Part shown: positions 1 through 64,000 of the stretch, one piece after another
How positions within the stretch are numbered: position 1 is the first letter of the stretch
Layout of the letters: the number at the start of each line of letters is the position of its first letter
Virus record (IMG/VR): IMGVR_UViG_3300032295_002257
Span: 15,492-79,491 of that record
From: a virus
Lineage: Duplodnaviria > Caudoviricetes
Reading direction: 5' to 3' (one strand)
DNA: 64,000 bases
Translations under genes and position numbers: made by a program
The notes under the pieces: generated by a model
Told to the model about the DNA's origin: nothing
Seen by the model: only the letters and a program-made list of their open reading frames with translations
Database searches by the model: none

Positions 1-846
1 AATTACCCCACTAATTGGTCCATTTGGTAATTGAGTTACTCCTTTAGGGTGAGAATTACCCATATAACCATCACCCTCTTTAGATACCAATTTAACTTCA
101 TATCCTTTACCTTTTAACCAATCAACCACATCCTGCCACCCAGTTGGGTTGTTCCAATATTTTGTTTGTGCAGTTCCGTGAATCGCAATTGTAACTTGTT
201 TGTTAGCCGGCTTTTGGACTTGTGAGTGCTTTATTTTTGGTCTTACCTCTCTATAAGTTAAACCCAATATATCCGTGCACATTTTTTGCATTGGTTGGGT
301 TTTAGGGTCTGTTGGATTTTTGTATAAATCTATTTTACCATCTTCTTTATAGAACAATCCCAAAGAATACATAGCGTATAAATTATCAACGCCTGTTCCA
401 GGTGATACAAATTCAATTTCTGGATATTGTTCTACAAACAAATCATTCATAAATGTAGAACATATAACTTGACATTTATGCTTTTTTCTGAACTCATTGA
501 TGTATGGAATCCAAGACATTGTATCACCCAATGCTTTAGAATCAAATGCTATATACACTCTTTTATTTTCAGCATTGTAGGTATATGTTCTCCATAACTT
601 ACCATCCTCATAAACTTCAATTCTCCATTCTATGAAATACTCCATAACACATTTAGTCCACATATTATTTTTAATAGTGGTTTCGTATGGAATTTCTCCA
701 GTTCTATTATTAATAAATTTAATATTATAACTAGCTTCTTTACCTCCTAATACTTCTACAGTAGCCCCTTTTATAAAATTAACTTTAAAAGTATTTTCAG
801 GCTCTACTATATTATTTTCATTTTTAACTATACCATCGTATATCAT
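1..846 (-). CDS. Autotransporter heptosyltransferase-like (Aah/TibC, GT9-like) glycosyltransferase, 3' end runs off the window
   Basis: Not in the ORF track. Translated by hand from ATG at 846 (ATGA overlap with the upstream stop): MIYDGIVKNE...NFIKGATVEVLG...NNMWTKC...KRVYIAFDSKALGDTMSWIPYINEFRKKHKCQVICSTF...TAQTKYWNNPTGWQDVVDWL. Open to position 1. Confidence 0.8.
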   Translation of the reverse strand, partial: MIYDGIVKNENNIVEPENTFKVNFIKGATVEVLGGKEASYNIKFINNRTGEIPYETTIKNNMWTKCVMEYFIEWRIEVYEDGKLWRTYTYNAENKRVYIAFDSKALGDTMSWIPYINEFRKKHKCQVICSTFMNDLFVEQYPEIEFVSPGTGVDNLYAMYSLGLFYKEDGKIDLYKNPTDPKTQPMQKMCTDILGLTYREVRPKIKHSQVQKPANKQVTIAIHGTAQTKYWNNPTGWQDVVDWLKGKGYEVKLVSKEGDGYMGNSHPKGVTQLPNGPISGVI

Positions 847-2498
847 ACTTGCCAAGTTTTTATTGTATTATCTAGCAAAGAATATCCTTCAGCTTGATTA
901 CTATATAATTTATTTGTAGTGTATCGTAATTCCTTATGGTGGTAAAATATATGATTAAACCAAAGGTCACCAACATCCCATTCACAATCTTTTATTCTAT
1001 CGTTCCACCATTCTCTATCTTTATTTCTAACTAAATACGCATGTGCTAAATCTTGGTTATGACCCGTCTTACTGAAGTGTTCATCTACTTGCTCTTTATA
1101 TTGGGATGGGTTATTAGCAAAACTAAGAAAATACACATTATTCGATTCAGCTATTTCGCATGCCTTATAAACAATATCAACAAAGTCATCTACATTTGTA
1201 TAAATGTATGCATCTGCTTCGAACACTAATGTATAATCATAATCTCTATTTAAATTCTCAACAGCTGTTTTATGTGCTAAATAACAACCATAATGTTTAC
1301 CCGTTATCCAACCCAATCCAGCACCAGGCCATAATTCACCAGGTTCATTAGTTGGACTTAAATGGTCAGGTCTACGGCAGTGTTCTTTTGGTGCAAAATC
1401 TTTATATACTTCATTTACAATCGGAACATAATCCATACCATAACTTTCTAATTGTCTGATTGATTTCATACTCAATCTTTCTCTAGTTCCGTATGGAGTT
1501 GTTAACAAATGTTTGATTTGTATTTTTGGAGTTGGCTTAAATCCCAATTTTAATTCAGGTTGTAGAATATTTAAAATCAATTGCTTAGTATTGATTGTAT
1601 CATCATTGATATAAGTTACCAATTGATTCGTATCATATGTATCTAAGTAAGTGTGTAATTTTCTAAAGATAGAAGGTAATCTATATGAAAGGGCTTCTTT
1701 AACCGATAAAGGATTTAATTCTAATTTAGAACTAAAATAAAACATATCAGCTGCCGCATAGAATTTCTCAACATCGTTTCGTTCACCCCAAACAATACAA
1801 TTATCAGGTTTGTCTTTCATCAACGGGCCCCAGTAACTTTCAAAGTTTCCTGCCTGATTTCCTATGAAATGAAATTTAATTTTGTATTTGGATAATTCCT
1901 TTGCTATTTGAAATATTTCAGCTTGATTTTTACCAGGCGAAAATAATCCAACATTTAATACATGCTTCCAATCCGATTCGAATCCTAAATCTTTTTTAAA
2001 TTTATTTTTATCAAATGTATGATTTTCAATAGGATATTCCCAAACTGAAGTTTCTACATTAGTAGATTCAAATACTCTCCTACTCCATTCCGATACTAAA
2101 ACATATCTATCCGGATGATGCGTTATTTCATTTGGATTTGTAAACGAACCATGCGTAGTTACTACAATTTTGTAGTTTCTTTTTGAATTATCAAAAATTT
2201 TATCTAATACTTCTTTTGATAAATCAAATTGCGGTATTTCGTGAAAATGAATAATATCAGGGTTAAATTTGTTTATAACATCTAATATTTTAGATTTATC
2301 ATTTCCCAAAATATGTAAAGGAACTGAATTTCTTATTTTGTTCTTTTGAACTGCAAATTCCTCACCACCTACATTATTGATTTCAACAACTTCTATTTCA
2401 AAATCATTTTTAAAGGATTCTATTTGTTTATAGAGATATTGCGGTTGTCCGCCCGTTGATAGGTGCGGAGCTATATAGAGTAACTTTCGTTTTAACAT
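843..2498 (-). CDS. Two-domain glycosyltransferase: N-terminal GT-B (GT4-like) plus C-terminal GT-A (GT25-like)
   Basis: PHLSTGGQPQY, VGLFSPGKNQ and ELNPLSVKEA are GT4-type motifs; the C-terminal YGCYLAH and LVFEADA are GT25-like. Confidence 0.8.
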   Translation of the reverse strand: MLKRKLLYIAPHLSTGGQPQYLYKQIESFKNDFEIEVVEINNVGGEEFAVQKNKIRNSVPLHILGNDKSKILDVINKFNPDIIHFHEIPQFDLSKEVLDKIFDNSKRNYKIVVTTHGSFTNPNEITHHPDRYVLVSEWSRRVFESTNVETSVWEYPIENHTFDKNKFKKDLGFESDWKHVLNVGLFSPGKNQAEIFQIAKELSKYKIKFHFIGNQAGNFESYWGPLMKDKPDNCIVWGERNDVEKFYAAADMFYFSSKLELNPLSVKEALSYRLPSIFRKLHTYLDTYDTNQLVTYINDDTINTKQLILNILQPELKLGFKPTPKIQIKHLLTTPYGTRERLSMKSIRQLESYGMDYVPIVNEVYKDFAPKEHCRRPDHLSPTNEPGELWPGAGLGWITGKHYGCYLAHKTAVENLNRDYDYTLVFEADAYIYTNVDDFVDIVYKACEIAESNNVYFLSFANNPSQYKEQVDEHFSKTGHNQDLAHAYLVRNKDREWWNDRIKDCEWDVGDLWFNHIFYHHKELRYTTNKLYSNQAEGYSLLDNTIKTWQV

Positions 2499-2514
2499 GG
2501 ATATAACAATTTAT

Positions 2515-2546
2515 CAAAGATACGAAAAAAATTCGAATTTACCAAA
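2515..2546 (-). promoter_or_regulatory. Bacteroidota sigma-70-type promoter TTTG-N20-TATCTTTG
   Basis: Minus strand TTTG at 2546-2543 and TATCTTTG at 2522-2515, upstream of the ATG at 2498. Confidence 0.75.
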
Positions 2547-2547
2547 T

Positions 2548-2829
2548 TTATTCCGCTACATCAAAAACCACAACACCTTCAACTAAATCAATTTCACCCT
2601 TTGGATATGTAGTTTCTAATGCTTTCAATTCTTCTTTGATACCCGCTAAAGCCGCATCATACATTTCTAAAACATCTTTTTTTGCTTGACTTGTAGTTTG
2701 TAGTTCAGTTGTAACCTCTCTCAAACGAAGTTCGATTTCCCCTAACCCCAATACACAATCATTTGCTTTTGTTTGTAGTTCTCTTAATTTGGTTAATACC
2801 AATTCATCTAATTTTTCTTTCTTTTGCAT
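2548..2829 (-). CDS. Small coiled-coil protein downstream of the tail fibre
   Basis: 93-aa ORF with heptad-like helix; ATATTTAT motif at 2855-2862. Confidence 0.6.
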   Translation of the reverse strand: MQKKEKLDELVLTKLRELQTKANDCVLGLGEIELRLREVTTELQTTSQAKKDVLEMYDAALAGIKEELKALETTYPKGEIDLVEGVVVFDVAE

Positions 2830-2876
2830 TGTAAACTAGTTTTTATGTTCGTATATAAATATATATTTTTTAAATA

Positions 2877-5800
2877 TTAAGAATTATTAAGTTTCTCTTC
2901 TAATTTTTCTACCTTTTCATTTAATTCTTGAACTGCCTTCCATAAAGCAAATATTAAATTGGTTTTTGCAATACTCTGAGGGACAGTTTTCTTTTGTCCT
3001 GGATTATCCACATCATCAATTTCTTCATAATCCACAAATTCTTCTAATCCAGCTGCTTCCAATTCTTCCGCAATTATACCTATTTGTTGTGAGGGATTTC
3101 CTTCATCCGTATCAACATTCCAATAGAATGTTCTAACAGGCGTATTTTTTATCGAATCCAATAAAGATGTATGATTCCAATCTAAAATAGTATTTTTAAA
3201 TCGTCTAGATGAATCAAATCTACAAACTTGCCAAATGTTTGCACCCGAATCGATTCTTATTTGCATCTCTCTTAATGTACCACCCACTGTACTTGCACCA
3301 ACTATATTTTTTAATAACAGAGAGGGTCTTTGACTACCACCTACTGAAACTGTATTTAAAAATGCTTCATTTCCAGATGATGCTAAATTCCAAGTTAGTG
3401 TACCAACATCTCTGATATCATTGGCGTTCATATCAATATCACCCGCGCCGGCTTCAATACTTATACTATCCGCCGTACCACTACCACTAATTTGTAAAGT
3501 TGTATTTACCGCATCACTTTCTAATCGGTACCATCCCTTTGAAGTAACTGTTGGTAGGTCTGTACTTGAGTTTCGTTCTGCTTTAAAGTATTTACTCGTA
3601 CCAGATGCAACTTGAACACCATCACTTGTCAATTCAACAATATTAGTAAGTTTATTAAATTGAAATTGAGGAGGTATTTCAGTTACCGAAATATCAACTT
3701 GTCCTGTAGATATATAACCCGTTAATTTATACCAGGTATATGCGTAATATGTAGTTCCACCTTCCAGATTAATTGTTTGATTTGTAGCTGCGGTTATATA
3801 CGAAAGTGTACTTGGTGAATACAATACCATACTTCCACCAAAAACAAAATCTGCTAAAGTGCCAGCTGGATCATCAGTAGTAAAAACATCAACACCTACT
3901 TCTATACCAACATATCCATTCCAAGGCCCAAATTCAGCCGCTACATAACTACCACCCCCAAAATCAATATCATTATCAGCCCAAGTTCCAGTTCCACTAG
4001 TTAAATTTATAGCAACTCCATTCCCCGCAGTGTTATGATATACTTTATCATTAGTTAAATATGTATAGAAGTTGATAGAAGTTGCTGAAATACCAGCGGA
4101 GATAGTGGATGGGGTTACATTTATTGTAGAACCCCCTACACTTGATAATGCACCTCTTTTAAAAACTAAATCAGGATTTGATCCAGAATTTTCTTTTATA
4201 TAAATACTGTTAGCCGATGCATCTAAAAATATTGTTCCCGCATTACTTCTAATTAAACCAGGCTGAATAATCCATCCATTTGAACCACCTAAAAATCCAC
4301 TTGTTGCAGTAACATTACCATTTATTGTTAAGTTAACACCATCAAAAAATAATTTATCTGATAACGAAAATCTTCCTAAACTATCTAAATAAGCAGGTGT
4401 TGTTACGGAGTTAAATACACCACCCGCAGCAGGTCCTATATAAATTGAACGAGTTACTGAATTTCTTGCATCTAAATAAATCGCAGGTGTTGATAGAGAT
4501 GCACTACCAACCGTAAATAAAGTACTTATATAACCCGCGCCACCTGCTAAAATTGGAGATGTTACGGAAGTACTACTTATAAAAGTTCCACCACTATAAC
4601 TACCATTTGCTATTGAATCTGCAATTGCTTTTGCTCCCTGATAAGCTGCACTAGCCGTTACGTTTGCGTATGCTACACCTTGATTATAAGATGCTGTTCC
4701 AACATTTTGTGCATATGTTTGAGTTGCAGCATCCCCACCCAATACCGTAATACTTCCAGCTACACTTAAAGTGCCGCCTGAAAAACTCATAAAATTTGTG
4801 CTATCACCAACTTTGAATTGACCCGTATCATACCAATAGTTATTTGAATTGATATACAACCCATCATTAGTTGAATTTACATCAGGTCCCAATAGCATAC
4901 CACCCGCGTTCAATATACCACTCAATTCTAATTGAGAACCATCCCATCGCATGTATCGTGTATTACCCGAATTAACCAATGACATCATTGGGGTTTTTGT
5001 TGATGCTACTGTTTTCGTTCCCATAAAGATACCAGTATTACCATATCCAATCACACCCGAAGATGTTTGGTCATTATCAGCACCAACAACTCCCGTTTGT
5101 CCAATTGCTATATAAGGGTCAACTCTACCACCTGCCAAAACTATATTAGCAAATTTCTCAGCTCCACCATTATTACCAACATTAATTGTATTCTTAACAA
5201 ATGATTCTTCAAATATTGCTAACTTAGCTGCTACAAAGAATTCTTCTTTACCCAAATATTCCCAATACTGATTCTTAGTTCCCTTTGTAGGTTCGCCAAC
5301 AACAGTTGGAGGAGCTTGTGCTCCAACAAGAATATATCCACTAGGTGGTGTATTTCCAATATAATAATCTAATGATGATGAATTATAATAAGTTCTTGCT
5401 CCTGATTTTTCAAGTGATGCCCAATAATATGTTTCATTTATTGCTCCTGGATAAATTACCGAATCTCTTCTTTTATTTGCTACATCAAATTCATAATCTA
5501 AACTGCCAGACCAAACTCCTCTCATAATAAGACCAGGTCCTATTGCCCCTTCGTATTGAACACTTAAAGATTGAGTTTTATAATAAACCGCTTTACCATC
5601 CTCTACATCAATTTCATAAATTATTTGAGCAGATGCACTTAATGGTAATAATGATGAAGTATTTCTTAAATAATTCCACTGCGATATATCACCAATACTA
5701 AAAACACCATTTGGATTTGGTAAAACCGAACCTAATGTTAAACCATTAGCTGGTGTTATGTGAGAAGATGTAGAATATAATGTTGCTCTATATTGACCAT

Positions 5801-8800
5801 TTGGTATTACAGTTCCTAATTGATCAAATTGTGATGCTGAATATGCATTTACAGCTATAAGTGGTGTTCCACCTTTTGTTGCTAATATTTCAGTTCCTGT
5901 TCCCGCAACTGTAATTTCACCATATACATCCGCAAATATAGATGAATTTTCATTTGTTAATGATACATTGTATGGAGTTCCTCCCGATTGAACTCCACTT
6001 ATTGTAACCTGATCTTCTGCAAAAATTTGTGCGTTTACATCACCACTTCCATCTCTCAAAGCAACTTTAAAAATTGCAGTTTCGCCAGGCGCAGCTGAAT
6101 CACCAGATGATAATGAAAGTGTATCACCACCAAAGTTTATTGATGTTGGTGGTGTTAATTCAACATCATTTTTAAAGAATTGAAAGTATGCTGAACCTGT
6201 TGTATTGTATGCGGTGGCTGTTAATGTAATATCTCCAGCAGGCGATAAAACAACACCATCACCATCATAACTTACAACGTTTGCCGTTGCTGATATTGAT
6301 ATTGCTCTAGCTGCCGTTCCATTTGAAACTTTTGTAAACGATTGGGTAACAAATGAATTTAAAATGGATGAAGTGTAATATGGTTGATAAGTAAAATCAT
6401 ATTGTAAACTTCCTAAATTTTCTGTGAAAGCGGTTGCTGCTTGAACTATTACTTCAGTTGAATCCAATGAATTTGAAGCATAACTACCAGGTGCAACAAT
6501 ACCATCGGTATCTATGTTAATAAAATATGTTCCATTTTTTTGTTTAGAACCATTTGCCCCATTTTGATCATACACCAAATAGGTGTTTCCTTGCTTTACT
6601 CTTACCGATGTTACCGATGGTGTGAAATCCAATGGGTCTCCGTTTTCATTTGCTTTAATTACAACTGTTGTTGGATTAACTTCAAATGAAATGGGTTCTT
6701 CACCAATCAAACCATCAGGAACTATAGTAAATAATTTATCTACATTTACTGATGCGGAAGTCCAAGGTTCAGTATAAGTAAAAGATGTTATCAATTGCCT
6801 ATTTTGATTATTAGGCATTCCTTCTAAATATGTTGCGGCATCTGGTCTCGAAGGTATTATGTTTCCTATCTCATCAAAAGCAACAATTGTTATATTTGGG
6901 TCACAACTATGTGTTACATAATTTATCCAATATTCTGCAACAAAATCATTGTTTAAAGACATTGATGGATAAACCTCAATTGAACAACTTAGTGGATTTT
7001 CAAAAGTTCCTCTTTTATAGAAAGAAGCGGTTGCCGATGAAAATGTTGGAATAAATCGATTACCATCAGTTGGTAATTTTGGAGTTGGATTTACACCAAA
7101 TGCATCTGCATCATATAAAACTATACCGGCATCTAAACCATCTTGCAAATCAGTTAATGTTAATGATGTTAGAATTGAAGCAGAGTAGTTATTTGAAGAT
7201 GATGGAATTAAATAAATTGTTCTTTGTCCATCTATTGAATCTCTATTAAATCGTGCGTTATAATCCAACTGACCAGAACCAGTAACACCAGCTGATAATC
7301 CTAAAACAAATCCTTTAGAGGATGCTTCGGTTAGAGTAATATATGTAGAACCCGATTGAACAAATAATTTGTAATCGGATTTACCTAAAGGTAATCCACT
7401 TTGAATATTTAATTCATTAATACCATCTATTCTTACTGCCTGAATTTCTAATGAAGATGATGCATCTGAGTTTCGGATTACCGTTCCATTATAAGGTCTG
7501 ATTTCATAATTTACACCACCCTTACCATCACTAACTCTTGTGATAATAATTGTATCACTAACACCTTCAACGGCTGCAGTATATTCTATAAATTGAACAA
7601 CAATATCATCTTTAGAACCTGTAAAGTTTTGAACTGATAAACTATAATTGTTTGGATCGATAACCGTCAATAAACCAGGATATTGTTCGCCTGGTCCGTA
7701 TGATGATGCTGAGATTTCGTTATTGAAAAAATCAAATGAGCGTGATGTGAATGTGATTGAGCCCGTTATGAAATTAGTTTCCGCTTCTATTAAAATTGTT
7801 GTTGGTGCAACTGGGTTTCCTGTACCAGAACCCGAATCAAATTGAAAATATAATGAAGTTGGAACTAAATTTATACTCTTATTGATTACGTTTAAATTAC
7901 CACCACTAAATGTTTTTGTTGCTAATACTTCAACAGGTATATAATTGTTGTTAATATCATAAAACTCAAAACGAAAATCAAAAGTTTCAGTTTCTAAGTT
8001 CCTTTGAACAGGTTGTATAAATGTTATCTCATCAGGTGAAAACGATGTTTCTTGTGATGCTCTTAAACTAACATCGGAAATATACCAATCATTTCCTTTA
8101 ACTTCAAAATAAAGTCTTGCAGTATCAAATGAATCAGCAATTATATTTTCATTTATATTTGTTTTTTGCAAATATGGATTTGATGATGTGATAGTTGTAA
8201 TTTCTTGAGTAATGGTTTTAGAATCTTTAGTTCCCTGCAAATAAACTTTTATATAATTTGTAGATGAAATAGAGCCACTAATTCTAACATTCATATCTAA
8301 TGTATATTCTACACCAGAACTTATATCTATAGATTTAGATGTATAAAATTGATTAGCACCATTACTATTTAACTTAACCGAATTATATAGAAAATCCTGA
8401 TTGAATGTTTTGGTTAAATTTGCTGATGATGTTAACCAGTAGTTTGATATAGTGTATGGTGTAAATAAACCATAATTTTCTTGGTTTCGTTCGGATGATT
8501 CTAAATCAACTAATATTTCATTAGATTCTAATGCAATTTCTTGCACAAACTGAAAATCCGATACTTCAGATTGTGATTTACGGAATACTTTAACTCTAGC
8601 AACATCACCTACAAATGTAGTTAAATCTGTGATGTTTATTTTTGCAAAAGAACCACTCAATGCAGTTCCAATTGCACTATCCTCTACTAAATAAGTAAAA
8701 CTAGCAGTATATGGTTGTACATCGAAAGATGCTACTAATCCATTTGAAGAATATGGATTACTTACTATTAATTCTTTATTTGTTACTACATTAGATGGAT

Positions 8801-9509
8801 TGAATGTGATACCTAAATTAGGCATAGTAACACTTCCATTTAATACTGAACCACTCCAATTTGTAGAATCCGTAATTGTTAGTAAATAAGATGATGGTAA
8901 CGAAAAAGATGATAATCTAACACCATCACCCGGAACTAAAGGAGTTCCACTAACAATACCACTTTGTTGTATAATAGTTGGAGTTGCTGTAAATATAGGT
9001 CTAGATATTTCTTCTATTGCTACTTTTGGCCTTCTATAAAATCTTACCTTATCTTCGTTTGCAAGTAATTTATTTACTTTAAATGATTTTTCCCATTTTA
9101 CATTATATATCCCCTTCCATTCATCGGGTATATCTCTTACAATATCATCTGCATCCAAATACTCTTTAAGTTCTCCCAATACAGTTATAGTAGCCTGCCC
9201 TATTGGAGTATCATCATATATATAAACAGCAACTACTTTAGAAGTACCTTCATAATATTCAGGTATACCATTACCAGGCTCCCAATAAACAGGATTACCA
9301 TCAACATCTATTATTTCAATTTTAATTTCAGTAGATTCTAATAGATATTCAGAACCTTCTATTAAAAATCCGTTTTTACCACCACTAAAAGATTCTTTAA
9401 ATTCGGTTATTCTAAAATAATCGGAATTTGGATTTGTATCAATTATAAATGTATTAAACGAACTTAAATTTTGAAGTTGCGTATCTCCGTATTTTTTAAT
9501 TCTTGCCAT
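2877..9509 (-). CDS. Large tail fibre / receptor-binding structural protein with C-terminal intramolecular chaperone (Peptidase S74-like)
   Basis: 2210 aa, rich in S/T/G/N and beta-like. C-terminus DSSRRFKNTI...GIIAEEL...LWKAVQELNEKVEKLE matches the S74 chaperone pattern. Late motif at 9535-9542. Confidence 0.8.
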   Translation of the reverse strand: MARIKKYGDTQLQNLSSFNTFIIDTNPNSDYFRITEFKESFSGGKNGFLIEGSEYLLESTEIKIEIIDVDGNPVYWEPGNGIPEYYEGTSKVVAVYIYDDTPIGQATITVLGELKEYLDADDIVRDIPDEWKGIYNVKWEKSFKVNKLLANEDKVRFYRRPKVAIEEISRPIFTATPTIIQQSGIVSGTPLVPGDGVRLSSFSLPSSYLLTITDSTNWSGSVLNGSVTMPNLGITFNPSNVVTNKELIVSNPYSSNGLVASFDVQPYTASFTYLVEDSAIGTALSGSFAKINITDLTTFVGDVARVKVFRKSQSEVSDFQFVQEIALESNEILVDLESSERNQENYGLFTPYTISNYWLTSSANLTKTFNQDFLYNSVKLNSNGANQFYTSKSIDISSGVEYTLDMNVRISGSISSTNYIKVYLQGTKDSKTITQEITTITSSNPYLQKTNINENIIADSFDTARLYFEVKGNDWYISDVSLRASQETSFSPDEITFIQPVQRNLETETFDFRFEFYDINNNYIPVEVLATKTFSGGNLNVINKSINLVPTSLYFQFDSGSGTGNPVAPTTILIEAETNFITGSITFTSRSFDFFNNEISASSYGPGEQYPGLLTVIDPNNYSLSVQNFTGSKDDIVVQFIEYTAAVEGVSDTIIITRVSDGKGGVNYEIRPYNGTVIRNSDASSSLEIQAVRIDGINELNIQSGLPLGKSDYKLFVQSGSTYITLTEASSKGFVLGLSAGVTGSGQLDYNARFNRDSIDGQRTIYLIPSSSNNYSASILTSLTLTDLQDGLDAGIVLYDADAFGVNPTPKLPTDGNRFIPTFSSATASFYKRGTFENPLSCSIEVYPSMSLNNDFVAEYWINYVTHSCDPNITIVAFDEIGNIIPSRPDAATYLEGMPNNQNRQLITSFTYTEPWTSASVNVDKLFTIVPDGLIGEEPISFEVNPTTVVIKANENGDPLDFTPSVTSVRVKQGNTYLVYDQNGANGSKQKNGTYFINIDTDGIVAPGSYASNSLDSTEVIVQAATAFTENLGSLQYDFTYQPYYTSSILNSFVTQSFTKVSNGTAARAISISATANVVSYDGDGVVLSPAGDITLTATAYNTTGSAYFQFFKNDVELTPPTSINFGGDTLSLSSGDSAAPGETAIFKVALRDGSGDVNAQIFAEDQVTISGVQSGGTPYNVSLTNENSSIFADVYGEITVAGTGTEILATKGGTPLIAVNAYSASQFDQLGTVIPNGQYRATLYSTSSHITPANGLTLGSVLPNPNGVFSIGDISQWNYLRNTSSLLPLSASAQIIYEIDVEDGKAVYYKTQSLSVQYEGAIGPGLIMRGVWSGSLDYEFDVANKRRDSVIYPGAINETYYWASLEKSGARTYYNSSSLDYYIGNTPPSGYILVGAQAPPTVVGEPTKGTKNQYWEYLGKEEFFVAAKLAIFEESFVKNTINVGNNGGAEKFANIVLAGGRVDPYIAIGQTGVVGADNDQTSSGVIGYGNTGIFMGTKTVASTKTPMMSLVNSGNTRYMRWDGSQLELSGILNAGGMLLGPDVNSTNDGLYINSNNYWYDTGQFKVGDSTNFMSFSGGTLSVAGSITVLGGDAATQTYAQNVGTASYNQGVAYANVTASAAYQGAKAIADSIANGSYSGGTFISSTSVTSPILAGGAGYISTLFTVGSASLSTPAIYLDARNSVTRSIYIGPAAGGVFNSVTTPAYLDSLGRFSLSDKLFFDGVNLTINGNVTATSGFLGGSNGWIIQPGLIRSNAGTIFLDASANSIYIKENSGSNPDLVFKRGALSSVGGSTINVTPSTISAGISATSINFYTYLTNDKVYHNTAGNGVAINLTSGTGTWADNDIDFGGGSYVAAEFGPWNGYVGIEVGVDVFTTDDPAGTLADFVFGGSMVLYSPSTLSYITAATNQTINLEGGTTYYAYTWYKLTGYISTGQVDISVTEIPPQFQFNKLTNIVELTSDGVQVASGTSKYFKAERNSSTDLPTVTSKGWYRLESDAVNTTLQISGSGTADSISIEAGAGDIDMNANDIRDVGTLTWNLASSGNEAFLNTVSVGGSQRPSLLLKNIVGASTVGGTLREMQIRIDSGANIWQVCRFDSSRRFKNTILDWNHTSLLDSIKNTPVRTFYWNVDTDEGNPSQQIGIIAEELEAAGLEEFVDYEEIDDVDNPGQKKTVPQSIAKTNLIFALWKAVQELNEKVEKLEEKLNNS

Positions 9510-9599
9510 ATCTTATTGTATAGGAATATTTTTAATAAATATAACCAAAAAACAAAAATCTTAATACTTATTTTAGAAAACTAAAGAAATATAAAGAAT

Positions 9600-10277
9600 A
9601 TGAAGGTTGCGTTACTACTATCGGGCAAATTTAGAGGTAGTTATATACCATTTAACTATTTACAAAACAATTTACTCAACAAATATAATCCTGATATTTT
9701 TATAAATTACAATTATAAGAACGATGATGATATCGAATGTGATGAAAGTGAGTTGATTTCCATATATAATCCAAAATTGATAAATTTTACAAAAACACCG
9801 GATATTGTAAAGGAAAAAATAGATATGGTAAATGGATATGAAGTAGCAGGTGAATCAAACCCTTCAAGCGTTTTTAATATGTGGTGGGGGATTTATCAGG
9901 CAAATGAATTAAAGAAGAAATATGAGGAGGAGAATGGGTTTAAATACGATATTGTAATACGAACCAGATTCGATATAGAAATATTAGAGGAAGTTGAACT
10001 TAGAAATTGGAATAATAGTCTTTTTATACCAATGGGGTCTGATCATAGAGATGGATTCAATGATTTTCTAGCTTATGGCAAATCTCACATTATGGATTAC
10101 TATTGTTCTAATTTTCATCATTTAGTTGATTATATTAAGGGAGGAGAACTAATACATCCAGAAAGATTACTAAGACGGCATTTGCAAGATTTCAAATGCA
10201 CATTCATACGAACATATATGCCAATGCGTTTAAGGGGAGTATTGGTTAACCAAATAGATTATTGTGTAAATCCCTAA
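9600..10277 (+). CDS. Putative glycosyltransferase (GT-A-like, phage/giant-virus type)
   Basis: MKVALLLSGKFR start, YDIVIRTRFD (DxD-like), FNDFLAYG and HPERLL motifs. Confidence 0.65.
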   Translation: MKVALLLSGKFRGSYIPFNYLQNNLLNKYNPDIFINYNYKNDDDIECDESELISIYNPKLINFTKTPDIVKEKIDMVNGYEVAGESNPSSVFNMWWGIYQANELKKKYEEENGFKYDIVIRTRFDIEILEEVELRNWNNSLFIPMGSDHRDGFNDFLAYGKSHIMDYYCSNFHHLVDYIKGGELIHPERLLRRHLQDFKCTFIRTYMPMRLRGVLVNQIDYCVNP

Positions 10278-10287
10278 AATAAAGATT

Positions 10288-10458
10288 ATGAAAAAATATG
10301 CTATGATACAAATTGATGCTGAACTACATGCAGCATTAAAAGATTTTTGTAAAGAGAAAGGTTATAAGATTGGTGGTTTGATAGAGAGCTTAATAAAGGA
10401 TAGAATTGAATCCTCTAAAAAGTCTCTACCAAAAAAAGTATTATCTACTAAAATTTAA
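10288..10458 (+). CDS. Small ribbon-helix-helix-like DNA-binding protein (56 aa)
   Basis: Not in the ORF track: MKKYAMIQIDAELHAALKDFCKEKGYKIGGLIESLIKDRIESSKKSLPKKVLSTKI. A beta-strand followed by two helices, as in RHH proteins. Confidence 0.65.
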   Translation: MKKYAMIQIDAELHAALKDFCKEKGYKIGGLIESLIKDRIESSKKSLPKKVLSTKI

Positions 10459-13400
10459 CCTGAGAGAATCCATTTACCTTTTTGATTTCCATTAAGGTAT
10501 CCACCACATCTCTCATAGAATCTATATGTGATATAATCATCACAAAATCAAATTGAGTTTTAAGGTAAGAGAACAACATATATAAAGATGTTAAATTCTC
10601 ATTATCCAATGTTCCAAATCCTTCATCGATTACTAAGAAGTTTGGACGAGGTAAGTTACATACATTGATAAGTGCTATACGAATTGCAAGACCCGATATA
10701 AATCTTTCCATACCACTACACAATTCCAAGCTCCACTTAGAATCACCATATACTAAATTTGCGTTGATGTTCTTTCCTTCCAATTCCAATTCCATTCCGA
10801 AATCAACAATCTGTCCTAAGATATTGTTAATCTCACCTTCAATAGCAGGAATAGCTTTTTCAATCAATTCTAAAGAAACACCATCTTTACTCAATGCGTT
10901 TAGATAGTATTCGTATAATTTATTTTTGTGTTCTAATTCTTTTACTTCATTAATCCTTTCCTCATATACATCTCTTTGAGATTCTAATGTTGTTTGTCTT
11001 TTGAACACACCCATCATCCCATCGTTGGTATTACCCATTTTAGATTTTAGACCAGTCATTTGAGTTTGTAACCCATCCAACTCTTCTTTAATCTTTTTAT
11101 TAGCCACAATCTGCTCTTCGTTTTTATAATACTCGTCAATGTTAGATGTATTCTTTTCAATATCACCTTCTATTTTATGAATTTGTAAATCACAAGCTGA
11201 GATTTGGGAATTGATATTGAATATATCCTTATCAACTTTGTTGTGCTTTTCTTTTAAATCGTTTAGAGTTTTTAATTTATCTTCAAATGGTAATAGTTCA
11301 TTTATTTCTAAATTTAATTGAGCAGATTCAGTTGTATGTTCTTCTATCGTATCTTTTATTTTTTCAATAGCTTCTATGGCTTCTTCTTTCGAAGTTAAAA
11401 TACTTTTAGAGTTATCCATACAAATTTCACAATCCGGATTATATTTGTGTAAATCCAAATGTGCTTTTTTATCCACTAATGATTGATACTTTATTTCTAA
11501 CTTCTCAATTTCATTCTTAGCAGTTCTATGTTGCTCTTTAAATGTATTTAATTTACCAATACCTTCTTTGATATCAGTTTCATTTAATCCATCTAACAAA
11601 CCCGATAATTGGACTTCCAATGGAATTAATTTTTCTAATCTTTCGTTTAATTCCGATTTTGTAGATTCTTGCTTTTGTAAATTATTTTCTAATTTAGTTT
11701 TGTTAGATTCCAATTGGGTAATATCATAATCAAAACTGCCGGTATTAATTATTTGAGATTTTAACTCAATAATCGATTCGTTAAGATCTTCTTCTACTTT
11801 ATTTAGAGATTGTATCTCTTCATTGAATTGTTCATATTGAGTTTTACACCCATCCAATTCGGTTTCTATATCTGCAAGCTTTTGCGGAAAATCATCTGAT
11901 TTAAATTTCTTAACTAATGTTGCGGTTTCTCTATTATCATCAGCTGCTATTTGATATAACTTATCAAATATATCAACTCCAATCAATTGAGAAAGAACTT
12001 CTTTTCTTTCTGATTGAGATTTATCAATGAATAGGGCGTTGTTACCTTGTAATGATAATGTTGTTAAAATGAAATCTTCAAAGTTACCTAAATACTTTTC
12101 AATGTTTTTATTTGTATCTCTACGTTGCTCACCATTTAGGGATTCCTCTACACCATCAACAATTCTCCAAAAGTTAACATCAACCTTAACTGATGTTTGT
12201 GTTTTGTTTAACTTACCAATTCTTTCAATAAAATATGATATACCATCTATTTCAAATTCAAATTTGCAATGGAAGTTTTCCTTTTGGTTATTTAGAATAT
12301 TTTTAGATGATGAGGTTCTTGATGTTTTATCAAATATGCAAAAAGATAGAATATCAAATAGAGATGATTTACCACTAGCATTTGGGGCAAATATACCAAC
12401 TATACCTTTAGCGTTATCAAACTTAACAACACTATCAGTTCCGTATGAAAACATATTTGAGAATTCCAATTTCTTTGGTATCCATAATATATTATCCATC
12501 TTATCGGTATTATCTACTTTCTGATTTGTTAGTTTATTGATTTCAGTAATAGCATCTAAATGGTCTTGCTCTAACAAATACCTTCTATCTAAATAATCAC
12601 CAATCAAATGATTTTGGAATGTTTCATCTTTAACGTTACCAACTATGTTTCCATTAAGTCCATTATTAGACCTCAACCTAGCCATAGTATCAACTCTACT
12701 TACAGTTACTTCAGTTGTTTTGAATATCCTACTCAATTCCGTAATACAAGCCTTTGTAGTGGTTGCATCGGTTTCATTAAAGCGCAATCTTAATCGTGGA
12801 TTTTTTGGAAGCTTAGTATCTAATTCATCATATACCCATTGTGGTATATTACCTTTGTATATATCGATGGTTAAATAACCATAATCATTCTTAATATCAA
12901 ACTCTTCAAATGTTTTCTTTTCAACATCCCACAATAGATACCCATGCCCTTCTAACAATTCTCCGTGATTTTGTTGAACTAATGAACCTGCGTAAACTAC
13001 AATAGGTTGATTGTTAGATGGATTGTATGTTTGTAATACTTGTCTTTTGTGAATATCCCCCATCAATACCATATCAAATCCTTCAAACATATCTGTTGTG
13101 AATGAATTTGATGATACTACATATCCAACATCAGTTTGTGATTTGTTTACAGGTCCGTGGAAAAGACAGATTTTATTCTCACCTTCAATTTCTTTGCCTT
13201 TGGGCCAATTCTCTTTTTTATCCAATATGGAATAAACGGCAAAAGTAAGATTATGTAAATTATAAACACCAGTGTCACGATAATAATGGATGCGAGGATT
13301 TTGAAGATTATCAATAATAGGCGTGAGAACATCTAATCTATGGTTGTTGTTTAAGTTGCAATCGTGGTTACCAGTAATAAGTATAACCTCTTTTAACTTT

Positions 13401-13621
13401 GAACACTCAGTTAAGAACCAACTAATCTCTCTTACCAATTCCGGAGACATTTCCGTTTTAGCATGAGCAATATCGCCTGCTAAATAAATGATAGAATCTT
13501 CAATGTTATCACTTTTTACTTTTTCCAAAAATTGATTAAATATCAATCTATACTCACTATGTCTTTTTAGATTACGAATGTGTAAATCTGCTAAGTGATA
13601 GATGTGTGTAATTTTTCTCAT
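10448..13621 (-). CDS. Fused Mre11/SbcD nuclease and Rad50/SbcC ATPase (gp47-gp46-like recombination nuclease)
   Basis: Phosphoesterase motifs DLH, GD, GNHD, HG and GDIH. Then Walker A PNASGKSS, coiled coil with CEIC hook, signature CSGMERF, Walker B VIDEGFGTLD and H-loop IISH. Confidence 0.9.
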   Translation of the reverse strand: MRKITHIYHLADLHIRNLKRHSEYRLIFNQFLEKVKSDNIEDSIIYLAGDIAHAKTEMSPELVREISWFLTECSKLKEVILITGNHDCNLNNNHRLDVLTPIIDNLQNPRIHYYRDTGVYNLHNLTFAVYSILDKKENWPKGKEIEGENKICLFHGPVNKSQTDVGYVVSSNSFTTDMFEGFDMVLMGDIHKRQVLQTYNPSNNQPIVVYAGSLVQQNHGELLEGHGYLLWDVEKKTFEEFDIKNDYGYLTIDIYKGNIPQWVYDELDTKLPKNPRLRLRFNETDATTTKACITELSRIFKTTEVTVSRVDTMARLRSNNGLNGNIVGNVKDETFQNHLIGDYLDRRYLLEQDHLDAITEINKLTNQKVDNTDKMDNILWIPKKLEFSNMFSYGTDSVVKFDNAKGIVGIFAPNASGKSSLFDILSFCIFDKTSRTSSSKNILNNQKENFHCKFEFEIDGISYFIERIGKLNKTQTSVKVDVNFWRIVDGVEESLNGEQRRDTNKNIEKYLGNFEDFILTTLSLQGNNALFIDKSQSERKEVLSQLIGVDIFDKLYQIAADDNRETATLVKKFKSDDFPQKLADIETELDGCKTQYEQFNEEIQSLNKVEEDLNESIIELKSQIINTGSFDYDITQLESNKTKLENNLQKQESTKSELNERLEKLIPLEVQLSGLLDGLNETDIKEGIGKLNTFKEQHRTAKNEIEKLEIKYQSLVDKKAHLDLHKYNPDCEICMDNSKSILTSKEEAIEAIEKIKDTIEEHTTESAQLNLEINELLPFEDKLKTLNDLKEKHNKVDKDIFNINSQISACDLQIHKIEGDIEKNTSNIDEYYKNEEQIVANKKIKEELDGLQTQMTGLKSKMGNTNDGMMGVFKRQTTLESQRDVYEERINEVKELEHKNKLYEYYLNALSKDGVSLELIEKAIPAIEGEINNILGQIVDFGMELELEGKNINANLVYGDSKWSLELCSGMERFISGLAIRIALINVCNLPRPNFLVIDEGFGTLDNENLTSLYMLFSYLKTQFDFVMIISHIDSMRDVVDTLMEIKKVNGFSQVKF

Positions 13622-14553
13622 AGATTATTAATCTTGGTTAGAATCAAATCATCCCAACCTGTTTGTGTTTGTGTTTTAATTAATTCGTTTACTTTTTGAA
13701 ATCCCATTTCTCCTGCATCTTTATCCGATGGGATTATATTTTTTACTGTAATTCCATTCTTAATAAAATAATCAGCATGTTTAGTAGAATCATCAATAGC
13801 ATCGGAATCCAATAAAATATTAATTTCCTTAACTCCTTTTTCTCTAATTTTGTTTTTTAGTTTATTAAGTAAGAATTTACCCAACATAGGAATTGCATTT
13901 CTTTTAACTGAAAATGAATCAAATACACCCTCTACTAATGTTATTGGTTCATTCCAATTAATCATATCTTCAAATACAATAACATCTCTATTAACGGGTG
14001 GATTCTTATACTTCATTTTCTCATCCTCATAAAAAGAACGAGCTACAAAGTAGTTAAGTTCACCACTCTCATCATAGGACGGTATAATAATTCTACCACC
14101 ATATAATCCATCTTCACAATATCCAATGTTGTATTTTACAATATCTTTTGCGGTTATATTTCTATTTCTAAGATATGCTATAGCATGATTATATAATGGA
14201 TTAAATCCCTTTGGTTTTATATATAATTGCTTGAATTCTTTTGGTAAGAATAGTTTAGGTTCTTCTTCAGTAAATGTGGAATTGGTTTCAATATCACCAT
14301 AGATGTCCTTCAATTTTGATATTGAACGAATATCTACATTAAGTTTACGAAGTAGAGAATTTATCGTTCTACCTTTAGCGTTACAAACCCAGCAATGCCA
14401 GTTTTGATTATCTAAGTTAATTTGAAGTTTTTTCTTATGGTGATGGCAGAATGGACAGTGGTGTGCTTGCTCATTACCTTTAAGGGATGAACCTACGCCT
14501 AAAGCGTCATCTAATATGTTGATTACCACTAACTTCTGCTTTCCACTTAGCAT
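13618..14553 (-). CDS. DNA primase (Zn-binding plus TOPRIM)
   Basis: CPFC...CWVC zinc finger, GRIIIP, EGVFD TOPRIM glutamate, LDSDA DxD. Confidence 0.88.
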   Translation of the reverse strand: MLSGKQKLVVINILDDALGVGSSLKGNEQAHHCPFCHHHKKKLQINLDNQNWHCWVCNAKGRTINSLLRKLNVDIRSISKLKDIYGDIETNSTFTEEEPKLFLPKEFKQLYIKPKGFNPLYNHAIAYLRNRNITAKDIVKYNIGYCEDGLYGGRIIIPSYDESGELNYFVARSFYEDEKMKYKNPPVNRDVIVFEDMINWNEPITLVEGVFDSFSVKRNAIPMLGKFLLNKLKNKIREKGVKEINILLDSDAIDDSTKHADYFIKNGITVKNIIPSDKDAGEMGFQKVNELIKTQTQTGWDDLILTKINNL

Positions 14554-14571
14554 GTATAGAATATTATACCA

Positions 14572-14682
14572 TAAAGATACGAAAAATATCCCAAAATACC
14601 AAATTATTTAGTAGTATTTATTGGGTATTAATCGCATATAAAATTATCCGTAAATATACGAAAAATATCTGATATATCCTAA
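14572..14682 (-). promoter_or_regulatory. Tandem Bacteroidota-type sigma-70 promoters upstream of the primase-SbcCD operon
   Basis: TTTG(14603-14600)-N20-TATCTTTA(14579-14572), and a weaker TTAG(14682-14679)-N20-TATATTTA(14658-14651). Confidence 0.65.
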
Positions 14683-14684
14683 TC

Positions 14685-14885
14685 TTAGTGGTTGGAGTTT
14701 TTTACATCTCTAAGAAATTGCTCTAATTTGGCAATATCCTTCTTCAATTCATCTTTTGGAATAGTGTAATCCAATTTAAATTGAAAATCTTTAAGTGAGT
14801 TAGCTGCTACTGATAATGCATCTTCTTTGGAGTTTAAAAAAGAATGCGAAATCTTGTATTTACTTGCAATCTGGTCTAATGTCAT
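14685..14885 (-). CDS. Hypothetical protein
   Basis: 66-aa ORF, ATGA-coupled to the upstream gene. Confidence 0.55.
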   Translation of the reverse strand: MTLDQIASKYKISHSFLNSKEDALSVAANSLKDFQFKLDYTIPKDELKKDIAKLEQFLRDVKNSNH

Positions 14886-15304
14886 AACTTTGGTGTGTTT
14901 ATTGTGTCCTTCCTAAAAAACTTACCCAATATGTTTTCGTTTATTGAGTTTTCATTTGAAAGAACATTATGTTTAAATTGATAATATACTTCTAAATAAG
15001 ATAGGGCTTTTTTAGAATAGCAAAATTCAATAATTTCTCTTTTGAATTCTTCTTCCTTCCCTTCTTTAATTTGCTCCTTTATCCACTCATTCGATGAGTA
15101 GTATTTTTCCCAATCGGATGCTTTCCTAACCACTCTTTTTCTAACCTTTCCTTTAAGTGGTTTTAATCTCCTAACTGCAGTTAATGATTTTTTACCAATA
15201 TAGAATCTATTGGTTGGGATGTGAGTTATGACATATACAAATCCAATGGCACCCTCTGGCACCATTTCCTCCGTAACTTCTTTTCCATTATGTAACCAAT
15301 TCAT
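14882..15304 (-). CDS. GIY-YIG-family endonuclease-like protein
   Basis: GFVY...FYIGKK, YYSS and a conserved Glu (LEVYYQ), as in phage GIY-YIG proteins. Confidence 0.7.
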   Translation of the reverse strand: MNWLHNGKEVTEEMVPEGAIGFVYVITHIPTNRFYIGKKSLTAVRRLKPLKGKVRKRVVRKASDWEKYYSSNEWIKEQIKEGKEEEFKREIIEFCYSKKALSYLEVYYQFKHNVLSNENSINENILGKFFRKDTINTPKL

Positions 15305-15307
15305 TAT

Positions 15308-15505
15308 TTATTTTTTAGGAGTTGCGCTATAAAGCTTTCCACCAATCTCACCACCTCTAGCTCTTTTTAAAGCCTTTTGGTCTGTAGATAAATCTTTAGA
15401 TGGTTTGTATGTATTTTGTGCACCTATTGGTTCTGGGTCACCACCTCTTTCATTTACCTTAGCCGTAGTTGGTTTTTGGTTTTTGTATAAATCTAGTATT
15501 GCCAT
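15308..15505 (-). CDS. Hypothetical late protein
   Basis: 65-aa ORF with late motif at 15524-15531. Confidence 0.55.
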   Translation of the reverse strand: MAILDLYKNQKPTTAKVNERGGDPEPIGAQNTYKPSKDLSTDQKALKRARGGEIGGKLYSATPKK

Positions 15506-15547
15506 AGTAATTCTTATTTGTATATAAATATCTAATTAATTTATTTA

Positions 15548-16252
15548 TTAATCTTTTTTCCATCCACCACCCAATTCTTTATATTTCTTTGCAGCCCATC
15601 CGTTTGCGTATGCTGATGGATATACATCGAATTTTTGTTTAGCTTGAGATTTTGCATAAGACCATTTTTCCGGGTCAGTTGGTGTATTTTTTTCTAAAAA
15701 TAGATTTAGTTTTTGCTCTACAGTTAATTTCATACTTTCGTTTTTATTTTTACCTGCACAATGTGCTTTTTGTGAGAATCCTTTTGGGTTAGAACAATTA
15801 ATTGAATCTTTGTATTTCTGAGACCAATCTTCATTTACTCCAGTCTTTACAAATGTAGGTTTCTGTCCTTTCTTTTGCTCACCACCTTTTTTAGCATCTC
15901 CTGCATCTTTTTGTGCGGCTCTTTTTCTTTTTACAAATGATGCTCTACCATCTTTACCCAACTTAGCAGCCTTTTCATTTGAAAGACATGCTGCATAAGC
16001 TGAACCCTCTTCACTATCCCCACACTTACCCGTTTTCTCTCCTTTACTATTATATCTATCCCATCCACCCGTCTTACCTTTACCAAACCATTTACGAAGG
16101 TCTTCACTAATTGGTGTATTATCAGTTCCACACTTATGACAAGTATATGGATTATCACCACCATCGGATATATTCCAAGTCCAATGGCATTTATCGCAAA
16201 TCACTTTGCCGCCATCTACCTTTTCGTTTAATATATCTTTTAACTTAATCAT
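15548..16252 (-). CDS. Putative internal head protein with MIKLKDILNE leader; Zn-ribbon and DUF5872-like modules
   Basis: CDKC...CHKC ribbon, EDLRKWF...KCG module, C-terminal KFDVYPSAYANGW; Lys-rich; late motif at 16261-16268. Confidence 0.55.
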   Translation of the reverse strand: MIKLKDILNEKVDGGKVICDKCHWTWNISDGGDNPYTCHKCGTDNTPISEDLRKWFGKGKTGGWDRYNSKGEKTGKCGDSEEGSAYAACLSNEKAAKLGKDGRASFVKRKRAAQKDAGDAKKGGEQKKGQKPTFVKTGVNEDWSQKYKDSINCSNPKGFSQKAHCAGKNKNESMKLTVEQKLNLFLEKNTPTDPEKWSYAKSQAKQKFDVYPSAYANGWAAKKYKELGGGWKKD

Positions 16253-16271
16253 ATGTATCTATAAATATAAG

Positions 16272-17150
16272 TTATGTATCAAAACGAATTATAAAATTTA
16301 ATGGATAATCAGGCAAAGATTTTATTGGCTGTGGTAACTTTGCTACTGCTACCATATTCATTTCATTATCATACAATCCTATTGTGGTAATATAAGGTGT
16401 TAAATATGAACCAGTTGGGTCATTAGATGCACTAAAATCATATTCCCAAAAAAGTGGATTTACTTTTGCTGATTTGATATTGAAAAAACTACCTGTGTAT
16501 TTTTGTTTTGTAATTGGGTCATCCAATATAGCGGTTACCAATTCAGAATCTATATCAGTTAATGCAGTTGGATTGGTTGATGCGTTGAACTCACTTTCTA
16601 ATACTGATATGAATATTTCGTTTTCAAATATGGTTTTAGTAGAACGGAATTGTAATGAATAATCCGTAAACGATGAACCACTTTGGATATCTTTAGTTGC
16701 TATAACAAATCCCCTATCATACAATATGTTACCTTTGATATTACTAGCAGAATCTATAAGATTTGAAAATCCATCATCCGTATAAGTTACACTACCAGTT
16801 GTTAATGTTAAACTACCTGGCTTAATACCTTCACCATAATATATTTGTGGTATTGAAAATAATGCGAATTGGGATTCTAAATTTCTTTCAGTTGTAGATG
16901 AATATGATTTCCTTCTACCAACTTCAGTCATAATAGATGCCGTTGCTGAGTTTCTATAAAATTGAGCTTCAATAGAACGATAGATTACTCCTCTAATATC
17001 ATTAGCATCAGTAGCATCAAAATCTCCAAATGAACCAGATAATCCCCACTTTACATCCACTTCATCTTTATCCGTTTCAGTAAATGCCCATTCTTTATAA
17101 ACCTTAAAGGGTCTTATAACAATATCCGATTTTGGTATTTCTTTTAACAT
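16272..17150 (-). CDS. Virion structural protein (collar/ring-like)
   Basis: C-terminal YITTIGLYDNEMNMVAVAKLPQPI is shared with the next gene and resembles tail-collar proteins. Confidence 0.6.
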   Translation of the reverse strand: MLKEIPKSDIVIRPFKVYKEWAFTETDKDEVDVKWGLSGSFGDFDATDANDIRGVIYRSIEAQFYRNSATASIMTEVGRRKSYSSTTERNLESQFALFSIPQIYYGEGIKPGSLTLTTGSVTYTDDGFSNLIDSASNIKGNILYDRGFVIATKDIQSGSSFTDYSLQFRSTKTIFENEIFISVLESEFNASTNPTALTDIDSELVTAILDDPITKQKYTGSFFNIKSAKVNPLFWEYDFSASNDPTGSYLTPYITTIGLYDNEMNMVAVAKLPQPIKSLPDYPLNFIIRFDT

Positions 17151-17182
17151 TCCTTAGTGTATCTTTTCTATAAATATCATTT

Positions 17183-17216
17183 AAACAAAAAACCCCCATT
17201 TCTGGGGGTTGTTTTT
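17183..17216. terminator. Intrinsic terminator (possibly bidirectional)
   Basis: AACCCCC-ATTTCT-GGGGGTT hairpin flanked by A and T tracts. Confidence 0.75.
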
Positions 17217-17235
17217 ATCGTTTAACGTTTATCGT

Positions 17236-18468
17236 TTAGTAGCTTAATTTAACTTTTATCAATACTTCCTTATCAAATGATTTAACGATTGGTTGAGAAG
17301 TTTTTGCAACTGCAATCAATTCATTAGAATCATTGTATAAACCAATAGTTGTGATATATGTTTGAGGGTCTATTTCGAACGATGGTTCTGAAAATGCTCC
17401 CGTTGTATCAACATAAGTTGGATTGTTTGAATAGTTATATTCTCTATTTGTTGCTCTTACAAAGAAATGTTGTGTAGATACATTTTCAGTTCTTCTTGCT
17501 TCAAAATCCAAACCACCACTTATTGAACCAAATAATCTAGAATGGTTATATGCATTAGCTGTAGTTGCTAAACTACCACTTAAGTTTCCTGTTTGTGTGT
17601 GACCTGATGCCGTGCTGAATGGAACTAATCCAACTACACTACCAATTGCTTCAGGGTTAAGGATGATAATTCCTCTATCAGGATAAAATGTTCCATATCC
17701 TTTACTATTTGCAGGTGCAATTCTATTTGTAATAGTTGCTTCGTTTTGTGTTCCGATGTTTAAAGAACCAGATACAACAGTAAACACTCTACCAGCTTTA
17801 CCAAATGTATCACCGAATTTCTTACCACTATCATCGATAAATGTAAAGAATCCGTTTGAACCTGATAAAGTCAATGACCAGTTACCTGCATCCATTTCTT
17901 CTCTATATCTAGCTCTATTTAATGTAATAGCGTAGATAGAATCAGAATCAGCCAATGTTCCAGCTGAACCTGTTTCGAATTGGAATTTAGCAGTTGGATC
18001 ATTCAATAACATTGAACGATATTGAGCGTATGTAGATTTTGTTGCTAATAATGCGTTATCATCAGAAGATAATTGTGTAGAACCACTTGCATTGATATTA
18101 CCATATGCAACTGCAAATTGAACTTCAGCCGTATCGGAATTCGTTACAGGATGCTTATCATATACATTGTAATAAAATTGTCCACTATTTTCAGTTCTAG
18201 CTTGAGTAGATGATGTAAAAAATTGTGTAAGAGAACCCGAACCATTTGACCATATACCCGTAGTTACTATTTCAATTTTAGCATTTACTTTATCAAAGTC
18301 ACCAAATCTTTTATAGATACCAGTTGATATACCAGCCCCTACACTTAGTTGAGAGCCCGCAGGTAATGCGGAGTTTAAAATCGATATTAATTGGTCGGTA
18401 TCGATTTGTCCCGTATTTGCCAAATCTCTAATCTGGGCGGTTACATTAGGATCAATAATTTGTGCCAT
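17236..18468 (-). CDS. Virion structural protein (collar/ring-like), paralogue of 16272-17150
   Basis: C-terminal YITTIGLYNDSNELIAVAKTSQPI. Confidence 0.6.
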   Translation of the reverse strand: MAQIIDPNVTAQIRDLANTGQIDTDQLISILNSALPAGSQLSVGAGISTGIYKRFGDFDKVNAKIEIVTTGIWSNGSGSLTQFFTSSTQARTENSGQFYYNVYDKHPVTNSDTAEVQFAVAYGNINASGSTQLSSDDNALLATKSTYAQYRSMLLNDPTAKFQFETGSAGTLADSDSIYAITLNRARYREEMDAGNWSLTLSGSNGFFTFIDDSGKKFGDTFGKAGRVFTVVSGSLNIGTQNEATITNRIAPANSKGYGTFYPDRGIIILNPEAIGSVVGLVPFSTASGHTQTGNLSGSLATTANAYNHSRLFGSISGGLDFEARRTENVSTQHFFVRATNREYNYSNNPTYVDTTGAFSEPSFEIDPQTYITTIGLYNDSNELIAVAKTSQPIVKSFDKEVLIKVKLSY

Positions 18469-18487
18469 TTTTTATATATTTTTTATT

Positions 18488-19117
18488 TTATACTGTTGCT
18501 TTATAAGTTATTGTTACAGGGATAGTTTGTGAACCACCAGTCTCATTACCATAAACAGTGATTGTTGTAGAAACATCCAATGTTAATTGTGGGTTTGGTG
18601 TAAATCTAAATTCTAAACCACTTACTACCTGTGCGGTTGAAGATATTTCATCTCCTAAGAATACCGGCGTAGTTGCTGCTGAAGTTGCTCCTCTAGTTAC
18701 AGTAAGAGTTCCCGCAGATTGGTCAGCCAATATCATTGTATAACCTGCACCTGTGTTTCCAGCTGGAGATGTTGTTGGAGTTAATCCTACACCACCTTCA
18801 CTTTGGTTAGCACTAATAGATGGAATACCCAATCTTACAGTTGGAATCTGAGTTGTTCCTTTTGGTAAGGTTACTAACTTATATCTTAATATCTGCGTTT
18901 CATCAGGAGATGCTTCCGTAACCGGAATCGCTCTGATTGCTGAATCGTAAAATGCAGAACCTTTTGGATGAGCTGCTTCATAAAGTGTATAATCCACCTC
19001 ATCATCACCTAATGCAAATTTTGTAATATTAAGTGCTTGACCAGATGCTAACTTTTGTCTACCTTTTTTGGTAAGAATAGCATCTACAATTACTTCTGTG
19101 TTGTTTAAATATCCCAT
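18488..19117 (-). CDS. Virion structural protein (collar/ring-like)
   Basis: N-terminal DAILTKKGRQKLA...ITKFALGDDEVDY motif; late motif at 19139-19146. Confidence 0.6.
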   Translation of the reverse strand: MGYLNNTEVIVDAILTKKGRQKLASGQALNITKFALGDDEVDYTLYEAAHPKGSAFYDSAIRAIPVTEASPDETQILRYKLVTLPKGTTQIPTVRLGIPSISANQSEGGVGLTPTTSPAGNTGAGYTMILADQSAGTLTVTRGATSAATTPVFLGDEISSTAQVVSGLEFRFTPNPQLTLDVSTTITVYGNETGGSQTIPVTITYKATV

Positions 19118-19174
19118 ATTATGTGTCTTTTATATTCTATAAATATATAGTTTTTTTATTTTAATAAATAAGTA

Positions 19175-22100
19175 TTAATCAACCTCCAATATCGGTTCAC
19201 CACTACCTCTACCAGTCTTAGCCACTCTAAGAATGTTAGGATTAGTTGTAAATGTTTCTACTGCAGGTAATCCGTCAGGGGTTGTTGTTGCGGTTTGTTG
19301 AGAACCTATGAAGTAAGATCTTTCCAATCCCGTAGATAATCCATTTGTATAACGATAGTGTGTATGGAAATAACCTTTCAATTCAGTTACATTGGTAACC
19401 CCATTACCAACAGATACACTTCCATTAAATGGAATAATAGATACCACATTTTTCTTAAATGTAGTAGGGGTATCTTCTAATAATAATGGTTCATTTGGAT
19501 TGGTTTGAGTTAGAACATTTTTAGTTTCTGTCAATTCAACCAAAAATATGTTACTTCTAGATTGACTTACATTTCCTTCCAAATCGGTAAATCTTTTATA
19601 TTGAGTAGTTCCGTTTGGTGCATATAATCCATATCCTAAATTGGCTACTGAATTTTTATCCATACCAACTGCTTCATATTTTCCAATACTTTCATATTCT
19701 GCTAAAAGCGTTTCTCCTATAGAAAATTCAATAGAGGCGTCATATGTAGGGTATTCACCATCCAATAATTCTTCAGTATTATAATCTATAGTTGTATCAT
19801 ATCCTGCGTTTTCACCAACTATTTCAGTTTCATCATTTTGATAAATAATACCATCATAATTTGCTATATCAAATCCCAAAGTTGCATCAATTCTCTCCAC
19901 AACTTCTCCCTCAAATGTAGGGTAATCCGATACAAGGTTTACATTTTCATCAACATTTATTTCTGAATTATGGTCACCCCTTACCGCAGTTGGTTTATCC
20001 CAACGAGTTTTGTTTCTTTCTAAATAGTGTGGTTCTATTAATAATCCTTTAGATATTTTTGCTCTAGCAGGTGCCATATCAGCAAGAACATCAAAAAGAG
20101 ATTTATTAATATATCTAACTAATTGAATATATTCGTTTATATCTCTATCTAATCTTTCAAAATAGTATTCTCTTAAATCATCTAATTGTTTGTAGGAATC
20201 TTTATAATCATCCGATGGGTCACCAATATAGTTATCAATATTAAAATCACCAAATGCTCTTAATATATCCATATTCAACTCTTTAATTGGAGAGAAGAAT
20301 AATCCCAAACGATTTGAATCTGTTGGGGATTTATCAAAAGATTTTTTAGTTACTCTTTGCTTATATGATAAAGATGCAGTATAATTAGAACCTGTTAATT
20401 CTTGTCCAGCTAAATTGAATTGAGATTCAAAACGAATTTTATTAGAAACATTAAAACCTAAAGAAGGAACTTTTGCAGTTACTGTTCTATCATATGGAAC
20501 ATAATGATATGGATATATGGTAGTAGATGGATTACTTGGTAAATCAGTTCTAGTTGGGTAAAAATTACTTGCCGTAGCAAATGGTTCACCATATCCCTCA
20601 TTTATTGCCACATTTAAAATATTTGGGAAAGATACTCTATCTCTTGGATATTCAAAATCTAAACGGAAATATAAATCTGCCGTAGACGAACTATAGTTGT
20701 TACCATTTATAGCATCAGGAAATAATGTATGATTATCAAACTTATCGATTTCTAATGGAACTCTCCATAAACGGAATTCATCTAAGTTTCCGTTAAAATT
20801 ATTACCCATTGATAATGTAGAATTGGTTACCCAATCACTACCAGATGGTGATACTAACAATGATAAACTTGAAGTAATAAGTATTCTATTACCATCACCT
20901 GTTTTTAAATATACATCAAAAGTTTCATCACCACTATCAGTATTTCTATTTATAAGAACATTACTATAATAATCTGGTCTTAACTGAAATTCTGCACTTT
21001 GTGTATAATCATTTCCAATACTAAACCCAATTACAGAAGAAGTAGCTGATGATGTTATTGCTAATGAAAAATTAGAAGATTGTAAAATTTTAAATGAACT
21101 TGTAGTATCAGGCTTAAACATAAACTCTATAGCCTGCGGATAATCTGCTGTTGGATAATTTGTGTTTGCAGGTATTTCTTTCCAAGGTATTAAAACTGAT
21201 GCACTTCCTTGCATTCTAATAGCTGCCGTTCTATCATCAAATGTAAATTCACTAACTCCACCTTTTGTTGGATCTTGCGGTCCGCCAAATTCCATTATTG
21301 TTAACATAGATTGTGGAACACCATAGCAAGCCATAATAGCTTTCATAGCCCTTCCAGTTCCTTTATGTTTTAATAGGTATGGTAAGTTGTTTAGGATTCT
21401 TCTCCAAACTTGATTGTTTGCATCTTCCAATGAAGTTGAGTATTTTGGATAACCTTCTTTAGATTGTCCAAATGCATACTCCCATAGGAATTGAGAATCA
21501 AATGCTCTCTTTCCCTCCCAACCAAAAGATTTTAATATGTTCCAAACAAAATTCTTAGGAACTCCTTTCAAACCTGCTTCATCCAATTTTCTCATTTTGG
21601 TTAAAGCATTTATGTAAACCCAAATAGTATCAAAGTGCTGTCCTATCATATCCAAGAACAACATAAAATCATTATTTTCCGAATTTACATATATAAACTC
21701 AGGTATATTGTTTACTATATAATTTGGATTGTATTTATCATATTCAGTTGCTGCAGCTAATAAAGATTCATACCAACCCACTACATCAATATAGTCCGTT
21801 GGGTATAACAAATATGTTGGTTGTCCTAAATAGCCTGGAGTTGAATATTTTGGATATGCTAAAACATTTAAATCTTTATATAAAAATAATTCAAATCCAT
21901 CGAAAGCTCTTAATATACCATTTAAAGAATCTAATGTTTTTTGAGCCTCTATTCCTTCTGTTGGATTACGAAATACAAATGTTTCTATTTCGAATTGTAA
22001 AAATCCACCATCTTCGGAAGAATCATCCGTAAGTAATAATTCCATAGCTTCCGTTAACACAACACCATTTATTGTTGTTCCTGTTAAACTTGCTAATTTA

Positions 22101-24229
22101 TTTTTATATTTTTCAACTAATTGTATCTTATAAAAAAAGTTATTAACTCTTTCCGCAGCAGAACCAAAGTTTACAAAATTTTGAAATGCATAATGCCATT
22201 CCGTATCATTAGAACCACTTACATATTCTATGTTTAACTTAGATGTATCTATATCTAAATTACTCAAATAACGATTTACTAAATCATTTGATGTTTCACT
22301 ACCACTAGCTATTAAATCATCATAAATTTTATAACCAATATCATTACTTGGCGCTACACCAAAATTAGGTCCTTTTAATGGACTACAAACATCACCAATT
22401 AATCCACTAACTGTTACTGTATCTAAAATTGGATTAGACTGTAATTTAGATAACCAAACTTGCTGATTTGTTTGTATTGATGTTGGTAATGGTTCATATA
22501 ATTTTACAATCAAAGAACCTTCACTACCTGTCCAAGTTGTTACAACTTTATTATCGGCATCACCAAAATTTAAAGTATGGGTTAAATATCTAGATGTTTC
22601 GGTATTTAATATTTGTGAATCGAATTGCTTTAGGAATCCATCCACTAATCTATTAACCGCAACAGGTCTTGGTATATCTAATAATCCTTTTAAAAATTTT
22701 ATTGTAATTAGTTCTTCCTTACCTATTAATGTTTCTTTACCACTTATATTAAATGGAACTAACTTTAAAGTAATTTCAATTTGATTATCAGTTTGAGTAA
22801 ATGCAACACCATCTAATCCAATAAGAGATTGAACATTTAATGTTGTTCTTCCTGTTGCTGGCGCTTGAATGTATGAATTTCCATTTAATTTATAAATTCT
22901 TACATAATCAGTATTAACACTTTCCCATTCTAATTGAAAATCTACATTAGTCCCAACATAATCAGCGCCTTCTATAATAGATGGATATGTTATGTTACGA
23001 ATATCAGGTTCACCTACCCAAACTTCATCAACTACGTTCAATGATATATTTAATGGTTGTCCATCACCATCATTATTTCTAGGTATTATTTGAATATTAT
23101 AAACACCAATTCTACTAAATTTATTTGCAGGTATTAATATTACAAATTCAGAATCAACACCTAAATCAGCATAATCAACTACACTTTCACCAATAACAAC
23201 TCTAAGAGTATTAACTACATTATTTTTTGTTAAAGCTATTGGATATGGTGATTCACTATTTTTATTATATCTTCTTTCATTTTTTCCAAAAGTTTCTACA
23301 ATAGATGGTAGTTGTAAATTTTTTATAAATACCGTTTCAGTTTGAGTTGAAATGGCAGTATCCGCATCTAACACAAATGAAACTTGCAAACTTTGTAGTG
23401 AATCCGATACTTGTCTTTTATCAATTTGCCCACCAATAGTTATAACACTATTTGTAAGTCTAAACCCATCATTTGCAGATAATACTGTTATTTTAGTTCC
23501 AATTGGGTATTCTAAAAGATTATTATTATCTAATATTATCTCACTCGTATCGTTAATTAATAATTTAACAGAACCAATAGCTCCACTATTAACGAAGTTT
23601 ATATCAGCTGTAGCTATTGGTTCTACAACTTCAGTAGATTCTCTTACTAATTCAAATTCAGTTGTAAATTGATTTCCATTAGTATTTGTATTTGAAGTAA
23701 AGGTAGAATCTTCTACTCCATTCACAAACTTTTTTATAGAAACTACAAATGGTGAAACATTTGTAAATACCGGTTGATTTAGATTAGCTAAACCAATTCT
23801 ACTATTAATGTCAAATAATCCATCTCTATTATATCCATTAATAGAAGTTGATGGATCAAATATACTTTCAGTTCTTTCAAATCTAAATTCAGGATTATTA
23901 GTTATATTTACTCTATATTCCTCTTTGGATGAATAGTTTGTTTTATCTAATTTTATTGTAGCTGCTCCACCCTTTTCACGAAGTTCCGATAATGTAAATC
24001 TAAAATAATTAGGCGTAGAACCTTTATCATCTCCTCCAAACAATATCTTTGCATCAGATATATTGGATTTAACTTCTACCAAATATTCACCATCCTGTAA
24101 TTGAGATGGTGCTACATTAGGAGTATATGTGGATGATGCGCCTGTATTAATTGACGAACCACCACCACCGCCACTACCACCATAGTTATCGTTGGAAAGA
24201 TTATTATAGAAATTAAAATTCTCTGCCAT
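19175..24229 (-). CDS. Large baseplate/structural protein with Ig-like and LamG-like regions
   Basis: 1684 aa in the baseplate block. LLKHKGTGRAMKAI resembles the baseplate-wedge KGT motif; GNLDEFRLW is a LamG/ConA-type motif. Confidence 0.6.
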   Translation of the reverse strand: MAENFNFYNNLSNDNYGGSGGGGGSSINTGASSTYTPNVAPSQLQDGEYLVEVKSNISDAKILFGGDDKGSTPNYFRFTLSELREKGGAATIKLDKTNYSSKEEYRVNITNNPEFRFERTESIFDPSTSINGYNRDGLFDINSRIGLANLNQPVFTNVSPFVVSIKKFVNGVEDSTFTSNTNTNGNQFTTEFELVRESTEVVEPIATADINFVNSGAIGSVKLLINDTSEIILDNNNLLEYPIGTKITVLSANDGFRLTNSVITIGGQIDKRQVSDSLQSLQVSFVLDADTAISTQTETVFIKNLQLPSIVETFGKNERRYNKNSESPYPIALTKNNVVNTLRVVIGESVVDYADLGVDSEFVILIPANKFSRIGVYNIQIIPRNNDGDGQPLNISLNVVDEVWVGEPDIRNITYPSIIEGADYVGTNVDFQLEWESVNTDYVRIYKLNGNSYIQAPATGRTTLNVQSLIGLDGVAFTQTDNQIEITLKLVPFNISGKETLIGKEELITIKFLKGLLDIPRPVAVNRLVDGFLKQFDSQILNTETSRYLTHTLNFGDADNKVVTTWTGSEGSLIVKLYEPLPTSIQTNQQVWLSKLQSNPILDTVTVSGLIGDVCSPLKGPNFGVAPSNDIGYKIYDDLIASGSETSNDLVNRYLSNLDIDTSKLNIEYVSGSNDTEWHYAFQNFVNFGSAAERVNNFFYKIQLVEKYKNKLASLTGTTINGVVLTEAMELLLTDDSSEDGGFLQFEIETFVFRNPTEGIEAQKTLDSLNGILRAFDGFELFLYKDLNVLAYPKYSTPGYLGQPTYLLYPTDYIDVVGWYESLLAAATEYDKYNPNYIVNNIPEFIYVNSENNDFMLFLDMIGQHFDTIWVYINALTKMRKLDEAGLKGVPKNFVWNILKSFGWEGKRAFDSQFLWEYAFGQSKEGYPKYSTSLEDANNQVWRRILNNLPYLLKHKGTGRAMKAIMACYGVPQSMLTIMEFGGPQDPTKGGVSEFTFDDRTAAIRMQGSASVLIPWKEIPANTNYPTADYPQAIEFMFKPDTTSSFKILQSSNFSLAITSSATSSVIGFSIGNDYTQSAEFQLRPDYYSNVLINRNTDSGDETFDVYLKTGDGNRILITSSLSLLVSPSGSDWVTNSTLSMGNNFNGNLDEFRLWRVPLEIDKFDNHTLFPDAINGNNYSSSTADLYFRLDFEYPRDRVSFPNILNVAINEGYGEPFATASNFYPTRTDLPSNPSTTIYPYHYVPYDRTVTAKVPSLGFNVSNKIRFESQFNLAGQELTGSNYTASLSYKQRVTKKSFDKSPTDSNRLGLFFSPIKELNMDILRAFGDFNIDNYIGDPSDDYKDSYKQLDDLREYYFERLDRDINEYIQLVRYINKSLFDVLADMAPARAKISKGLLIEPHYLERNKTRWDKPTAVRGDHNSEINVDENVNLVSDYPTFEGEVVERIDATLGFDIANYDGIIYQNDETEIVGENAGYDTTIDYNTEELLDGEYPTYDASIEFSIGETLLAEYESIGKYEAVGMDKNSVANLGYGLYAPNGTTQYKRFTDLEGNVSQSRSNIFLVELTETKNVLTQTNPNEPLLLEDTPTTFKKNVVSIIPFNGSVSVGNGVTNVTELKGYFHTHYRYTNGLSTGLERSYFIGSQQTATTTPDGLPAVETFTTNPNILRVAKTGRGSGEPILEVD

Positions 24230-25491
24230 TATTGTATATTTTGTCTATCAATTAAATTACCATCGACTACTCTTTCTCTACCGAACCCCGTTCCTAAATC
24301 TCTTTCAATAAAAGATCCACCACCACCACCACGATTTCCACCACTGCCAGCAGTAATGATTGGTGAGGAATATATGATTTCTTCTGTTTTAATAGGAGCT
24401 ATATATACCGGCTCTTCAATTGGTGTTATAATTGTTTTAATTGGTTTTTCAATTTCTTTTCTTATCAATCTTTCAACAGAAGCTGCTATACCTGTTATAT
24501 CAGGTTTAGTTATTGTCTTTATTTGTAATTCAACTTCTTTAGGTGTAATTACGATATCAGTTTCAGATGATTGTAATATATCACGAACTTCATCTACACT
24601 TGCTTCAAAAGAACTAACAGTTGTAGTTCTTAATTTAACATCTTGTTGAGGTAAATAATAATTAACTATATATGTTAACAATTGCTTACAAGTATTAACA
24701 ATAGATTCTTTAGATAATTCTATTTTAGGTTTAGTTCTTTTTGGTTTACCAAAATTAATATCATCGATTTTGGATATTCTATTTGTAAATTCGTATATAC
24801 TAGCTTGTCTAAATTTAACATATATATTATTTACAAATACTTCAAAATCTTTTATTTTAAATTCTGATATTAATTCATCTACCCAAGTATTACCATATTT
24901 GTTTCTAATAAAAGTTGTTAATTTTGTTGCATCAATAGTTTCAATAAATTCTAATGCGTATGCAATTGTATCCTCTCTGAAATCACCATCATTTATGAAA
25001 ATATTAAATCTTTCTTGCAATTCTGGATTTATAGAAACTCCTTCTTTTAATGGAAATAATCTAACTTCTGTTCGAGATGGTGATATCTCATTTATCCATA
25101 GTTTATCATATTGCTTCTCACTACCAGCTCGTTTATTAATTAAAGTTATTTGAGTTTTAAATATACCATTAGTATATCCAGCTTCAGCTAATAATCTTTC
25201 AGCATCAATGAAATATTCGGATGGTAATTTATATTTTTGAAAAAGAGTTCCATCTTGTATTAAAAAATAGTCATTTATATTCTGACTATTCAACGGAATA
25301 TATCTAACCAAATTGCCATCAACTTGTGGTAACTGATTATCGTTTATATCATATATAATAAATTCAATGGCATCACTTTCACTAAATCCAAAAAAAGATT
25401 GTAAATCTTGTTCTTCAAAGATTTTTCTATCCTCTGAATTTATAACATATCCTTTGTTATTAATTAACTCTTTTATATTCCTAATTGCCAT
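24229..25491 (-). CDS. Putative virion structural protein with Gly-rich tail
   Basis: 420-aa ORF coupled inside the structural operon. Confidence 0.5.
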   Translation of the reverse strand: MAIRNIKELINNKGYVINSEDRKIFEEQDLQSFFGFSESDAIEFIIYDINDNQLPQVDGNLVRYIPLNSQNINDYFLIQDGTLFQKYKLPSEYFIDAERLLAEAGYTNGIFKTQITLINKRAGSEKQYDKLWINEISPSRTEVRLFPLKEGVSINPELQERFNIFINDGDFREDTIAYALEFIETIDATKLTTFIRNKYGNTWVDELISEFKIKDFEVFVNNIYVKFRQASIYEFTNRISKIDDINFGKPKRTKPKIELSKESIVNTCKQLLTYIVNYYLPQQDVKLRTTTVSSFEASVDEVRDILQSSETDIVITPKEVELQIKTITKPDITGIAASVERLIRKEIEKPIKTIITPIEEPVYIAPIKTEEIIYSSPIITAGSGGNRGGGGGSFIERDLGTGFGRERVVDGNLIDRQNIQ

Positions 25492-26546
25492 GCTGATTTT
25501 TTTCTTTTATTTAAAGTTGTATCATAGAACCAATAAGAATATTGACTTCCAATTTTATGAATTAGTTTACCAACCCAATTATCCTTTTTCAATTCACCCA
25601 TTTCATAGGCCATATGCTCAGTCCAAGGTTTAACTATAAAATATATATACTTTGTGTATTGCGGTTTTTGCTTCATAAACTTAACAACACCCTTAGCCCA
25701 CATATTATATCCTATAACTAATTTTCTATCCACACCCCACATCATCTCACCATAACGTTCATCCGCATCCCAAATATTTTGAGGTAAGAATCCTTGATTG
25801 TATAATTCGTTACAAATGATTTTCTTTTTCTTACTTCCTGCAATTGCTGCCTGTTGAGCTGCTGCTGCCTGAGATTGTGCGGTGTTTGTTTGAGAAACTA
25901 AGTTTGTAAGCTGACCGTTTAACCCATTAATAGTATTAGTTAAATTATTAATTTGAGTTTGAGCCGTTGCTAATTGTTCATTTAAAACTACAACTTGCCC
26001 TTCCAATAATTCATTTCTAGCAGTAAGTGAAACTCTTTGAATTGCTTCAGATGTTGCTTTTTGAATTGAGTTTTGTAATTCAACGATACTAGATTGAACT
26101 TTGGCAACCGATTGTCTATTTTGATTTTCAACCGATGCTACTACTATTTCTCTACCATCTAACTCAACTCTAAGAGATTGGGTAACTATTTCTAATTCAG
26201 AAACTTTAGCAGTTAAGTCAGAAACATCAATAGTTAATAATCTAACTTGCTCACGTAAATCTTCTATTTGATCTAATGCTTCATTGTATATACTTCTTAA
26301 TACAGTATCAGGAAGTTCTGGTGCCTGAACTGGTATTAGTTCGGTTATAATAGTATCAATGGATTTTACTAATTCCCCTTCGTTATACTTTGGTTTTGTT
26401 AATTTACCAAATAAAATACCATCATCACTAACAGAGCCGCTAAAAACATGCACACCAAATTCATTTTTGGTTTTAATAGCAAGAGAGCCACTTTGAATCA
26501 GCTCACTTACCTTTATCTCATTTTTTAATCCTGTCTGCTGTTTCAT
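25473..26546 (-). CDS. Coiled-coil protein with C-terminal KKIICxELY helical domain
   Basis: Long heptad region at about aa 80-240, Q/A linker, then IICNELYNQG...WDADERYG...GYNMWA. Confidence 0.55.
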   Translation of the reverse strand: MKQQTGLKNEIKVSELIQSGSLAIKTKNEFGVHVFSGSVSDDGILFGKLTKPKYNEGELVKSIDTIITELIPVQAPELPDTVLRSIYNEALDQIEDLREQVRLLTIDVSDLTAKVSELEIVTQSLRVELDGREIVVASVENQNRQSVAKVQSSIVELQNSIQKATSEAIQRVSLTARNELLEGQVVVLNEQLATAQTQINNLTNTINGLNGQLTNLVSQTNTAQSQAAAAQQAAIAGSKKKKIICNELYNQGFLPQNIWDADERYGEMMWGVDRKLVIGYNMWAKGVVKFMKQKPQYTKYIYFIVKPWTEHMAYEMGELKKDNWVGKLIHKIGSQYSYWFYDTTLNKRKKSAWQLGI

Positions 26547-26550
26547 TGAA

Positions 26551-27627
26551 TTATTTTTCTATTATGCCAAATGTAATATCATCATCGTAGAATATTTCAT
26601 CACCATCAGATACCATTTTAAATTCCAATTTATATACTCGATTTACTTCCCAATTTGAAAAATTAAATTCTATAAAATTTCCAGAGGTATCACAACTAAC
26701 TTTAGAATGTGAACTAAATGGAATTATAATATCATCTGATAATAAATCTTTTACCTGATAGTATGTTGTGATTGGTAGGTATTTTACATCGTTATATGCA
26801 AATGTGTTTGTAAATGTTTTAATAGGATATTTTTCTCTACCTGTTATTCTTAATTTTTTAACACTACCAACTTTATACTCTGTTTTAAGGTTTTTAACTC
26901 TAACCACAACATCATTTGATATAACATCTAATGGTTGCAAAGAACCTGTAGTTATACTTTGGTCATCCCAACTTACAACTAATTTTGGTTGATGAATTGT
27001 ATATGTTTCTTTACTAAAGAATTTTAGTTGTCCATAATCATTTGTATCATTTTCCAAAGATGATGAGTATTTTAAGATAAATCCTTCATTTGGTAAACTA
27101 CCACTCAACCATCTTTGAACGATACCTTTAACATCCATATTTAAATCAGCAGTTTCGTAATTAAACGATTGAGATGCCGATACTATTGTGTACCAAGTTC
27201 CACCCGTTCCATCGTTAGGATTACTATCACTACCACTTGCTAAATTTGTTGTTATCCAATCTATAGCAGATTCTCCATTTCTATATGTCCAAGTTACGCC
27301 GGTTGTTGATACATCATCAAAACGAGTTCCATTGCCCATTTCCCAACTTTGTGAAATTGGATGTGCAAATATTGTATATTCTAATGGAATTTCATTACTT
27401 TCAGTTTCTCTCATCGACAATCTGATATTACTCAGAGTAACATCACCTGCGGCGATAGCTTGTGATAGAGCATTTAAATCAAATTTAATTAATGCTCTAG
27501 AAACATCTTTTATATTCCCATAATAAACTTTACTAACTTCCAATATTTGGTCTAACCCAGTATTTTGGTTTGGTTGTTGTAAGTAAACCGATGCATCTTT
27601 TGATGCTGTAATAAAATAGTATGCCAT
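26551..27627 (-). CDS. Virion structural protein, beta-sandwich (DNRLRE/CBM-like)
   Basis: ASKDASVY...NTG...SRALIKFDL and NEGFILK...KFFSKET...PKLVVSWDD patterns. Confidence 0.5.
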   Translation of the reverse strand: MAYYFITASKDASVYLQQPNQNTGLDQILEVSKVYYGNIKDVSRALIKFDLNALSQAIAAGDVTLSNIRLSMRETESNEIPLEYTIFAHPISQSWEMGNGTRFDDVSTTGVTWTYRNGESAIDWITTNLASGSDSNPNDGTGGTWYTIVSASQSFNYETADLNMDVKGIVQRWLSGSLPNEGFILKYSSSLENDTNDYGQLKFFSKETYTIHQPKLVVSWDDQSITTGSLQPLDVISNDVVVRVKNLKTEYKVGSVKKLRITGREKYPIKTFTNTFAYNDVKYLPITTYYQVKDLLSDDIIIPFSSHSKVSCDTSGNFIEFNFSNWEVNRVYKLEFKMVSDGDEIFYDDDITFGIIEK

Positions 27628-29666
27628 TATCTTGCTCTTCCTTTTATATCTGAGTTAGGGAATTTCACTTCAAAAACACAAGGGTCTAAAGATGGATAAA
27701 TTATCTTCTCTTTAGTTGCCGCAGTTATATTATATGAATTTGGTGAGTATTGTCCTTTACATTTATTTGTGATTTCTAATTTTGGAACAGACGAAACACC
27801 TTCTACATTAGCTATAGTTAATTCAATTTCACTAAGGTTTATTGTTTGATTAAAAGTCCACTTATCTATTAAGAAAAAGTTTTTTAATTCATTTATACAT
27901 TGAGTAAGAACTTCAGATTTATTATAATTGTCTAATACAGTTATTTCAAAATCAACACCTATGTTTACAATAAATCCATCTATTATATTAACACCATCAG
28001 TTAATATTTTATATTCATTTAGATATGTTTTAAGATTTTGTTTTATTGCTCTATTAATTTGTGTTAAATGTCCATTTCTATTATAACCTAATAAATAAAG
28101 GTTAATTGCAAATGGATTATTTATTTCATTTACATTATCAGTTTTACCTACTAAGAAATTTTTAATTTCTTCTTTTACTTCAGCTGATGATGGCTCTTCA
28201 TTATCTGCCTTCTCAATAAATGTCATTACTAAATCAGTAAATTGTTGTAATGAATTTGGAGATGCTAATATGGATGATGGGGAGTTATTATCTAATTGAC
28301 CATCTGCACTAGCATACGCTTTTGCAATACCACCATATCTTGCTGGCATTGATAATACTCTAACTTGATAATCTTTAGCAGTTACTGCTCTATTTTGAGA
28401 ACCAAAATTTGCTAATGAATTTTGTCTAATTTCCTCCAATGTTTCAGCACCTCTACCACCTACAGCAGGAACTTCATTATCTACTGCTAATGAATTTTTA
28501 CTTTGTTGATATATACCTCTTTGAACTGGTGTGAATCTTAATAAATCTTCATCATATTCAACCCCTGTTATTCGTGTTATATCTCCAACACTTGTATTGC
28601 TAGTAACGCCACCACCTGTCAAATATTTTATTGTAATTGTTGTATTTGATGGAGAAGTTCCGTATGTTTTTGTTTTTAAGAAGTTTGTTGGGTCAAATGA
28701 TTCTTCCAGTCTACTAATAGAGTTTGGTAATCCCAATCCTACATTTTTAAGATTTGGAATTAATTGTTCATCGCTTGCCGATGGGTCTCCTGCTCCAAAT
28801 TGTATTGTAGTTGTATTATCATCATTTACTTTAACTACAAATCTTCTAGGAGTTTTTAATGTTTTTAAAATATATGGGACAGTATCTCTAAATTGAAATA
28901 GTTCAGGATCATTTGATAGTGTATTTTTTTCTTCAATAAAAACCATCTCTTGTCCTAAATAAGGAACTTCGTAATATTTGTTACCATCACCATCTCTTAC
29001 ATCAACAATTTGTATTATATTCGTTTCAGAAAGTTCTATAGTTCTAAATGCTTCATACGAACCAAATGTTAATGTTTTTTCGTTAATTATGGATGATATA
29101 GCTTGCACCTGCTTTTTTACTAAATAAAACGATGGTTCGCCCGTATCAGAATCTCTTTGATAAACAGTTACTTCTCTATTATATTCATCTGCAAAATCTA
29201 CCATTTCTGTGGTTCTGAATTGCGTTGAGTTACTTTGAGCTTCAACTACCATACCTTCCCTTATTCTTAAATAATATGTCTCATCCGGCTTATTATTAAT
29301 ACCCGTTCCTATAGAAGGAACTAAATGATATAATGATAATGTGGTTATAGAAGGAGATGTAACTTTTGGTTTGTAACCTAAATATTGAGATAATGCTAAT
29401 ACACTTTTAGAATCTTCTGCGTATGGCATCAATGATTCTTTAAATGTATCATCAACATAGTATGAAAGAGCATCACCTATATACGATGCCATTTCTATAA
29501 ACATCATACCTGGAGATGTTTCATTAAAATCATTGTAAGTTTTAGGAAAATATGTTTTAGTAAATTCAATTAAATTACTTCTAAATCCCGAAAAATCGGT
29601 GTTTAGATATTTGATATCTTTACCTTTATTTTTAAAATTTTTACTTACTGTGTTATTAGTTGCCAT
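27627..29666 (-). CDS. Baseplate wedge subunit (T4 gp6 / baseplate J-like)
   Basis: DFNETSPGMMFIEMASYIGD, GGRGAETLEEIR and QNRAVTAKDY motifs. Confidence 0.85.
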   Translation of the reverse strand: MATNNTVSKNFKNKGKDIKYLNTDFSGFRSNLIEFTKTYFPKTYNDFNETSPGMMFIEMASYIGDALSYYVDDTFKESLMPYAEDSKSVLALSQYLGYKPKVTSPSITTLSLYHLVPSIGTGINNKPDETYYLRIREGMVVEAQSNSTQFRTTEMVDFADEYNREVTVYQRDSDTGEPSFYLVKKQVQAISSIINEKTLTFGSYEAFRTIELSETNIIQIVDVRDGDGNKYYEVPYLGQEMVFIEEKNTLSNDPELFQFRDTVPYILKTLKTPRRFVVKVNDDNTTTIQFGAGDPSASDEQLIPNLKNVGLGLPNSISRLEESFDPTNFLKTKTYGTSPSNTTITIKYLTGGGVTSNTSVGDITRITGVEYDEDLLRFTPVQRGIYQQSKNSLAVDNEVPAVGGRGAETLEEIRQNSLANFGSQNRAVTAKDYQVRVLSMPARYGGIAKAYASADGQLDNNSPSSILASPNSLQQFTDLVMTFIEKADNEEPSSAEVKEEIKNFLVGKTDNVNEINNPFAINLYLLGYNRNGHLTQINRAIKQNLKTYLNEYKILTDGVNIIDGFIVNIGVDFEITVLDNYNKSEVLTQCINELKNFFLIDKWTFNQTINLSEIELTIANVEGVSSVPKLEITNKCKGQYSPNSYNITAATKEKIIYPSLDPCVFEVKFPNSDIKGRAR

Positions 29667-29670
29667 TTGC

Positions 29671-30093
29671 TTATATTGTAAAAGTTACCTGATTTAAACT
29701 CACCGAATCTCCAATTCTAAAATTTATAGATATGTTAACTTGATTTCTATCTTTTAGGAAATCCGTTTGTTCTATATCAATAGTATCAACACTAACATAT
29801 GGTAACCATTGTGCTAATGTAGATGTTATAACTTCTTCTATTTTAACCGAAAGTTCATCATCGTTAAAATCAAAAACCAATTCATTCAAACCACTTCCCA
29901 AAAAGGGTTGCATTACTCTTTCTTTTCTTTTGGTTAATAATAAAGATTTTATATTTGTTCTAACCTGGTCAAATGTTTTAAATGATTGATTAAAAGCAGT
30001 ATTACCTATTTGTAACGGCAAAGTGATACCTATTGGAATATCTTCAAATTGTTTTAAATCAGTTACAGGTTTACTACCTAATATTACAGCCAT
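29671..30093 (-). CDS. Baseplate protein gp25-like (GPW/gp25)
   Basis: NIKSLLLTKRKERVMQPFLGSGL and LAQWLPYV. Confidence 0.85.
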   Translation of the reverse strand: MAVILGSKPVTDLKQFEDIPIGITLPLQIGNTAFNQSFKTFDQVRTNIKSLLLTKRKERVMQPFLGSGLNELVFDFNDDELSVKIEEVITSTLAQWLPYVSVDTIDIEQTDFLKDRNQVNISINFRIGDSVSLNQVTFTI

Positions 30094-30590
30094 TATTTTT
30101 TATTAAATCTTTTTACCAATTCAGAATAATCTCTGTTCAATGCTTTATCCAATGCATCATTTCCGGTTTGAACTCCCAATCCACTTGGTTGAGCTCCACC
30201 TCCACCTAAATCACCATATCCCATTTTAGATGCCATTTCAGCTCTCAATCCAGCCAAACCAGCACCTGCTATATTTGGATTACTGAAATTCACAGTCTTA
30301 TCCATAGTGCTTTGTCTAGTTTCATTTAAGATTTGGTTTAATACCGCATCTTTCACATATTGAACCTCTTCTACCTTTTGGGTAGTTTTTTTAGGAGTAT
30401 CTTCACCTAAAATCGCTTTTGCCATAGACAACCCAGCACTCTCTTTTTTTGGTTGCTGAGTTTTAATTTGTTCGGATAAAATCCTTTTTACTTCAGACCT
30501 TACACTTTCTTTAATTAGAGTAGGTAATTGTTCCTTTAACTCTTCTTTTATAAGAATTTGTATGGCTTTTAATAATTTACTACTATCCAT
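30093..30590 (-). CDS. Hypothetical virion-associated protein
   Basis: 165-aa ORF with late motif at 30616-30623. Confidence 0.5.
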   Translation of the reverse strand: MDSSKLLKAIQILIKEELKEQLPTLIKESVRSEVKRILSEQIKTQQPKKESAGLSMAKAILGEDTPKKTTQKVEEVQYVKDAVLNQILNETRQSTMDKTVNFSNPNIAGAGLAGLRAEMASKMGYGDLGGGGAQPSGLGVQTGNDALDKALNRDYSELVKRFNKK

Positions 30591-30677
30591 TGTATTATGT
30601 TTCTTTGTTGTTAATATAAATATCCGATTTGTTTATTTTTTGAGATTATATCCAAAAGTTTAGGATTTTACCATTTG

Positions 30678-31649
30678 TTATGCTTTTGTTTTTTGAGATT
30701 CAACTGCTTGTTTACCATTTTCATTTAATCTCCACAATGCAACTGTAGAAAAATCTACATTATTTTTTTGAATAGCTCTTTGAGTAAAATCACTTACCCA
30801 TTTAAATCCTGTCCAAACTTGTATGTGTCCATATGGTTTATTATTTGTATAACCCATAACAACTATATCCCCAACTTGCCATTGTGATGCATTATCAAAA
30901 TAAGATAAAGATATTTTAACTTTATCATTGTAATAAACTTTACCACCTATATTATTTGCAAATGAACTTCTACCCCCACCAGTACTTGGATTTTTAAAAG
31001 AAAACCAATCAGCGTTTCCACTAATTCTCCCCAACCCAGAAACACCAGTTAGAGCGGCAACAACCGCTTGAGTACCTTGTGGACACAAACCATGTATTCC
31101 CTTAATATATCCTGATTTTAAATTTTCATATCTAACTTTTGGATTTTTTCCAAGTTTTGGAGCCAATCCTCCTGCAATTTTTAAAAGTTCATCTAAATTC
31201 TTATAACCACTTTTTAGAGTATTATCAGTTCCAGTAACTTCCACAACACCCTGTTCATATAATGCATTATCAATAATTTCTGCAACAACATTATTTAATT
31301 GAGTTGCGGCAGTTTTTCCTAAATCATCAGTTGCTCCACTTAATGAAATTTGTTGATCAATTTTATTAATATCGGGATTGATAATAGCTTGAACTTCTGG
31401 ACTATTTTTATCTAAAGGTATTTTACTCCAATCAAGTTTATCATAGACATTAACGTTTGGTTGCGATGGAGATGCAGGTGGAACTGTGTAACCCGTCCAC
31501 AAAACAATACCTGGTGCAGGAGTTGATAATGGTGGATATAATGATACAGTGCTAGCCATACCACTAACAGTAGTTAAATGAATTGTTGCATATCTTATAA
31601 ATTCATCTACAATTAATTCGGTATTATTGGTTGGTGGTATTGCTGCCAT
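30678..31649 (-). CDS. Virion-associated peptidoglycan amidase (CHAP/NlpC-P60-like C-terminal domain)
   Basis: Candidate catalytic Cys (GLCPQG) and His (YGHIQVWTG..WVSDF). Confidence 0.65.
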   Translation of the reverse strand: MAAIPPTNNTELIVDEFIRYATIHLTTVSGMASTVSLYPPLSTPAPGIVLWTGYTVPPASPSQPNVNVYDKLDWSKIPLDKNSPEVQAIINPDINKIDQQISLSGATDDLGKTAATQLNNVVAEIIDNALYEQGVVEVTGTDNTLKSGYKNLDELLKIAGGLAPKLGKNPKVRYENLKSGYIKGIHGLCPQGTQAVVAALTGVSGLGRISGNADWFSFKNPSTGGGRSSFANNIGGKVYYNDKVKISLSYFDNASQWQVGDIVVMGYTNNKPYGHIQVWTGFKWVSDFTQRAIQKNNVDFSTVALWRLNENGKQAVESQKTKA

Positions 31650-32785
31650 TATGCGTAATATAATTTAATTCCAGATTCATATTTACTTTTATACATAGTA
31701 AGTAATTGTTTTCGTTGACTACCATTTCGTTTACAACTTAGATGAAACCAAATATTATTCCCATGTTCAAATATAAATTGGTCAAATGGTAAATTAGCTC
31801 TTACCCATCTAGAGGCTTCCAAATACTCCGATGGTGAAAATCCTGAAAACTGAATATCAACTGCTTCTCCTTTTTCATGTTGAGATACCCCACCAGGAAC
31901 GGAAGGAGTTCCTCTAAACCCCGAATTTATTCTGGCATTTGGAAATTGTTTTTTGAGTGGTTCTAATATATTAATTGCTACATTTTGTAAATTACAAACA
32001 ATATCATTTTCACTCAATCCTCTTTGTGCTTTTATTTTATGTGGAAATCCAGCTCCTATCGATAAATCTCGTAATCTATAATTTGGTGAAATTTTTGCAT
32101 CGTAATCAAGACCAGAACCACATTTTATAGATTCTGCTTCTTTATTTGTAACGGGTTCATCATCTTTTTCATCTATCACAGGTTCTATTTCTTCATATGG
32201 AGTATTATCCGCAGGTAGCTCATCCATTACTCGTGATAATTGAGGGCCCGGATCATCTCCCGCATCTACCAATATTTCCTTTCCCGTTTGGGCAACAACT
32301 TCTTTAGCCCCCTCAACTGTATTATTATCTGCGGGTAATTCATCCAATAAAGTTGCAGTAGGTATTTCGGGTGGTGCAGCAGGTGTGGGAGGAATTGATA
32401 TTGCAGGAGTCCATGTACCTGGATTTGTAACTATGTTAGATGTAACTCCAACATTACTAATTGCTCCAGGCGATGGAATTAACGGAAACGGAAATTCGTT
32501 TAGTATTGCACCTTGCCAATATGCCAATACACCCTTTCCCATTTCACCAACTAAATCATATGGGTTGGTAGATGATAATCCCTTTTGAAGGGCTGCTTTA
32601 AACAGCTGCTCCATTATTTCTGTATTACCTTTTTTAAGAGCAACCCTATTAATCGTATCACCACCTCTTTTTATTGCAGCATCATATTCGGTTGCATACA
32701 ATTTTGCTACAGTATCTATATCTTTTATAGAATCCGGATTGTTAGCTTTTGCTAAAATATTTTGTTTAAAAATTTCCCAAGACAT
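31649..32785 (-). CDS. Virion-associated Zn peptidase M15A-like peptidoglycan hydrolase with N-terminal structural domain
   Basis: INSGFR, SQHEKGEAVDI (HxxxxxxD) and WFHLS zinc ligands; Pro- and acidic-rich linker. Confidence 0.8.
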   Translation of the reverse strand: MSWEIFKQNILAKANNPDSIKDIDTVAKLYATEYDAAIKRGGDTINRVALKKGNTEIMEQLFKAALQKGLSSTNPYDLVGEMGKGVLAYWQGAILNEFPFPLIPSPGAISNVGVTSNIVTNPGTWTPAISIPPTPAAPPEIPTATLLDELPADNNTVEGAKEVVAQTGKEILVDAGDDPGPQLSRVMDELPADNTPYEEIEPVIDEKDDEPVTNKEAESIKCGSGLDYDAKISPNYRLRDLSIGAGFPHKIKAQRGLSENDIVCNLQNVAINILEPLKKQFPNARINSGFRGTPSVPGGVSQHEKGEAVDIQFSGFSPSEYLEASRWVRANLPFDQFIFEHGNNIWFHLSCKRNGSQRKQLLTMYKSKYESGIKLYYA

Positions 32786-32791
32786 ATAATT

Positions 32792-33343
32792 TTATATTTT
32801 AGGAATGTTAGATGTAACATTTGAAATCTTATCAGTAGCAGATGATGCCATTGATGTTATTCCACCAACTGCTCCCTTTACGCCGGAAGTTATTCCACCA
32901 ACTGCACCTGTTACTCCCGCAGCTGCTCCAGCTATAGCTCCAGCCACATTTGGAACTTTTGGTAATTCTATAGATGGCACCGATGGGATTGGTGGTACTT
33001 TAGGTATATTTGGAAGTTTACTTTTCTTAAACTTTTTTATTCTATCTTCAGGTAACTTCTTTGGTTTGAATTTTGGAACTTTTGGAAGTTTTGGTAGTTT
33101 GAATCCCTTTATAGCTGCAATTGCTCCGGTAACCGCACCTACTGCACCCGCTGCCGCTGCTTTAGCTGCATCAGCTGCGGCTTTAGCTTTATCAGCTGCT
33201 TCCTTTGCTGCGGCTTTAGCTTTATCCGCTGCGGCTTGTGCTGCTGCTTTAGCTTTATCTGCCTGTTCTTTTGCTAATGCTTTAGCTTGGTCAGCTTGTG
33301 CTTTGGCTTGATTTGATACTTCTTTTGAACTTATTTCTGCCAT
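32792..33343 (-). CDS. Ala/Lys/Pro/Gly-rich low-complexity protein
   Basis: ADKAKAAA repeats, PKxPK repeats and GAVGGIT repeats; abuts both neighbouring genes. Confidence 0.55.
   Translation of the reverse strand: MAEISSKEVSNQAKAQADQAKALAKEQADKAKAAAQAAADKAKAAAKEAADKAKAAADAAKAAAAGAVGAVTGAIAAIKGFKLPKLPKVPKFKPKKLPEDRIKKFKKSKLPNIPKVPPIPSVPSIELPKVPNVAGAIAGAAAGVTGAVGGITSGVKGAVGGITSMASSATDKISNVTSNIPKI
33130..33310 (-). repeat. Coding tandem repeat of about 33 nt (ADKAKAAAxxA)
   Basis: GCTTTAGCTTTATC recurs three times on the plus strand. Confidence 0.7.
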
Positions 33344-34572
33344 TATGAAGTTTGATTTAATTTACTAAGTATATTATTCAACTTTGATTTTATACCACCA
33401 AAATCTGATATATTTTCAGGTCCTACTTTTGTTGGGCCTGATGGAGTTAGGAATACTTGATTTGTTATTGCATCTATTAATTCTGAAAGAATGTTAACCA
33501 ATTGCTGTCCCTTAACTATTGGTTCTAATTCTGTGTTACCCAAAAATATAGAACCCTTTCCAGTATACATTAGAATATCTCTATCATTTGTAATCACATT
33601 TATATTATCACCAACACTAACATCAATCCCTAACTTATTATCAATTGACATTGCCCCATCGGAAATAAATCCATAATTTTTTTTGGAGTAAAACATCATT
33701 TCTGCATTTTTTGCTGAAATTATTACTCTTCCCGAATTTATAAGTATTTGGTCTCCAATTAGTTTTGATGGGTAATCTCCAAATGATTGTGGCTTTGTTT
33801 CAAAATCAGATTTACCATTATCATCAACTGTACCCGGTTGAAATCCTAATTGATATTGGTCTGAACCAAATACTATCACACTTCCATCTCTGTTAATATC
33901 TTCTTCTACGACTTTATTTTGTCCTAATTTTCTATTTAATGGACTCTCACTATTTCGTATTATTAAAGTTGGTGAAAATTGATTTTTATCATTATTGAAA
34001 CCTGAAAATCTTATTGATTGACCAAATCGTGATTCTATTGTAGCATCACCTTCATATAGCTTTAATTTATGAATTCCCAATTGAGGTTGGTAGTATTTAC
34101 CATATCCTATATTTTCCGATGTATTGGTAGAACCTTTTGATATTCCAGTCGATGCTACTTCTTGATAATCCTTTGATGTATTTTTAGATTGGGGTTGTGG
34201 AGTTGTTGTATCAGTTATACTTGTTTTTGCATTTGTAAACGATGGATTAAAATCTAATCCTATTCTCCTATATCCATAGAATCCCGGTGAAAATTCATAT
34301 ATTTCAACTAATTCATTTTTAATTGGTAGGTTTTTAAAACCTTTATCCATAGGATGTGCAACAGGTAAATCACCTTCTGGTGTTGTTAAATCATCAGTTG
34401 TTCTAAATTTTATAGAACCAATAAATGAAGCCTCAATTCCTTTATCTTTTACAAATGGATGCGTATCATCTAATATAATATCATAAACATATGCAGTTTT
34501 TTTATTCTGCGCTGATCCATTTCTACCTGATAATGAATTTGAATTACCAACTCTTCCTCCAAATAATCCCAT
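33343..34572 (-). CDS. Baseplate hub/spike protein (gp5/VgrG-like)
   Basis: OB-fold-like N-terminus (LPIKNELV), EGDATIESRFGQSIRFS, beta-helix-like C-terminus ending in TPSGPT; position in the baseplate block. Confidence 0.6.
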   Translation of the reverse strand: MGLFGGRVGNSNSLSGRNGSAQNKKTAYVYDIILDDTHPFVKDKGIEASFIGSIKFRTTDDLTTPEGDLPVAHPMDKGFKNLPIKNELVEIYEFSPGFYGYRRIGLDFNPSFTNAKTSITDTTTPQPQSKNTSKDYQEVASTGISKGSTNTSENIGYGKYYQPQLGIHKLKLYEGDATIESRFGQSIRFSGFNNDKNQFSPTLIIRNSESPLNRKLGQNKVVEEDINRDGSVIVFGSDQYQLGFQPGTVDDNGKSDFETKPQSFGDYPSKLIGDQILINSGRVIISAKNAEMMFYSKKNYGFISDGAMSIDNKLGIDVSVGDNINVITNDRDILMYTGKGSIFLGNTELEPIVKGQQLVNILSELIDAITNQVFLTPSGPTKVGPENISDFGGIKSKLNNILSKLNQTS

Positions 34573-34573
34573 A

Positions 34574-34966
34574 TTATTTAAGTTTCTTTTTTATTTCTTC
34601 TAACTCAATTCCAAGTTCATCTATCTTCTCAACTTCATTTTTGGTATCCTCCAAATCGTTAAGTAATTGAGCTTTTTCCTCTTCAGTAAGGAATCCATCC
34701 TGTCCTTCGGTTTTCTTATCTGCGGTTATAATTTTTTGTGCAATGCTTGCAAGTTTAACCAATTGGTCATCGTTTTTAATAGATGAATCGATAAGGTCTT
34801 TTATAATTGGGCCAAGCATACCCACATCACCTTTATGCTGAATCATTTTTTTGATTTCAGAAATCAGTCCTGATATTCTTTCTTTTTTACTTGTTTGATT
34901 ATCGTAGATATCTTTAAATAACCCGCTTAGATTTTTACCAGGAAATATTTCAAATTCTGTACTCAT
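34574..34966 (-). CDS. Hypothetical helical protein
   Basis: 130-aa ORF with late motif at 34993-35000. Confidence 0.55.
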   Translation of the reverse strand: MSTEFEIFPGKNLSGLFKDIYDNQTSKKERISGLISEIKKMIQHKGDVGMLGPIIKDLIDSSIKNDDQLVKLASIAQKIITADKKTEGQDGFLTEEEKAQLLNDLEDTKNEVEKIDELGIELEEIKKKLK

Positions 34967-35004
34967 AGCTTTTTTATATATTAGTTCAAACTATAAATAT
35001 ATAA

Positions 35005-35034
35005 AAAGAAAAAACCTCACTTTGGATGAGGTTT
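35005..35034 (-). terminator. Intrinsic terminator
   Basis: Minus strand AAACCTCA-TCCAAAG-TGAGGTTT followed by TTTCTTTTT. Confidence 0.7.
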
Positions 35035-35131
35035 ATGATTTTTTCTTGTAAATTCCCTTTTTTTGTTGTTCCTTTACAGTCTTTTTAGCCATTCTTTTAC
35101 GATTCTTAGCTACTGATTCTCTCTTTGTCAT
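35033..35131 (-). CDS. Small basic peptide (32 aa)
   Basis: Not in the ORF track: MTKRESVAKNRKRMAKKTVKEQQKKGIYKKKS. Starts 1 nt after the upstream stop and ends in the terminator. Confidence 0.45.
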   Translation of the reverse strand: MTKRESVAKNRKRMAKKTVKEQQKKGIYKKKS

Positions 35132-35132
35132 T

Positions 35133-35945
35133 TTAAACTGCGGTTATTTGAATTTTTATTTTTGGTTCATATCCATCAGGTAGGCTTCTTTTAATACCTT
35201 CGAATTTTTCTACTTTATCTTTTAAATAATGTAATGAAAATATCTTATCAGTTAAGTTCATAACAGTTTGTGATGATGTGAACATTTTATTTGTATCTCT
35301 TCTCATATTAAGTTGAGAATCGGATTTATAAAATTGTTTTCTCATCATAGGTGCGATTTGATGCCAATCGGTTACCTTATCTATTGTTTTTTCTGCTGAT
35401 ATTTTTCTTATAGTAGAACTCTTATAGTCTATACCATTAGTATATCCCGCATCACTAAATATATGTCCGTGATTTGTTCTAACTACCGGATTTTCAATGT
35501 TTTGTAAAGTTAATTGAGGTTCGTGTTTGGAAGTTTGTTCAACTGAAATCATATACTTCGGAGATGATACAAAAGTATGCCCCTTTACACCACTATTAGT
35601 TCCACTCTTACCTACTACAACTTTAACTGCATCCTTTAGAGTTTTTTTGGATAATACTTCTCTAATTCTAGCTCCATCTTTTGATGGTTTACCCTTCTTC
35701 TTAACAATTTTCTTTTCAGCCTCGTCATGCCCAACCATAAGTGCTGAGTTAACTAAACCTATTCCAAACTCATTCATACCTTCACTCCAATCAGTTGTTA
35801 CATCATGTAAGTAAACTACCTCAACTCCATCTAAGATGGTATGCACCACCTCTAAAACGGGTTTATAAGCCCTGTCTCTATTTTTTGCGAGAATAAACTT
35901 ATCGTTTACTTCTTTAGATACAATGATACATTCTAATAAATTCAC
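35133..35945 (-). CDS. Ntn-hydrolase (C45/C59-like) with nucleophile Cys6
   Basis: GTG start. C-IIV...LAKNRD, WSEGMNEFG and VRTNH match the Cys-Ntn pattern (C...xRNxD...GxNExG...TNH). Confidence 0.65.
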   Translation of the reverse strand: MNLLECIIVSKEVNDKFILAKNRDRAYKPVLEVVHTILDGVEVVYLHDVTTDWSEGMNEFGIGLVNSALMVGHDEAEKKIVKKKGKPSKDGARIREVLSKKTLKDAVKVVVGKSGTNSGVKGHTFVSSPKYMISVEQTSKHEPQLTLQNIENPVVRTNHGHIFSDAGYTNGIDYKSSTIRKISAEKTIDKVTDWHQIAPMMRKQFYKSDSQLNMRRDTNKMFTSSQTVMNLTDKIFSLHYLKDKVEKFEGIKRSLPDGYEPKIKIQITAV

Positions 35946-36005
35946 TTTCTGATTGGGTTTGTGACAATAAATATAAAAAAATGTATAATATCATTATTTT
36001 TAAAT

Positions 36006-36039
36006 AAAAAATGGGGAGAATTAAATCCTCCCCAAAAAA
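36006..36039 (-). terminator. Intrinsic terminator
   Basis: GGGGAG-AATTAAATC-CTCCCC hairpin with a plus-strand A tract on the left. Confidence 0.65.
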
Positions 36040-36078
36040 TACACTAATAATGCACTAAAAATAAAAAATTTGGTTATC

Positions 36079-36333
36079 TTATCCCTCTTCTTCAGTTGAA
36101 TCAGCTTTTTTACTATTGATAAACTTATCAATTGAACCGATACCAAATGAGCCCAAGCAGATAACTAAAAATGAGTTATAAATAAACTCATTAATAACCA
36201 AGTCTTTACCAAAATACCCAGTTACCAAATCAGCTACCATAGCTACTACCATTACAGCAAATGCTGCAAAACCAACGACTGATTTTTCGTTGATTTGATT
36301 ATCATCGCTAAATAATTCTTTCCAAAATCCCAT
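36079..36333 (-). CDS. Holin-like two-TM membrane protein
   Basis: 84 aa, two hydrophobic helices, charged C-terminus. Confidence 0.5.
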   Translation of the reverse strand: MGFWKELFSDDNQINEKSVVGFAAFAVMVVAMVADLVTGYFGKDLVINEFIYNSFLVICLGSFGIGSIDKFINSKKADSTEEEG

Positions 36334-36400
36334 AGTTTTAAATTTAAAATTTTAATTAACTATGTAACCTTATATTGCTGAGAACTATTGCTGAAAACTA

Positions 36401-36772
36401 TTATTGTAAGTTTGTTAACTTATATTTTGTTGAATATAATAAAGTTGCTATCTGGTCCAAATCATTCTGAATCCAACTTGATTGTAATTTAGGTTCTTTT
36501 CTTTCCTTTGCTAAAAATTTAGAAAGGTTATCAAAGTATCTAACCATATTCTCTTTGGATGCATCGTTATCTACCCCATTTACTTCCTTATATTCGATTA
36601 AACCATATTGTCCCTGGTAAGTTTCAACCAAACCATCTATAAGTGGTATAATCCCTTCGTAATAGGTTTGTAGAGCGGTGTGTGCTGCTAATGAACCCGG
36701 CCCAGTTACTCTTGTATGAAATATGTGGGCCTGAGTGCGGCTGTGAAAAAACATTGATGCTATGCGCTCCAT
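36401..36772 (-). CDS. Ferritin/Dps-like four-helix protein (DUF5856-like)
   Basis: FHSRTQAHIFH...AHTALQTYY...DGLVETYQG...YKL. Confidence 0.7.
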   Translation of the reverse strand: MERIASMFFHSRTQAHIFHTRVTGPGSLAAHTALQTYYEGIIPLIDGLVETYQGQYGLIEYKEVNGVDNDASKENMVRYFDNLSKFLAKERKEPKLQSSWIQNDLDQIATLLYSTKYKLTNLQ

Positions 36773-36819
36773 AATATATTCTATTTTACTATAATAAATA
36801 TGAATATTTAGAAAAATAG

Positions 36820-37665
36820 TTATTTTAAGGATTTTAATCTGATGTAGTTGGTATATTCTTGAACCATAATCTGATTTAAACTTTGAAAAAAGTTGATTAT
36901 ATAAGATTGATTTAAATGGCTATCTAACCAATTTTTATAGATGGCATTATTGGTGGTGTCCATTGATAATGAATGATACTCTTGCATATCGTATTTATCA
37001 TCAATATCAATTACCGAAAATCTACTATTAAACTTATTTGCAAAATAATAAAGAAATACATTCCAAGCTGAAGTATGTTCATCTTCTGTAATTCGATTGT
37101 ATATGTTTTCTGAAAAATAGTTTAGGACTATATCGGAATCAATCCTATTAAATTTTTTGATTGTGAATTGAACATTATTGTTTTTTGATATATCCATATA
37201 TTTGGATACAATATCAACCACTTCATTATTATCAATTTCCGATACATCGGAAAGCATTGAATCTACTAATTCAACAAACCCACTAAGTAATCTAATTATC
37301 GGGTTTCTTGTAACAAAAACCCAATGCCAATTTTTAGAAATTTTATTTGTTGTAATATCTTCAATATTATCTATATTCAAAATATCCAAAAACTCATCAA
37401 CTTTTATATTTGAATTATCTTTAAAATACTCAAAGCTATAATCATAAAATTGAATATCGTTAACATTATCAATATGGTTATATAGATTTCTATTTTTTAC
37501 CCTAAATTCAATAAATTTAGTTTCCGAATCTATATGTTCAAAATATCTACTAGCTATTTTTTTCGTAGTTACATATATTTTATCTTTGGCAATACTAAAA
37601 CATATTATTGGTAATCCAATTGATGCATTTTTCTTTAAACAGCTTAATATATATTCTAAATCCAT
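36820..37665 (-). CDS. Sulfotransferase-fold protein (family 2-like)
   Basis: TKKIASRY (5'-PSB-like), FVTRNPIIRLLSG (3'-PB-like), DEHT. Confidence 0.55.
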   Translation of the reverse strand: MDLEYILSCLKKNASIGLPIICFSIAKDKIYVTTKKIASRYFEHIDSETKFIEFRVKNRNLYNHIDNVNDIQFYDYSFEYFKDNSNIKVDEFLDILNIDNIEDITTNKISKNWHWVFVTRNPIIRLLSGFVELVDSMLSDVSEIDNNEVVDIVSKYMDISKNNNVQFTIKKFNRIDSDIVLNYFSENIYNRITEDEHTSAWNVFLYYFANKFNSRFSVIDIDDKYDMQEYHSLSMDTTNNAIYKNWLDSHLNQSYIINFFQSLNQIMVQEYTNYIRLKSLK

Positions 37666-37671
37666 ATTTAA

Positions 37672-38415
37672 TTATTCATCATCATCGCCATCGTATGTAT
37701 AACCTTCTGTCCAAAATTCATTAGAATTATCGGTAATCATACCATGCTCTAAATAATCATTAAGTAATTTAATTTGATGCTTTTTCATTTCGTTCACTAC
37801 CTTTGTAATGTAATGAGTCTTACAATCTGTCATTTCTCTGATAAGGAGATATAAGTGTTTCTTATTAAAGTTTTCTATGTATTGGCTTCTACGGAATAGT
37901 TCTAATACCGCATCTGCAATTTGTATATCTCTTTTTTTAGAAAATATTCTAGTAAGATTTTTATCCCAATATTTTAACATTAAATGTTTAAACTCAACAT
38001 ACTCATCACCTAATTGGGTTTCGTTAAAATCATTTGGTGGATTCCAACTTTCAGGCATTTCTGAAAGCAATGCTGTCTTTTTGAATCTTTTATAGTTTCC
38101 GTTATTTTTAAGGATTAGATGATTCTTTGCAACAATAGAAAAATAAGAGAAAGCCTTTCCCCTTCCTTCTTTAAACATATGTATCTTTTCAATTAGAGTA
38201 GATACTACTTCCATTTGAACATCAATCTTTGGAACATCAAAGTAAGAAAACTTAAATGTATTAAGAATGTTCTCTGCTAATTTTTCAAAAGGATATTGGA
38301 TTTCATCTTTATATATTTTATTCCTTACAACCGGGTCTTTTGTTAAGTTGTATTGTATAATAGCCTTTTCAGTATCTAATGTAAAATATACTTTATTCTT
38401 TCTTTTTCTAGGCAT
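37672..38415 (-). CDS. Phage RNA polymerase sigma factor (gp55-like late sigma candidate)
   Basis: Region-2-like FEKLAENI...KAFSYFSIVAKN and a C-terminal HTH-like segment. Confidence 0.7.
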   Translation of the reverse strand: MPRKRKNKVYFTLDTEKAIIQYNLTKDPVVRNKIYKDEIQYPFEKLAENILNTFKFSYFDVPKIDVQMEVVSTLIEKIHMFKEGRGKAFSYFSIVAKNHLILKNNGNYKRFKKTALLSEMPESWNPPNDFNETQLGDEYVEFKHLMLKYWDKNLTRIFSKKRDIQIADAVLELFRRSQYIENFNKKHLYLLIREMTDCKTHYITKVVNEMKKHQIKLLNDYLEHGMITDNSNEFWTEGYTYDGDDDE

Positions 38416-38689
38416 CTTGTTCTATATTATTGTATATTTCTATAATGGTTTTTAATTGTCTAAAAACAGAACCAACTTCATCATCCGATTCAAAAGATCC
38501 TCTCAAATCAATCTCTCTCATTTGTGCTAACATTGATTCCAAACCCTCTTTGGTTAATTCATCTTTTAATTGATATTCAATAATAGTATCTTCCAATTCT
38601 TCTATTCTAGTCAATAGGCGGAAGCCTCTGATAGTTAAGATAACAGAAATAATTAAAAGTCCTACGGATATTGATGTTAATATAATCAT
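38408..38689 (-). CDS. Membrane-anchored hypothetical protein
   Basis: N-terminal TM segment, then FESDDEVG. Confidence 0.55.
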   Translation of the reverse strand: MIILTSISVGLLIISVILTIRGFRLLTRIEELEDTIIEYQLKDELTKEGLESMLAQMREIDLRGSFESDDEVGSVFRQLKTIIEIYNNIEQDA

Positions 38690-38700
38690 ATTTTTAAATT

Positions 38701-38925
38701 TTAAGCTTCTCCAATTGTATTATTAAACCAACTATTCATTTGGTATTTTTGTTCTTCTTTTACCTGTAAACTTAATATCTCCAATTCTTTATTTAGTTTA
38801 TCAACTCTTTCCTTTAATCTGATTTCGAATTCACTTCTATCAAATATACCCTGCTCATCCATAATATCAACAATCAATTCTTGTATTATTTGAATTGCTA
38901 TTAATTGTTTATTTAGTTCTTCCAT
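38701..38925 (-). CDS. Hypothetical protein
   Basis: 74-aa ORF within the operon. Confidence 0.55.
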   Translation of the reverse strand: MEELNKQLIAIQIIQELIVDIMDEQGIFDRSEFEIRLKERVDKLNKELEILSLQVKEEQKYQMNSWFNNTIGEA

Positions 38926-38929
38926 TTTA

Positions 38930-39175
38930 TTATTTTGAGCCCGTTAAACAAGCACTTAGTATATTTATAATTTCTTCCCTTTCGGCTACTTTATCAACAT
39001 CCCAATCATTCCCAAAAGCCTTTTGTATTGTATTTGGATGATAACCCATAGCCGATGCTAATCTCCTACAAACTGTTTTAAATTCTGAAATGGTTAAATC
39101 TTCCGGTATAGTAAATTCTATATTTTTAGCTTCTCTATGGGATTCGGTTTCGGATGTGTATTTTAATCTTGCCAT
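38930..39175 (-). CDS. Hypothetical protein
   Basis: 81-aa ORF within the operon. Confidence 0.55.
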   Translation of the reverse strand: MARLKYTSETESHREAKNIEFTIPEDLTISEFKTVCRRLASAMGYHPNTIQKAFGNDWDVDKVAEREEIINILSACLTGSK

Positions 39176-39179
39176 ACTA

Positions 39180-39752
39180 CTAAATGCGATTCCAACCTTT
39201 TTGCAAATATGAATCTATTTTTTTAGCTTTTACAAATTCCATTTCACCATTTGGTCCTTGCAACATAACTCTCTCATTTCTACCTGCTTCTTTTGTTTTT
39301 ACGATAGTTTCAGAATACTGACGAGTAGGGTCTGTTATATCGATACCATTAATTGCATCTATTGCTCTTTGTGCCAATACAGCTTCCAATAAACCCGCAT
39401 CCATAAAGAATTCATCGGCATCTTTCCATTCTTCCTTATCTGCTTTGAATTCAACCTTTCCTAAATTATCGGTATTAACAATCACCCAAGGAACTCTGAT
39501 AGTTTTTCTAACTTTATTCTTATTAGTATCCTTTTCAAAATAGACCAATGGCTTATCTGAGAATTGTGAAATTGTTGGATTTACTAATGTAAGTTCATCA
39601 TCGATTTCTTTTAATCTAATGGTTACAATTCGTTTATCCATATCAACATCGGATGCGTTAAATACAACACCTGTTAGTTTTGATATTCTATTTTTATATT
39701 CGGCTATATCGGTTGCCGTAATTTCAGATTGATTTATTTTTCTTACTATCAT
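39180..39752 (-). CDS. Peptide deformylase-fold protein lacking catalytic residues
   Basis: PDF spacing kept (GVVFNASD, RIVTI, LVNPTI, YFEKD, IR, AVLAQRAIDAINGI), but no GxGxAAxQ, EGCLS or HExxH. Confidence 0.6.
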   Translation of the reverse strand: MIVRKINQSEITATDIAEYKNRISKLTGVVFNASDVDMDKRIVTIRLKEIDDELTLVNPTISQFSDKPLVYFEKDTNKNKVRKTIRVPWVIVNTDNLGKVEFKADKEEWKDADEFFMDAGLLEAVLAQRAIDAINGIDITDPTRQYSETIVKTKEAGRNERVMLQGPNGEMEFVKAKKIDSYLQKGWNRI

Positions 39753-39774
39753 TTAAATTAAGTTTATAATAATA

Positions 39775-39806
39775 CAAATATACAACTATTTTTGTATAAT
39801 TCCAAA
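39775..39806 (-). promoter_or_regulatory. Bacteroidota sigma-70-type promoter
   Basis: TTTG(39806-39803)-N20-TATATTTG(39782-39775). Confidence 0.75.
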
Positions 39807-39986
39807 TTATTCAGTGCTTTTTTTAGAATTTATATATTCTTCGATTTTATTTGTTAAATAATCAATAGAACCTTCCGGTCCTTCAAACCCCATATACTTC
39901 ATATAAACTCTAATACTATCAGGGTTTTCTTCTAATCGTTTTTTTAATTCTTCTAAGGTTGGAAGATGTGCGGTTATATATGTCAT
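39807..39986 (-). CDS. Hypothetical protein (59 aa)
   Basis: Not in the ORF track: MTYITAHLPTLEELKKRLEENPDSIRVYMKYMGFEGPEGSIDYLTNKIEEYINSKKSTE. Overlaps the upstream stop. Confidence 0.6.
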   Translation of the reverse strand: MTYITAHLPTLEELKKRLEENPDSIRVYMKYMGFEGPEGSIDYLTNKIEEYINSKKSTE

Positions 39987-40369
39987 TCTAAATCTTTTGG
40001 TTCGTTTTTATAGATTCGGTAACTATCATCATCAAAGTGTTCTGTAGATACTTCCATTACAATTGAATTGGGCGATAGTGCCGTTAATTGATGCGGTAAC
40101 CCTTTTTCAATATAAACAACATCCCCTATTTGCAATTGAGTTATACAACGTTCCCCATTTTCAGTATCAATCCAATCAAATTGAAATGCTCCATTTTGAA
40201 TATACCAAGTTTCATTTTTAATCATGTGGTAGTGCATAGAAAATTTATTTCCCACATTGGTAAACACCAATAACTTCCCACAATACTGATTATCATTATG
40301 AACCCATAATTCATATCCCCATTTTTTTTCTACTCGCTTTGGTTGCTTTATTTTAACATCAAATTTCAT
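39983..40369 (-). CDS. Cupin (sugar-phosphate isomerase-like)
   Basis: VEKKWGYE, FSMHYHMIKNETWY and PHQL cupin metal motifs. Confidence 0.75.
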   Translation of the reverse strand: MKFDVKIKQPKRVEKKWGYELWVHNDNQYCGKLLVFTNVGNKFSMHYHMIKNETWYIQNGAFQFDWIDTENGERCITQLQIGDVVYIEKGLPHQLTALSPNSIVMEVSTEHFDDDSYRIYKNEPKDLE

Positions 40370-40372
40370 ATA

Positions 40373-41338
40373 TTATAATTTAATAAAATATTTTGATTTT
40401 TTTAATTCATTGTATTCTCGTATTTCACTATTTAAAAAATTATATATTCTTTCAGATATAGGATCGTTTGATTCTGTTAATAACAAATTCAAATGATTAT
40501 AAAGTTTTTTGTTAGATATTACATTACCCTTTAAGTTACTTTTTGCATTTGTGTAATCTATTGTATCACTCCATGTATTGAAAAGTTTGAATGCTGAATC
40601 TTTTTTACAATCATCCAAATCTATAATTTTTACTTTAGTTTTATTTTTTATATTATAAATAAATTCTTTAAATTTAGATAAGTAATTTTGAGTATGTGCA
40701 TCATAATAAATTTGATGAGAATTATAATCAATTATATACATAGTTATTTTCACAAATATATTAATATCGATTATACTTAAACTTTTATCAGAAAAAGTAT
40801 CTTCTTCATTAAAATATAAATCATAATTATTAATAATATTATCTATTTCAGCATCTGTGATATTAATAAGAGATTTTATTTTATTTCTTTCATTTTCGGT
40901 TCTTAACAACTCACAAACATATTGACCTGTTATTTGAGGTAATCCTGATAAAAATCTTTTTATTGGATTTCTTATTACAAAAACCAAATCCTTTGGATTA
41001 TTAAATAAAAATTCATTTATTGTTGATGTGTTACTATGTTGAAAAAACGAATCATAATCATAGCAACTATTTTTATGTTCATCTATAAATTGTATAGATG
41101 CGATTAAATCTGAAAATTCTGTATTAACAATTAATCTATTATTAGAATTATCAGAATATGAAAAATTAATGTGATATTGGTTATATACTTCATCAATAGT
41201 TTTAGGCCAATTAGATAAAAACAAAAAGAATCTAGTTCCAACTTTTTGATAGCAAAAAACAATTGCTTTATCAAAAATATTAATTGATGGAGCAAAATTA
41301 TAATTTTGTGATTGGTTTTGTATTTGTTGAATATTCAT
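40373..41338 (-). CDS. Sulfotransferase-fold protein (family 2-like)
   Basis: YQKVGTRF, FVIRNPIKRFLSG and DAHT; paralogue of 36820-37665. Confidence 0.6.
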   Translation of the reverse strand: MNIQQIQNQSQNYNFAPSINIFDKAIVFCYQKVGTRFFLFLSNWPKTIDEVYNQYHINFSYSDNSNNRLIVNTEFSDLIASIQFIDEHKNSCYDYDSFFQHSNTSTINEFLFNNPKDLVFVIRNPIKRFLSGLPQITGQYVCELLRTENERNKIKSLINITDAEIDNIINNYDLYFNEEDTFSDKSLSIIDINIFVKITMYIIDYNSHQIYYDAHTQNYLSKFKEFIYNIKNKTKVKIIDLDDCKKDSAFKLFNTWSDTIDYTNAKSNLKGNVISNKKLYNHLNLLLTESNDPISERIYNFLNSEIREYNELKKSKYFIKL

Positions 41339-41339
41339 T

Positions 41340-42386
41340 TTAATTACTTAATGGTGCTTTAATTGTGGGATGTGCTTGATATCCTTCTAATACAAAATCT
41401 TCTACTTTATACATTGGTAAACAATCACCCTCCGCTCTTTTAACATTCTCTGTTATTTTTAATTTTGGTAATTCAAACGGAGTTCTATGAATTTGTTCTT
41501 TTGCTTGTTCTATGTGATTCTTATATAAATGGGTATCACCTAAGTTACCAATTAATTCATAAGGTACCATATCCACTTCTTTTGCTATGATACATAAAAG
41601 TAATCCATAGGATGCAATGTTAAATGGTAATCCTAAAAATGTATCTACCGAACGTTGATTCCACATTAAAGAGATTGCTCGTTTTGGTGTTGATTCATAA
41701 TATTTATCATCAAAATCAGGTATTAACTCATCGTTGAATTCCATACCGGTTTCATAATTTCTATTAAACCAAATTCTATACCTTTCTTTATTACTTAATT
41801 CTCTCGTATACATTTGAAATCCGTAATGACATGGTGGTAAAACCATTTGGTCTAATTCACCTACATTCCAAGCAGATACCATCAATCTTCTACTATCGGG
41901 ATTTGTTTTGAGTTCGTTGATTAGATTTTGGATTTGGTCTATTGGTTCATAACCATTCTTAATATCCCACTCTCGCCATTGCTTACCATAAATAGGTCCT
42001 AACTCACCCCACTTTTGAGCAAACTCATTATTAGTTTTTATCTTATCTATAAATTGTTCTTTGGTTAATTGACTTTCATTACCAAACCATTCTGTCATAG
42101 TTTTTTGATAATTTTTATAAGCATCACCATCCCAAATGTGACAATCGTTATCAACTAAGTATTTGATATTCGTATCACCTCTCAAAAACCATAGAAGTTC
42201 TGTAACTATAGTTTTCCATGCCATCTTCTTTGTGGTTAGTAACGGAAACCCATCTTTCATTTTGTGGCGAATCTGTCTACCAAATACGGAAACAGTTCCA
42301 GTCCCAGTTCTATCTTCTTTAAATGTTCCATTAAGTGCTCCTATATCGGTAAGCAGTTCTTGGTATTGTTTATCTAAATTATTCAT
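41340..42386 (-). CDS. thyA: Thymidylate synthase
   Basis: DRTGTGT, LGPIYGKQWR, LPPCH catalytic Cys, NQRSVD and HLYKNH; contains an insertion. Confidence 0.95.
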   Translation of the reverse strand: MNNLDKQYQELLTDIGALNGTFKEDRTGTGTVSVFGRQIRHKMKDGFPLLTTKKMAWKTIVTELLWFLRGDTNIKYLVDNDCHIWDGDAYKNYQKTMTEWFGNESQLTKEQFIDKIKTNNEFAQKWGELGPIYGKQWREWDIKNGYEPIDQIQNLINELKTNPDSRRLMVSAWNVGELDQMVLPPCHYGFQMYTRELSNKERYRIWFNRNYETGMEFNDELIPDFDDKYYESTPKRAISLMWNQRSVDTFLGLPFNIASYGLLLCIIAKEVDMVPYELIGNLGDTHLYKNHIEQAKEQIHRTPFELPKLKITENVKRAEGDCLPMYKVEDFVLEGYQAHPTIKAPLSN

Positions 42387-42390
42387 ATAG

Positions 42391-42750
42391 TTATTTTATA
42401 ATCCCATGTGGATTTGGCTTTCCATTTTCATCTACTGATACAAATACAATTTTATCTATTCTAATTATAGTTTTCTTAGTATCTTTATTTCTAACCTCAC
42501 AAGCTATTGTTACTGATGTTGTCCCAAATCCTACCAACTCACATCCTATTTCTATTATATCCCCTAACTTAGCAGATGATATGAAGTTCACCTCACTCAT
42601 AGCTTTAGTTACTATACTTCTACTACTCAATTGACATATACAAAATATAGCCGCTTCTTCATCTATCCATTTCAATACTTGTCCGCCGAATAGAGTTCCT
42701 CTTGCATTTAAATCTTCGTATTTTATTAATTTCCTAGTTCTAAAATTCAT
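42391..42750 (-). CDS. Acyl-CoA thioesterase (hotdog fold)
   Basis: DLNARGTLFGGQVLKWIDE and FVSVDENGKP. Confidence 0.85.
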   Translation of the reverse strand: MNFRTRKLIKYEDLNARGTLFGGQVLKWIDEEAAIFCICQLSSRSIVTKAMSEVNFISSAKLGDIIEIGCELVGFGTTSVTIACEVRNKDTKKTIIRIDKIVFVSVDENGKPNPHGIIK

Positions 42751-42756
42751 ATCAAT

Positions 42757-43071
42757 TTACTTCTTAATGTTATTTTTGGGTTGTGTTTTTGTTTTAAAAA
42801 AGATAAATAGTTTGGATTCTAAGTTATCCATTTGTGTCATTGCTATCCACTTTCCCAATACACTACCACCGATATAAAAAGGTAATACCCACATATCTCC
42901 TTTTAAAAGGCTATCTAATGAAAAATAAACTGAAGCAAGTGATACTAAGTTAATCCATACTGAATTAAGTAGTAACCTATTTAATTGATTCTCATAAGTA
43001 AATTTAATCTCCAATACTTTAAAGATATTGAACATTATTTGAAAGGTTAATATGGCTATATAATTCATCAT
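42757..43071 (-). CDS. Small three-TM membrane protein
   Basis: Three hydrophobic segments, basic C-terminus. Confidence 0.6.
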   Translation of the reverse strand: MMNYIAILTFQIMFNIFKVLEIKFTYENQLNRLLLNSVWINLVSLASVYFSLDSLLKGDMWVLPFYIGGSVLGKWIAMTQMDNLESKLFIFFKTKTQPKNNIKK

Positions 43072-43958
43072 TTAATAAAAGGTAGTATTGCTAACTCCTT
43101 TCCTTTTGCTTCAACCATAATGTCCAAATCCAAGCCGTATGTATTGGGGAGGGCATTAATAAGATAGGAATGAGCTTGTGGTTTTTCTTTTTGGTTATTT
43201 TCATGCAATGCTTTTGATTCGGAATAGTGAACCTCTTGTCTAATATCTTTTGGCCAAGTAGTTGCTGCTAATTTAAGTGCTTCTTCTTCACTCATACCAC
43301 CTGTACAAAATTGGTGGTGGTGATAATCGAACACAATTGGAATACCAGTCTTTTCGTGAATATACATCAAATCTTTTACAGAATACATTGAAGCCTTATC
43401 ATCATTCTCCAGTGTGAATCGTTTGCGAACTGATGGTGAGAGTCTTTTAAAGTTTTGAATCAATCTATTCATTGCTGATTGTTTATCTCCATAGACACCA
43501 TTACAATGAATATTAATATTGTTGTATGTTGTTTTGGATAATCCCATCATATCAAAAACCTTACCATGTAATTCTAAATCTGCTATAGTTTTTAGAATAA
43601 CTGATTCGTTGGGAGAAGGCAATACATTGAATGGACCAGGATGGGAATTAATACGCATGTTCCAAAACTTAGCGTAATCACCTGCTTTTTTTAATTCCGA
43701 TTTAATCTCTTTGTAATCTTTCAATTGAGTAATATCTATATTGTCACCCCAAGGAATAAGAGCAGATGATAAACGAAAGAAATTAATTCCGTTTAATCTA
43801 TTCCATTCTAAAATCTTAATGATATCTTTTGCATTAAGTAATGCAAGTTCGGAAACATAATCTAAACCTTTTTGTTCAAAGGTTTTTTTAACCATAGTTC
43901 GATTGGTAGTAACCTTCTTACCCATAGTCATATTAATACATGCGTATCCTAAATTCAT
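43068..43958 (-). CDS. uvsE: UV damage endonuclease
   Basis: LGYACIN, FFRLSS, HPGPF, LENDD, FDYHHH and HYSES. Start moved to ATG 43958 because the track start lies inside the promoter. Confidence 0.92.
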   Translation of the reverse strand: MNLGYACINMTMGKKVTTNRTMVKKTFEQKGLDYVSELALLNAKDIIKILEWNRLNGINFFRLSSALIPWGDNIDITQLKDYKEIKSELKKAGDYAKFWNMRINSHPGPFNVLPSPNESVILKTIADLELHGKVFDMMGLSKTTYNNINIHCNGVYGDKQSAMNRLIQNFKRLSPSVRKRFTLENDDKASMYSVKDLMYIHEKTGIPIVFDYHHHQFCTGGMSEEEALKLAATTWPKDIRQEVHYSESKALHENNQKEKPQAHSYLINALPNTYGLDLDIMVEAKGKELAILPFIK

Positions 43959-43982
43959 TATTTGATATAATTTGTTGTTAAA

Positions 43983-44014
43983 CAAATATACGAAAAATAG
44001 CTGAATTTACCAAA
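43983..44014 (-). promoter_or_regulatory. Bacteroidota sigma-70-type promoter
   Basis: TTTG(44014-44011)-N20-TATATTTG(43990-43983). Confidence 0.75.
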
Positions 44015-44016
44015 TA

Positions 44017-44340
44017 TTATAGGGAGAAACTTTCCCCACACCCACAAGTTCTGCTGGCGTTTGGATTTATAAATTGGAATCCTTTACCATTTAATCCATC
44101 GGAAAATTCTAATTGAGTTCCAAATAAGTAAAGTAGTGATTTATTATCTACAAGAATTTTAACCCCCTTATCTTCTGCTAAAGTATCATTTGTTTGTTTA
44201 TCAGTATCAAATGAAAGGTCATAGGATAATCCACTACATCCACCACCTTTAACCGCAACTCTAACATATGGAGTTTGAAATCCACTCTCTTCTATAAGCG
44301 ATGATAATTTTTTAGCTGCTGTTTCTGTAACTGTAATCAT
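44017..44340 (-). CDS. iscA: Fe-S cluster A-type carrier (IscA/HesB)
   Basis: GGGCSGLSY and CGCGESF. Confidence 0.92.
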   Translation of the reverse strand: MITVTETAAKKLSSLIEESGFQTPYVRVAVKGGGCSGLSYDLSFDTDKQTNDTLAEDKGVKILVDNKSLLYLFGTQLEFSDGLNGKGFQFINPNASRTCGCGESFSL

Positions 44341-45755
44341 TAGTAAGATTTTGATTCAAAGTTAGTTGGGTATTGTGATGGTTTTATATGTTGTATCCAA
44401 TAGTTAACCGCATTTTGGTCATTTATCCAATTTTTACGGTCATTCCAATTAAAATCATTTTTGGCGTAATATGGTAACATCCCACTCATAACTTGAGCTC
44501 TATTTGGATGTGCCGTTACTTTGTTTATCAAACCATCTCCATCGGTATCAATACCATCAATAGAACCATCTCCATCTAAATCAATTCCTCTTGGTGTATA
44601 ATCAGTTTGCAATGCTAAAAGTATTTCATCTGTTATTTCTGGCTCCAATGCTTTCTTTTCTTCATCTGTCAACGTAACTTCTTCCACATTCGTTGTAGTG
44701 GAATCAATTTCGTTTTTTTTTTCGGCTTCGTATTTTTTGGCTGCTTCTACTAAAGCATCATTTGGTTCTGATGGATTTTCTATTTCGTTAAAGAATATTT
44801 CCGCATCTTTTTCGGATGCTAGTATTGGTTCATCATATAATCCTAACTCTTGATCATTCTTCATCATTTCAGTTAACATTTCATGTCTTTCTTCTCGAGT
44901 TGGAGATTTTTTTCCATTATCTCCGTATATTTCGTAATTTTTTTCCTCTAAATCATCTAACCCATCTGCTAATGTAACATCCCAATCTGAAAAATCATCT
45001 TCCTCTTTGCGTTTCATCAATAATCCGTTGAATGCAATAATCAATGCTACTGCTAATGGGTCGAATACCAATACAATTATAAGGATAAAGAATTTTACAA
45101 CATCGTTAAGTGGAACATTGAATGCTTCCGCTACGAATCTGAATCCACCAACTTCTCTTTCCAATTCAATGTTGTTATTTTTAATTGAGTTGATTGAATC
45201 TAATGCTACATTATTTTGTATTGTCAACTCATCTATTCTTTTAGAAACTGATGCAATTTCTTTATCAGCATTTCTAATCATTTGAGATACTCTTGAAGTA
45301 GATCTATCCTTATCAATTTGTTTGGATAAATTACTCTCTTGTGAGTTACGAATGTTTTGCTGATTAGTTAATTGAGTTGTGTAACGAGCTATTTCAGCAT
45401 CGTTCTTTTCAATTTGAGTTTGATATACTGCTATATCCCTTTCAATCTTTTGTAATCCTAAATTTTGTTGTTGGAAAGCATTTGATAAGTATCCAAAGAT
45501 ACCGGCGGATGTGATTAACATTAAGGTAGCAACTGATATTGTTAAATACCATTTGTTAAATCCTTTAAGAGTATCCCACTCTTGCTTTAGGTAAGTTGCC
45601 GCTACCAATTTGGCAAATTCTAATGCACCTGCCATTACCATTACCGATACAGTGGCTCCTGCGAAAAGAACACCCAATCCAGTTACGGAAAAATATGCAG
45701 CACATCCAGCAACAATAATTGCTGAAAATCCAACCAAATACTTTAACCAATTCAT
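44340..45755 (-). CDS. Multi-TM membrane protein with coiled coil and acidic tail carrying DxDGDG motifs
   Basis: Three N-terminal TMs, coiled coil, a TM ending FDPLA, and DLDGDGSIDGIDTDGDG. Confidence 0.65.
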   Translation of the reverse strand: MNWLKYLVGFSAIIVAGCAAYFSVTGLGVLFAGATVSVMVMAGALEFAKLVAATYLKQEWDTLKGFNKWYLTISVATLMLITSAGIFGYLSNAFQQQNLGLQKIERDIAVYQTQIEKNDAEIARYTTQLTNQQNIRNSQESNLSKQIDKDRSTSRVSQMIRNADKEIASVSKRIDELTIQNNVALDSINSIKNNNIELEREVGGFRFVAEAFNVPLNDVVKFFILIIVLVFDPLAVALIIAFNGLLMKRKEEDDFSDWDVTLADGLDDLEEKNYEIYGDNGKKSPTREERHEMLTEMMKNDQELGLYDEPILASEKDAEIFFNEIENPSEPNDALVEAAKKYEAEKKNEIDSTTTNVEEVTLTDEEKKALEPEITDEILLALQTDYTPRGIDLDGDGSIDGIDTDGDGLINKVTAHPNRAQVMSGMLPYYAKNDFNWNDRKNWINDQNAVNYWIQHIKPSQYPTNFESKSY

Positions 45756-45767
45756 TATATCTATAGT

Positions 45768-45956
45768 TTAGTAAGAATTTCTAGATGTAACTATGTTTTT
45801 GATACGTTCGATGAATTCATCGATTTCTTTACAATATTTAGCTGCTTCAGCAGGGTTTGCTTGCTTCTTTCCTTCAATCATATCGGAAATAACTTTAGTT
45901 CTCATTGATATAAAATCTAAGTTATCAATGATTCTATCTTTGTATTCGTTTTTCAT
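45768..45956 (-). CDS. Hypothetical protein
   Basis: 62-aa ORF with late motif at 45980-45987. Confidence 0.55.
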   Translation of the reverse strand: MKNEYKDRIIDNLDFISMRTKVISDMIEGKKQANPAEAAKYCKEIDEFIERIKNIVTSRNSY

Positions 45957-45996
45957 AAAATTTGTTTAATGTTCAAATAATAAATATATGTTTAAT

Positions 45997-46030
45997 AAAA
46001 AAAGGGTGAATTTTGACACCCACCCTTTTA
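45997..46030 (-). terminator. Intrinsic terminator after Hsp20
   Basis: AAAGGGTG...CACCCTTT hairpin with A tract. Confidence 0.7.
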
Positions 46031-46042
46031 AATTGTATAGGA

Positions 46043-46522
46043 TTACCCTATTGAAATTGTCCTTTTGGAAGGAATTTGTTTTTCTTTTCTTGGTATCGTA
46101 AGTTCCAAAATACCATCATTAAATACGGCTTTAATACCATCCAAATTGAATACTTTAGAATCGGCTGTAAAGCTTCTAAAGAAAGATGAACGTTTTAATT
46201 CTCTACGAACATACACTCCACCTTCTTTTTCTTCAACCTTAGCTCCCTTCTCTCCTTTCAAACTAATAACATCACCATCAATATCAATTGTGATTTGTTC
46301 TTTAGTTAAGCCTGGAATTTCTGCTACGATTTCGATTCTATCATCAAAGTTAATGATATCGCATTTTGGATATGCGCTTTTTTGAAATACATCTACACCT
46401 ACTTCTTTTGATAACTCTGGAAATGCGTCTGAAAACACTTTATCGAATAAAGTATCTAATGGTGAGAAGAACTCGTCCCTAAATTGCGGGGTAGGGAATC
46501 CCCTTTGAATTTGATTTTTCAT
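46043..46522 (-). CDS. Small heat-shock protein Hsp20
   Basis: Alpha-crystallin motifs YPKCDI, AEIPG and FNDGILELTIP. Confidence 0.92.
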   Translation of the reverse strand: MKNQIQRGFPTPQFRDEFFSPLDTLFDKVFSDAFPELSKEVGVDVFQKSAYPKCDIINFDDRIEIVAEIPGLTKEQITIDIDGDVISLKGEKGAKVEEKEGGVYVRRELKRSSFFRSFTADSKVFNLDGIKAVFNDGILELTIPRKEKQIPSKRTISIG

Positions 46523-46617
46523 TTTTTACCTTGTTTAAGCGTTATAATTAACCATCCTCTTTTGAGCGATGGGTTCGTTCCGCTGGCCAGCCTGAACATA
46601 TATAAATATAATCGTTT

Positions 46618-47283
46618 TTATTTTTTTAACGATTGTTTATATTCTGAATTCTCCATTCGGCAACTCATATGGTCTGCCCAATGTAATAGATAAGGTAATT
46701 CCGTTTTTAATTGGAACTTCTCATCATATGAAATAAAGTATTTTTTACTAGCCTCATTATACAATCCATCAGCTAACATAATACCAATCATTTCTTTTTC
46801 AGTATATTTGATTCCATACTGATTTAACATCCACAATGCTCTATGGGTTACATCCATATAATGAAGTGAACCATTTAAAGTAAATTCTTCATTTTTATTT
46901 TTACGAGCCCAATCATTATCTTGTGGAAGATAATAGGGTTGTTTACCATCACCCAATTTACCTAAGTCGTGATGTAGTGCTGCGAACAATAATTCTTCAA
47001 CTTCAAAATCTATAAATCCACCATTCTCTTTGAATTGCTTCATCATACCCATTGAGTTTTTACATACGTTCATAACGTGGTCAATATAACCACCCACATA
47101 AGCGGAGTGGAAATGAAGTTTACCGGATGCGGGTGCAATTGTTAATTCAACACCTAATTCATTTTCAGAATACATATGAAGTAATTGTTCCATACGTTCG
47201 GGTTGTTTAGCAAATGCTTTCCTAATAAAATTTAAGAACTTATCATAGTTCTCTTGTAGTTGGGTTTCAGTATAATTTCTCAT
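46618..47283 (-). CDS. HD-domain phosphohydrolase
   Basis: GGYIDHV, LHHDLGK and WADH. Confidence 0.85.
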   Translation of the reverse strand: MRNYTETQLQENYDKFLNFIRKAFAKQPERMEQLLHMYSENELGVELTIAPASGKLHFHSAYVGGYIDHVMNVCKNSMGMMKQFKENGGFIDFEVEELLFAALHHDLGKLGDGKQPYYLPQDNDWARKNKNEEFTLNGSLHYMDVTHRALWMLNQYGIKYTEKEMIGIMLADGLYNEASKKYFISYDEKFQLKTELPYLLHWADHMSCRMENSEYKQSLKK

Positions 47284-47287
47284 AACA

Positions 47288-47319
47288 CAAATATACGAAT
47301 TTATTTTTTAATTTCCAAA
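47288..47319 (-). promoter_or_regulatory. Bacteroidota sigma-70-type promoter
   Basis: TTTG(47319-47316)-N20-TATATTTG(47295-47288). Confidence 0.75.
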
Positions 47320-47321
47320 TT

Positions 47322-47687
47322 CTATTCTAAATCTTCACCTGTTAATACTTTATAAAGAATTTCTAATTCTTCTTCGGATGCACAATATCCCAATCCTTCA
47401 GTTCCTAATAGTTCTACAAAGAACGTTCCGGGTGCCAATCCCATATCTTTTAATATACCAATCTCATCCGTTGAATTTGATGTTAAGCGTGGTGCATATT
47501 CATCACCTCTACTTCGTGGAAGGGGTAGTGTATAATAGTAAACCTCTTCATCTGATTCACTACTATATTCACCTTCTTCATCATCTACACTCATCACATC
47601 ACCAACTACATGCTTATACCACTTCTGTCTCTTAAATGTTTCATCGGTTAGTGGAGTTAATGGTAATTTTATTTCTTTACTTCTCAT
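47322..47687 (-). CDS. Hypothetical acidic protein
   Basis: 121-aa ORF, coupled to neighbours. Confidence 0.55.
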   Translation of the reverse strand: MRSKEIKLPLTPLTDETFKRQKWYKHVVGDVMSVDDEEGEYSSESDEEVYYYTLPLPRSRGDEYAPRLTSNSTDEIGILKDMGLAPGTFFVELLGTEGLGYCASEEELEILYKVLTGEDLE

Positions 47688-48232
47688 TATTCTAATACGA
47701 TTTTTGTAAAAATTGTTTTTTTAGAAATACTATGTTTTGCTTTCAATACCAATGTATCACCAACCATATCCATAATAGGAGCTATCATATTATTTATCAC
47801 ACCATCCTTTCCACTATATGATACTGAATTTGTGGTTGGAACTAATTCATCTTTAGATGCTATCATTGGTGGTAGTTTTACAATAGTAAATTGACCTGTA
47901 AAATAGTTTATATAACTTTTAGTGATATAGGCTGTTGTATCTCCTTTTCGTAACCACCAATATAAATTACTTTCCCATTCTACTCTTTGTGGCGGATATG
48001 GTTCTTTTCCATTTACTAACAACCTACCTGTTACTCTATGTGATTGTGAACCACCTAATGTTATTAGTTTTAAATGGTAGTATCCGTTTTGGTCTAAAGG
48101 CAGTGATTGATTACCACTTCTTGTTAATACAGAATCTATTGTTAATGAATAGTTTTGAATGGGTATATTATCATCTTCTTTTGAACACCCAATTACAAAT
48201 AAAAATGTTAAGGGGATTAGAATGTATTTCAT
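47687..48232 (-). CDS. Lipoprotein
   Basis: MKYILIPLTFLFVIG-C lipobox. ATG at 48232 forms a TAATG overlap with the upstream stop. Confidence 0.65.
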   Translation of the reverse strand: MKYILIPLTFLFVIGCSKEDDNIPIQNYSLTIDSVLTRSGNQSLPLDQNGYYHLKLITLGGSQSHRVTGRLLVNGKEPYPPQRVEWESNLYWWLRKGDTTAYITKSYINYFTGQFTIVKLPPMIASKDELVPTTNSVSYSGKDGVINNMIAPIMDMVGDTLVLKAKHSISKKTIFTKIVLE

Positions 48233-48717
48233 TATAATAGTTTTTCCAAAATGCTTTCCCAATTAGGATATTCATTCCAAGTTTCAGTTTCATAAGCCCA
48301 ACCGAATCGTAACAACTCTCCTCTAAATTCTTCTGCTCCGTTTTTCAATCTATCATCAATTAGATAATCACCCATTAGTAAATCCTTGCGGTGGGTAACG
48401 AACATTTTCTTGTGGAAAAGATTTCCAAAGTGAGTTTCAATCCAATATCTTTTGTCAGTAGCGGAATCAGGGTTTCCCCACGGAGCGGCGGTAGCGATGA
48501 ACAACTCATACTTACCACTTTCTGCTAATTTTTTAACGGCCTCAATAGCCCCTTCAATTGGAGGAGGGTTTCTGAAAATACCTGGAATATGGTCTGGACA
48601 TTTTCTGAATTTTTCTCTTAAGTGAGGATTGTTTTCGAAGAACTTATCGAATTCTTTACTCAAATCAACCAACACACCGTCCATATCGATGTAAACTATT
48701 TTTTTCATTTCTTTCAT
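48232..48717 (-). CDS. 5'(3')-deoxyribonucleotidase (HAD, NT5C-like)
   Basis: IDMDGV, KRYWIE and YLIDD. Start set to ATG 48717 (or 48708), downstream of the promoter-like site at 48743-48774. Confidence 0.88.
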   Translation of the reverse strand: MKEMKKIVYIDMDGVLVDLSKEFDKFFENNPHLREKFRKCPDHIPGIFRNPPPIEGAIEAVKKLAESGKYELFIATAAPWGNPDSATDKRYWIETHFGNLFHKKMFVTHRKDLLMGDYLIDDRLKNGAEEFRGELLRFGWAYETETWNEYPNWESILEKLL

Positions 48718-48742
48718 ATTACTCTCATCATTTATTACATAG

Positions 48743-48774
48743 TAAAGATCAGAAAAATTATCCACATTTCCAAA
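48743..48774 (-). promoter_or_regulatory. Variant Bacteroidota sigma-70-type promoter
   Basis: TTTG(48774-48771)-N20-GATCTTTA(48750-48743). Confidence 0.45.
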
Positions 48775-48871
48775 CTTTTTGAAGTCTATTTTCAAAATCG
48801 AAGCAAAAAATAAGCCATTGGTTTTCAATGGCTTATGTGTTTTTTATAATTAATTGATTATCAATACTATA

Positions 48872-49705
48872 TTAATTTGCCGATATTTGGATGAAAACCT
48901 CCTCCTCAACAGGTGTATAATCTACTAGTATTTGGGTAGGATTTACCTCCCCCAATTCAATCTTCTCCTGCTCCTCATATCTCTCCAATACCCTTTTAAC
49001 GATACCTGAACGAATACAATCTGCATTTGAGAACTCTATCTGATAGATACCCTCAACTCCACCTAATCGTTTCCATACATCATAAAACCCACTTTTTTGA
49101 TAAGCAGGTATTCCATTGGAACGATATTTGTCACATTGTGAAAGGTCACCCTCTATAATCAATTTTGAAGTATCTGATATACGAGTTATTAGGGTTTTCA
49201 ATTGAAGTGGTGATGCGTTTTGCGCCTCATCTAAAATGATATATGAATTTTCGATATTAATACCTCTTAAAAAGTTTAATACCTTAAATTCAATTGCACC
49301 CTTTTCTATTAATTTTTTTGTTTCAAACTCTCCTATAATTTTGTATAAAATATATAAAGATGATTCATTATGAACTTCCATCTTCTCCATTAAATCTCCA
49401 GGCAAATGCCCTAATTTATCTTCACCACCCACATCAACTGTTGGGTTGATTATTATTAATTTTTCTATATCAGAACCTTTATTTAACAACATCTCTAATC
49501 CCTTTTGAATTGATATGTATGTCTTTCCCGCACCTGCTAAAGCATGAGCCATAATAATGTTACTATCTTCCCTTTCTATTGCTTTATAAAATCTTTTTTG
49601 ATTTTTAGTTTTGAATTTAACTTTACTCACCACTTTTGGAGTTGTATGAGTTTTTGGAATTTCGGTTATATCCGAACTTACTACCACCATTTTTTTTCTG
49701 CTCAT
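48872..49705 (-). CDS. phoH: PhoH-like ATPase
   Basis: LAGAGKT Walker A, LGHLPGD, FLRG, LDEAQN and GDLSQCD. Confidence 0.9.
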   Translation of the reverse strand: MSRKKMVVVSSDITEIPKTHTTPKVVSKVKFKTKNQKRFYKAIEREDSNIIMAHALAGAGKTYISIQKGLEMLLNKGSDIEKLIIINPTVDVGGEDKLGHLPGDLMEKMEVHNESSLYILYKIIGEFETKKLIEKGAIEFKVLNFLRGINIENSYIILDEAQNASPLQLKTLITRISDTSKLIIEGDLSQCDKYRSNGIPAYQKSGFYDVWKRLGGVEGIYQIEFSNADCIRSGIVKRVLERYEEQEKIELGEVNPTQILVDYTPVEEEVFIQISAN

Positions 49706-49749
49706 ATTATTTACTTTTTTTTAAAGTGTGTAAACAATAACTAAGATGG

Positions 49750-50145
49750 TCATACAATTGAAAATTGCTTTGTAACTTTTTTAAAGTTTCTTCTTTTTCG
49801 CTTGTCCATCGTTTTAATGTAACTTTCTATTTCAGAACATAGCTCATAATATTCTATGGTAATGCACAATTGTAACAACATTTCGAGCGCACACTTATAC
49901 TCATTCTGATGTAGTATTGAAACCGCATCGGAGTCTCTGAATTTAATCAATAAGATGTAAGGCTTTTTAGTAGTGTGGGCTCTTTTAATTTTTGCGAATG
50001 TTTGTTCAATAAATTCCAATCCGTATTTTGATAAATACTTGTTGATGATTGGGTTGGATGAATTAAAATATTTCTTCCATCCAACTATCATATATGGTTT
50101 TGTTTTGGAACTACCCATACTGAACAATTTTGTTTCATAAAACAA
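49750..50145 (-). CDS. Hypothetical protein
   Basis: 131-aa ORF with C-terminal EYYELC..I motif; start uncertain. Confidence 0.5.
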   Translation of the reverse strand: MFYETKLFSMGSSKTKPYMIVGWKKYFNSSNPIINKYLSKYGLEFIEQTFAKIKRAHTTKKPYILLIKFRDSDAVSILHQNEYKCALEMLLQLCITIEYYELCSEIESYIKTMDKRKRRNFKKVTKQFSIV

Positions 50146-50168
50146 TTTGTAACTTTATTATAAGTATT

Positions 50169-51005
50169 CTAATTGTATAAAATAGGTTCTATTGTTTTTT
50201 GTATAATCAACGAATTATATATACTTTCAATAGTCCCGCCAAGTAATTTGTGGACTTCAACTATCAATTTAACACTATTTATTTTGTATTTATTTTCAAA
50301 TTTCTCAGAGCCCTGCCAGTGGGAATATGAATTTTTAGGATTGGTTCTAATCTCATCATACGATAAATTATAATATGAAATCAATCGTTCCAATAAATGC
50401 TCACACAATATATGAGAAGTTAATGATTTATTACTAGCCAATTCAGAATTATGTTTGGACACAATATCTTCATTATCTAAAAATAATTTTCTTAGGGTTT
50501 TATAAGAATCTATATAATAGTTCAACAACCCATTGTTACCCTTCCATCTGATTAGATTTGTTGATATACTATTTTTTGAATTCGTATTCCACTCAGGTAT
50601 TAAATTTACTATATTAAACTCATTTAATAATTTTAAACTATCGTTTACTGATTTTGGTATATCGTTTTTGATTAGTTGATCAAATGAAACAAATATAGTA
50701 GGATTCGTATTGAATTCAATTGGTGAATATAAAAACATATCACCATCTATAGTTGCGTAATCATCCGTTCTGGTTTCCCAAATATGGATTTTTAAATCAT
50801 CGAATAAAATATATTCAATGTTATCGGTATTATGAGTTTCATCAAAATATTCTCCAATCCTAACTATGGCATCGGTTGTTCCATATAATACCGTCTCATA
50901 TCCTAAATCTTTTGCTAAATGAACGGATAGATAAAACATATCATACACATATTGATTATGTGGATGTTGTGGATTTCTATTTGCTAGACTCCAAACTAAT
51001 TTCAT
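50169..51005 (-). CDS. Putative glycosyltransferase-related protein (GT-A-like)
   Basis: TIDGD DxD motif, CEHLL and a late SHWQG. Confidence 0.5.
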   Translation of the reverse strand: MKLVWSLANRNPQHPHNQYVYDMFYLSVHLAKDLGYETVLYGTTDAIVRIGEYFDETHNTDNIEYILFDDLKIHIWETRTDDYATIDGDMFLYSPIEFNTNPTIFVSFDQLIKNDIPKSVNDSLKLLNEFNIVNLIPEWNTNSKNSISTNLIRWKGNNGLLNYYIDSYKTLRKLFLDNEDIVSKHNSELASNKSLTSHILCEHLLERLISYYNLSYDEIRTNPKNSYSHWQGSEKFENKYKINSVKLIVEVHKLLGGTIESIYNSLIIQKTIEPILYN

Positions 51006-51022
51006 AACTTATGTAGTTTAAA

Positions 51023-52081
51023 TTACCTTTGATTATAACGTGTATTGTTGCCCCCACCCATATTATCTCTACCATTATTGTAGCCGCCGCCATAAGAAGA
51101 ACCACCTCCACTACCTACGCTTGATCCACCACCTCCGCCACCTGTAGATGGTGTGGATGGTGTTGTAGTATTTGATGTTGAATTTGATGGTTGTTTTATC
51201 GTTATTATTTTTACATTAAATGGACCCGATACTTCTTTGAATCTTACAAATAATCTTGCATATTGTGACATCCCAGGTTGTGCAATCTGAGCTTTTGGAA
51301 CATCCATATATCCCACTCTGGCTGTTTTAGCATCATCAAATATTTCAAATAAACCATTACCTAAATAGTTACCTATAAATTTATCCCCTTCATTAATTCT
51401 ATAAAGTTCTCGAGAAGTTGTATTTCGCGTTTCTCTTACAGCTCGTGGTTCTCTATTTAAATTTTTAACCCTTCGATATTCCCATTGGTATGCTTGTATA
51501 TTTTCTTCAACAATTTCTACAGTTGCCACATCTGTAACTAAACTTTTTGGTTTTGGTATTTCTGGTAAAGTATATTGAGATAATTGTTTAGCTGATAGAA
51601 CGCCATTTGTTTCTATTTCATCTAATCCAACTGGAGATACTACCCAATCTATATATTTAACAAGTGATATATAATCATATGAACCATCTGCTAATACAAA
51701 AACATTTTTTGTTACGTTAATTTTTTTACTATTTTCGGTAACCTTTAAATTTGCTATAATTGAAGCAATATCATTTAGGTTATATTTAACTAAAAATTCA
51801 GATTGAAATGTAGATTTTATAAAGTATGGATTTGATTCATTATAAGAAGTAATCAACTCTGTATAATAACTAGGAGATGTATAAATCGTATCATCAATTG
51901 AAATTAGAAATCTAAAGCTTGTATCAGGAACTATTACCAATGGATCAAATGTTGGTATATCGAAATCCAACTTATTTGTATCAAAATTACCCTCTAATGT
52001 AATAGTATCTAAAGCAGTCTTTTTATAATTGCTTGTAGTTGGATAGGTGTTTTGTTGTTGTTCTAAAATTATATATTCCAT
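51023..52081 (-). CDS. Hypothetical late protein with Ser/Thr/Gly-rich tail
   Basis: 352 aa; ATATTTAT at 52086-52093. Confidence 0.55.
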   Translation of the reverse strand: MEYIILEQQQNTYPTTSNYKKTALDTITLEGNFDTNKLDFDIPTFDPLVIVPDTSFRFLISIDDTIYTSPSYYTELITSYNESNPYFIKSTFQSEFLVKYNLNDIASIIANLKVTENSKKINVTKNVFVLADGSYDYISLVKYIDWVVSPVGLDEIETNGVLSAKQLSQYTLPEIPKPKSLVTDVATVEIVEENIQAYQWEYRRVKNLNREPRAVRETRNTTSRELYRINEGDKFIGNYLGNGLFEIFDDAKTARVGYMDVPKAQIAQPGMSQYARLFVRFKEVSGPFNVKIITIKQPSNSTSNTTTPSTPSTGGGGGGSSVGSGGGSSYGGGYNNGRDNMGGGNNTRYNQR

Positions 52082-52096
52082 ACGAATAAATATAAC

Positions 52097-52540
52097 TTAT
52101 TCGTAATATTGGATTTTAACACCTGCTTCGTTAAACATTTGTAAACTCCTCTTACCACTCTCTTCCCATTTAGGCCCTTTAGCGCCAACTTCACCAACCT
52201 CACAAACGATAGTTGTAATTCCGGCATTTATAATACCTCTACAACAATCTGCACAAGGAATTCCACAAGTTAGATACATTGTAGTTCCTTTAGTAGAAAC
52301 TCCGATTCGGGCTGCGTTGTAGATAGCATTACGTTCGGCATGTTCGAACCAAAAGTATTTCTCAGGTCTTTCTTGTCTTTCGGATATATCATCGCTTATT
52401 CCTCTCGGAAATGAGTTATAGCCGGTAGATACAATTTCGTTATCTTCCCCAACTATAACTGCTCCGATTTGAGTTCTTTCATCTTTAGATTTCAATTTAA
52501 CCTGATGAGCTATGTTACGGAAGTATTCTTTCCAATTCAT
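52097..52540 (-). CDS. dCMP deaminase
   Basis: TGYN, HAERNAI and PCADC zinc motifs. Confidence 0.92.
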   Translation of the reverse strand: MNWKEYFRNIAHQVKLKSKDERTQIGAVIVGEDNEIVSTGYNSFPRGISDDISERQERPEKYFWFEHAERNAIYNAARIGVSTKGTTMYLTCGIPCADCCRGIINAGITTIVCEVGEVGAKGPKWEESGKRSLQMFNEAGVKIQYYE

Positions 52541-53220
52541 ATAAAATCTATTTCATTTGTAGATTTATCCCAATCAAAGGTTAATGGATTCTGAGTGAAT
52601 TCATATCTCTCATCTAAAACGGATGCGTTAATGAAATGAGTATCTCCGTTGGTAGTGTATCCATATCCACTATGGATGTGTCCACATATATGAATCTTTG
52701 GTTTAAATCCTAGGATTCTATTTGTAAGTAATTCGCATCCCAAACTTTCACTTCTACCAACTACCTTATCAACATAACCCCAAGCAGGTCCGTGAGTAAT
52801 TAAGATATCAGTATCATCATCAATCATATTCCACTTTTGTTGTAACTCAACTCCGTTGCGTGGAAGATTAAAAGCCCAATTATAAAATTCAGGCTGCCAG
52901 GGAGAACCCCATATTTTTATTCCATCAATTGTAACCCAATTATCTTCTAAATAATTAATCCACTTATATGAGTTAATAATTTGAGATATTTCTTCAGCTC
53001 TTATTTGAAAACCAAAATCGTGATTTCCTGCTATGAATATTTTTGTATTGTAATTATCAACCGATTCAAACCATTCACAAAATTCGTTAATATCTACATT
53101 ACTACCTCTATTACTAATATCACCTGCATGGATTAGTATATCTCCACCTGGAAGATATCCATTCAGTTCCATATGTTTAGTATGGGTATCTGATATTGTT
53201 GTAATTCTTACTTTGCCCAT
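52537..53220 (-). CDS. Metallophosphoesterase (calcineurin-like)
   Basis: SDTH, HAGD, GNHD, THGP and GHIH. Confidence 0.9.
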   Translation of the reverse strand: MGKVRITTISDTHTKHMELNGYLPGGDILIHAGDISNRGSNVDINEFCEWFESVDNYNTKIFIAGNHDFGFQIRAEEISQIINSYKWINYLEDNWVTIDGIKIWGSPWQPEFYNWAFNLPRNGVELQQKWNMIDDDTDILITHGPAWGYVDKVVGRSESLGCELLTNRILGFKPKIHICGHIHSGYGYTTNGDTHFINASVLDERYEFTQNPLTFDWDKSTNEIDFI

Positions 53221-53567
53221 TTTCCTCTTTGAACGATTTGAGCAATCACACCATATACGGATAAATCCTCATATGTATCTTGAATAGGTTCACCAACCTC
53301 ATCGGGCTGTCCTAATACTACCAATTGTTTTAAACGTTGAACCTTATCGTTAATTCTAAACCATAAACCAGTTAGGGATAACTTAACATCATCTTTAGTT
53401 TCCAATGCAGTTCCTACGGAAATGTTACCAGGTCCATAATTTCTTTGTTTCTTACAAAATGTAACATACATTTCATCTAAAATGTTTTTAAATTCTTCGC
53501 AAGTTTGAGGATAGGTTCTTTCACAAAACTCTATCGCTGTCTCTTCTTTTGGTGTGATTTCTGACAT
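53208..53567 (-). CDS. DUF1599 / nucleotide-modification-associated domain 1 protein
   Basis: KQRNYG, RINDKVQRL and DTYEDLSVY. Confidence 0.75.
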   Translation of the reverse strand: MSEITPKEETAIEFCERTYPQTCEEFKNILDEMYVTFCKKQRNYGPGNISVGTALETKDDVKLSLTGLWFRINDKVQRLKQLVVLGQPDEVGEPIQDTYEDLSVYGVIAQIVQRGKWAK

Positions 53568-53597
53568 AAATTGTGTTTAAATAGTTTTATTAGTTCC

Positions 53598-53629
53598 CAA
53601 ATATACGAATAAATTTTCACATATCCAAA
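53598..53629 (-). promoter_or_regulatory. Bacteroidota sigma-70-type promoter
   Basis: TTTG(53629-53626)-N20-TATATTTG(53605-53598). Confidence 0.75.
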
Positions 53630-53874
53630 CAAAACAAACTATATTTTTATTTTTGAAAAATATTGGTCAAAAAACAGCTTTTTGGAAAAGTAGCGCAATA
53701 TATATTTTCGTATGATGATATACTAAACTTCAGTCACCTAATAAAGTTGGAAGGCTGTTGGACCAGGTAAATACATTTTTGTACAAGTTTTAACGCAGCA
53801 GTACACGGGGACAGGGACACAGTACATAAGAAAGACAACAAGAAAATATTAAATAAAAAATTAATACAAGACTA

Positions 53875-54108
53875 CTAAAGATCTACAAACGAACCATCCA
53901 CATTTTCAACAACCTTATAAACTCTTTGAGTTGGGTCATCATTGAACAATTCATCTTTTTTGGATATTGCCTCTTCTAAAGTATCGAATTCATCAATAGT
54001 ATCATTACCATTTAATTTCAATACCCATATCTGTCTTTTTGCCCAATTTGCATCTCCCATATTTACATCGGATGGGACTAATTGTTTTTGAACTACAAAT
54101 TTTTTCAT
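53875..54108 (-). CDS. Hypothetical protein
   Basis: Likely start MKKFVVQKQ at 54108, just after the upstream stop. Confidence 0.55.
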   Translation of the reverse strand: MKKFVVQKQLVPSDVNMGDANWAKRQIWVLKLNGNDTIDEFDTLEEAISKKDELFNDDPTQRVYKVVENVDGSFVDL

Positions 54109-54109
54109 A

Positions 54110-54316
54110 TTATTGTATTTTAGCGGTTTCTTTAAACCTACCATCTAATTTCCACATTATCTTATTCGATATATCTCTTGCCCTATCATCTTGTTCTGAA
54201 AAATGTAGATAAAGAAAAAATATCTGAAATGATAATGCAAACATAACCCAAACTAAAGCCAAACACACTATTGTGTTTAGAAGTCCGTGATATAACTTAT
54301 TTAGAATGGATTTCAT
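54110..54316 (-). CDS. Small single-TM membrane protein
   Basis: 68 aa with one hydrophobic helix. Confidence 0.55.
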   Translation of the reverse strand: MKSILNKLYHGLLNTIVCLALVWVMFALSFQIFFLYLHFSEQDDRARDISNKIMWKLDGRFKETAKIQ

Positions 54317-54317
54317 T

Positions 54318-54968
54318 TTATTTTTTTAGTTTAACTTTCCAATACACACCACCTTTGATATATGGAGTAAACACACCATTAGTTCCATCGATTGTTGTAT
54401 TGTTGACACCCACACCTAAATTGTATATCTTATCGGATTTAGAATTAATTAATAATCCAGCCCCTATAAAATTTACAAAATCACCTCTATTAAATCCACC
54501 CTCTAAACCAACAAACACTTTTCGTTTAAAAGGTTCGGGTATTTTAAGAGTATCTACTATTGGTGTTATTTTAGTTGTGTATTTTCTACCTATTAATTTG
54601 TTTTGTGAAATCGTATCGGTTATTGTAATAGAACCCTGTTGTTTATCAAACTTATATGTGTTTACAAATACGTTCTTACTATTCAAATAGTTGTTTACAA
54701 TAAAGCTTGTGTCTACTAATGCTTGAATTGTATCGTGAACTGCAAATGGTATTAGTTTTTCAACTTCTATCGGCACTTCAACTTCATATGGAACTTCTAC
54801 TTCAATCGTATCGTGTATTGGAGTTAGATATTCATTACCAACTTTAATTTGCTTCTCAACAATTTTAGTTCGTTTAGGCATAACACCAAACGGGTCAAAA
54901 GATACTAATGATAGTATAATCACTAATATTAAAATGATAATATTTTTTAACTCTAAATGTTTTTTCAT
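54318..54968 (-). CDS. Membrane-anchored envelope protein with beta-rich C-terminus
   Basis: N-terminal TM, VEVP repeats, C-terminal YIKGGVYWKVKL. Confidence 0.55.
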   Translation of the reverse strand: MKKHLELKNIIILILVIILSLVSFDPFGVMPKRTKIVEKQIKVGNEYLTPIHDTIEVEVPYEVEVPIEVEKLIPFAVHDTIQALVDTSFIVNNYLNSKNVFVNTYKFDKQQGSITITDTISQNKLIGRKYTTKITPIVDTLKIPEPFKRKVFVGLEGGFNRGDFVNFIGAGLLINSKSDKIYNLGVGVNNTTIDGTNGVFTPYIKGGVYWKVKLKK

Positions 54969-54969
54969 A

Positions 54970-55395
54970 TTACTTAACTAAAAATAATACAGTCATTATT
55001 AATGCAATACCAGAACCCGCTTTATAAACAGCTGTCTTAAACTTTTGAACTTTAAGTTCTTTTAATAGTTTATCTGACTTTTCTCTTTCCAAAGAAAATT
55101 GTTGGTCTTTCTTATCTATAATAACATTTAAGTTAGTGATTTTTTCATCTTTCAAACTATCCTTTTGTTTATATAGGTCAATTTGTAGATTCTTCTCATC
55201 TAACATTTTATATACTTCCTTTAATTCAATTTTAGCACCATCCCCACTAAGAATATCCTTAATGACTAGACGTGCTGTCGGAACTTTTAAGGGTACTATC
55301 GAGTCTTGCTTCACCGGCGTTTGATTCGTAACGGTCTGAGAAAAACTTGAGAAGGTCGTGAATAGTATAATCACTAACAGCATTAACTTTTTCAT
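54970..55395 (-). CDS. Spanin-like protein (signal peptide, coiled coil, C-terminal TM)
   Basis: Its start overlaps the 3' end of the upstream coiled-coil gene, an Rz/Rz1-like arrangement. Confidence 0.5.
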   Translation of the reverse strand: MKKLMLLVIILFTTFSSFSQTVTNQTPVKQDSIVPLKVPTARLVIKDILSGDGAKIELKEVYKMLDEKNLQIDLYKQKDSLKDEKITNLNVIIDKKDQQFSLEREKSDKLLKELKVQKFKTAVYKAGSGIALIMTVLFLVK

Positions 55396-55654
55396 TTGTT
55401 TGTGTTTTAATTAGGTTTATGTTTTTGTTGATTGTTGTTACTCTTGTTTCCACTACATTAATTTCATCATCTACTTTAGCAATATGGGTATCAAGTACTT
55501 CGTTTGCAGTTTCAACTGAATCTATCTCATTTTGTAAAGAATCAATTTTTCGGTTATAAGCTTCCACATCAGTACGAATACTATTGTTAGTAAAAATGTT
55601 ATAACCCACCAAAATAATAAGAATAACTAATATGATATTTTTTAAAATGTTCAT
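55259..55654 (-). CDS. Inner-membrane spanin-like coiled-coil protein
   Basis: N-terminal TM then a long heptad coiled coil; late motif at 55678-55685. Confidence 0.55.
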   Translation of the reverse strand: MNILKNIILVILIILVGYNIFTNNSIRTDVEAYNRKIDSLQNEIDSVETANEVLDTHIAKVDDEINVVETRVTTINKNINLIKTQTNEKVNAVSDYTIHDLLKFFSDRYESNAGEARLDSTLKSSDSTSSH

Positions 55655-55789
55655 AATTTATTTTTTTGTTTATGTGTATAAATATAGTTTTGTATAATTT
55701 AAAGAACTTTCATCAACTTATTAGGAAAATCCTATTTTTCTTTATTTTTTAACATTTATGTCGATATATATATTAAAATAATATAATAT

Positions 55790-55915
55790 ATGATACATTT
55801 ACTTATAACTCTTATCTTAATATGTGGTTCATTGGGAGCTACTATTTCTAAAACAACAAAGGATTATGGATTCAGAAAGCAACGTCAACATACTGAACCA
55901 TTAAAGTTGGATTAA
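55790..55915 (+). CDS. Small membrane/secreted peptide (41 aa)
   Basis: Not in the ORF track: MIHLLITLILICGSLGATISKTTKDYGFRKQRQHTEPLKLD. Its stop overlaps the convergent stop. Confidence 0.4.
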   Translation: MIHLLITLILICGSLGATISKTTKDYGFRKQRQHTEPLKLD

Positions 55916-57372
55916 AACATCATCTTTGAACCAATTTGGAAATTGTTCAATAAAGTAAATTTAGGTTCAAATGTCATAGCTCCTCTATATGATGTTGATA
56001 GTGCAAATCTTTTACTAATTTTGTAATCATATCCTAACCCAATAATTGCACCAGGCGTTCTACTTACTGAACTAGCTCCTGTCATTGTATTCCAAGCTAT
56101 TGGGGATTGCATTACGAATACTTGTGGAGTTAGAGTTACCTTTCTATTATATTGAAATGGTTTCATCCAAAATCCAACTGCGGATGCACTTAGAGATACA
56201 TCATATCCACCACCACCCACTCTCTGCATCATAAGGGTTATAATACCAACATTATATCCCATCGTTCCCCATTTAGGATGTGGTTTGATGTAGGTGTATC
56301 CATTAAGATTCATTAGAGTTCCTTTAAGGTAAGCAAATGTAGTTCCATATGAATGTATTGCGTTTAGTTTACCATCCTCAAAATCCATCTTAGTAATACC
56401 ACCACTTAGGGCGAATTGGTCCATAGTGCTCCAAATCAATGCGGTAGCTGAATATGATTTATCACCCATTAGAGATGAACGAGATACACCTACACTCATC
56501 ATTACAGCGTATCTACCTTCGTTATCTTCAGTTCCCGCCAAATCAGATGCTAACATCATTGGGTTTGCTACCGATTTCTTTTTTTCCTCTTTTTTCTTTT
56601 CTTCCTTCTTCTCCTCTTTCTTTTCTTCTTTAGATTCTTCCTTCTTCTCCTCTTTTTTCTCCTCTGACTTTGATTCTTCTTTCTTTTCTTCAGATTTGCT
56701 TTCAGACTTAGATTCCTCTTTTGATTCAGACTTGCTTTCAGACTTGCTTTCCGATTTTGTTTCAGATTTGGTCTCCGTTTTGGTTTCGGTTTTTGTTTCC
56801 GATGATGAAGATGAACTGCTTGATGAAGATGATGAAGAACTACTGCTAGAACCTCCAGAAGCACTGCTTCCTGATGAGGAAGATGTTGGTGGTGGTGTAG
56901 AACTAGCGGATGAAGATGCTGCTCCAGAAGCGGCTCCAGATGCTGCCCCACTTGCAGCTCCAGATGCCGCAGAACTTGCGGCTCCACTAGCTGCAGAACT
57001 TGCAGCAGAAGATGCGGCTGAACTAGCTGCTTGAGTTGCTGCTGCCGATGCCGCTTGAGATGTTGCCTGTGCTACTGCATTAGTTACCGTTTGTTGAACT
57101 ACTTGAGAAGTTGGACATCCCATTGTTGAGTATGCCGTATAAGTTGCGGTTATCCAAAGTTGAACCGCACCTGCCATTACTTCTTGTGGTGAGAATACTC
57201 TGATCTGACTGTAAAACGATACCGTTGCAAACCCATTTACCATTGTTGTAGTGGCTACTTTAATTTCACCAGTACATTTATCCTTATAAGTTTGGGTATA
57301 GGTTTGCCCTATCGCCGTTTGAGCGAATGAACATATAACAATTATCAGTAAAGGAAGTATCCATTTTTTCAT
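55912..57372 (-). CDS. Secreted protein with low-complexity tether and C-terminal outer-membrane beta-barrel (autotransporter-like layout)
   Basis: Signal peptide, Ser/Ala then Glu/Lys linker, amphipathic strands, terminal Phe (QIGSKMMF). Confidence 0.6.
   Translation of the reverse strand: MKKWILPLLIIVICSFAQTAIGQTYTQTYKDKCTGEIKVATTTMVNGFATVSFYSQIRVFSPQEVMAGAVQLWITATYTAYSTMGCPTSQVVQQTVTNAVAQATSQAASAAATQAASSAASSAASSAASGAASSAASGAASGAASGAASGAASSSASSTPPPTSSSSGSSASGGSSSSSSSSSSSSSSSSSETKTETKTETKSETKSESKSESKSESKEESKSESKSEEKKEESKSEEKKEEKKEESKEEKKEEKKEEKKKEEKKKSVANPMMLASDLAGTEDNEGRYAVMMSVGVSRSSLMGDKSYSATALIWSTMDQFALSGGITKMDFEDGKLNAIHSYGTTFAYLKGTLMNLNGYTYIKPHPKWGTMGYNVGIITLMMQRVGGGGYDVSLSASAVGFWMKPFQYNRKVTLTPQVFVMQSPIAWNTMTGASSVSRTPGAIIGLGYDYKISKRFALSTSYRGAMTFEPKFTLLNNFQIGSKMMF
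56570..57080 (-). repeat. Coding low-complexity repeats (AASSA/AASGA, poly-S, KSES/KTET, EEKK)
   Basis: Visible directly in the DNA and the translation. Confidence 0.8.
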
Positions 57373-58197
57373 TTAGAAGTTTACACCCAATCCAAAAGTT
57401 TTGCTATTGATTATCGGGTCATAATCAAACTTTATTGTTAAATTTTTAAAATCATGTAACGCTCCTATTTTAACAGTTGTAAATCTATCTCTATATTTTG
57501 GAAAAGTAATATATCCAATATCATCCTTACCTCTCCACTTCACATCTTCAGTCACACTACCAATCATCATGTGGATACCTGTTCTTTTGATTCTCTTACC
57601 AATACCAACATAGAAACTACTTTGTTTTACCAAATCATTCACCATTGGAAAATCGACTTGTGTTATATTACCATAAGGAAAGAATGTTGAATTATCTCTT
57701 TCAAATGTTGAATTGTATTCAGCTATAAAATATGCTTTGTTTCCCATTGTAAAAAATCCACCAATTTGATTGCCGCCTGTTTTCTGAATACCAAAACTAA
57801 TTACAGGCTTCTTACCTCTAATTGTATCTCTCTTACCATCGTTATAAACATAAATTCTTGCAGGTTGGCGGTATCCCCAATCGTTCCAATAGAACGATGG
57901 TTGCCAAAAGTTCCATCCAAAGCCAGGTGCTCCCCACATATTCCATCTGTTCCATCCCCATCCCCAATCATTCCATAACCAAGGGTTATTGTTAATGATT
58001 ATGTTAGAACCAGGTTTTGTTTGTCGTGGTCTATTGAACTCTCTCGGTCCATCGTTTCTCCACATACTTATATCACTTCTCTGCCCTTGTATGGAAGGAG
58101 TTGATGTTCTAGGTTGTGGATGATTACTTCTCCAATTACTAACTTGTGAGAAAGCTAGTGTTGGGATAAATGCCAATAAAAATAATAGGTTTTTCAT
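57373..58197 (-). CDS. Outer-membrane beta-barrel protein with Trp/Gly/Asn-rich N-terminal segment
   Basis: Signal peptide, WNDWGWGWNRWNMWG, alternating strands, terminal FGLGVNF. Late motif at 58219-58226. Confidence 0.65.
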   Translation of the reverse strand: MKNLLFLLAFIPTLAFSQVSNWRSNHPQPRTSTPSIQGQRSDISMWRNDGPREFNRPRQTKPGSNIIINNNPWLWNDWGWGWNRWNMWGAPGFGWNFWQPSFYWNDWGYRQPARIYVYNDGKRDTIRGKKPVISFGIQKTGGNQIGGFFTMGNKAYFIAEYNSTFERDNSTFFPYGNITQVDFPMVNDLVKQSSFYVGIGKRIKRTGIHMMIGSVTEDVKWRGKDDIGYITFPKYRDRFTTVKIGALHDFKNLTIKFDYDPIINSKTFGLGVNF

Positions 58198-58226
58198 AGG
58201 TATATTATTTAGTTACCTATAAATAT

Positions 58227-58253
58227 AAAAAAAGGGAGTATTCACTCCCTTTT
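58227..58253 (-). terminator. Intrinsic terminator after the TonB receptor-lipoprotein pair
   Basis: AAAGGGAGT-ATTC-ACTCCCTTT hairpin with A tract. Confidence 0.75.
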
Positions 58254-58257
58254 AATG

Positions 58258-59457
58258 TTAATTTCCTTTAGATGGGAATCTAGTCCATCCATTAACCCAT
58301 ACAGGCTTATCTAATTCAGGTATTACCACATCTATCTCCTTATTACTCTTTGAAAGTGCTAGAGTTTTCAATTGGTCATTTGTTAAGATTGTAGTTGCTT
58401 TACTGATAAAGTTTAAGGTGGGATTAAATGTTCCTACTGAATTGTTTTCAAATACTGAAACTCCATCTTTTACGAATCCTGCAGTTTCATTACTTTCCAA
58501 ACTTAAACCACCTTTCATCCAACCCCAAATAATACTATTCTTCATTGTGAATTGAGTTGCTCTCCTAAATCTCAAACCTAAATTGTGGTTTGCTAAAGCA
58601 GAAGATACATTTGGTCCAACTAAAATCATATTGTAAAGTTTTGGATGTGTGTATGGAGTTGCCGTTGAACCTGTTCCATCATTATCACATTCTACACCAT
58701 TTCCAGCATCACCATTATCTACGAATTGTGGGTCTCTCTTTGCTACACCATTTGTAATAGTTCCAGTGAATCCAAAATCAAAATCAAAATCATCATCTGC
58801 GGTTGCGAATGCATATAAGTTTCTAGGTGATACAGTTCCACCAAAGAATTCAAATGCATCATCGTTGGCGTAAATAGTTTGAACATTTTCAATGATTGTT
58901 CCACTACCAACTCCACCTAATGTTAGTGCGTTGATTTCAGAATTTGGCATTGCTGCGATACCTGCGTATTCTATTCTTACAAAACGAAGAACACCACTAT
59001 TATCTAAATCGTTTGTTCCACCATAAGGTCTACCAATACCACCTTCGATTGTTGGTTCGGATGTTCTATTGGTTTTTGCTCTACCCAGTATAACGATACC
59101 ACCCCAATCGCCAGGTTGCTTCTCACCATTTGCTCTACCCGATGTAAATACAATTGGTTTGGTTGCAGTTCCTTCCGCAATTATTTGTGCTCCTCTTTCG
59201 ATACACAATGCTCCCTTTTCAGCAATATCGGATACGATTGTTGTACCCGGCTGAATGATAAGTTTAGCTCCATCGGTTACATATACATAACCTTTCAATG
59301 TCCAAACTTTATCCGCAGTTAAAGTTGTTGTTGTATTGATGTTGCCTGAAAGTGTAGTTGATGTTGGGATGTTAATTGGTGCAGTATCTCCACCACCTAA
59401 TTCCTTTTCGCAACTCAATAATCCAAATGCTAAAATAGCCACTAATAGTTTTCTCAT
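58258..59457 (-). CDS. Surface lipoprotein, right-handed beta-helix-like, partner of the TonB-dependent receptor
   Basis: LAFGLLS-C lipobox, GDWGGIVILG, VRIEYAG, EINALTLGGVGSGT, DDAFEFFGG and DDDFDFD. Confidence 0.8.
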   Translation of the reverse strand: MRKLLVAILAFGLLSCEKELGGGDTAPINIPTSTTLSGNINTTTTLTADKVWTLKGYVYVTDGAKLIIQPGTTIVSDIAEKGALCIERGAQIIAEGTATKPIVFTSGRANGEKQPGDWGGIVILGRAKTNRTSEPTIEGGIGRPYGGTNDLDNSGVLRFVRIEYAGIAAMPNSEINALTLGGVGSGTIIENVQTIYANDDAFEFFGGTVSPRNLYAFATADDDFDFDFGFTGTITNGVAKRDPQFVDNGDAGNGVECDNDGTGSTATPYTHPKLYNMILVGPNVSSALANHNLGLRFRRATQFTMKNSIIWGWMKGGLSLESNETAGFVKDGVSVFENNSVGTFNPTLNFISKATTILTNDQLKTLALSKSNKEIDVVIPELDKPVWVNGWTRFPSKGN

Positions 59458-61931
59458 AAATTTAAATTTAATGTTAATGAAATTGTTTGTTCGTTGTTTG
59501 TTTTTATCAAATTTCGGTTTTGTAACTTTTGATAATAGATTGATGGTTGCGCAAATACATCACCTATTGCCAATTTTATTTCTCCTTTCGGAAGTTTATG
59601 TAAAAGAGTTATATCCAATACATCTCTACTATTTTCAAAGATGTTTGGGTAACCCTGAAATCCTACTGCTGATATTCTATCTCCAACTCTATTGTAAGTT
59701 ATGTTGATAGTATTTTTCTTTTTGTGAATGTTTACTCCACTATTTAACACATAGTTTGATTGTCCTTGCAATTGTCTTTTTACACCATTCACTTCTACTT
59801 CCGAATTCATTACCGAAGCGTTTGTGTAGAAATCAAACCAATCATTTATCTTTTTACGAACTTCCAATTCAACACCATATAGGATAGCTGAATTAGGGTT
59901 TGTATAAGTTAATAATAAGTTTGATGGAACTGAACCATCTGCTACAATTTGTTCAATCGGTTTAATGAAGTTCTTACCAAATAGAGAAAGTGAAATGTTC
60001 TCACCTGCCTTTGGATACCATTCGTATTTAAGGTCTACATTATATATGTCAGATTTTTCTAACTTTGAGTTTCCTAATATTTGTGCGTTTCTAACAAAAT
60101 CATAATAAGCAAAATTAGCTACTTCTCTAAACTCCGGTCTTGCTAATGTTTTACTTAATGAGAATCTATACTTTGTTTTTTCTTCGTTGTATGAAATGTT
60201 TAAGGATGGTAGTATATCCAAATATTCTCTATCTACATTTACTTTCTGTCCACTAAAATCTGCGGTTGATACATCGAATAAATTATACTCACCTCTTAAT
60301 CCGGTGTTTAATTTCCATTTACCAAATTCAGTATCATACATTGTGTAAAGAGAACCCAAATCAAAATCGGCTGTGTATTTGTCCGTATTGTTTGTAATCT
60401 CATCTAACATATCAGTTGATAGGTTACGAAATATTCTAGCATTAAATCCTCTGATTCTTTTTAAGTATCCACCACCCACTTTAATATCTCCAAATTGTTT
60501 GTTGATATTACCATTGAAAGAATTCTCATCCATCACACTCCAAAAACGATAGGTATCTCTCCATGCAGTTTGGTATGGCTCATTTACTCCTAATGATTTT
60601 GTAATTGGATTAATTCGGTAATCAGGTTGCTCTCTGAAAGTATATGTGTATCCTACATTGAAATCTAATGTCTTAACCTTACCATCTAATTGAGAACTGA
60701 TTACAACATTGTTAATATGATTTGATGCAGTAGATAAAACATTCTGAACATTATCAAAGTTATCACCATTACGGGTTAAGTATGTATCATCTTTTTGATA
60801 GTTCACTAATGTTTTCCAACTATATCTATTCTCACCTAAATAGGTCAAATTGAATAAACCATTTGTAGAAAATCTTTTTGTAAATAAAACATCTTTGTAA
60901 TCATACGCCAATTCAGTTGATGATTGGTAATCCTTTCTATCAATGTTATTTAGTGTGAATGAGTTTCGGATTGTAGAACTCAATAGAGAATTCCATTTAC
61001 CTTTCGTATATCCGAATGATAATCCTCCGTTTAAGTTTGGTAGTGATTGAAATGATTCCGTAGATGGGTTACCAAATAGTTTAGTGTATGCTCTCTTATC
61101 GCCATTTCCACTAATTCGATATTTGTATGTTGATGGGAATGTGGAAGGGAAATCGGTAGATTGAACTAACTTGAAATCTTTCGAAGTTGAAACCGAGCCC
61201 CAACCACTTCCCAATGAGATATTAAAAAAGTTGTCAGATACTTCTTTTGTTGTTATTTGAACCAGCCCACCACTCCAATCACCTGGCAGATTTGCTGATG
61301 CTGATTTGGCAACTATGATGTTATCGATTAGTGATGTTGGAATTATATCGAATGAAAATGCTCTCCTATCAGGTTCAGTTGATGGTAATTGTGTTTTGTT
61401 TAGTAGTGCCGAATTGTATCTATCTGCTAATCCTCTTACTAATACAAACTTATCGTTTTGTATTGTTACACCACTTACTCTTTTAAGTGCATCACCAACA
61501 TTTCTATCGGGAGTTTTCTTAATAAAATCAATTGATAATCCATCCGATACAACATTACTATTTCGTATTGTTCTTACAACTGCCGCTTCGGTTACCTTTT
61601 GAGAAACACTTCTTACAACAACTTCGGATAGCTGTTTTGCATCATCAGGAAATACAATATCAAATTCAGTGTCCTTATCAAACACTACTTCGTTTGTATA
61701 TTCAGTATATCCAACAAATGTAGATTTGATTTGGTATTTTCCTTCTTTTAATACAATAGAGTATTTCCCATCCGTATCTGATATGGTTGTAAATACATCA
61801 CCATTTTGGTTTTTGAAAGAAATGTGTGAAAAGTAAAGTGTTTCCGATTTGGATTTTGTAACACCTTTGATAGTTACTTGCGAAAATAATATATTCGGCA
61901 AAAGTAATAATAAAAAAAGAAACGATTTCAT
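59454..61931 (-). CDS. TonB-dependent outer-membrane receptor (N-terminal carboxypeptidase-regulatory-like domain, plug, barrel)
   Basis: LSEVVV TonB-box-like segment, plug DALKRVSGV...VRGLADRY...DIIPTSLID...GGLVQITT, barrel with SKTLARPEFRE and NVDLKYEWYP. Confidence 0.92.
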   Translation of the reverse strand: MKSFLFLLLLLPNILFSQVTIKGVTKSKSETLYFSHISFKNQNGDVFTTISDTDGKYSIVLKEGKYQIKSTFVGYTEYTNEVVFDKDTEFDIVFPDDAKQLSEVVVRSVSQKVTEAAVVRTIRNSNVVSDGLSIDFIKKTPDRNVGDALKRVSGVTIQNDKFVLVRGLADRYNSALLNKTQLPSTEPDRRAFSFDIIPTSLIDNIIVAKSASANLPGDWSGGLVQITTKEVSDNFFNISLGSGWGSVSTSKDFKLVQSTDFPSTFPSTYKYRISGNGDKRAYTKLFGNPSTESFQSLPNLNGGLSFGYTKGKWNSLLSSTIRNSFTLNNIDRKDYQSSTELAYDYKDVLFTKRFSTNGLFNLTYLGENRYSWKTLVNYQKDDTYLTRNGDNFDNVQNVLSTASNHINNVVISSQLDGKVKTLDFNVGYTYTFREQPDYRINPITKSLGVNEPYQTAWRDTYRFWSVMDENSFNGNINKQFGDIKVGGGYLKRIRGFNARIFRNLSTDMLDEITNNTDKYTADFDLGSLYTMYDTEFGKWKLNTGLRGEYNLFDVSTADFSGQKVNVDREYLDILPSLNISYNEEKTKYRFSLSKTLARPEFREVANFAYYDFVRNAQILGNSKLEKSDIYNVDLKYEWYPKAGENISLSLFGKNFIKPIEQIVADGSVPSNLLLTYTNPNSAILYGVELEVRKKINDWFDFYTNASVMNSEVEVNGVKRQLQGQSNYVLNSGVNIHKKKNTINITYNRVGDRISAVGFQGYPNIFENSRDVLDITLLHKLPKGEIKLAIGDVFAQPSIYYQKLQNRNLIKTNNEQTISLTLNLNL

Positions 61932-61953
61932 AAATTATTAAGTTAGTTCCTCA

Positions 61954-61961
61954 ATAACTAT
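61954..61961 (-). promoter_or_regulatory. Variant late-promoter motif ATAGTTAT upstream of the TonB receptor
   Basis: Lies 22 nt upstream of ATG 61931, the same spacing as the ATATTTAT sites. Confidence 0.5.
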
Positions 61962-62012
61962 GGAATCGCTTCTCTAAATAGGTTAAATCTATATTATGAA
62001 ATTATTAAATTA

Positions 62013-62387
62013 CTAATCTTTATATAATATGTTTGAAAACTTTGAATACATATATTTTTCGAACAATCGGTTTTCTAATTTTTTGAATTTAGCTGATTGA
62101 TCTCTTTTACCTTTATATGCATCCCCTTCCGTTTCTAATTTTATCTGATGTGTTAGTTCGTGTATTATTGCATATTCGGGGTCTATCATTTTTTTTACAT
62201 CAAAAGAAATGTAAAGAGGTTTCATCGTTTTAACATTAAATGTTGTTGCAGCTCCACCATACGCAACGTTACCAAATCTTACAGGTAACGGAGTTATCTT
62301 TTCGTTTTTACATAAGGCCTCATAATACGCTTTTATATTAGCTGGATTACGGTCTCCTTCGTTTAATATATTATTTAATTTTATCAT
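62013..62387 (-). CDS. Putative internal head protein, HExxH zinc-metallopeptidase-like, with MIKLNNILNE leader
   Basis: IIHELTHQ motif; leader shared with 15548-16252. Confidence 0.55.
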   Translation of the reverse strand: MIKLNNILNEGDRNPANIKAYYEALCKNEKITPLPVRFGNVAYGGAATTFNVKTMKPLYISFDVKKMIDPEYAIIHELTHQIKLETEGDAYKGKRDQSAKFKKLENRLFEKYMYSKFSNILYKD

Positions 62388-62608
62388 AGAACTATTTTTT
62401 TATCTATGTTATATTTTTCGTAAAAGTTATTAAGAGTTTTGACTAAATCATTAATCATATCCTTTGCTTCTTGTTGAGATTTAATATCTCCTGCTGCAAA
62501 ATCCGTCTTTGTTAATATAGTAGATATTATTTCTCTAGCACGCATACCTTGTACTGAAAACTTTTCATCAATGGTTTCTTCTACTAATATATTCTTTAAC
62601 TTAATCAT
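62384..62608 (-). CDS. Putative internal head protein with MIKLKNILVEE leader
   Basis: Shared N-terminal leader. Confidence 0.5.
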   Translation of the reverse strand: MIKLKNILVEETIDEKFSVQGMRAREIISTILTKTDFAAGDIKSQQEAKDMINDLVKTLNNFYEKYNIDKKIVL

Positions 62609-63330
62609 TAGTTTGGAAAAATTCCTTTTTTAATCATTCTATCTAAAATTCTAGCACAAGCTATATCCAATGCTTTCTTAGTTGCAATTGAAATAGTTGA
62701 TTGATTGAATTTCATTTCATCAACAGTTGCATCTGATAATAGAGTTAGTTCTCTTGTTGTTTTTGCTTCACCCAATCCACTTGCTCCAAATACTACTCCA
62801 GTCTCTGCGTTGGTAAAACGAACCTGTAAACCAATACGAGTTACCATAAGGTTCTTCACACCATCTTTAAGGTTTACTGTCTCATCTTCCGATACTGAAT
62901 AATCATAACATTCAATTGTCACAAAGTATTCTGCTAAGTTAATCTTTCCTCTACCATCTAATTTGTTTTCGGAAATACCAGCTTGCGATGCTTGGAATTG
63001 CTTAACCATTCGGTTCTTAATTTCCGTTTTATCTTCGGTAAATTTGAAACGATTTAGGTTTTCCAAATATTCCATTGAAATGTTAGCCACACCCAAACCA
63101 ACTCTTTTTTCTTTAAGTTCAGGATACATTTCATACATCTCATCACTAATACCTGCTTTTAGAATTTGGATAGGAATTTGCTTTCCTTCATAATCTAAGA
63201 ATTGAGAAATATCAATTGCGGTTTCAAATGATGCTTTATATTGCTCGGTTTTTGTGCTTCCTACTGTTTGAGCAACAACCACAACACTGCTTAACAAAAA
63301 GAAACTTAATAATAGAGATAATTTTTTCAT
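62608..63330 (-). CDS. CsgG/HfaB-like exported protein
   Basis: Signal peptide; LGVANISMEYLENLNRFKF, AEYFVTIECYDY and VRFTNAETG follow the CsgG-fold pattern. Late motif at 63355-63362. Confidence 0.55.
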   Translation of the reverse strand: MKKLSLLLSFFLLSSVVVVAQTVGSTKTEQYKASFETAIDISQFLDYEGKQIPIQILKAGISDEMYEMYPELKEKRVGLGVANISMEYLENLNRFKFTEDKTEIKNRMVKQFQASQAGISENKLDGRGKINLAEYFVTIECYDYSVSEDETVNLKDGVKNLMVTRIGLQVRFTNAETGVVFGASGLGEAKTTRELTLLSDATVDEMKFNQSTISIATKKALDIACARILDRMIKKGIFPN

Positions 63331-63362
63331 ACATAGTTTGTTTATATTATAGATATAAATAT

Positions 63363-63391
63363 AAAAAAAGGGAGAAATTGTGTTTCTCCCT
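63363..63391 (-). terminator. Intrinsic terminator after the DUF2589-like genes
   Basis: AGGGAGAAA-TTGTG-TTTCTCCCT hairpin with A tract. Confidence 0.75.
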
Positions 63392-63397
63392 CTTAAT

Positions 63398-63874
63398 TTA
63401 CTTTACATTTGGATCTTCCAAATTTTTAATGTATTCATCAATCAACCTACTTACGGCTTCAGGTTTTTCATCCGCTTTAAACTTAACCTTTATTTTAGCC
63501 ATACCTGCTTCAGTTGGATTGTAACCGGAATCAACTTCAATCCCTTTGATATTGTGTTCATATCCTTTTTTCTTAAATAACCCCAATAGAGATTTTTTAA
63601 GACTGGATACTTCTTTATCTTCATCACCAAATATAAGCCTACAAGAGAACTCAATATCTAATTCATCCAATCCAATAGATGAGTGGTCCGCTAAAATATA
63701 AAGAGGAACAACCAAATCTTTACCACCTATATTAAAGGAAGTAGTTTTGGGTGTTCCATCTTCATTGAAATAGTTTCGGAGAGCATTAATATGCTGTCTT
63801 TCACTTATACCTTGAGAAACCATAGCGGCCTCTAAGAGACCGCCAACTAGTTCCTCTACATTTAATCTTGCCAT
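63398..63874 (-). CDS. DUF2589-like protein
   Basis: N-terminal helix, GTPKT, VPLYIL, LDELDIEF and IKVKFKADEKPEAVSRLID. Confidence 0.6.
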   Translation of the reverse strand: MARLNVEELVGGLLEAAMVSQGISERQHINALRNYFNEDGTPKTTSFNIGGKDLVVPLYILADHSSIGLDELDIEFSCRLIFGDEDKEVSSLKKSLLGLFKKKGYEHNIKGIEVDSGYNPTEAGMAKIKVKFKADEKPEAVSRLIDEYIKNLEDPNVK

Positions 63875-63900
63875 AATATATAACCTTTATTTTTTAATTA

Positions 63901-64000
63901 TTACTTTCTTTCTTCAGTAAGTGGAATTAAAGATGGTTCTAACATTTGAGTTAGGTAATCTGATAATTTCAACATACCTTCAGTTGCTGGTAATTGTTCA
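63901..64000 (-). CDS. C-terminus of a second DUF2589-like protein (5' end off the window)
   Basis: EQLPATEGMLKLSDYLTQMLEPSLIPLTEERK-stop; PxxEG followed by a helix mirrors the KPEAV end of the next gene. Confidence 0.5.
   Translation of the reverse strand, partial: EQLPATEGMLKLSDYLTQMLEPSLIPLTEERK

Follow-up and report, generated by a model that had tools for sequence, protein, structure and literature searches.

The window analysed here is a 64,000-nt stretch of phage DNA, and its last 8 kb (55912–64000) is terminal in a 79.5-kb contig, the window end being the contig end. The source is a lytic phage, large and T4-like, with a host among freshwater (lake) Bacteroidota; the phage also carries phoH in the window. 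All of the listed ORFs in the 8-kb stretch are open, as a sequence-only reading of this DNA had stated, and they and the other features of the stretch described below lie on the minus strand. The same reading had proposed five exported proteins, and N-terminal signal peptides are indeed present in the products of 59454–61931, 58258–59457, 57373–58197, 55912–57372 and 62608–63330.

The gene at 59454–61931 encodes a TonB-dependent transporter (TBDT) of 825 aa with a signal peptide, a CarboxypepD_reg-like domain, a TonB-box-like LSEVVVR, a plug and a barrel. Matches to CarbopepD_reg_2 (PF13715), Plug (PF07715) and OMP_b-brl_3 (PF14905) are all above Pfam cut-offs. The TBDT stop is overlapped by 4 nt by the start of the next gene (58258–59457), which encodes a 399-aa surface lipoprotein of the Beta_helix_4 family (precomputed PF28492) with a signal peptide and the lipobox LLSC. 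The AF2 model of the lipoprotein (pLDDT 91) is a parallel beta-helix that matches Beta_helix_4 clusters in the Atlas at TM 0.91 and, in the VIA comparison, many beta-helix proteins at Z 23; a beta-helix fold of Beta_helix_4 type is thus predicted with confidence. An intrinsic terminator (58230–58253; a 10-pair stem, then a T run) closes the two-gene operon.

Both genes are under purifying selection, with dN/dS of 0.07–0.14 for the TBDT and 0.05–0.16 for the lipoprotein (0.05–0.16 for the pair). The TonB-box-like motif is conserved as LxEVxV(R/K) in 73 phage TBDT copies, long and short forms alike, and the alignment contains 48 invariant columns common to phage and bacterial TBDTs. Likewise, the lipobox Cys16 is invariant in 44 lipoprotein sequences and is followed by K-(D/E). 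The low dN/dS, the TonB-box-like motif, the invariant columns and the invariant cysteine suggest that the pair is likely functional.

The remaining genes of the stretch are of several kinds. Two short genes start with the MIKLxxILxE leader that had been reported for this region, at 62608 and 62387, and a third copy of the leader lies at 16252. One of them (62384–62608; MIKLKNILVE) encodes a 74-aa protein without a match in family searches, and the other (62013–62387; MIKLNNILNE) a 124-aa protein with an 84% homologue in one relative (L001). The adjacent gene (62608–63330) encodes an exported 240-aa protein whose signal peptide has no lipobox cysteine. Its earlier description as CsgG-like holds at the level of fold: the AF2 model (pLDDT 70) matches CsgG in Foldseek (4uv2, E 1.9e-7) and in VIA (7brm_A, Z 11.8, 176 residues aligned, rmsd 4.6). 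It does not hold at the level of family, as there is no lipid anchor and no Pfam match, to the CsgG family or any other; hhalign against a Chryseobacterium CsgG gave a probability of 0.1, and the Atlas clusters of the protein are virus-only. Export of an adhesive polymer, which had also been suggested, is unsupported, with neither a curli-type substrate nor a CsgE/F partner in evidence.

At the contig end, the proposed DUF2589 pair is borne out. The gene at 63398–63874 encodes a 158-aa protein without a signal peptide that matches PF11655 at 5.7e-13 (dN/dS 0.04–0.10). The first paralogue runs off the end of the window and contig, leaving its last 30 codons (63911–64000); these are 97–100% identical to ORF ends in L007, L024 and L035–L038, and 100% identical to the end of L037:7134–7748, itself DUF2589 at 3.1e-30. 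An intrinsic terminator follows the pair (63366–63394; a 12-pair stem, then a T run). At the opposite end, 57373–58197 encodes an exported Trp-rich protein of 274 aa that ends in GVNF and, with its signal peptide and C-terminal Phe, is a candidate small outer-membrane barrel; it falls in virus-only Atlas clusters and has a dN/dS of 0.14–0.24. The gene abutting it (55912–57372) encodes an exported Ser/Ala-rich protein of 486 aa with a small N-domain, a ~170-aa low-complexity linker (Ala/Ser, then Lys/Glu/Ser/Thr) and a beta-rich C-domain with Phe at its end. None of the 139 homologues of the C-domain belongs to a Pfam family. The C-terminal residue is Phe or Leu. These two proteins had been called beta-barrels, a call that is unproven: HMM searches gave no match, and what points to barrels is the signal peptides, the hydrophobic or aromatic C-termini and, for the Trp-rich protein, a weak language-model lead (0.90) to OMP_b-brl_2.

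With the stretch terminal in the contig, its nativeness had to be judged from relatives. We found the TBDT in 122 IMG/VR phage contigs (64–97% identity) and kept 80 loci for linkage counts. The lipoprotein adjoins the TBDT in 71 of these, and nearby genes are less frequent: the CsgG-like gene in 25/80, the Ser/Ala-rich gene in 22/80, the Trp-rich gene in 11/80 and DUF2589, which is only loosely linked to the rest of the stretch, in 8/80. In four relatives (L005, L006, L023, L031) the pair is flanked by homologues of the window's baseplate genes, and in six (L012, L014, L015, L024, L036, L044) it lies beside spike genes. Three complete phage genomes (171, 209 and 326 kb) carry it as well, and one of these has terminal repeats. 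A 96%-complete relative (G004) is without the lipoprotein, so the pair is dispensable.

This synteny, the complete genomes and the phage's own late motif at the pair's neighbours support the earlier claim that the 8-kb stretch is native phage DNA and not a host junction; its genes are real and intact. A bacterial chromosome fused to the phage contig might be suspected from the position of the stretch at the extreme end of the contig, from a GC content of up to 0.39 at 56–58 kb and from the existence of bacterial homologues for the TBDT and lipoprotein. However, the GC rise comes from the Ala/Ser/Gly repeat region, all phage copies fall in a single clade, late motifs and MIKL-leader genes are interspersed through the stretch, and many contigs, as well as complete phage genomes, have the same genes enclosed by genes for phage structural proteins. 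Furthermore, 12 relatives keep the Ser/Ala-rich gene next to the homologue of 54318, which lies on the other side of the supposed junction. We therefore regard a chimera as extremely improbable and, for practical purposes, refuted.

The coding strand carries the late-type motif ATATTTAT at 16 positions, each of them in intergenic DNA and most of them 27–34 nt 5' of an ATG; the other strand has just two. One copy (63355–63362) lies 32 nt 5' of the ATG of the CsgG-fold gene and another (58219–58226) 29 nt 5' of that of the Trp-rich gene. Three units had been thought to start at this motif; the copies at 63355 and 58219 stand, but the site at 61954 carries ATAGTTAT (61961–61954), which is a different element. 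In relatives this element reads TA(A/G)TTATTG (in many cases ATAATTAT) and is preceded by hexamers with 11-bp phasing. In the window, three hexamers with an exact 11-bp period (TTAATA, ATAATA and TTAACC; 61976–62008) form a degenerate Pho-box-like array. The TAGTTATTG box (61952–61960), a -7-like element of the TBDT operon, lies 4 nt past the last 11-bp unit and ~21 nt 5' of the ATG. The TBDT operon thus has no late motif and only the TBDT–lipoprotein pair is steadily linked, so the stretch is not the single coordinated late module that had been proposed. It is best seen as an accessory island whose genes for exported proteins fall into separate transcription units, several units rather than one machine. 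The protein with the CsgG fold, like the two barrel-like proteins, belongs to a phage-only family behind the late promoter, and none of the three is an obligate partner of the importer.

The leader of the operon resembles those of bacterial homologues, in which 4–5 tandem [GT]TAACA units at 11 bp are followed by 4 nt and then TAnnTTTG; at least three motifs are present in 23/62 bacterial leaders, compared to 9/1240 background windows. Phage leaders keep two or three hexamers in register with these bacterial arrays, followed by a box conserved as TAnnTATTG in 40 phage leaders, unlike both the host-type TAnnTTTG and the late ATATTTAT. At least two in-register units were found in 17/27 distinct TBDT leaders and at 5/331 other sites, and those five turned out to be TBDT leaders. 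In-register hexamers are therefore found only 5' of TBDT genes, and no site of this kind other than 61976–62008 occurs in the window. The surrounding phage DNA is AT-rich, as are the hexamers themselves (TTAATA, ATAATA), and the units closest to the box have degenerated. When motifs were counted strictly as [GTC]TAAC[AG], none of 78 phage leaders had three or more. Control of the phage operon by host PhoB is plausible, but given this count and the AT-rich, degenerate hexamers it may have been lost.

In Bacteroidota, the homologous pair adjoins PitA/PhoU/OprP, PhoBR-like regulators or phosphatases, behind TAACA hexamer arrays with 11-bp spacing. PitA/PhoU lie alongside in ~12 of the closest bacterial loci; at L081 the order is PHO4, PhoU_div, Porin_O_P, TBDT, Beta_helix_4. 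A Chryseobacterium locus (L163) has a divergent regulator pair whose best matches, below the cut-off, are PhoB and PhoR. The nearest bacterial pair, L082 (63% and 70% identity), is flanked by a T9SS purple acid phosphatase and an alkaline-phosphatase-superfamily phosphodiesterase. In the lipoprotein tree, 34 phage sequences form one clade (support 99) with L082 as its sister (support 100), nested within Pho-linked Chitinophagales and Sphingobacteriales. The TBDT tree agrees (stem 0.89). Phage TBDTs are ~100 residues shorter than bacterial ones and sit on a long branch, so their function may have shifted. In Flavobacterium johnsoniae, Fjoh_0545 (pf07715, pf13715, pf14905) and the pectin-lyase-fold lipoprotein Fjoh_0546 lie in the phoBR cluster and are induced by 8–10 log2 upon phosphate depletion (PMC8115612). 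By predicted domain architecture, gene order and context, rather than by direct alignment, the phage pair matches Fjoh_0545/0546. Nutrient uptake, one of the earlier suggestions, is the best reading for the pair, and its bacterial homologues, with their gene neighbourhoods, indicate phosphorus in particular (PMC8115612).

For the pair, the analysis establishes homology, domain architecture, synteny, purifying selection and the layout of the promoter; we infer its substrate, complex formation, regulation and any benefit to the phage. The best overall explanation, which we hold with moderate confidence, is an accessory island whose core pair is a phosphate-starvation importer of the 'PUSIV' type (the Fjoh_0545/Fjoh_0546 type), with separate exported neighbours. 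With an intact outer-membrane importer and surface lipoprotein taken from the phosphate-starvation genes of its hosts, the phage probably helps host phosphorus uptake during infection. The operon, descended from a Bacteroidota pair of this type, would be expressed from its own promoter of two or three Pho-box-like hexamers (11-bp period) and a TAnnTATTG box. Both products would be exported by host Sec, Lol and Bam machinery, and the lipoprotein would be flipped onto the cell surface to capture a phosphorus-bearing substrate, which the barrel would import on host TonB energy. The phosphorus gained could support replication of a genome of at least 170 kb in phosphorus-poor lake water. The CsgG-fold and two barrel-like proteins probably act late at the outer membrane, either to time lysis or to remodel the surface.

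Phages often use TonB-dependent receptors to adsorb, and the pair, the lipoprotein acting as a cap, might instead have no role in nutrition and serve to displace, mask or mimic a TonB receptor of the host on which this or competing phages depend, blocking superinfection or sparing progeny from loss on debris, as with T5 Llp on FhuA and lambda Lom on LamB. Such a role has been proposed for huge-phage outer-membrane proteins (bioRxiv 10.64898/2026.10.24.761521), and would fit the location of the pair in or beside tail/baseplate clusters in many relatives, the late expression class of the adjoining exported genes and, if surface loops were altered, the trimmed TBDT with its long stem. Transport features would be superfluous in a decoy, however, and the TonB box and plug are conserved along with 48 invariant columns, the partner lipoprotein is equally constrained, the leader is Pho-type rather than late, and the bacterial relatives occur in phosphorus-acquisition contexts. 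We consider this reading unlikely. No more probable is a true importer of a non-phosphorus nutrient (iron, glycan or vitamin), or one expressed constitutively without phosphate logic. For the bacterial family, plant glycans or organic phosphorus were suggested by Lidbury et al. (2021, PMC8115612), and polysaccharide lyases, epimerases and tailspikes all match the beta-helix at Z ~23, none of these families standing out as best; the long stem branch and degenerate hexamers are also compatible with such a change. Against this, L082 is a phage-type pair between two phosphatases, the phage clade is nested among Pho-linked loci, phased hexamers are kept at the TBDT gene only, and phoH is present in the same phage.

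The earlier description of the stretch as an undescribed system is overstated, since phage TonB receptors (PMC9723777, bioRxiv 10.64898/2026.10.24.761521), phage CsgG (PMC9004378) and phage phosphate-acquisition genes have precedents. The megaphage receptors (Mar_Mega_1, LR745206, PMC9723777; Lak, bioRxiv 10.64898/2026.10.24.761521) are also 22-stranded and from phages of Bacteroidota, and a Lak copy is transcribed in metatranscriptomes (bioRxiv 10.64898/2026.10.24.761521). They were called SusC-like or left unassigned, with neither a Beta_helix_4 partner nor a Pho link described there. The window's TBDT family is a separate, far closer-knit freshwater clade (27.5% identity to LR745206 over 94% of length). 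Pelagimyophages and methylophage Melnitz are likewise aquatic T4-like myophages with a CsgG fold and no curli subunits, and their CsgG (and CsgF) has a proposed role in lysis timing (PMC9004378); the likeness of the window's protein is at fold level only, as it differs in having no CsgG Pfam match, lipobox or CsgF-like secreted neighbour. SusC/SusD-type complexes of Bacteroidota likewise join a TonB-dependent barrel to a surface lipoprotein encoded on the same transcript, and lid-and-barrel action would be a natural analogy, although the phage partner is a beta-helix rather than a SusD tetratricopeptide-repeat protein and the barrel is of OMP_b-brl_3 type without a SusC signature. Cyanophage phosphate-acquisition genes (pstS, phoA, phoH) respond to the host PhoBR system. 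They too are host phosphate-starvation genes in T4-like aquatic phages, with phoH in common and possible Pho-boxes, but the pair described here would be a two-part outer-membrane TonB-dependent uptake system rather than a periplasmic binding protein or phosphatase, and the host is a member of the Bacteroidota. Caulobacter crescentus ElpS (PMC2996285) is a phosphate-starvation-induced surface lipoprotein tied to phosphatase activity and is 31–36% identical to Flavobacterium FI–FIII lipoproteins (PMC8115612); unlike the phage lipoprotein, its release is aided by a type II secretion system and no TBDT partner is reported. Compared to Fjoh_0545/0546, the pair is phage-encoded, its TBDT and lipoprotein are ~100 and ~50 residues shorter, its leader has 2–3 AT-rich units and a TAnnTATTG box, and no pho genes are adjacent. 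The two nevertheless share the TBDT Pfam architecture (Plug, CarbopepD_reg_2, OMP_b-brl_3) of 'PUSIV' and, as in Fjoh_0546 ('FII'), a pectin-lyase-fold lipoprotein directly 3' of the TBDT (PMC8115612).

All sizeable frames of the window lie on the minus strand (GC ~31%) and they include T4-type baseplate wedge proteins, an SbcC/gp46-like nuclease, an endolysin domain, PhoH, a dCMP deaminase and a metallophosphoesterase. The source is a large T4-like myophage. Since the end of the window coincides with the end of the 79,491-bp contig, the island of exported-protein genes (55912-64000) is terminal here, with no phage DNA beyond it. Read inwards from that end, always on the minus strand, it comprises the last 30 codons of a truncated gene (63911-64000), a DUF2589 gene (63398-63874; Pfam 5.7e-13), a terminator (63394-63366), a ATATTTAT motif (63362-63355), a gene for an exported protein of 240 aa (62608-63330) and two small genes with MIKLxxILxE starts (62384-62608 and 62013-62387). 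These are followed by a TonB-dependent transporter (TBDT) of 825 aa with CarbopepD_reg_2, Plug and OMP_b-brl_3 domains (59454-61931) and a lipoprotein of 399 aa (58258-59457), whose ATG overlaps the transporter stop by 4 nt. After a terminator (58253-58230) and the second ATATTTAT motif of the island (58226-58219) come a Trp-rich exported protein of 274 aa (57373-58197) and, abutting it, a Ser/Ala-rich exported protein of 486 aa with a long low-complexity linker (55912-57372). The last 30 residues of the truncated gene are identical to those of a full-length paralogue in a related phage locus (L037:7134-7748; DUF2589 at 3e-30, 106 bits), so this gene is a second DUF2589 paralogue. The sequence-only reading had listed five exported proteins, a DUF2589 pair and two leader genes, and frames, Pfam matches and relatives bear out all of them. 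Megablast of the region against GenBank phages gave no matches, a PHROGs search gave nothing useful for any module protein, and PADLOC reported only coiled-coil noise, on 55259-55654.

An IMG/VR scan found the transporter encoded on 122 contigs at 64-97% identity; 80 of these carrier loci were kept and underlie the phage locus counts. CheckV rates three of the carriers as complete genomes, of 171 kb (with terminal repeats), 209 kb and 326 kb. In four loci (L005, L006, L023, L031), the transporter and lipoprotein genes sit between homologues of window genes 30678-31649 and 30093-30590/27627-29666, that is, inside the baseplate cluster. Elsewhere the island adjoins spike genes (L012, L014, L015, L024, L036, L044) or comes after tail genes (L045-L049 and others). 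The island DNA is therefore native to the phage, as had been proposed, and an origin by host junction or assembly chimera was rejected outright, because the same genes occur amid phage structural genes and in complete phage genomes. Across all tested island genes, dN/dS was 0.04-0.24, indicating purifying selection.

The same reading had also taken the island as a single late-expressed outer-membrane module, a view that our data do not support. The lipoprotein gene is directly 3' of the transporter gene in 71 of 80 loci, while the CsgG-like gene (62608-63330) is present in 25, the Ser/Ala-rich gene in 22, the Trp-rich gene in 11 and DUF2589 in 8, and the transporter lacks the late motif. One relative of 96% completeness is without the lipoprotein. 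The transporters of L002-L004 share 96-97% identity with the window transporter, whereas the window baseplate wedge protein has no full-length match above 75%. Because of this difference, the varied positions and the inconstant neighbours, we conclude that the pair behaves as an accessory cassette that passes between related phages and enters them at differing places. It should also be noted that the window transporter is closest to that of L003 (96%) and the window lipoprotein to those of L014/L015 (97%, versus 86% for the L003 lipoprotein), which suggests that phages occurring together have recombined between these genes.

In the transporter, Plug (PF07715) scored 35.2 bits (cut-off 23.9) and the barrel PF14905 scored 92 bits (cut-off 27) over residues 415-821; TIGR01782 reached 181.8 bits, below its subfamily cut-off of 310. 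Ahead of the plug, at about residues 101-107, lies LSEVVVR, and the pattern LxEVxV(R/K/Q) is kept in all 73 phage transporters and in the aligned bacterial ones. By analogy with Bacteroidota receptors, this motif would be the TonB box. About one third of the phage transporters (L015, L024, L025, L035-L039, L045-L049, L057-L074) are ~750 aa long and have no N-terminal CarboxypepD_reg domain, with LxEVxV(R/K) retained.

Precomputed Pfam annotations place the lipoprotein, both the window protein itself and its relatives, in PF28492 (Beta_helix_4). The lipobox cysteine (Cys16) is invariant in 44 sequences and is followed by K-(D/E)-LGG in phages and SK-DDD in bacteria, residues that we take to resemble the Bacteroidota surface-exposure signal. 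The model (pLDDT 91) is a right-handed parallel beta-helix that matches Atlas clusters consisting 100% of Beta_helix_4 at TM 0.91. In a wide VIA-align comparison, enzymes and tailspikes with beta-helix folds matched it in large number at Z ~23, and none of their families stood out; Foldseek against the PDB gave no matches at E ≤0.001, and solved structures searched by profile with the alignments of the lipoprotein and the CsgG-like protein yielded nothing. An exhaustive search returned 6579 representative relatives, many of them multi-domain T9SS-secreted proteins and some of them single-domain lipoproteins of 440-480 aa.

In 80 bacterial loci from Bacteroidota and neighbours, the single-domain lipoprotein is nearly always encoded directly 3' of a transporter with the architecture seen in the window. 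PitA/PhoU genes adjoin the pair in ~12 of the closest of these loci, some of which also carry OprP and a metallophosphoesterase; the order in L081 is PHO4 (PitA), PhoU_div, Porin_O_P, TBDT, Beta_helix_4. A regulator gene and a kinase gene run divergently from the pair in a Chryseobacterium genome; their best NCBIfam matches are PhoB and PhoR, below the equivalog cut-offs. The nearest bacterial pair (L082, 5497-9212; 63% and 70% identity) comes from a Spirosomataceae MAG from Lake Mendota and is flanked by a T9SS-secreted purple acid phosphatase and an alkaline-phosphatase-superfamily phosphodiesterase. The metallophosphoesterase of the window has no detected kinship, beyond shared motifs, to that of the bacterial Pho loci.

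A likely counterpart is known from Flavobacterium johnsoniae, where Fjoh_0545 carries the same three Pfam domains as the window transporter, and Fjoh_0546 ("FII"), a pectin-lyase-fold lipoprotein, lies in the phoBR cluster with OprP (Lidbury et al., PMC8115612). On phosphate depletion, Fjoh_0545 and Fjoh_0546 rise by 8-10 log2, FII is a major exoprotein of this species, and the FI-FIII lipoproteins resemble the Caulobacter phosphate-starvation lipoprotein ElpS (PMC8115612). The earlier guess of nutrient uptake thus seems right for the core pair and, given the PitA/PhoU neighbours, the phosphatases and Fjoh_0545/0546, can be narrowed to phosphorus. On balance, we favor a phosphorus importer, with some reserve. 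The bacterial contexts speak for this function, and its main rivals are that the pair masks receptors in the infected cell and that the phage transporter imports a shifted substrate.

Phylogenies connect the phage and bacterial pairs. In the lipoprotein tree, the 34 phage representatives group together (99*), with L082 as their sister (100*), in the midst of Pho-linked Chitinophagales and Sphingobacteriales. In the transporter tree, L082 falls within the phage clade, which has a stem of 0.89 substitutions per site. L082 also shares the trimmed size of the phage proteins, with transporters of ~825-833 aa (versus ~930-945 aa in bacteria) and lipoproteins of ~400 aa (versus 445-470 aa). Among 81 sampled genomes of its family, L082 is the only one with a phage-type transporter. 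Because of the trees, the common trimmed size and this isolated occurrence, the sequences would fit a single capture by a phage lineage, followed by long evolution in phages and a return to bacteria on at least one occasion. The L082 pair may reflect such a phage-to-bacterium transfer, or it may represent the donor lineage.

We also examined the sequences upstream of the island genes. ATATTTAT occurs in 16 copies on the coding strand, all intergenic and most of them 27-34 nt 5' of a start codon, compared to two copies on the other strand. It is a genuine phage promoter motif and, with many copies preceding structural genes, probably of the late class. A second promoter class is the Bacteroidota host consensus, TTTG-N19-TAnnTTTG. 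The element upstream of the transporter, TA(A/G)TTATTG across relatives and then GGAACTAAC, fits neither class. Therefore, of three transcription units said to start at the baseplate motif, only two do so (62608-63330 and 57373-58197), while the transporter has its own element. Across the window we distinguish three promoter classes: the host-type TTTG-N19-TAnnTTTG, the late-type ATATTTAT(A) and a TAGTTATTG box that precedes both the transporter and, there lacking phased hexamers, phoH (48872-49705). Example sites of these classes are at 2862, 9542, 19146, 30623 and 35000, and upstream of 843-2498, 13618-14553, 39180-39752, 43068 and 46618.

When bacterial leaders were aligned on the -7 box TAnnTTTG, they showed four to six tandem 11-bp units, [GT]TAACAtt..., ending 4 nt before the box (six units in L106). 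The array lies ~60 nt upstream of the transporter start (L081, L099, L106, L107, L132 and others), and at least three hexamers are present in 23 of 62 bacterial leaders, compared to 9 of 1240 background windows. Tandem 11-bp units are the geometry of PhoB-family operators, so the phased [GT]TAACA array is a candidate Bacteroidota Pho box. Our literature search found no description of this bacterial array.

A strict motif count gave at least three units in none of 78 phage leaders. The idea that phage leaders had lost their Pho boxes, based on this count, was dropped after the leaders were re-aligned in register, that is, on the TAnnTATTG box with 11-bp units followed by 4 nt. The 26 distinct phage leaders then read TTAAYAATTTG, DTAATAT.., often TTAACC.., and one or two degenerate A-rich units, so that two to three AT-rich hexamers occupy the same register as the bacterial units. 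In the window leader (minus strand), these are TTAATA (62008-62003), ATAATA (61997-61992) and TTAACC (61986-61981), with the TAnnTATTG box at 61960-61952. Two or more in-register hexamers are present in 17 of 27 distinct transporter leaders but at only 5 of 331 other TAnnTATTG sites, the control from the same loci. On inspection, every site with at least two units in the 80 loci, like the only such site in the window, is directly upstream of a transporter gene. This restriction to transporter genes suggests a degenerate Pho-type promoter that would be peculiar to the transporter operon.

The model of the 62608-63330 protein (pLDDT 70) has three long hairpin strands and matches CsgG best (Foldseek E 1.9e-7); against CsgG chains it scored Z 11.2-11.8 over model residues 36-240, compared to 9.4 for PelC and 8.7 for LptE. 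However, the CsgG Pfam family (PF03783) gave no match with E relaxed to 5, no precomputed family was attached to any of the 120 homologues listed, out of 5872, and hhalign of the CsgG-like family (a shallow profile) against Chryseobacterium CsgG gave a probability of 0.1. Its signal peptide ends in VVVAQ, with no cysteine and hence no lipobox. The proposed CsgG-like protein thus stands as to its fold but not as to sequence family or lipid anchor. Its Atlas clusters are virus-only, and no CsgE/CsgF partners or secreted substrate were recognised among its neighbours. CsgG without curli subunits is known from pelagimyophages and phage Melnitz, for which a role in lysis timing has been suggested (PMC9004378).

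Both the Trp-rich and the Ser/Ala-rich protein carry a signal peptide and end in a hydrophobic or aromatic C-terminus (Phe or Leu), and their relatives are on phage-type contigs. Neither had HMM matches; the Atlas gave a weak lead to barrel families for the Trp-rich protein (0.90, 164 features) and none for the Ser/Ala-rich protein. No mutual kinship was detectable among these two and the protein encoded at 54318. The DUF2589 proteins have no signal peptides, PF11655 scores 49.9 bits in 63398-63874, and a literature search for DUF2589 returned two passing mentions only, with no function. These genes are linked loosely to the rest of the island. Upstream of the DUF2589 pair in relatives (L037:389-4644) are large proteins with LCCL, C-type lectin and weak cohesin domains, which are probably fibres or adhesins.

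Three genes behind a late motif at 55685 occupy 54318-55654 on the minus strand. The product of the first (55259-55654) combines a coiled coil with a membrane helix at its N-terminus. The second (54970-55395) overlaps the first by 137 nt in another frame, and its product has a signal peptide, a coiled coil and, at the C-terminus, a membrane helix; the third (54318-54968) encodes a membrane-anchored, beta-rich protein. They gave no family matches. Their layout recalls i-spanin/o-spanin pairs, and they may be an envelope-spanning lysis set. The sole plus-strand gene candidate nearby, read by eye at ~55790-55921, is a possible frame of 40-odd codons for a small hydrophobic peptide, convergent with the end of 55912-57372. 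Three minus-strand genes, starting at 16252, 62387 and 62608, open with MIKL(K/N)(D/N)IL(N/V)E, and homologues of the first (15548-16252) adjoin the transporter in L007, L015, L018 and L048. The T4 capsid-targeting sequence is cut by the prohead protease after (L/I)xE, and by analogy the MIKL-start proteins are candidate head-internal, injected proteins.

By its sequence, the core pair would make up an entire TonB-energised uptake unit of the outer membrane, taken from the phosphate-starvation response of Bacteroidota. To our knowledge, the known phage phosphate genes pstS, phoA and phoH act in the periplasm or cytoplasm. The pair is conserved in well over 100 large freshwater phage contigs, close copies are numerous in lake metagenomes, and phosphorus usually limits lakes. 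If the reading is true, infection would alter phosphorus scavenging by abundant lake Bacteroidota, and the phage copies would be a compact, trimmed form of a still uncharacterised bacterial importer with which its substrate could be sought. The arrays of phased hexamers likewise offer a testable candidate Pho box of Bacteroidota. A broader scheme, which we consider a long shot, would treat the trimmed transporter and lipoprotein, the CsgG-fold protein that lacks a lipid anchor, the tethered barrel proteins and the neighbouring spanin-like genes as parts of one phage-built outer-membrane programme. It would supply nutrients to the infected cell, controlled by host PhoB, and as infection ends would also perforate or re-surface the outer membrane; with the importer able to return to bacteria (L082), phages would be shuttle and workshop for lake phosphate-starvation uptake systems.

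Phage TonB receptors have been noted in Mar_Mega_1 and LR745206 (PMC9723777), and the LR745206 receptor matches the window transporter at 27.5%. A 2026 preprint describes 1,603 barrel proteins in huge phages, including a transcribed Lak-phage receptor, as well as phosphate-acquisition genes near barrel proteins in aquatic phages (bioRxiv 10.64898/2026.10.24.761521). Our literature search found no paper that equates the freshwater cassette with the TBDT/Beta_helix_4 pair of the Bacteroidota phosphate-starvation response, or that describes its Pho-type leader. The phage pair differs from SusC/SusD systems, with no SusD or SusC matches in Pfam or NCBIfam and a beta-helix protein as the partner. 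By published Pfam sets, it agrees with Fjoh_0545/0546 in domain architecture and in gene order, and the phage lipoprotein is modelled as a beta-helix.
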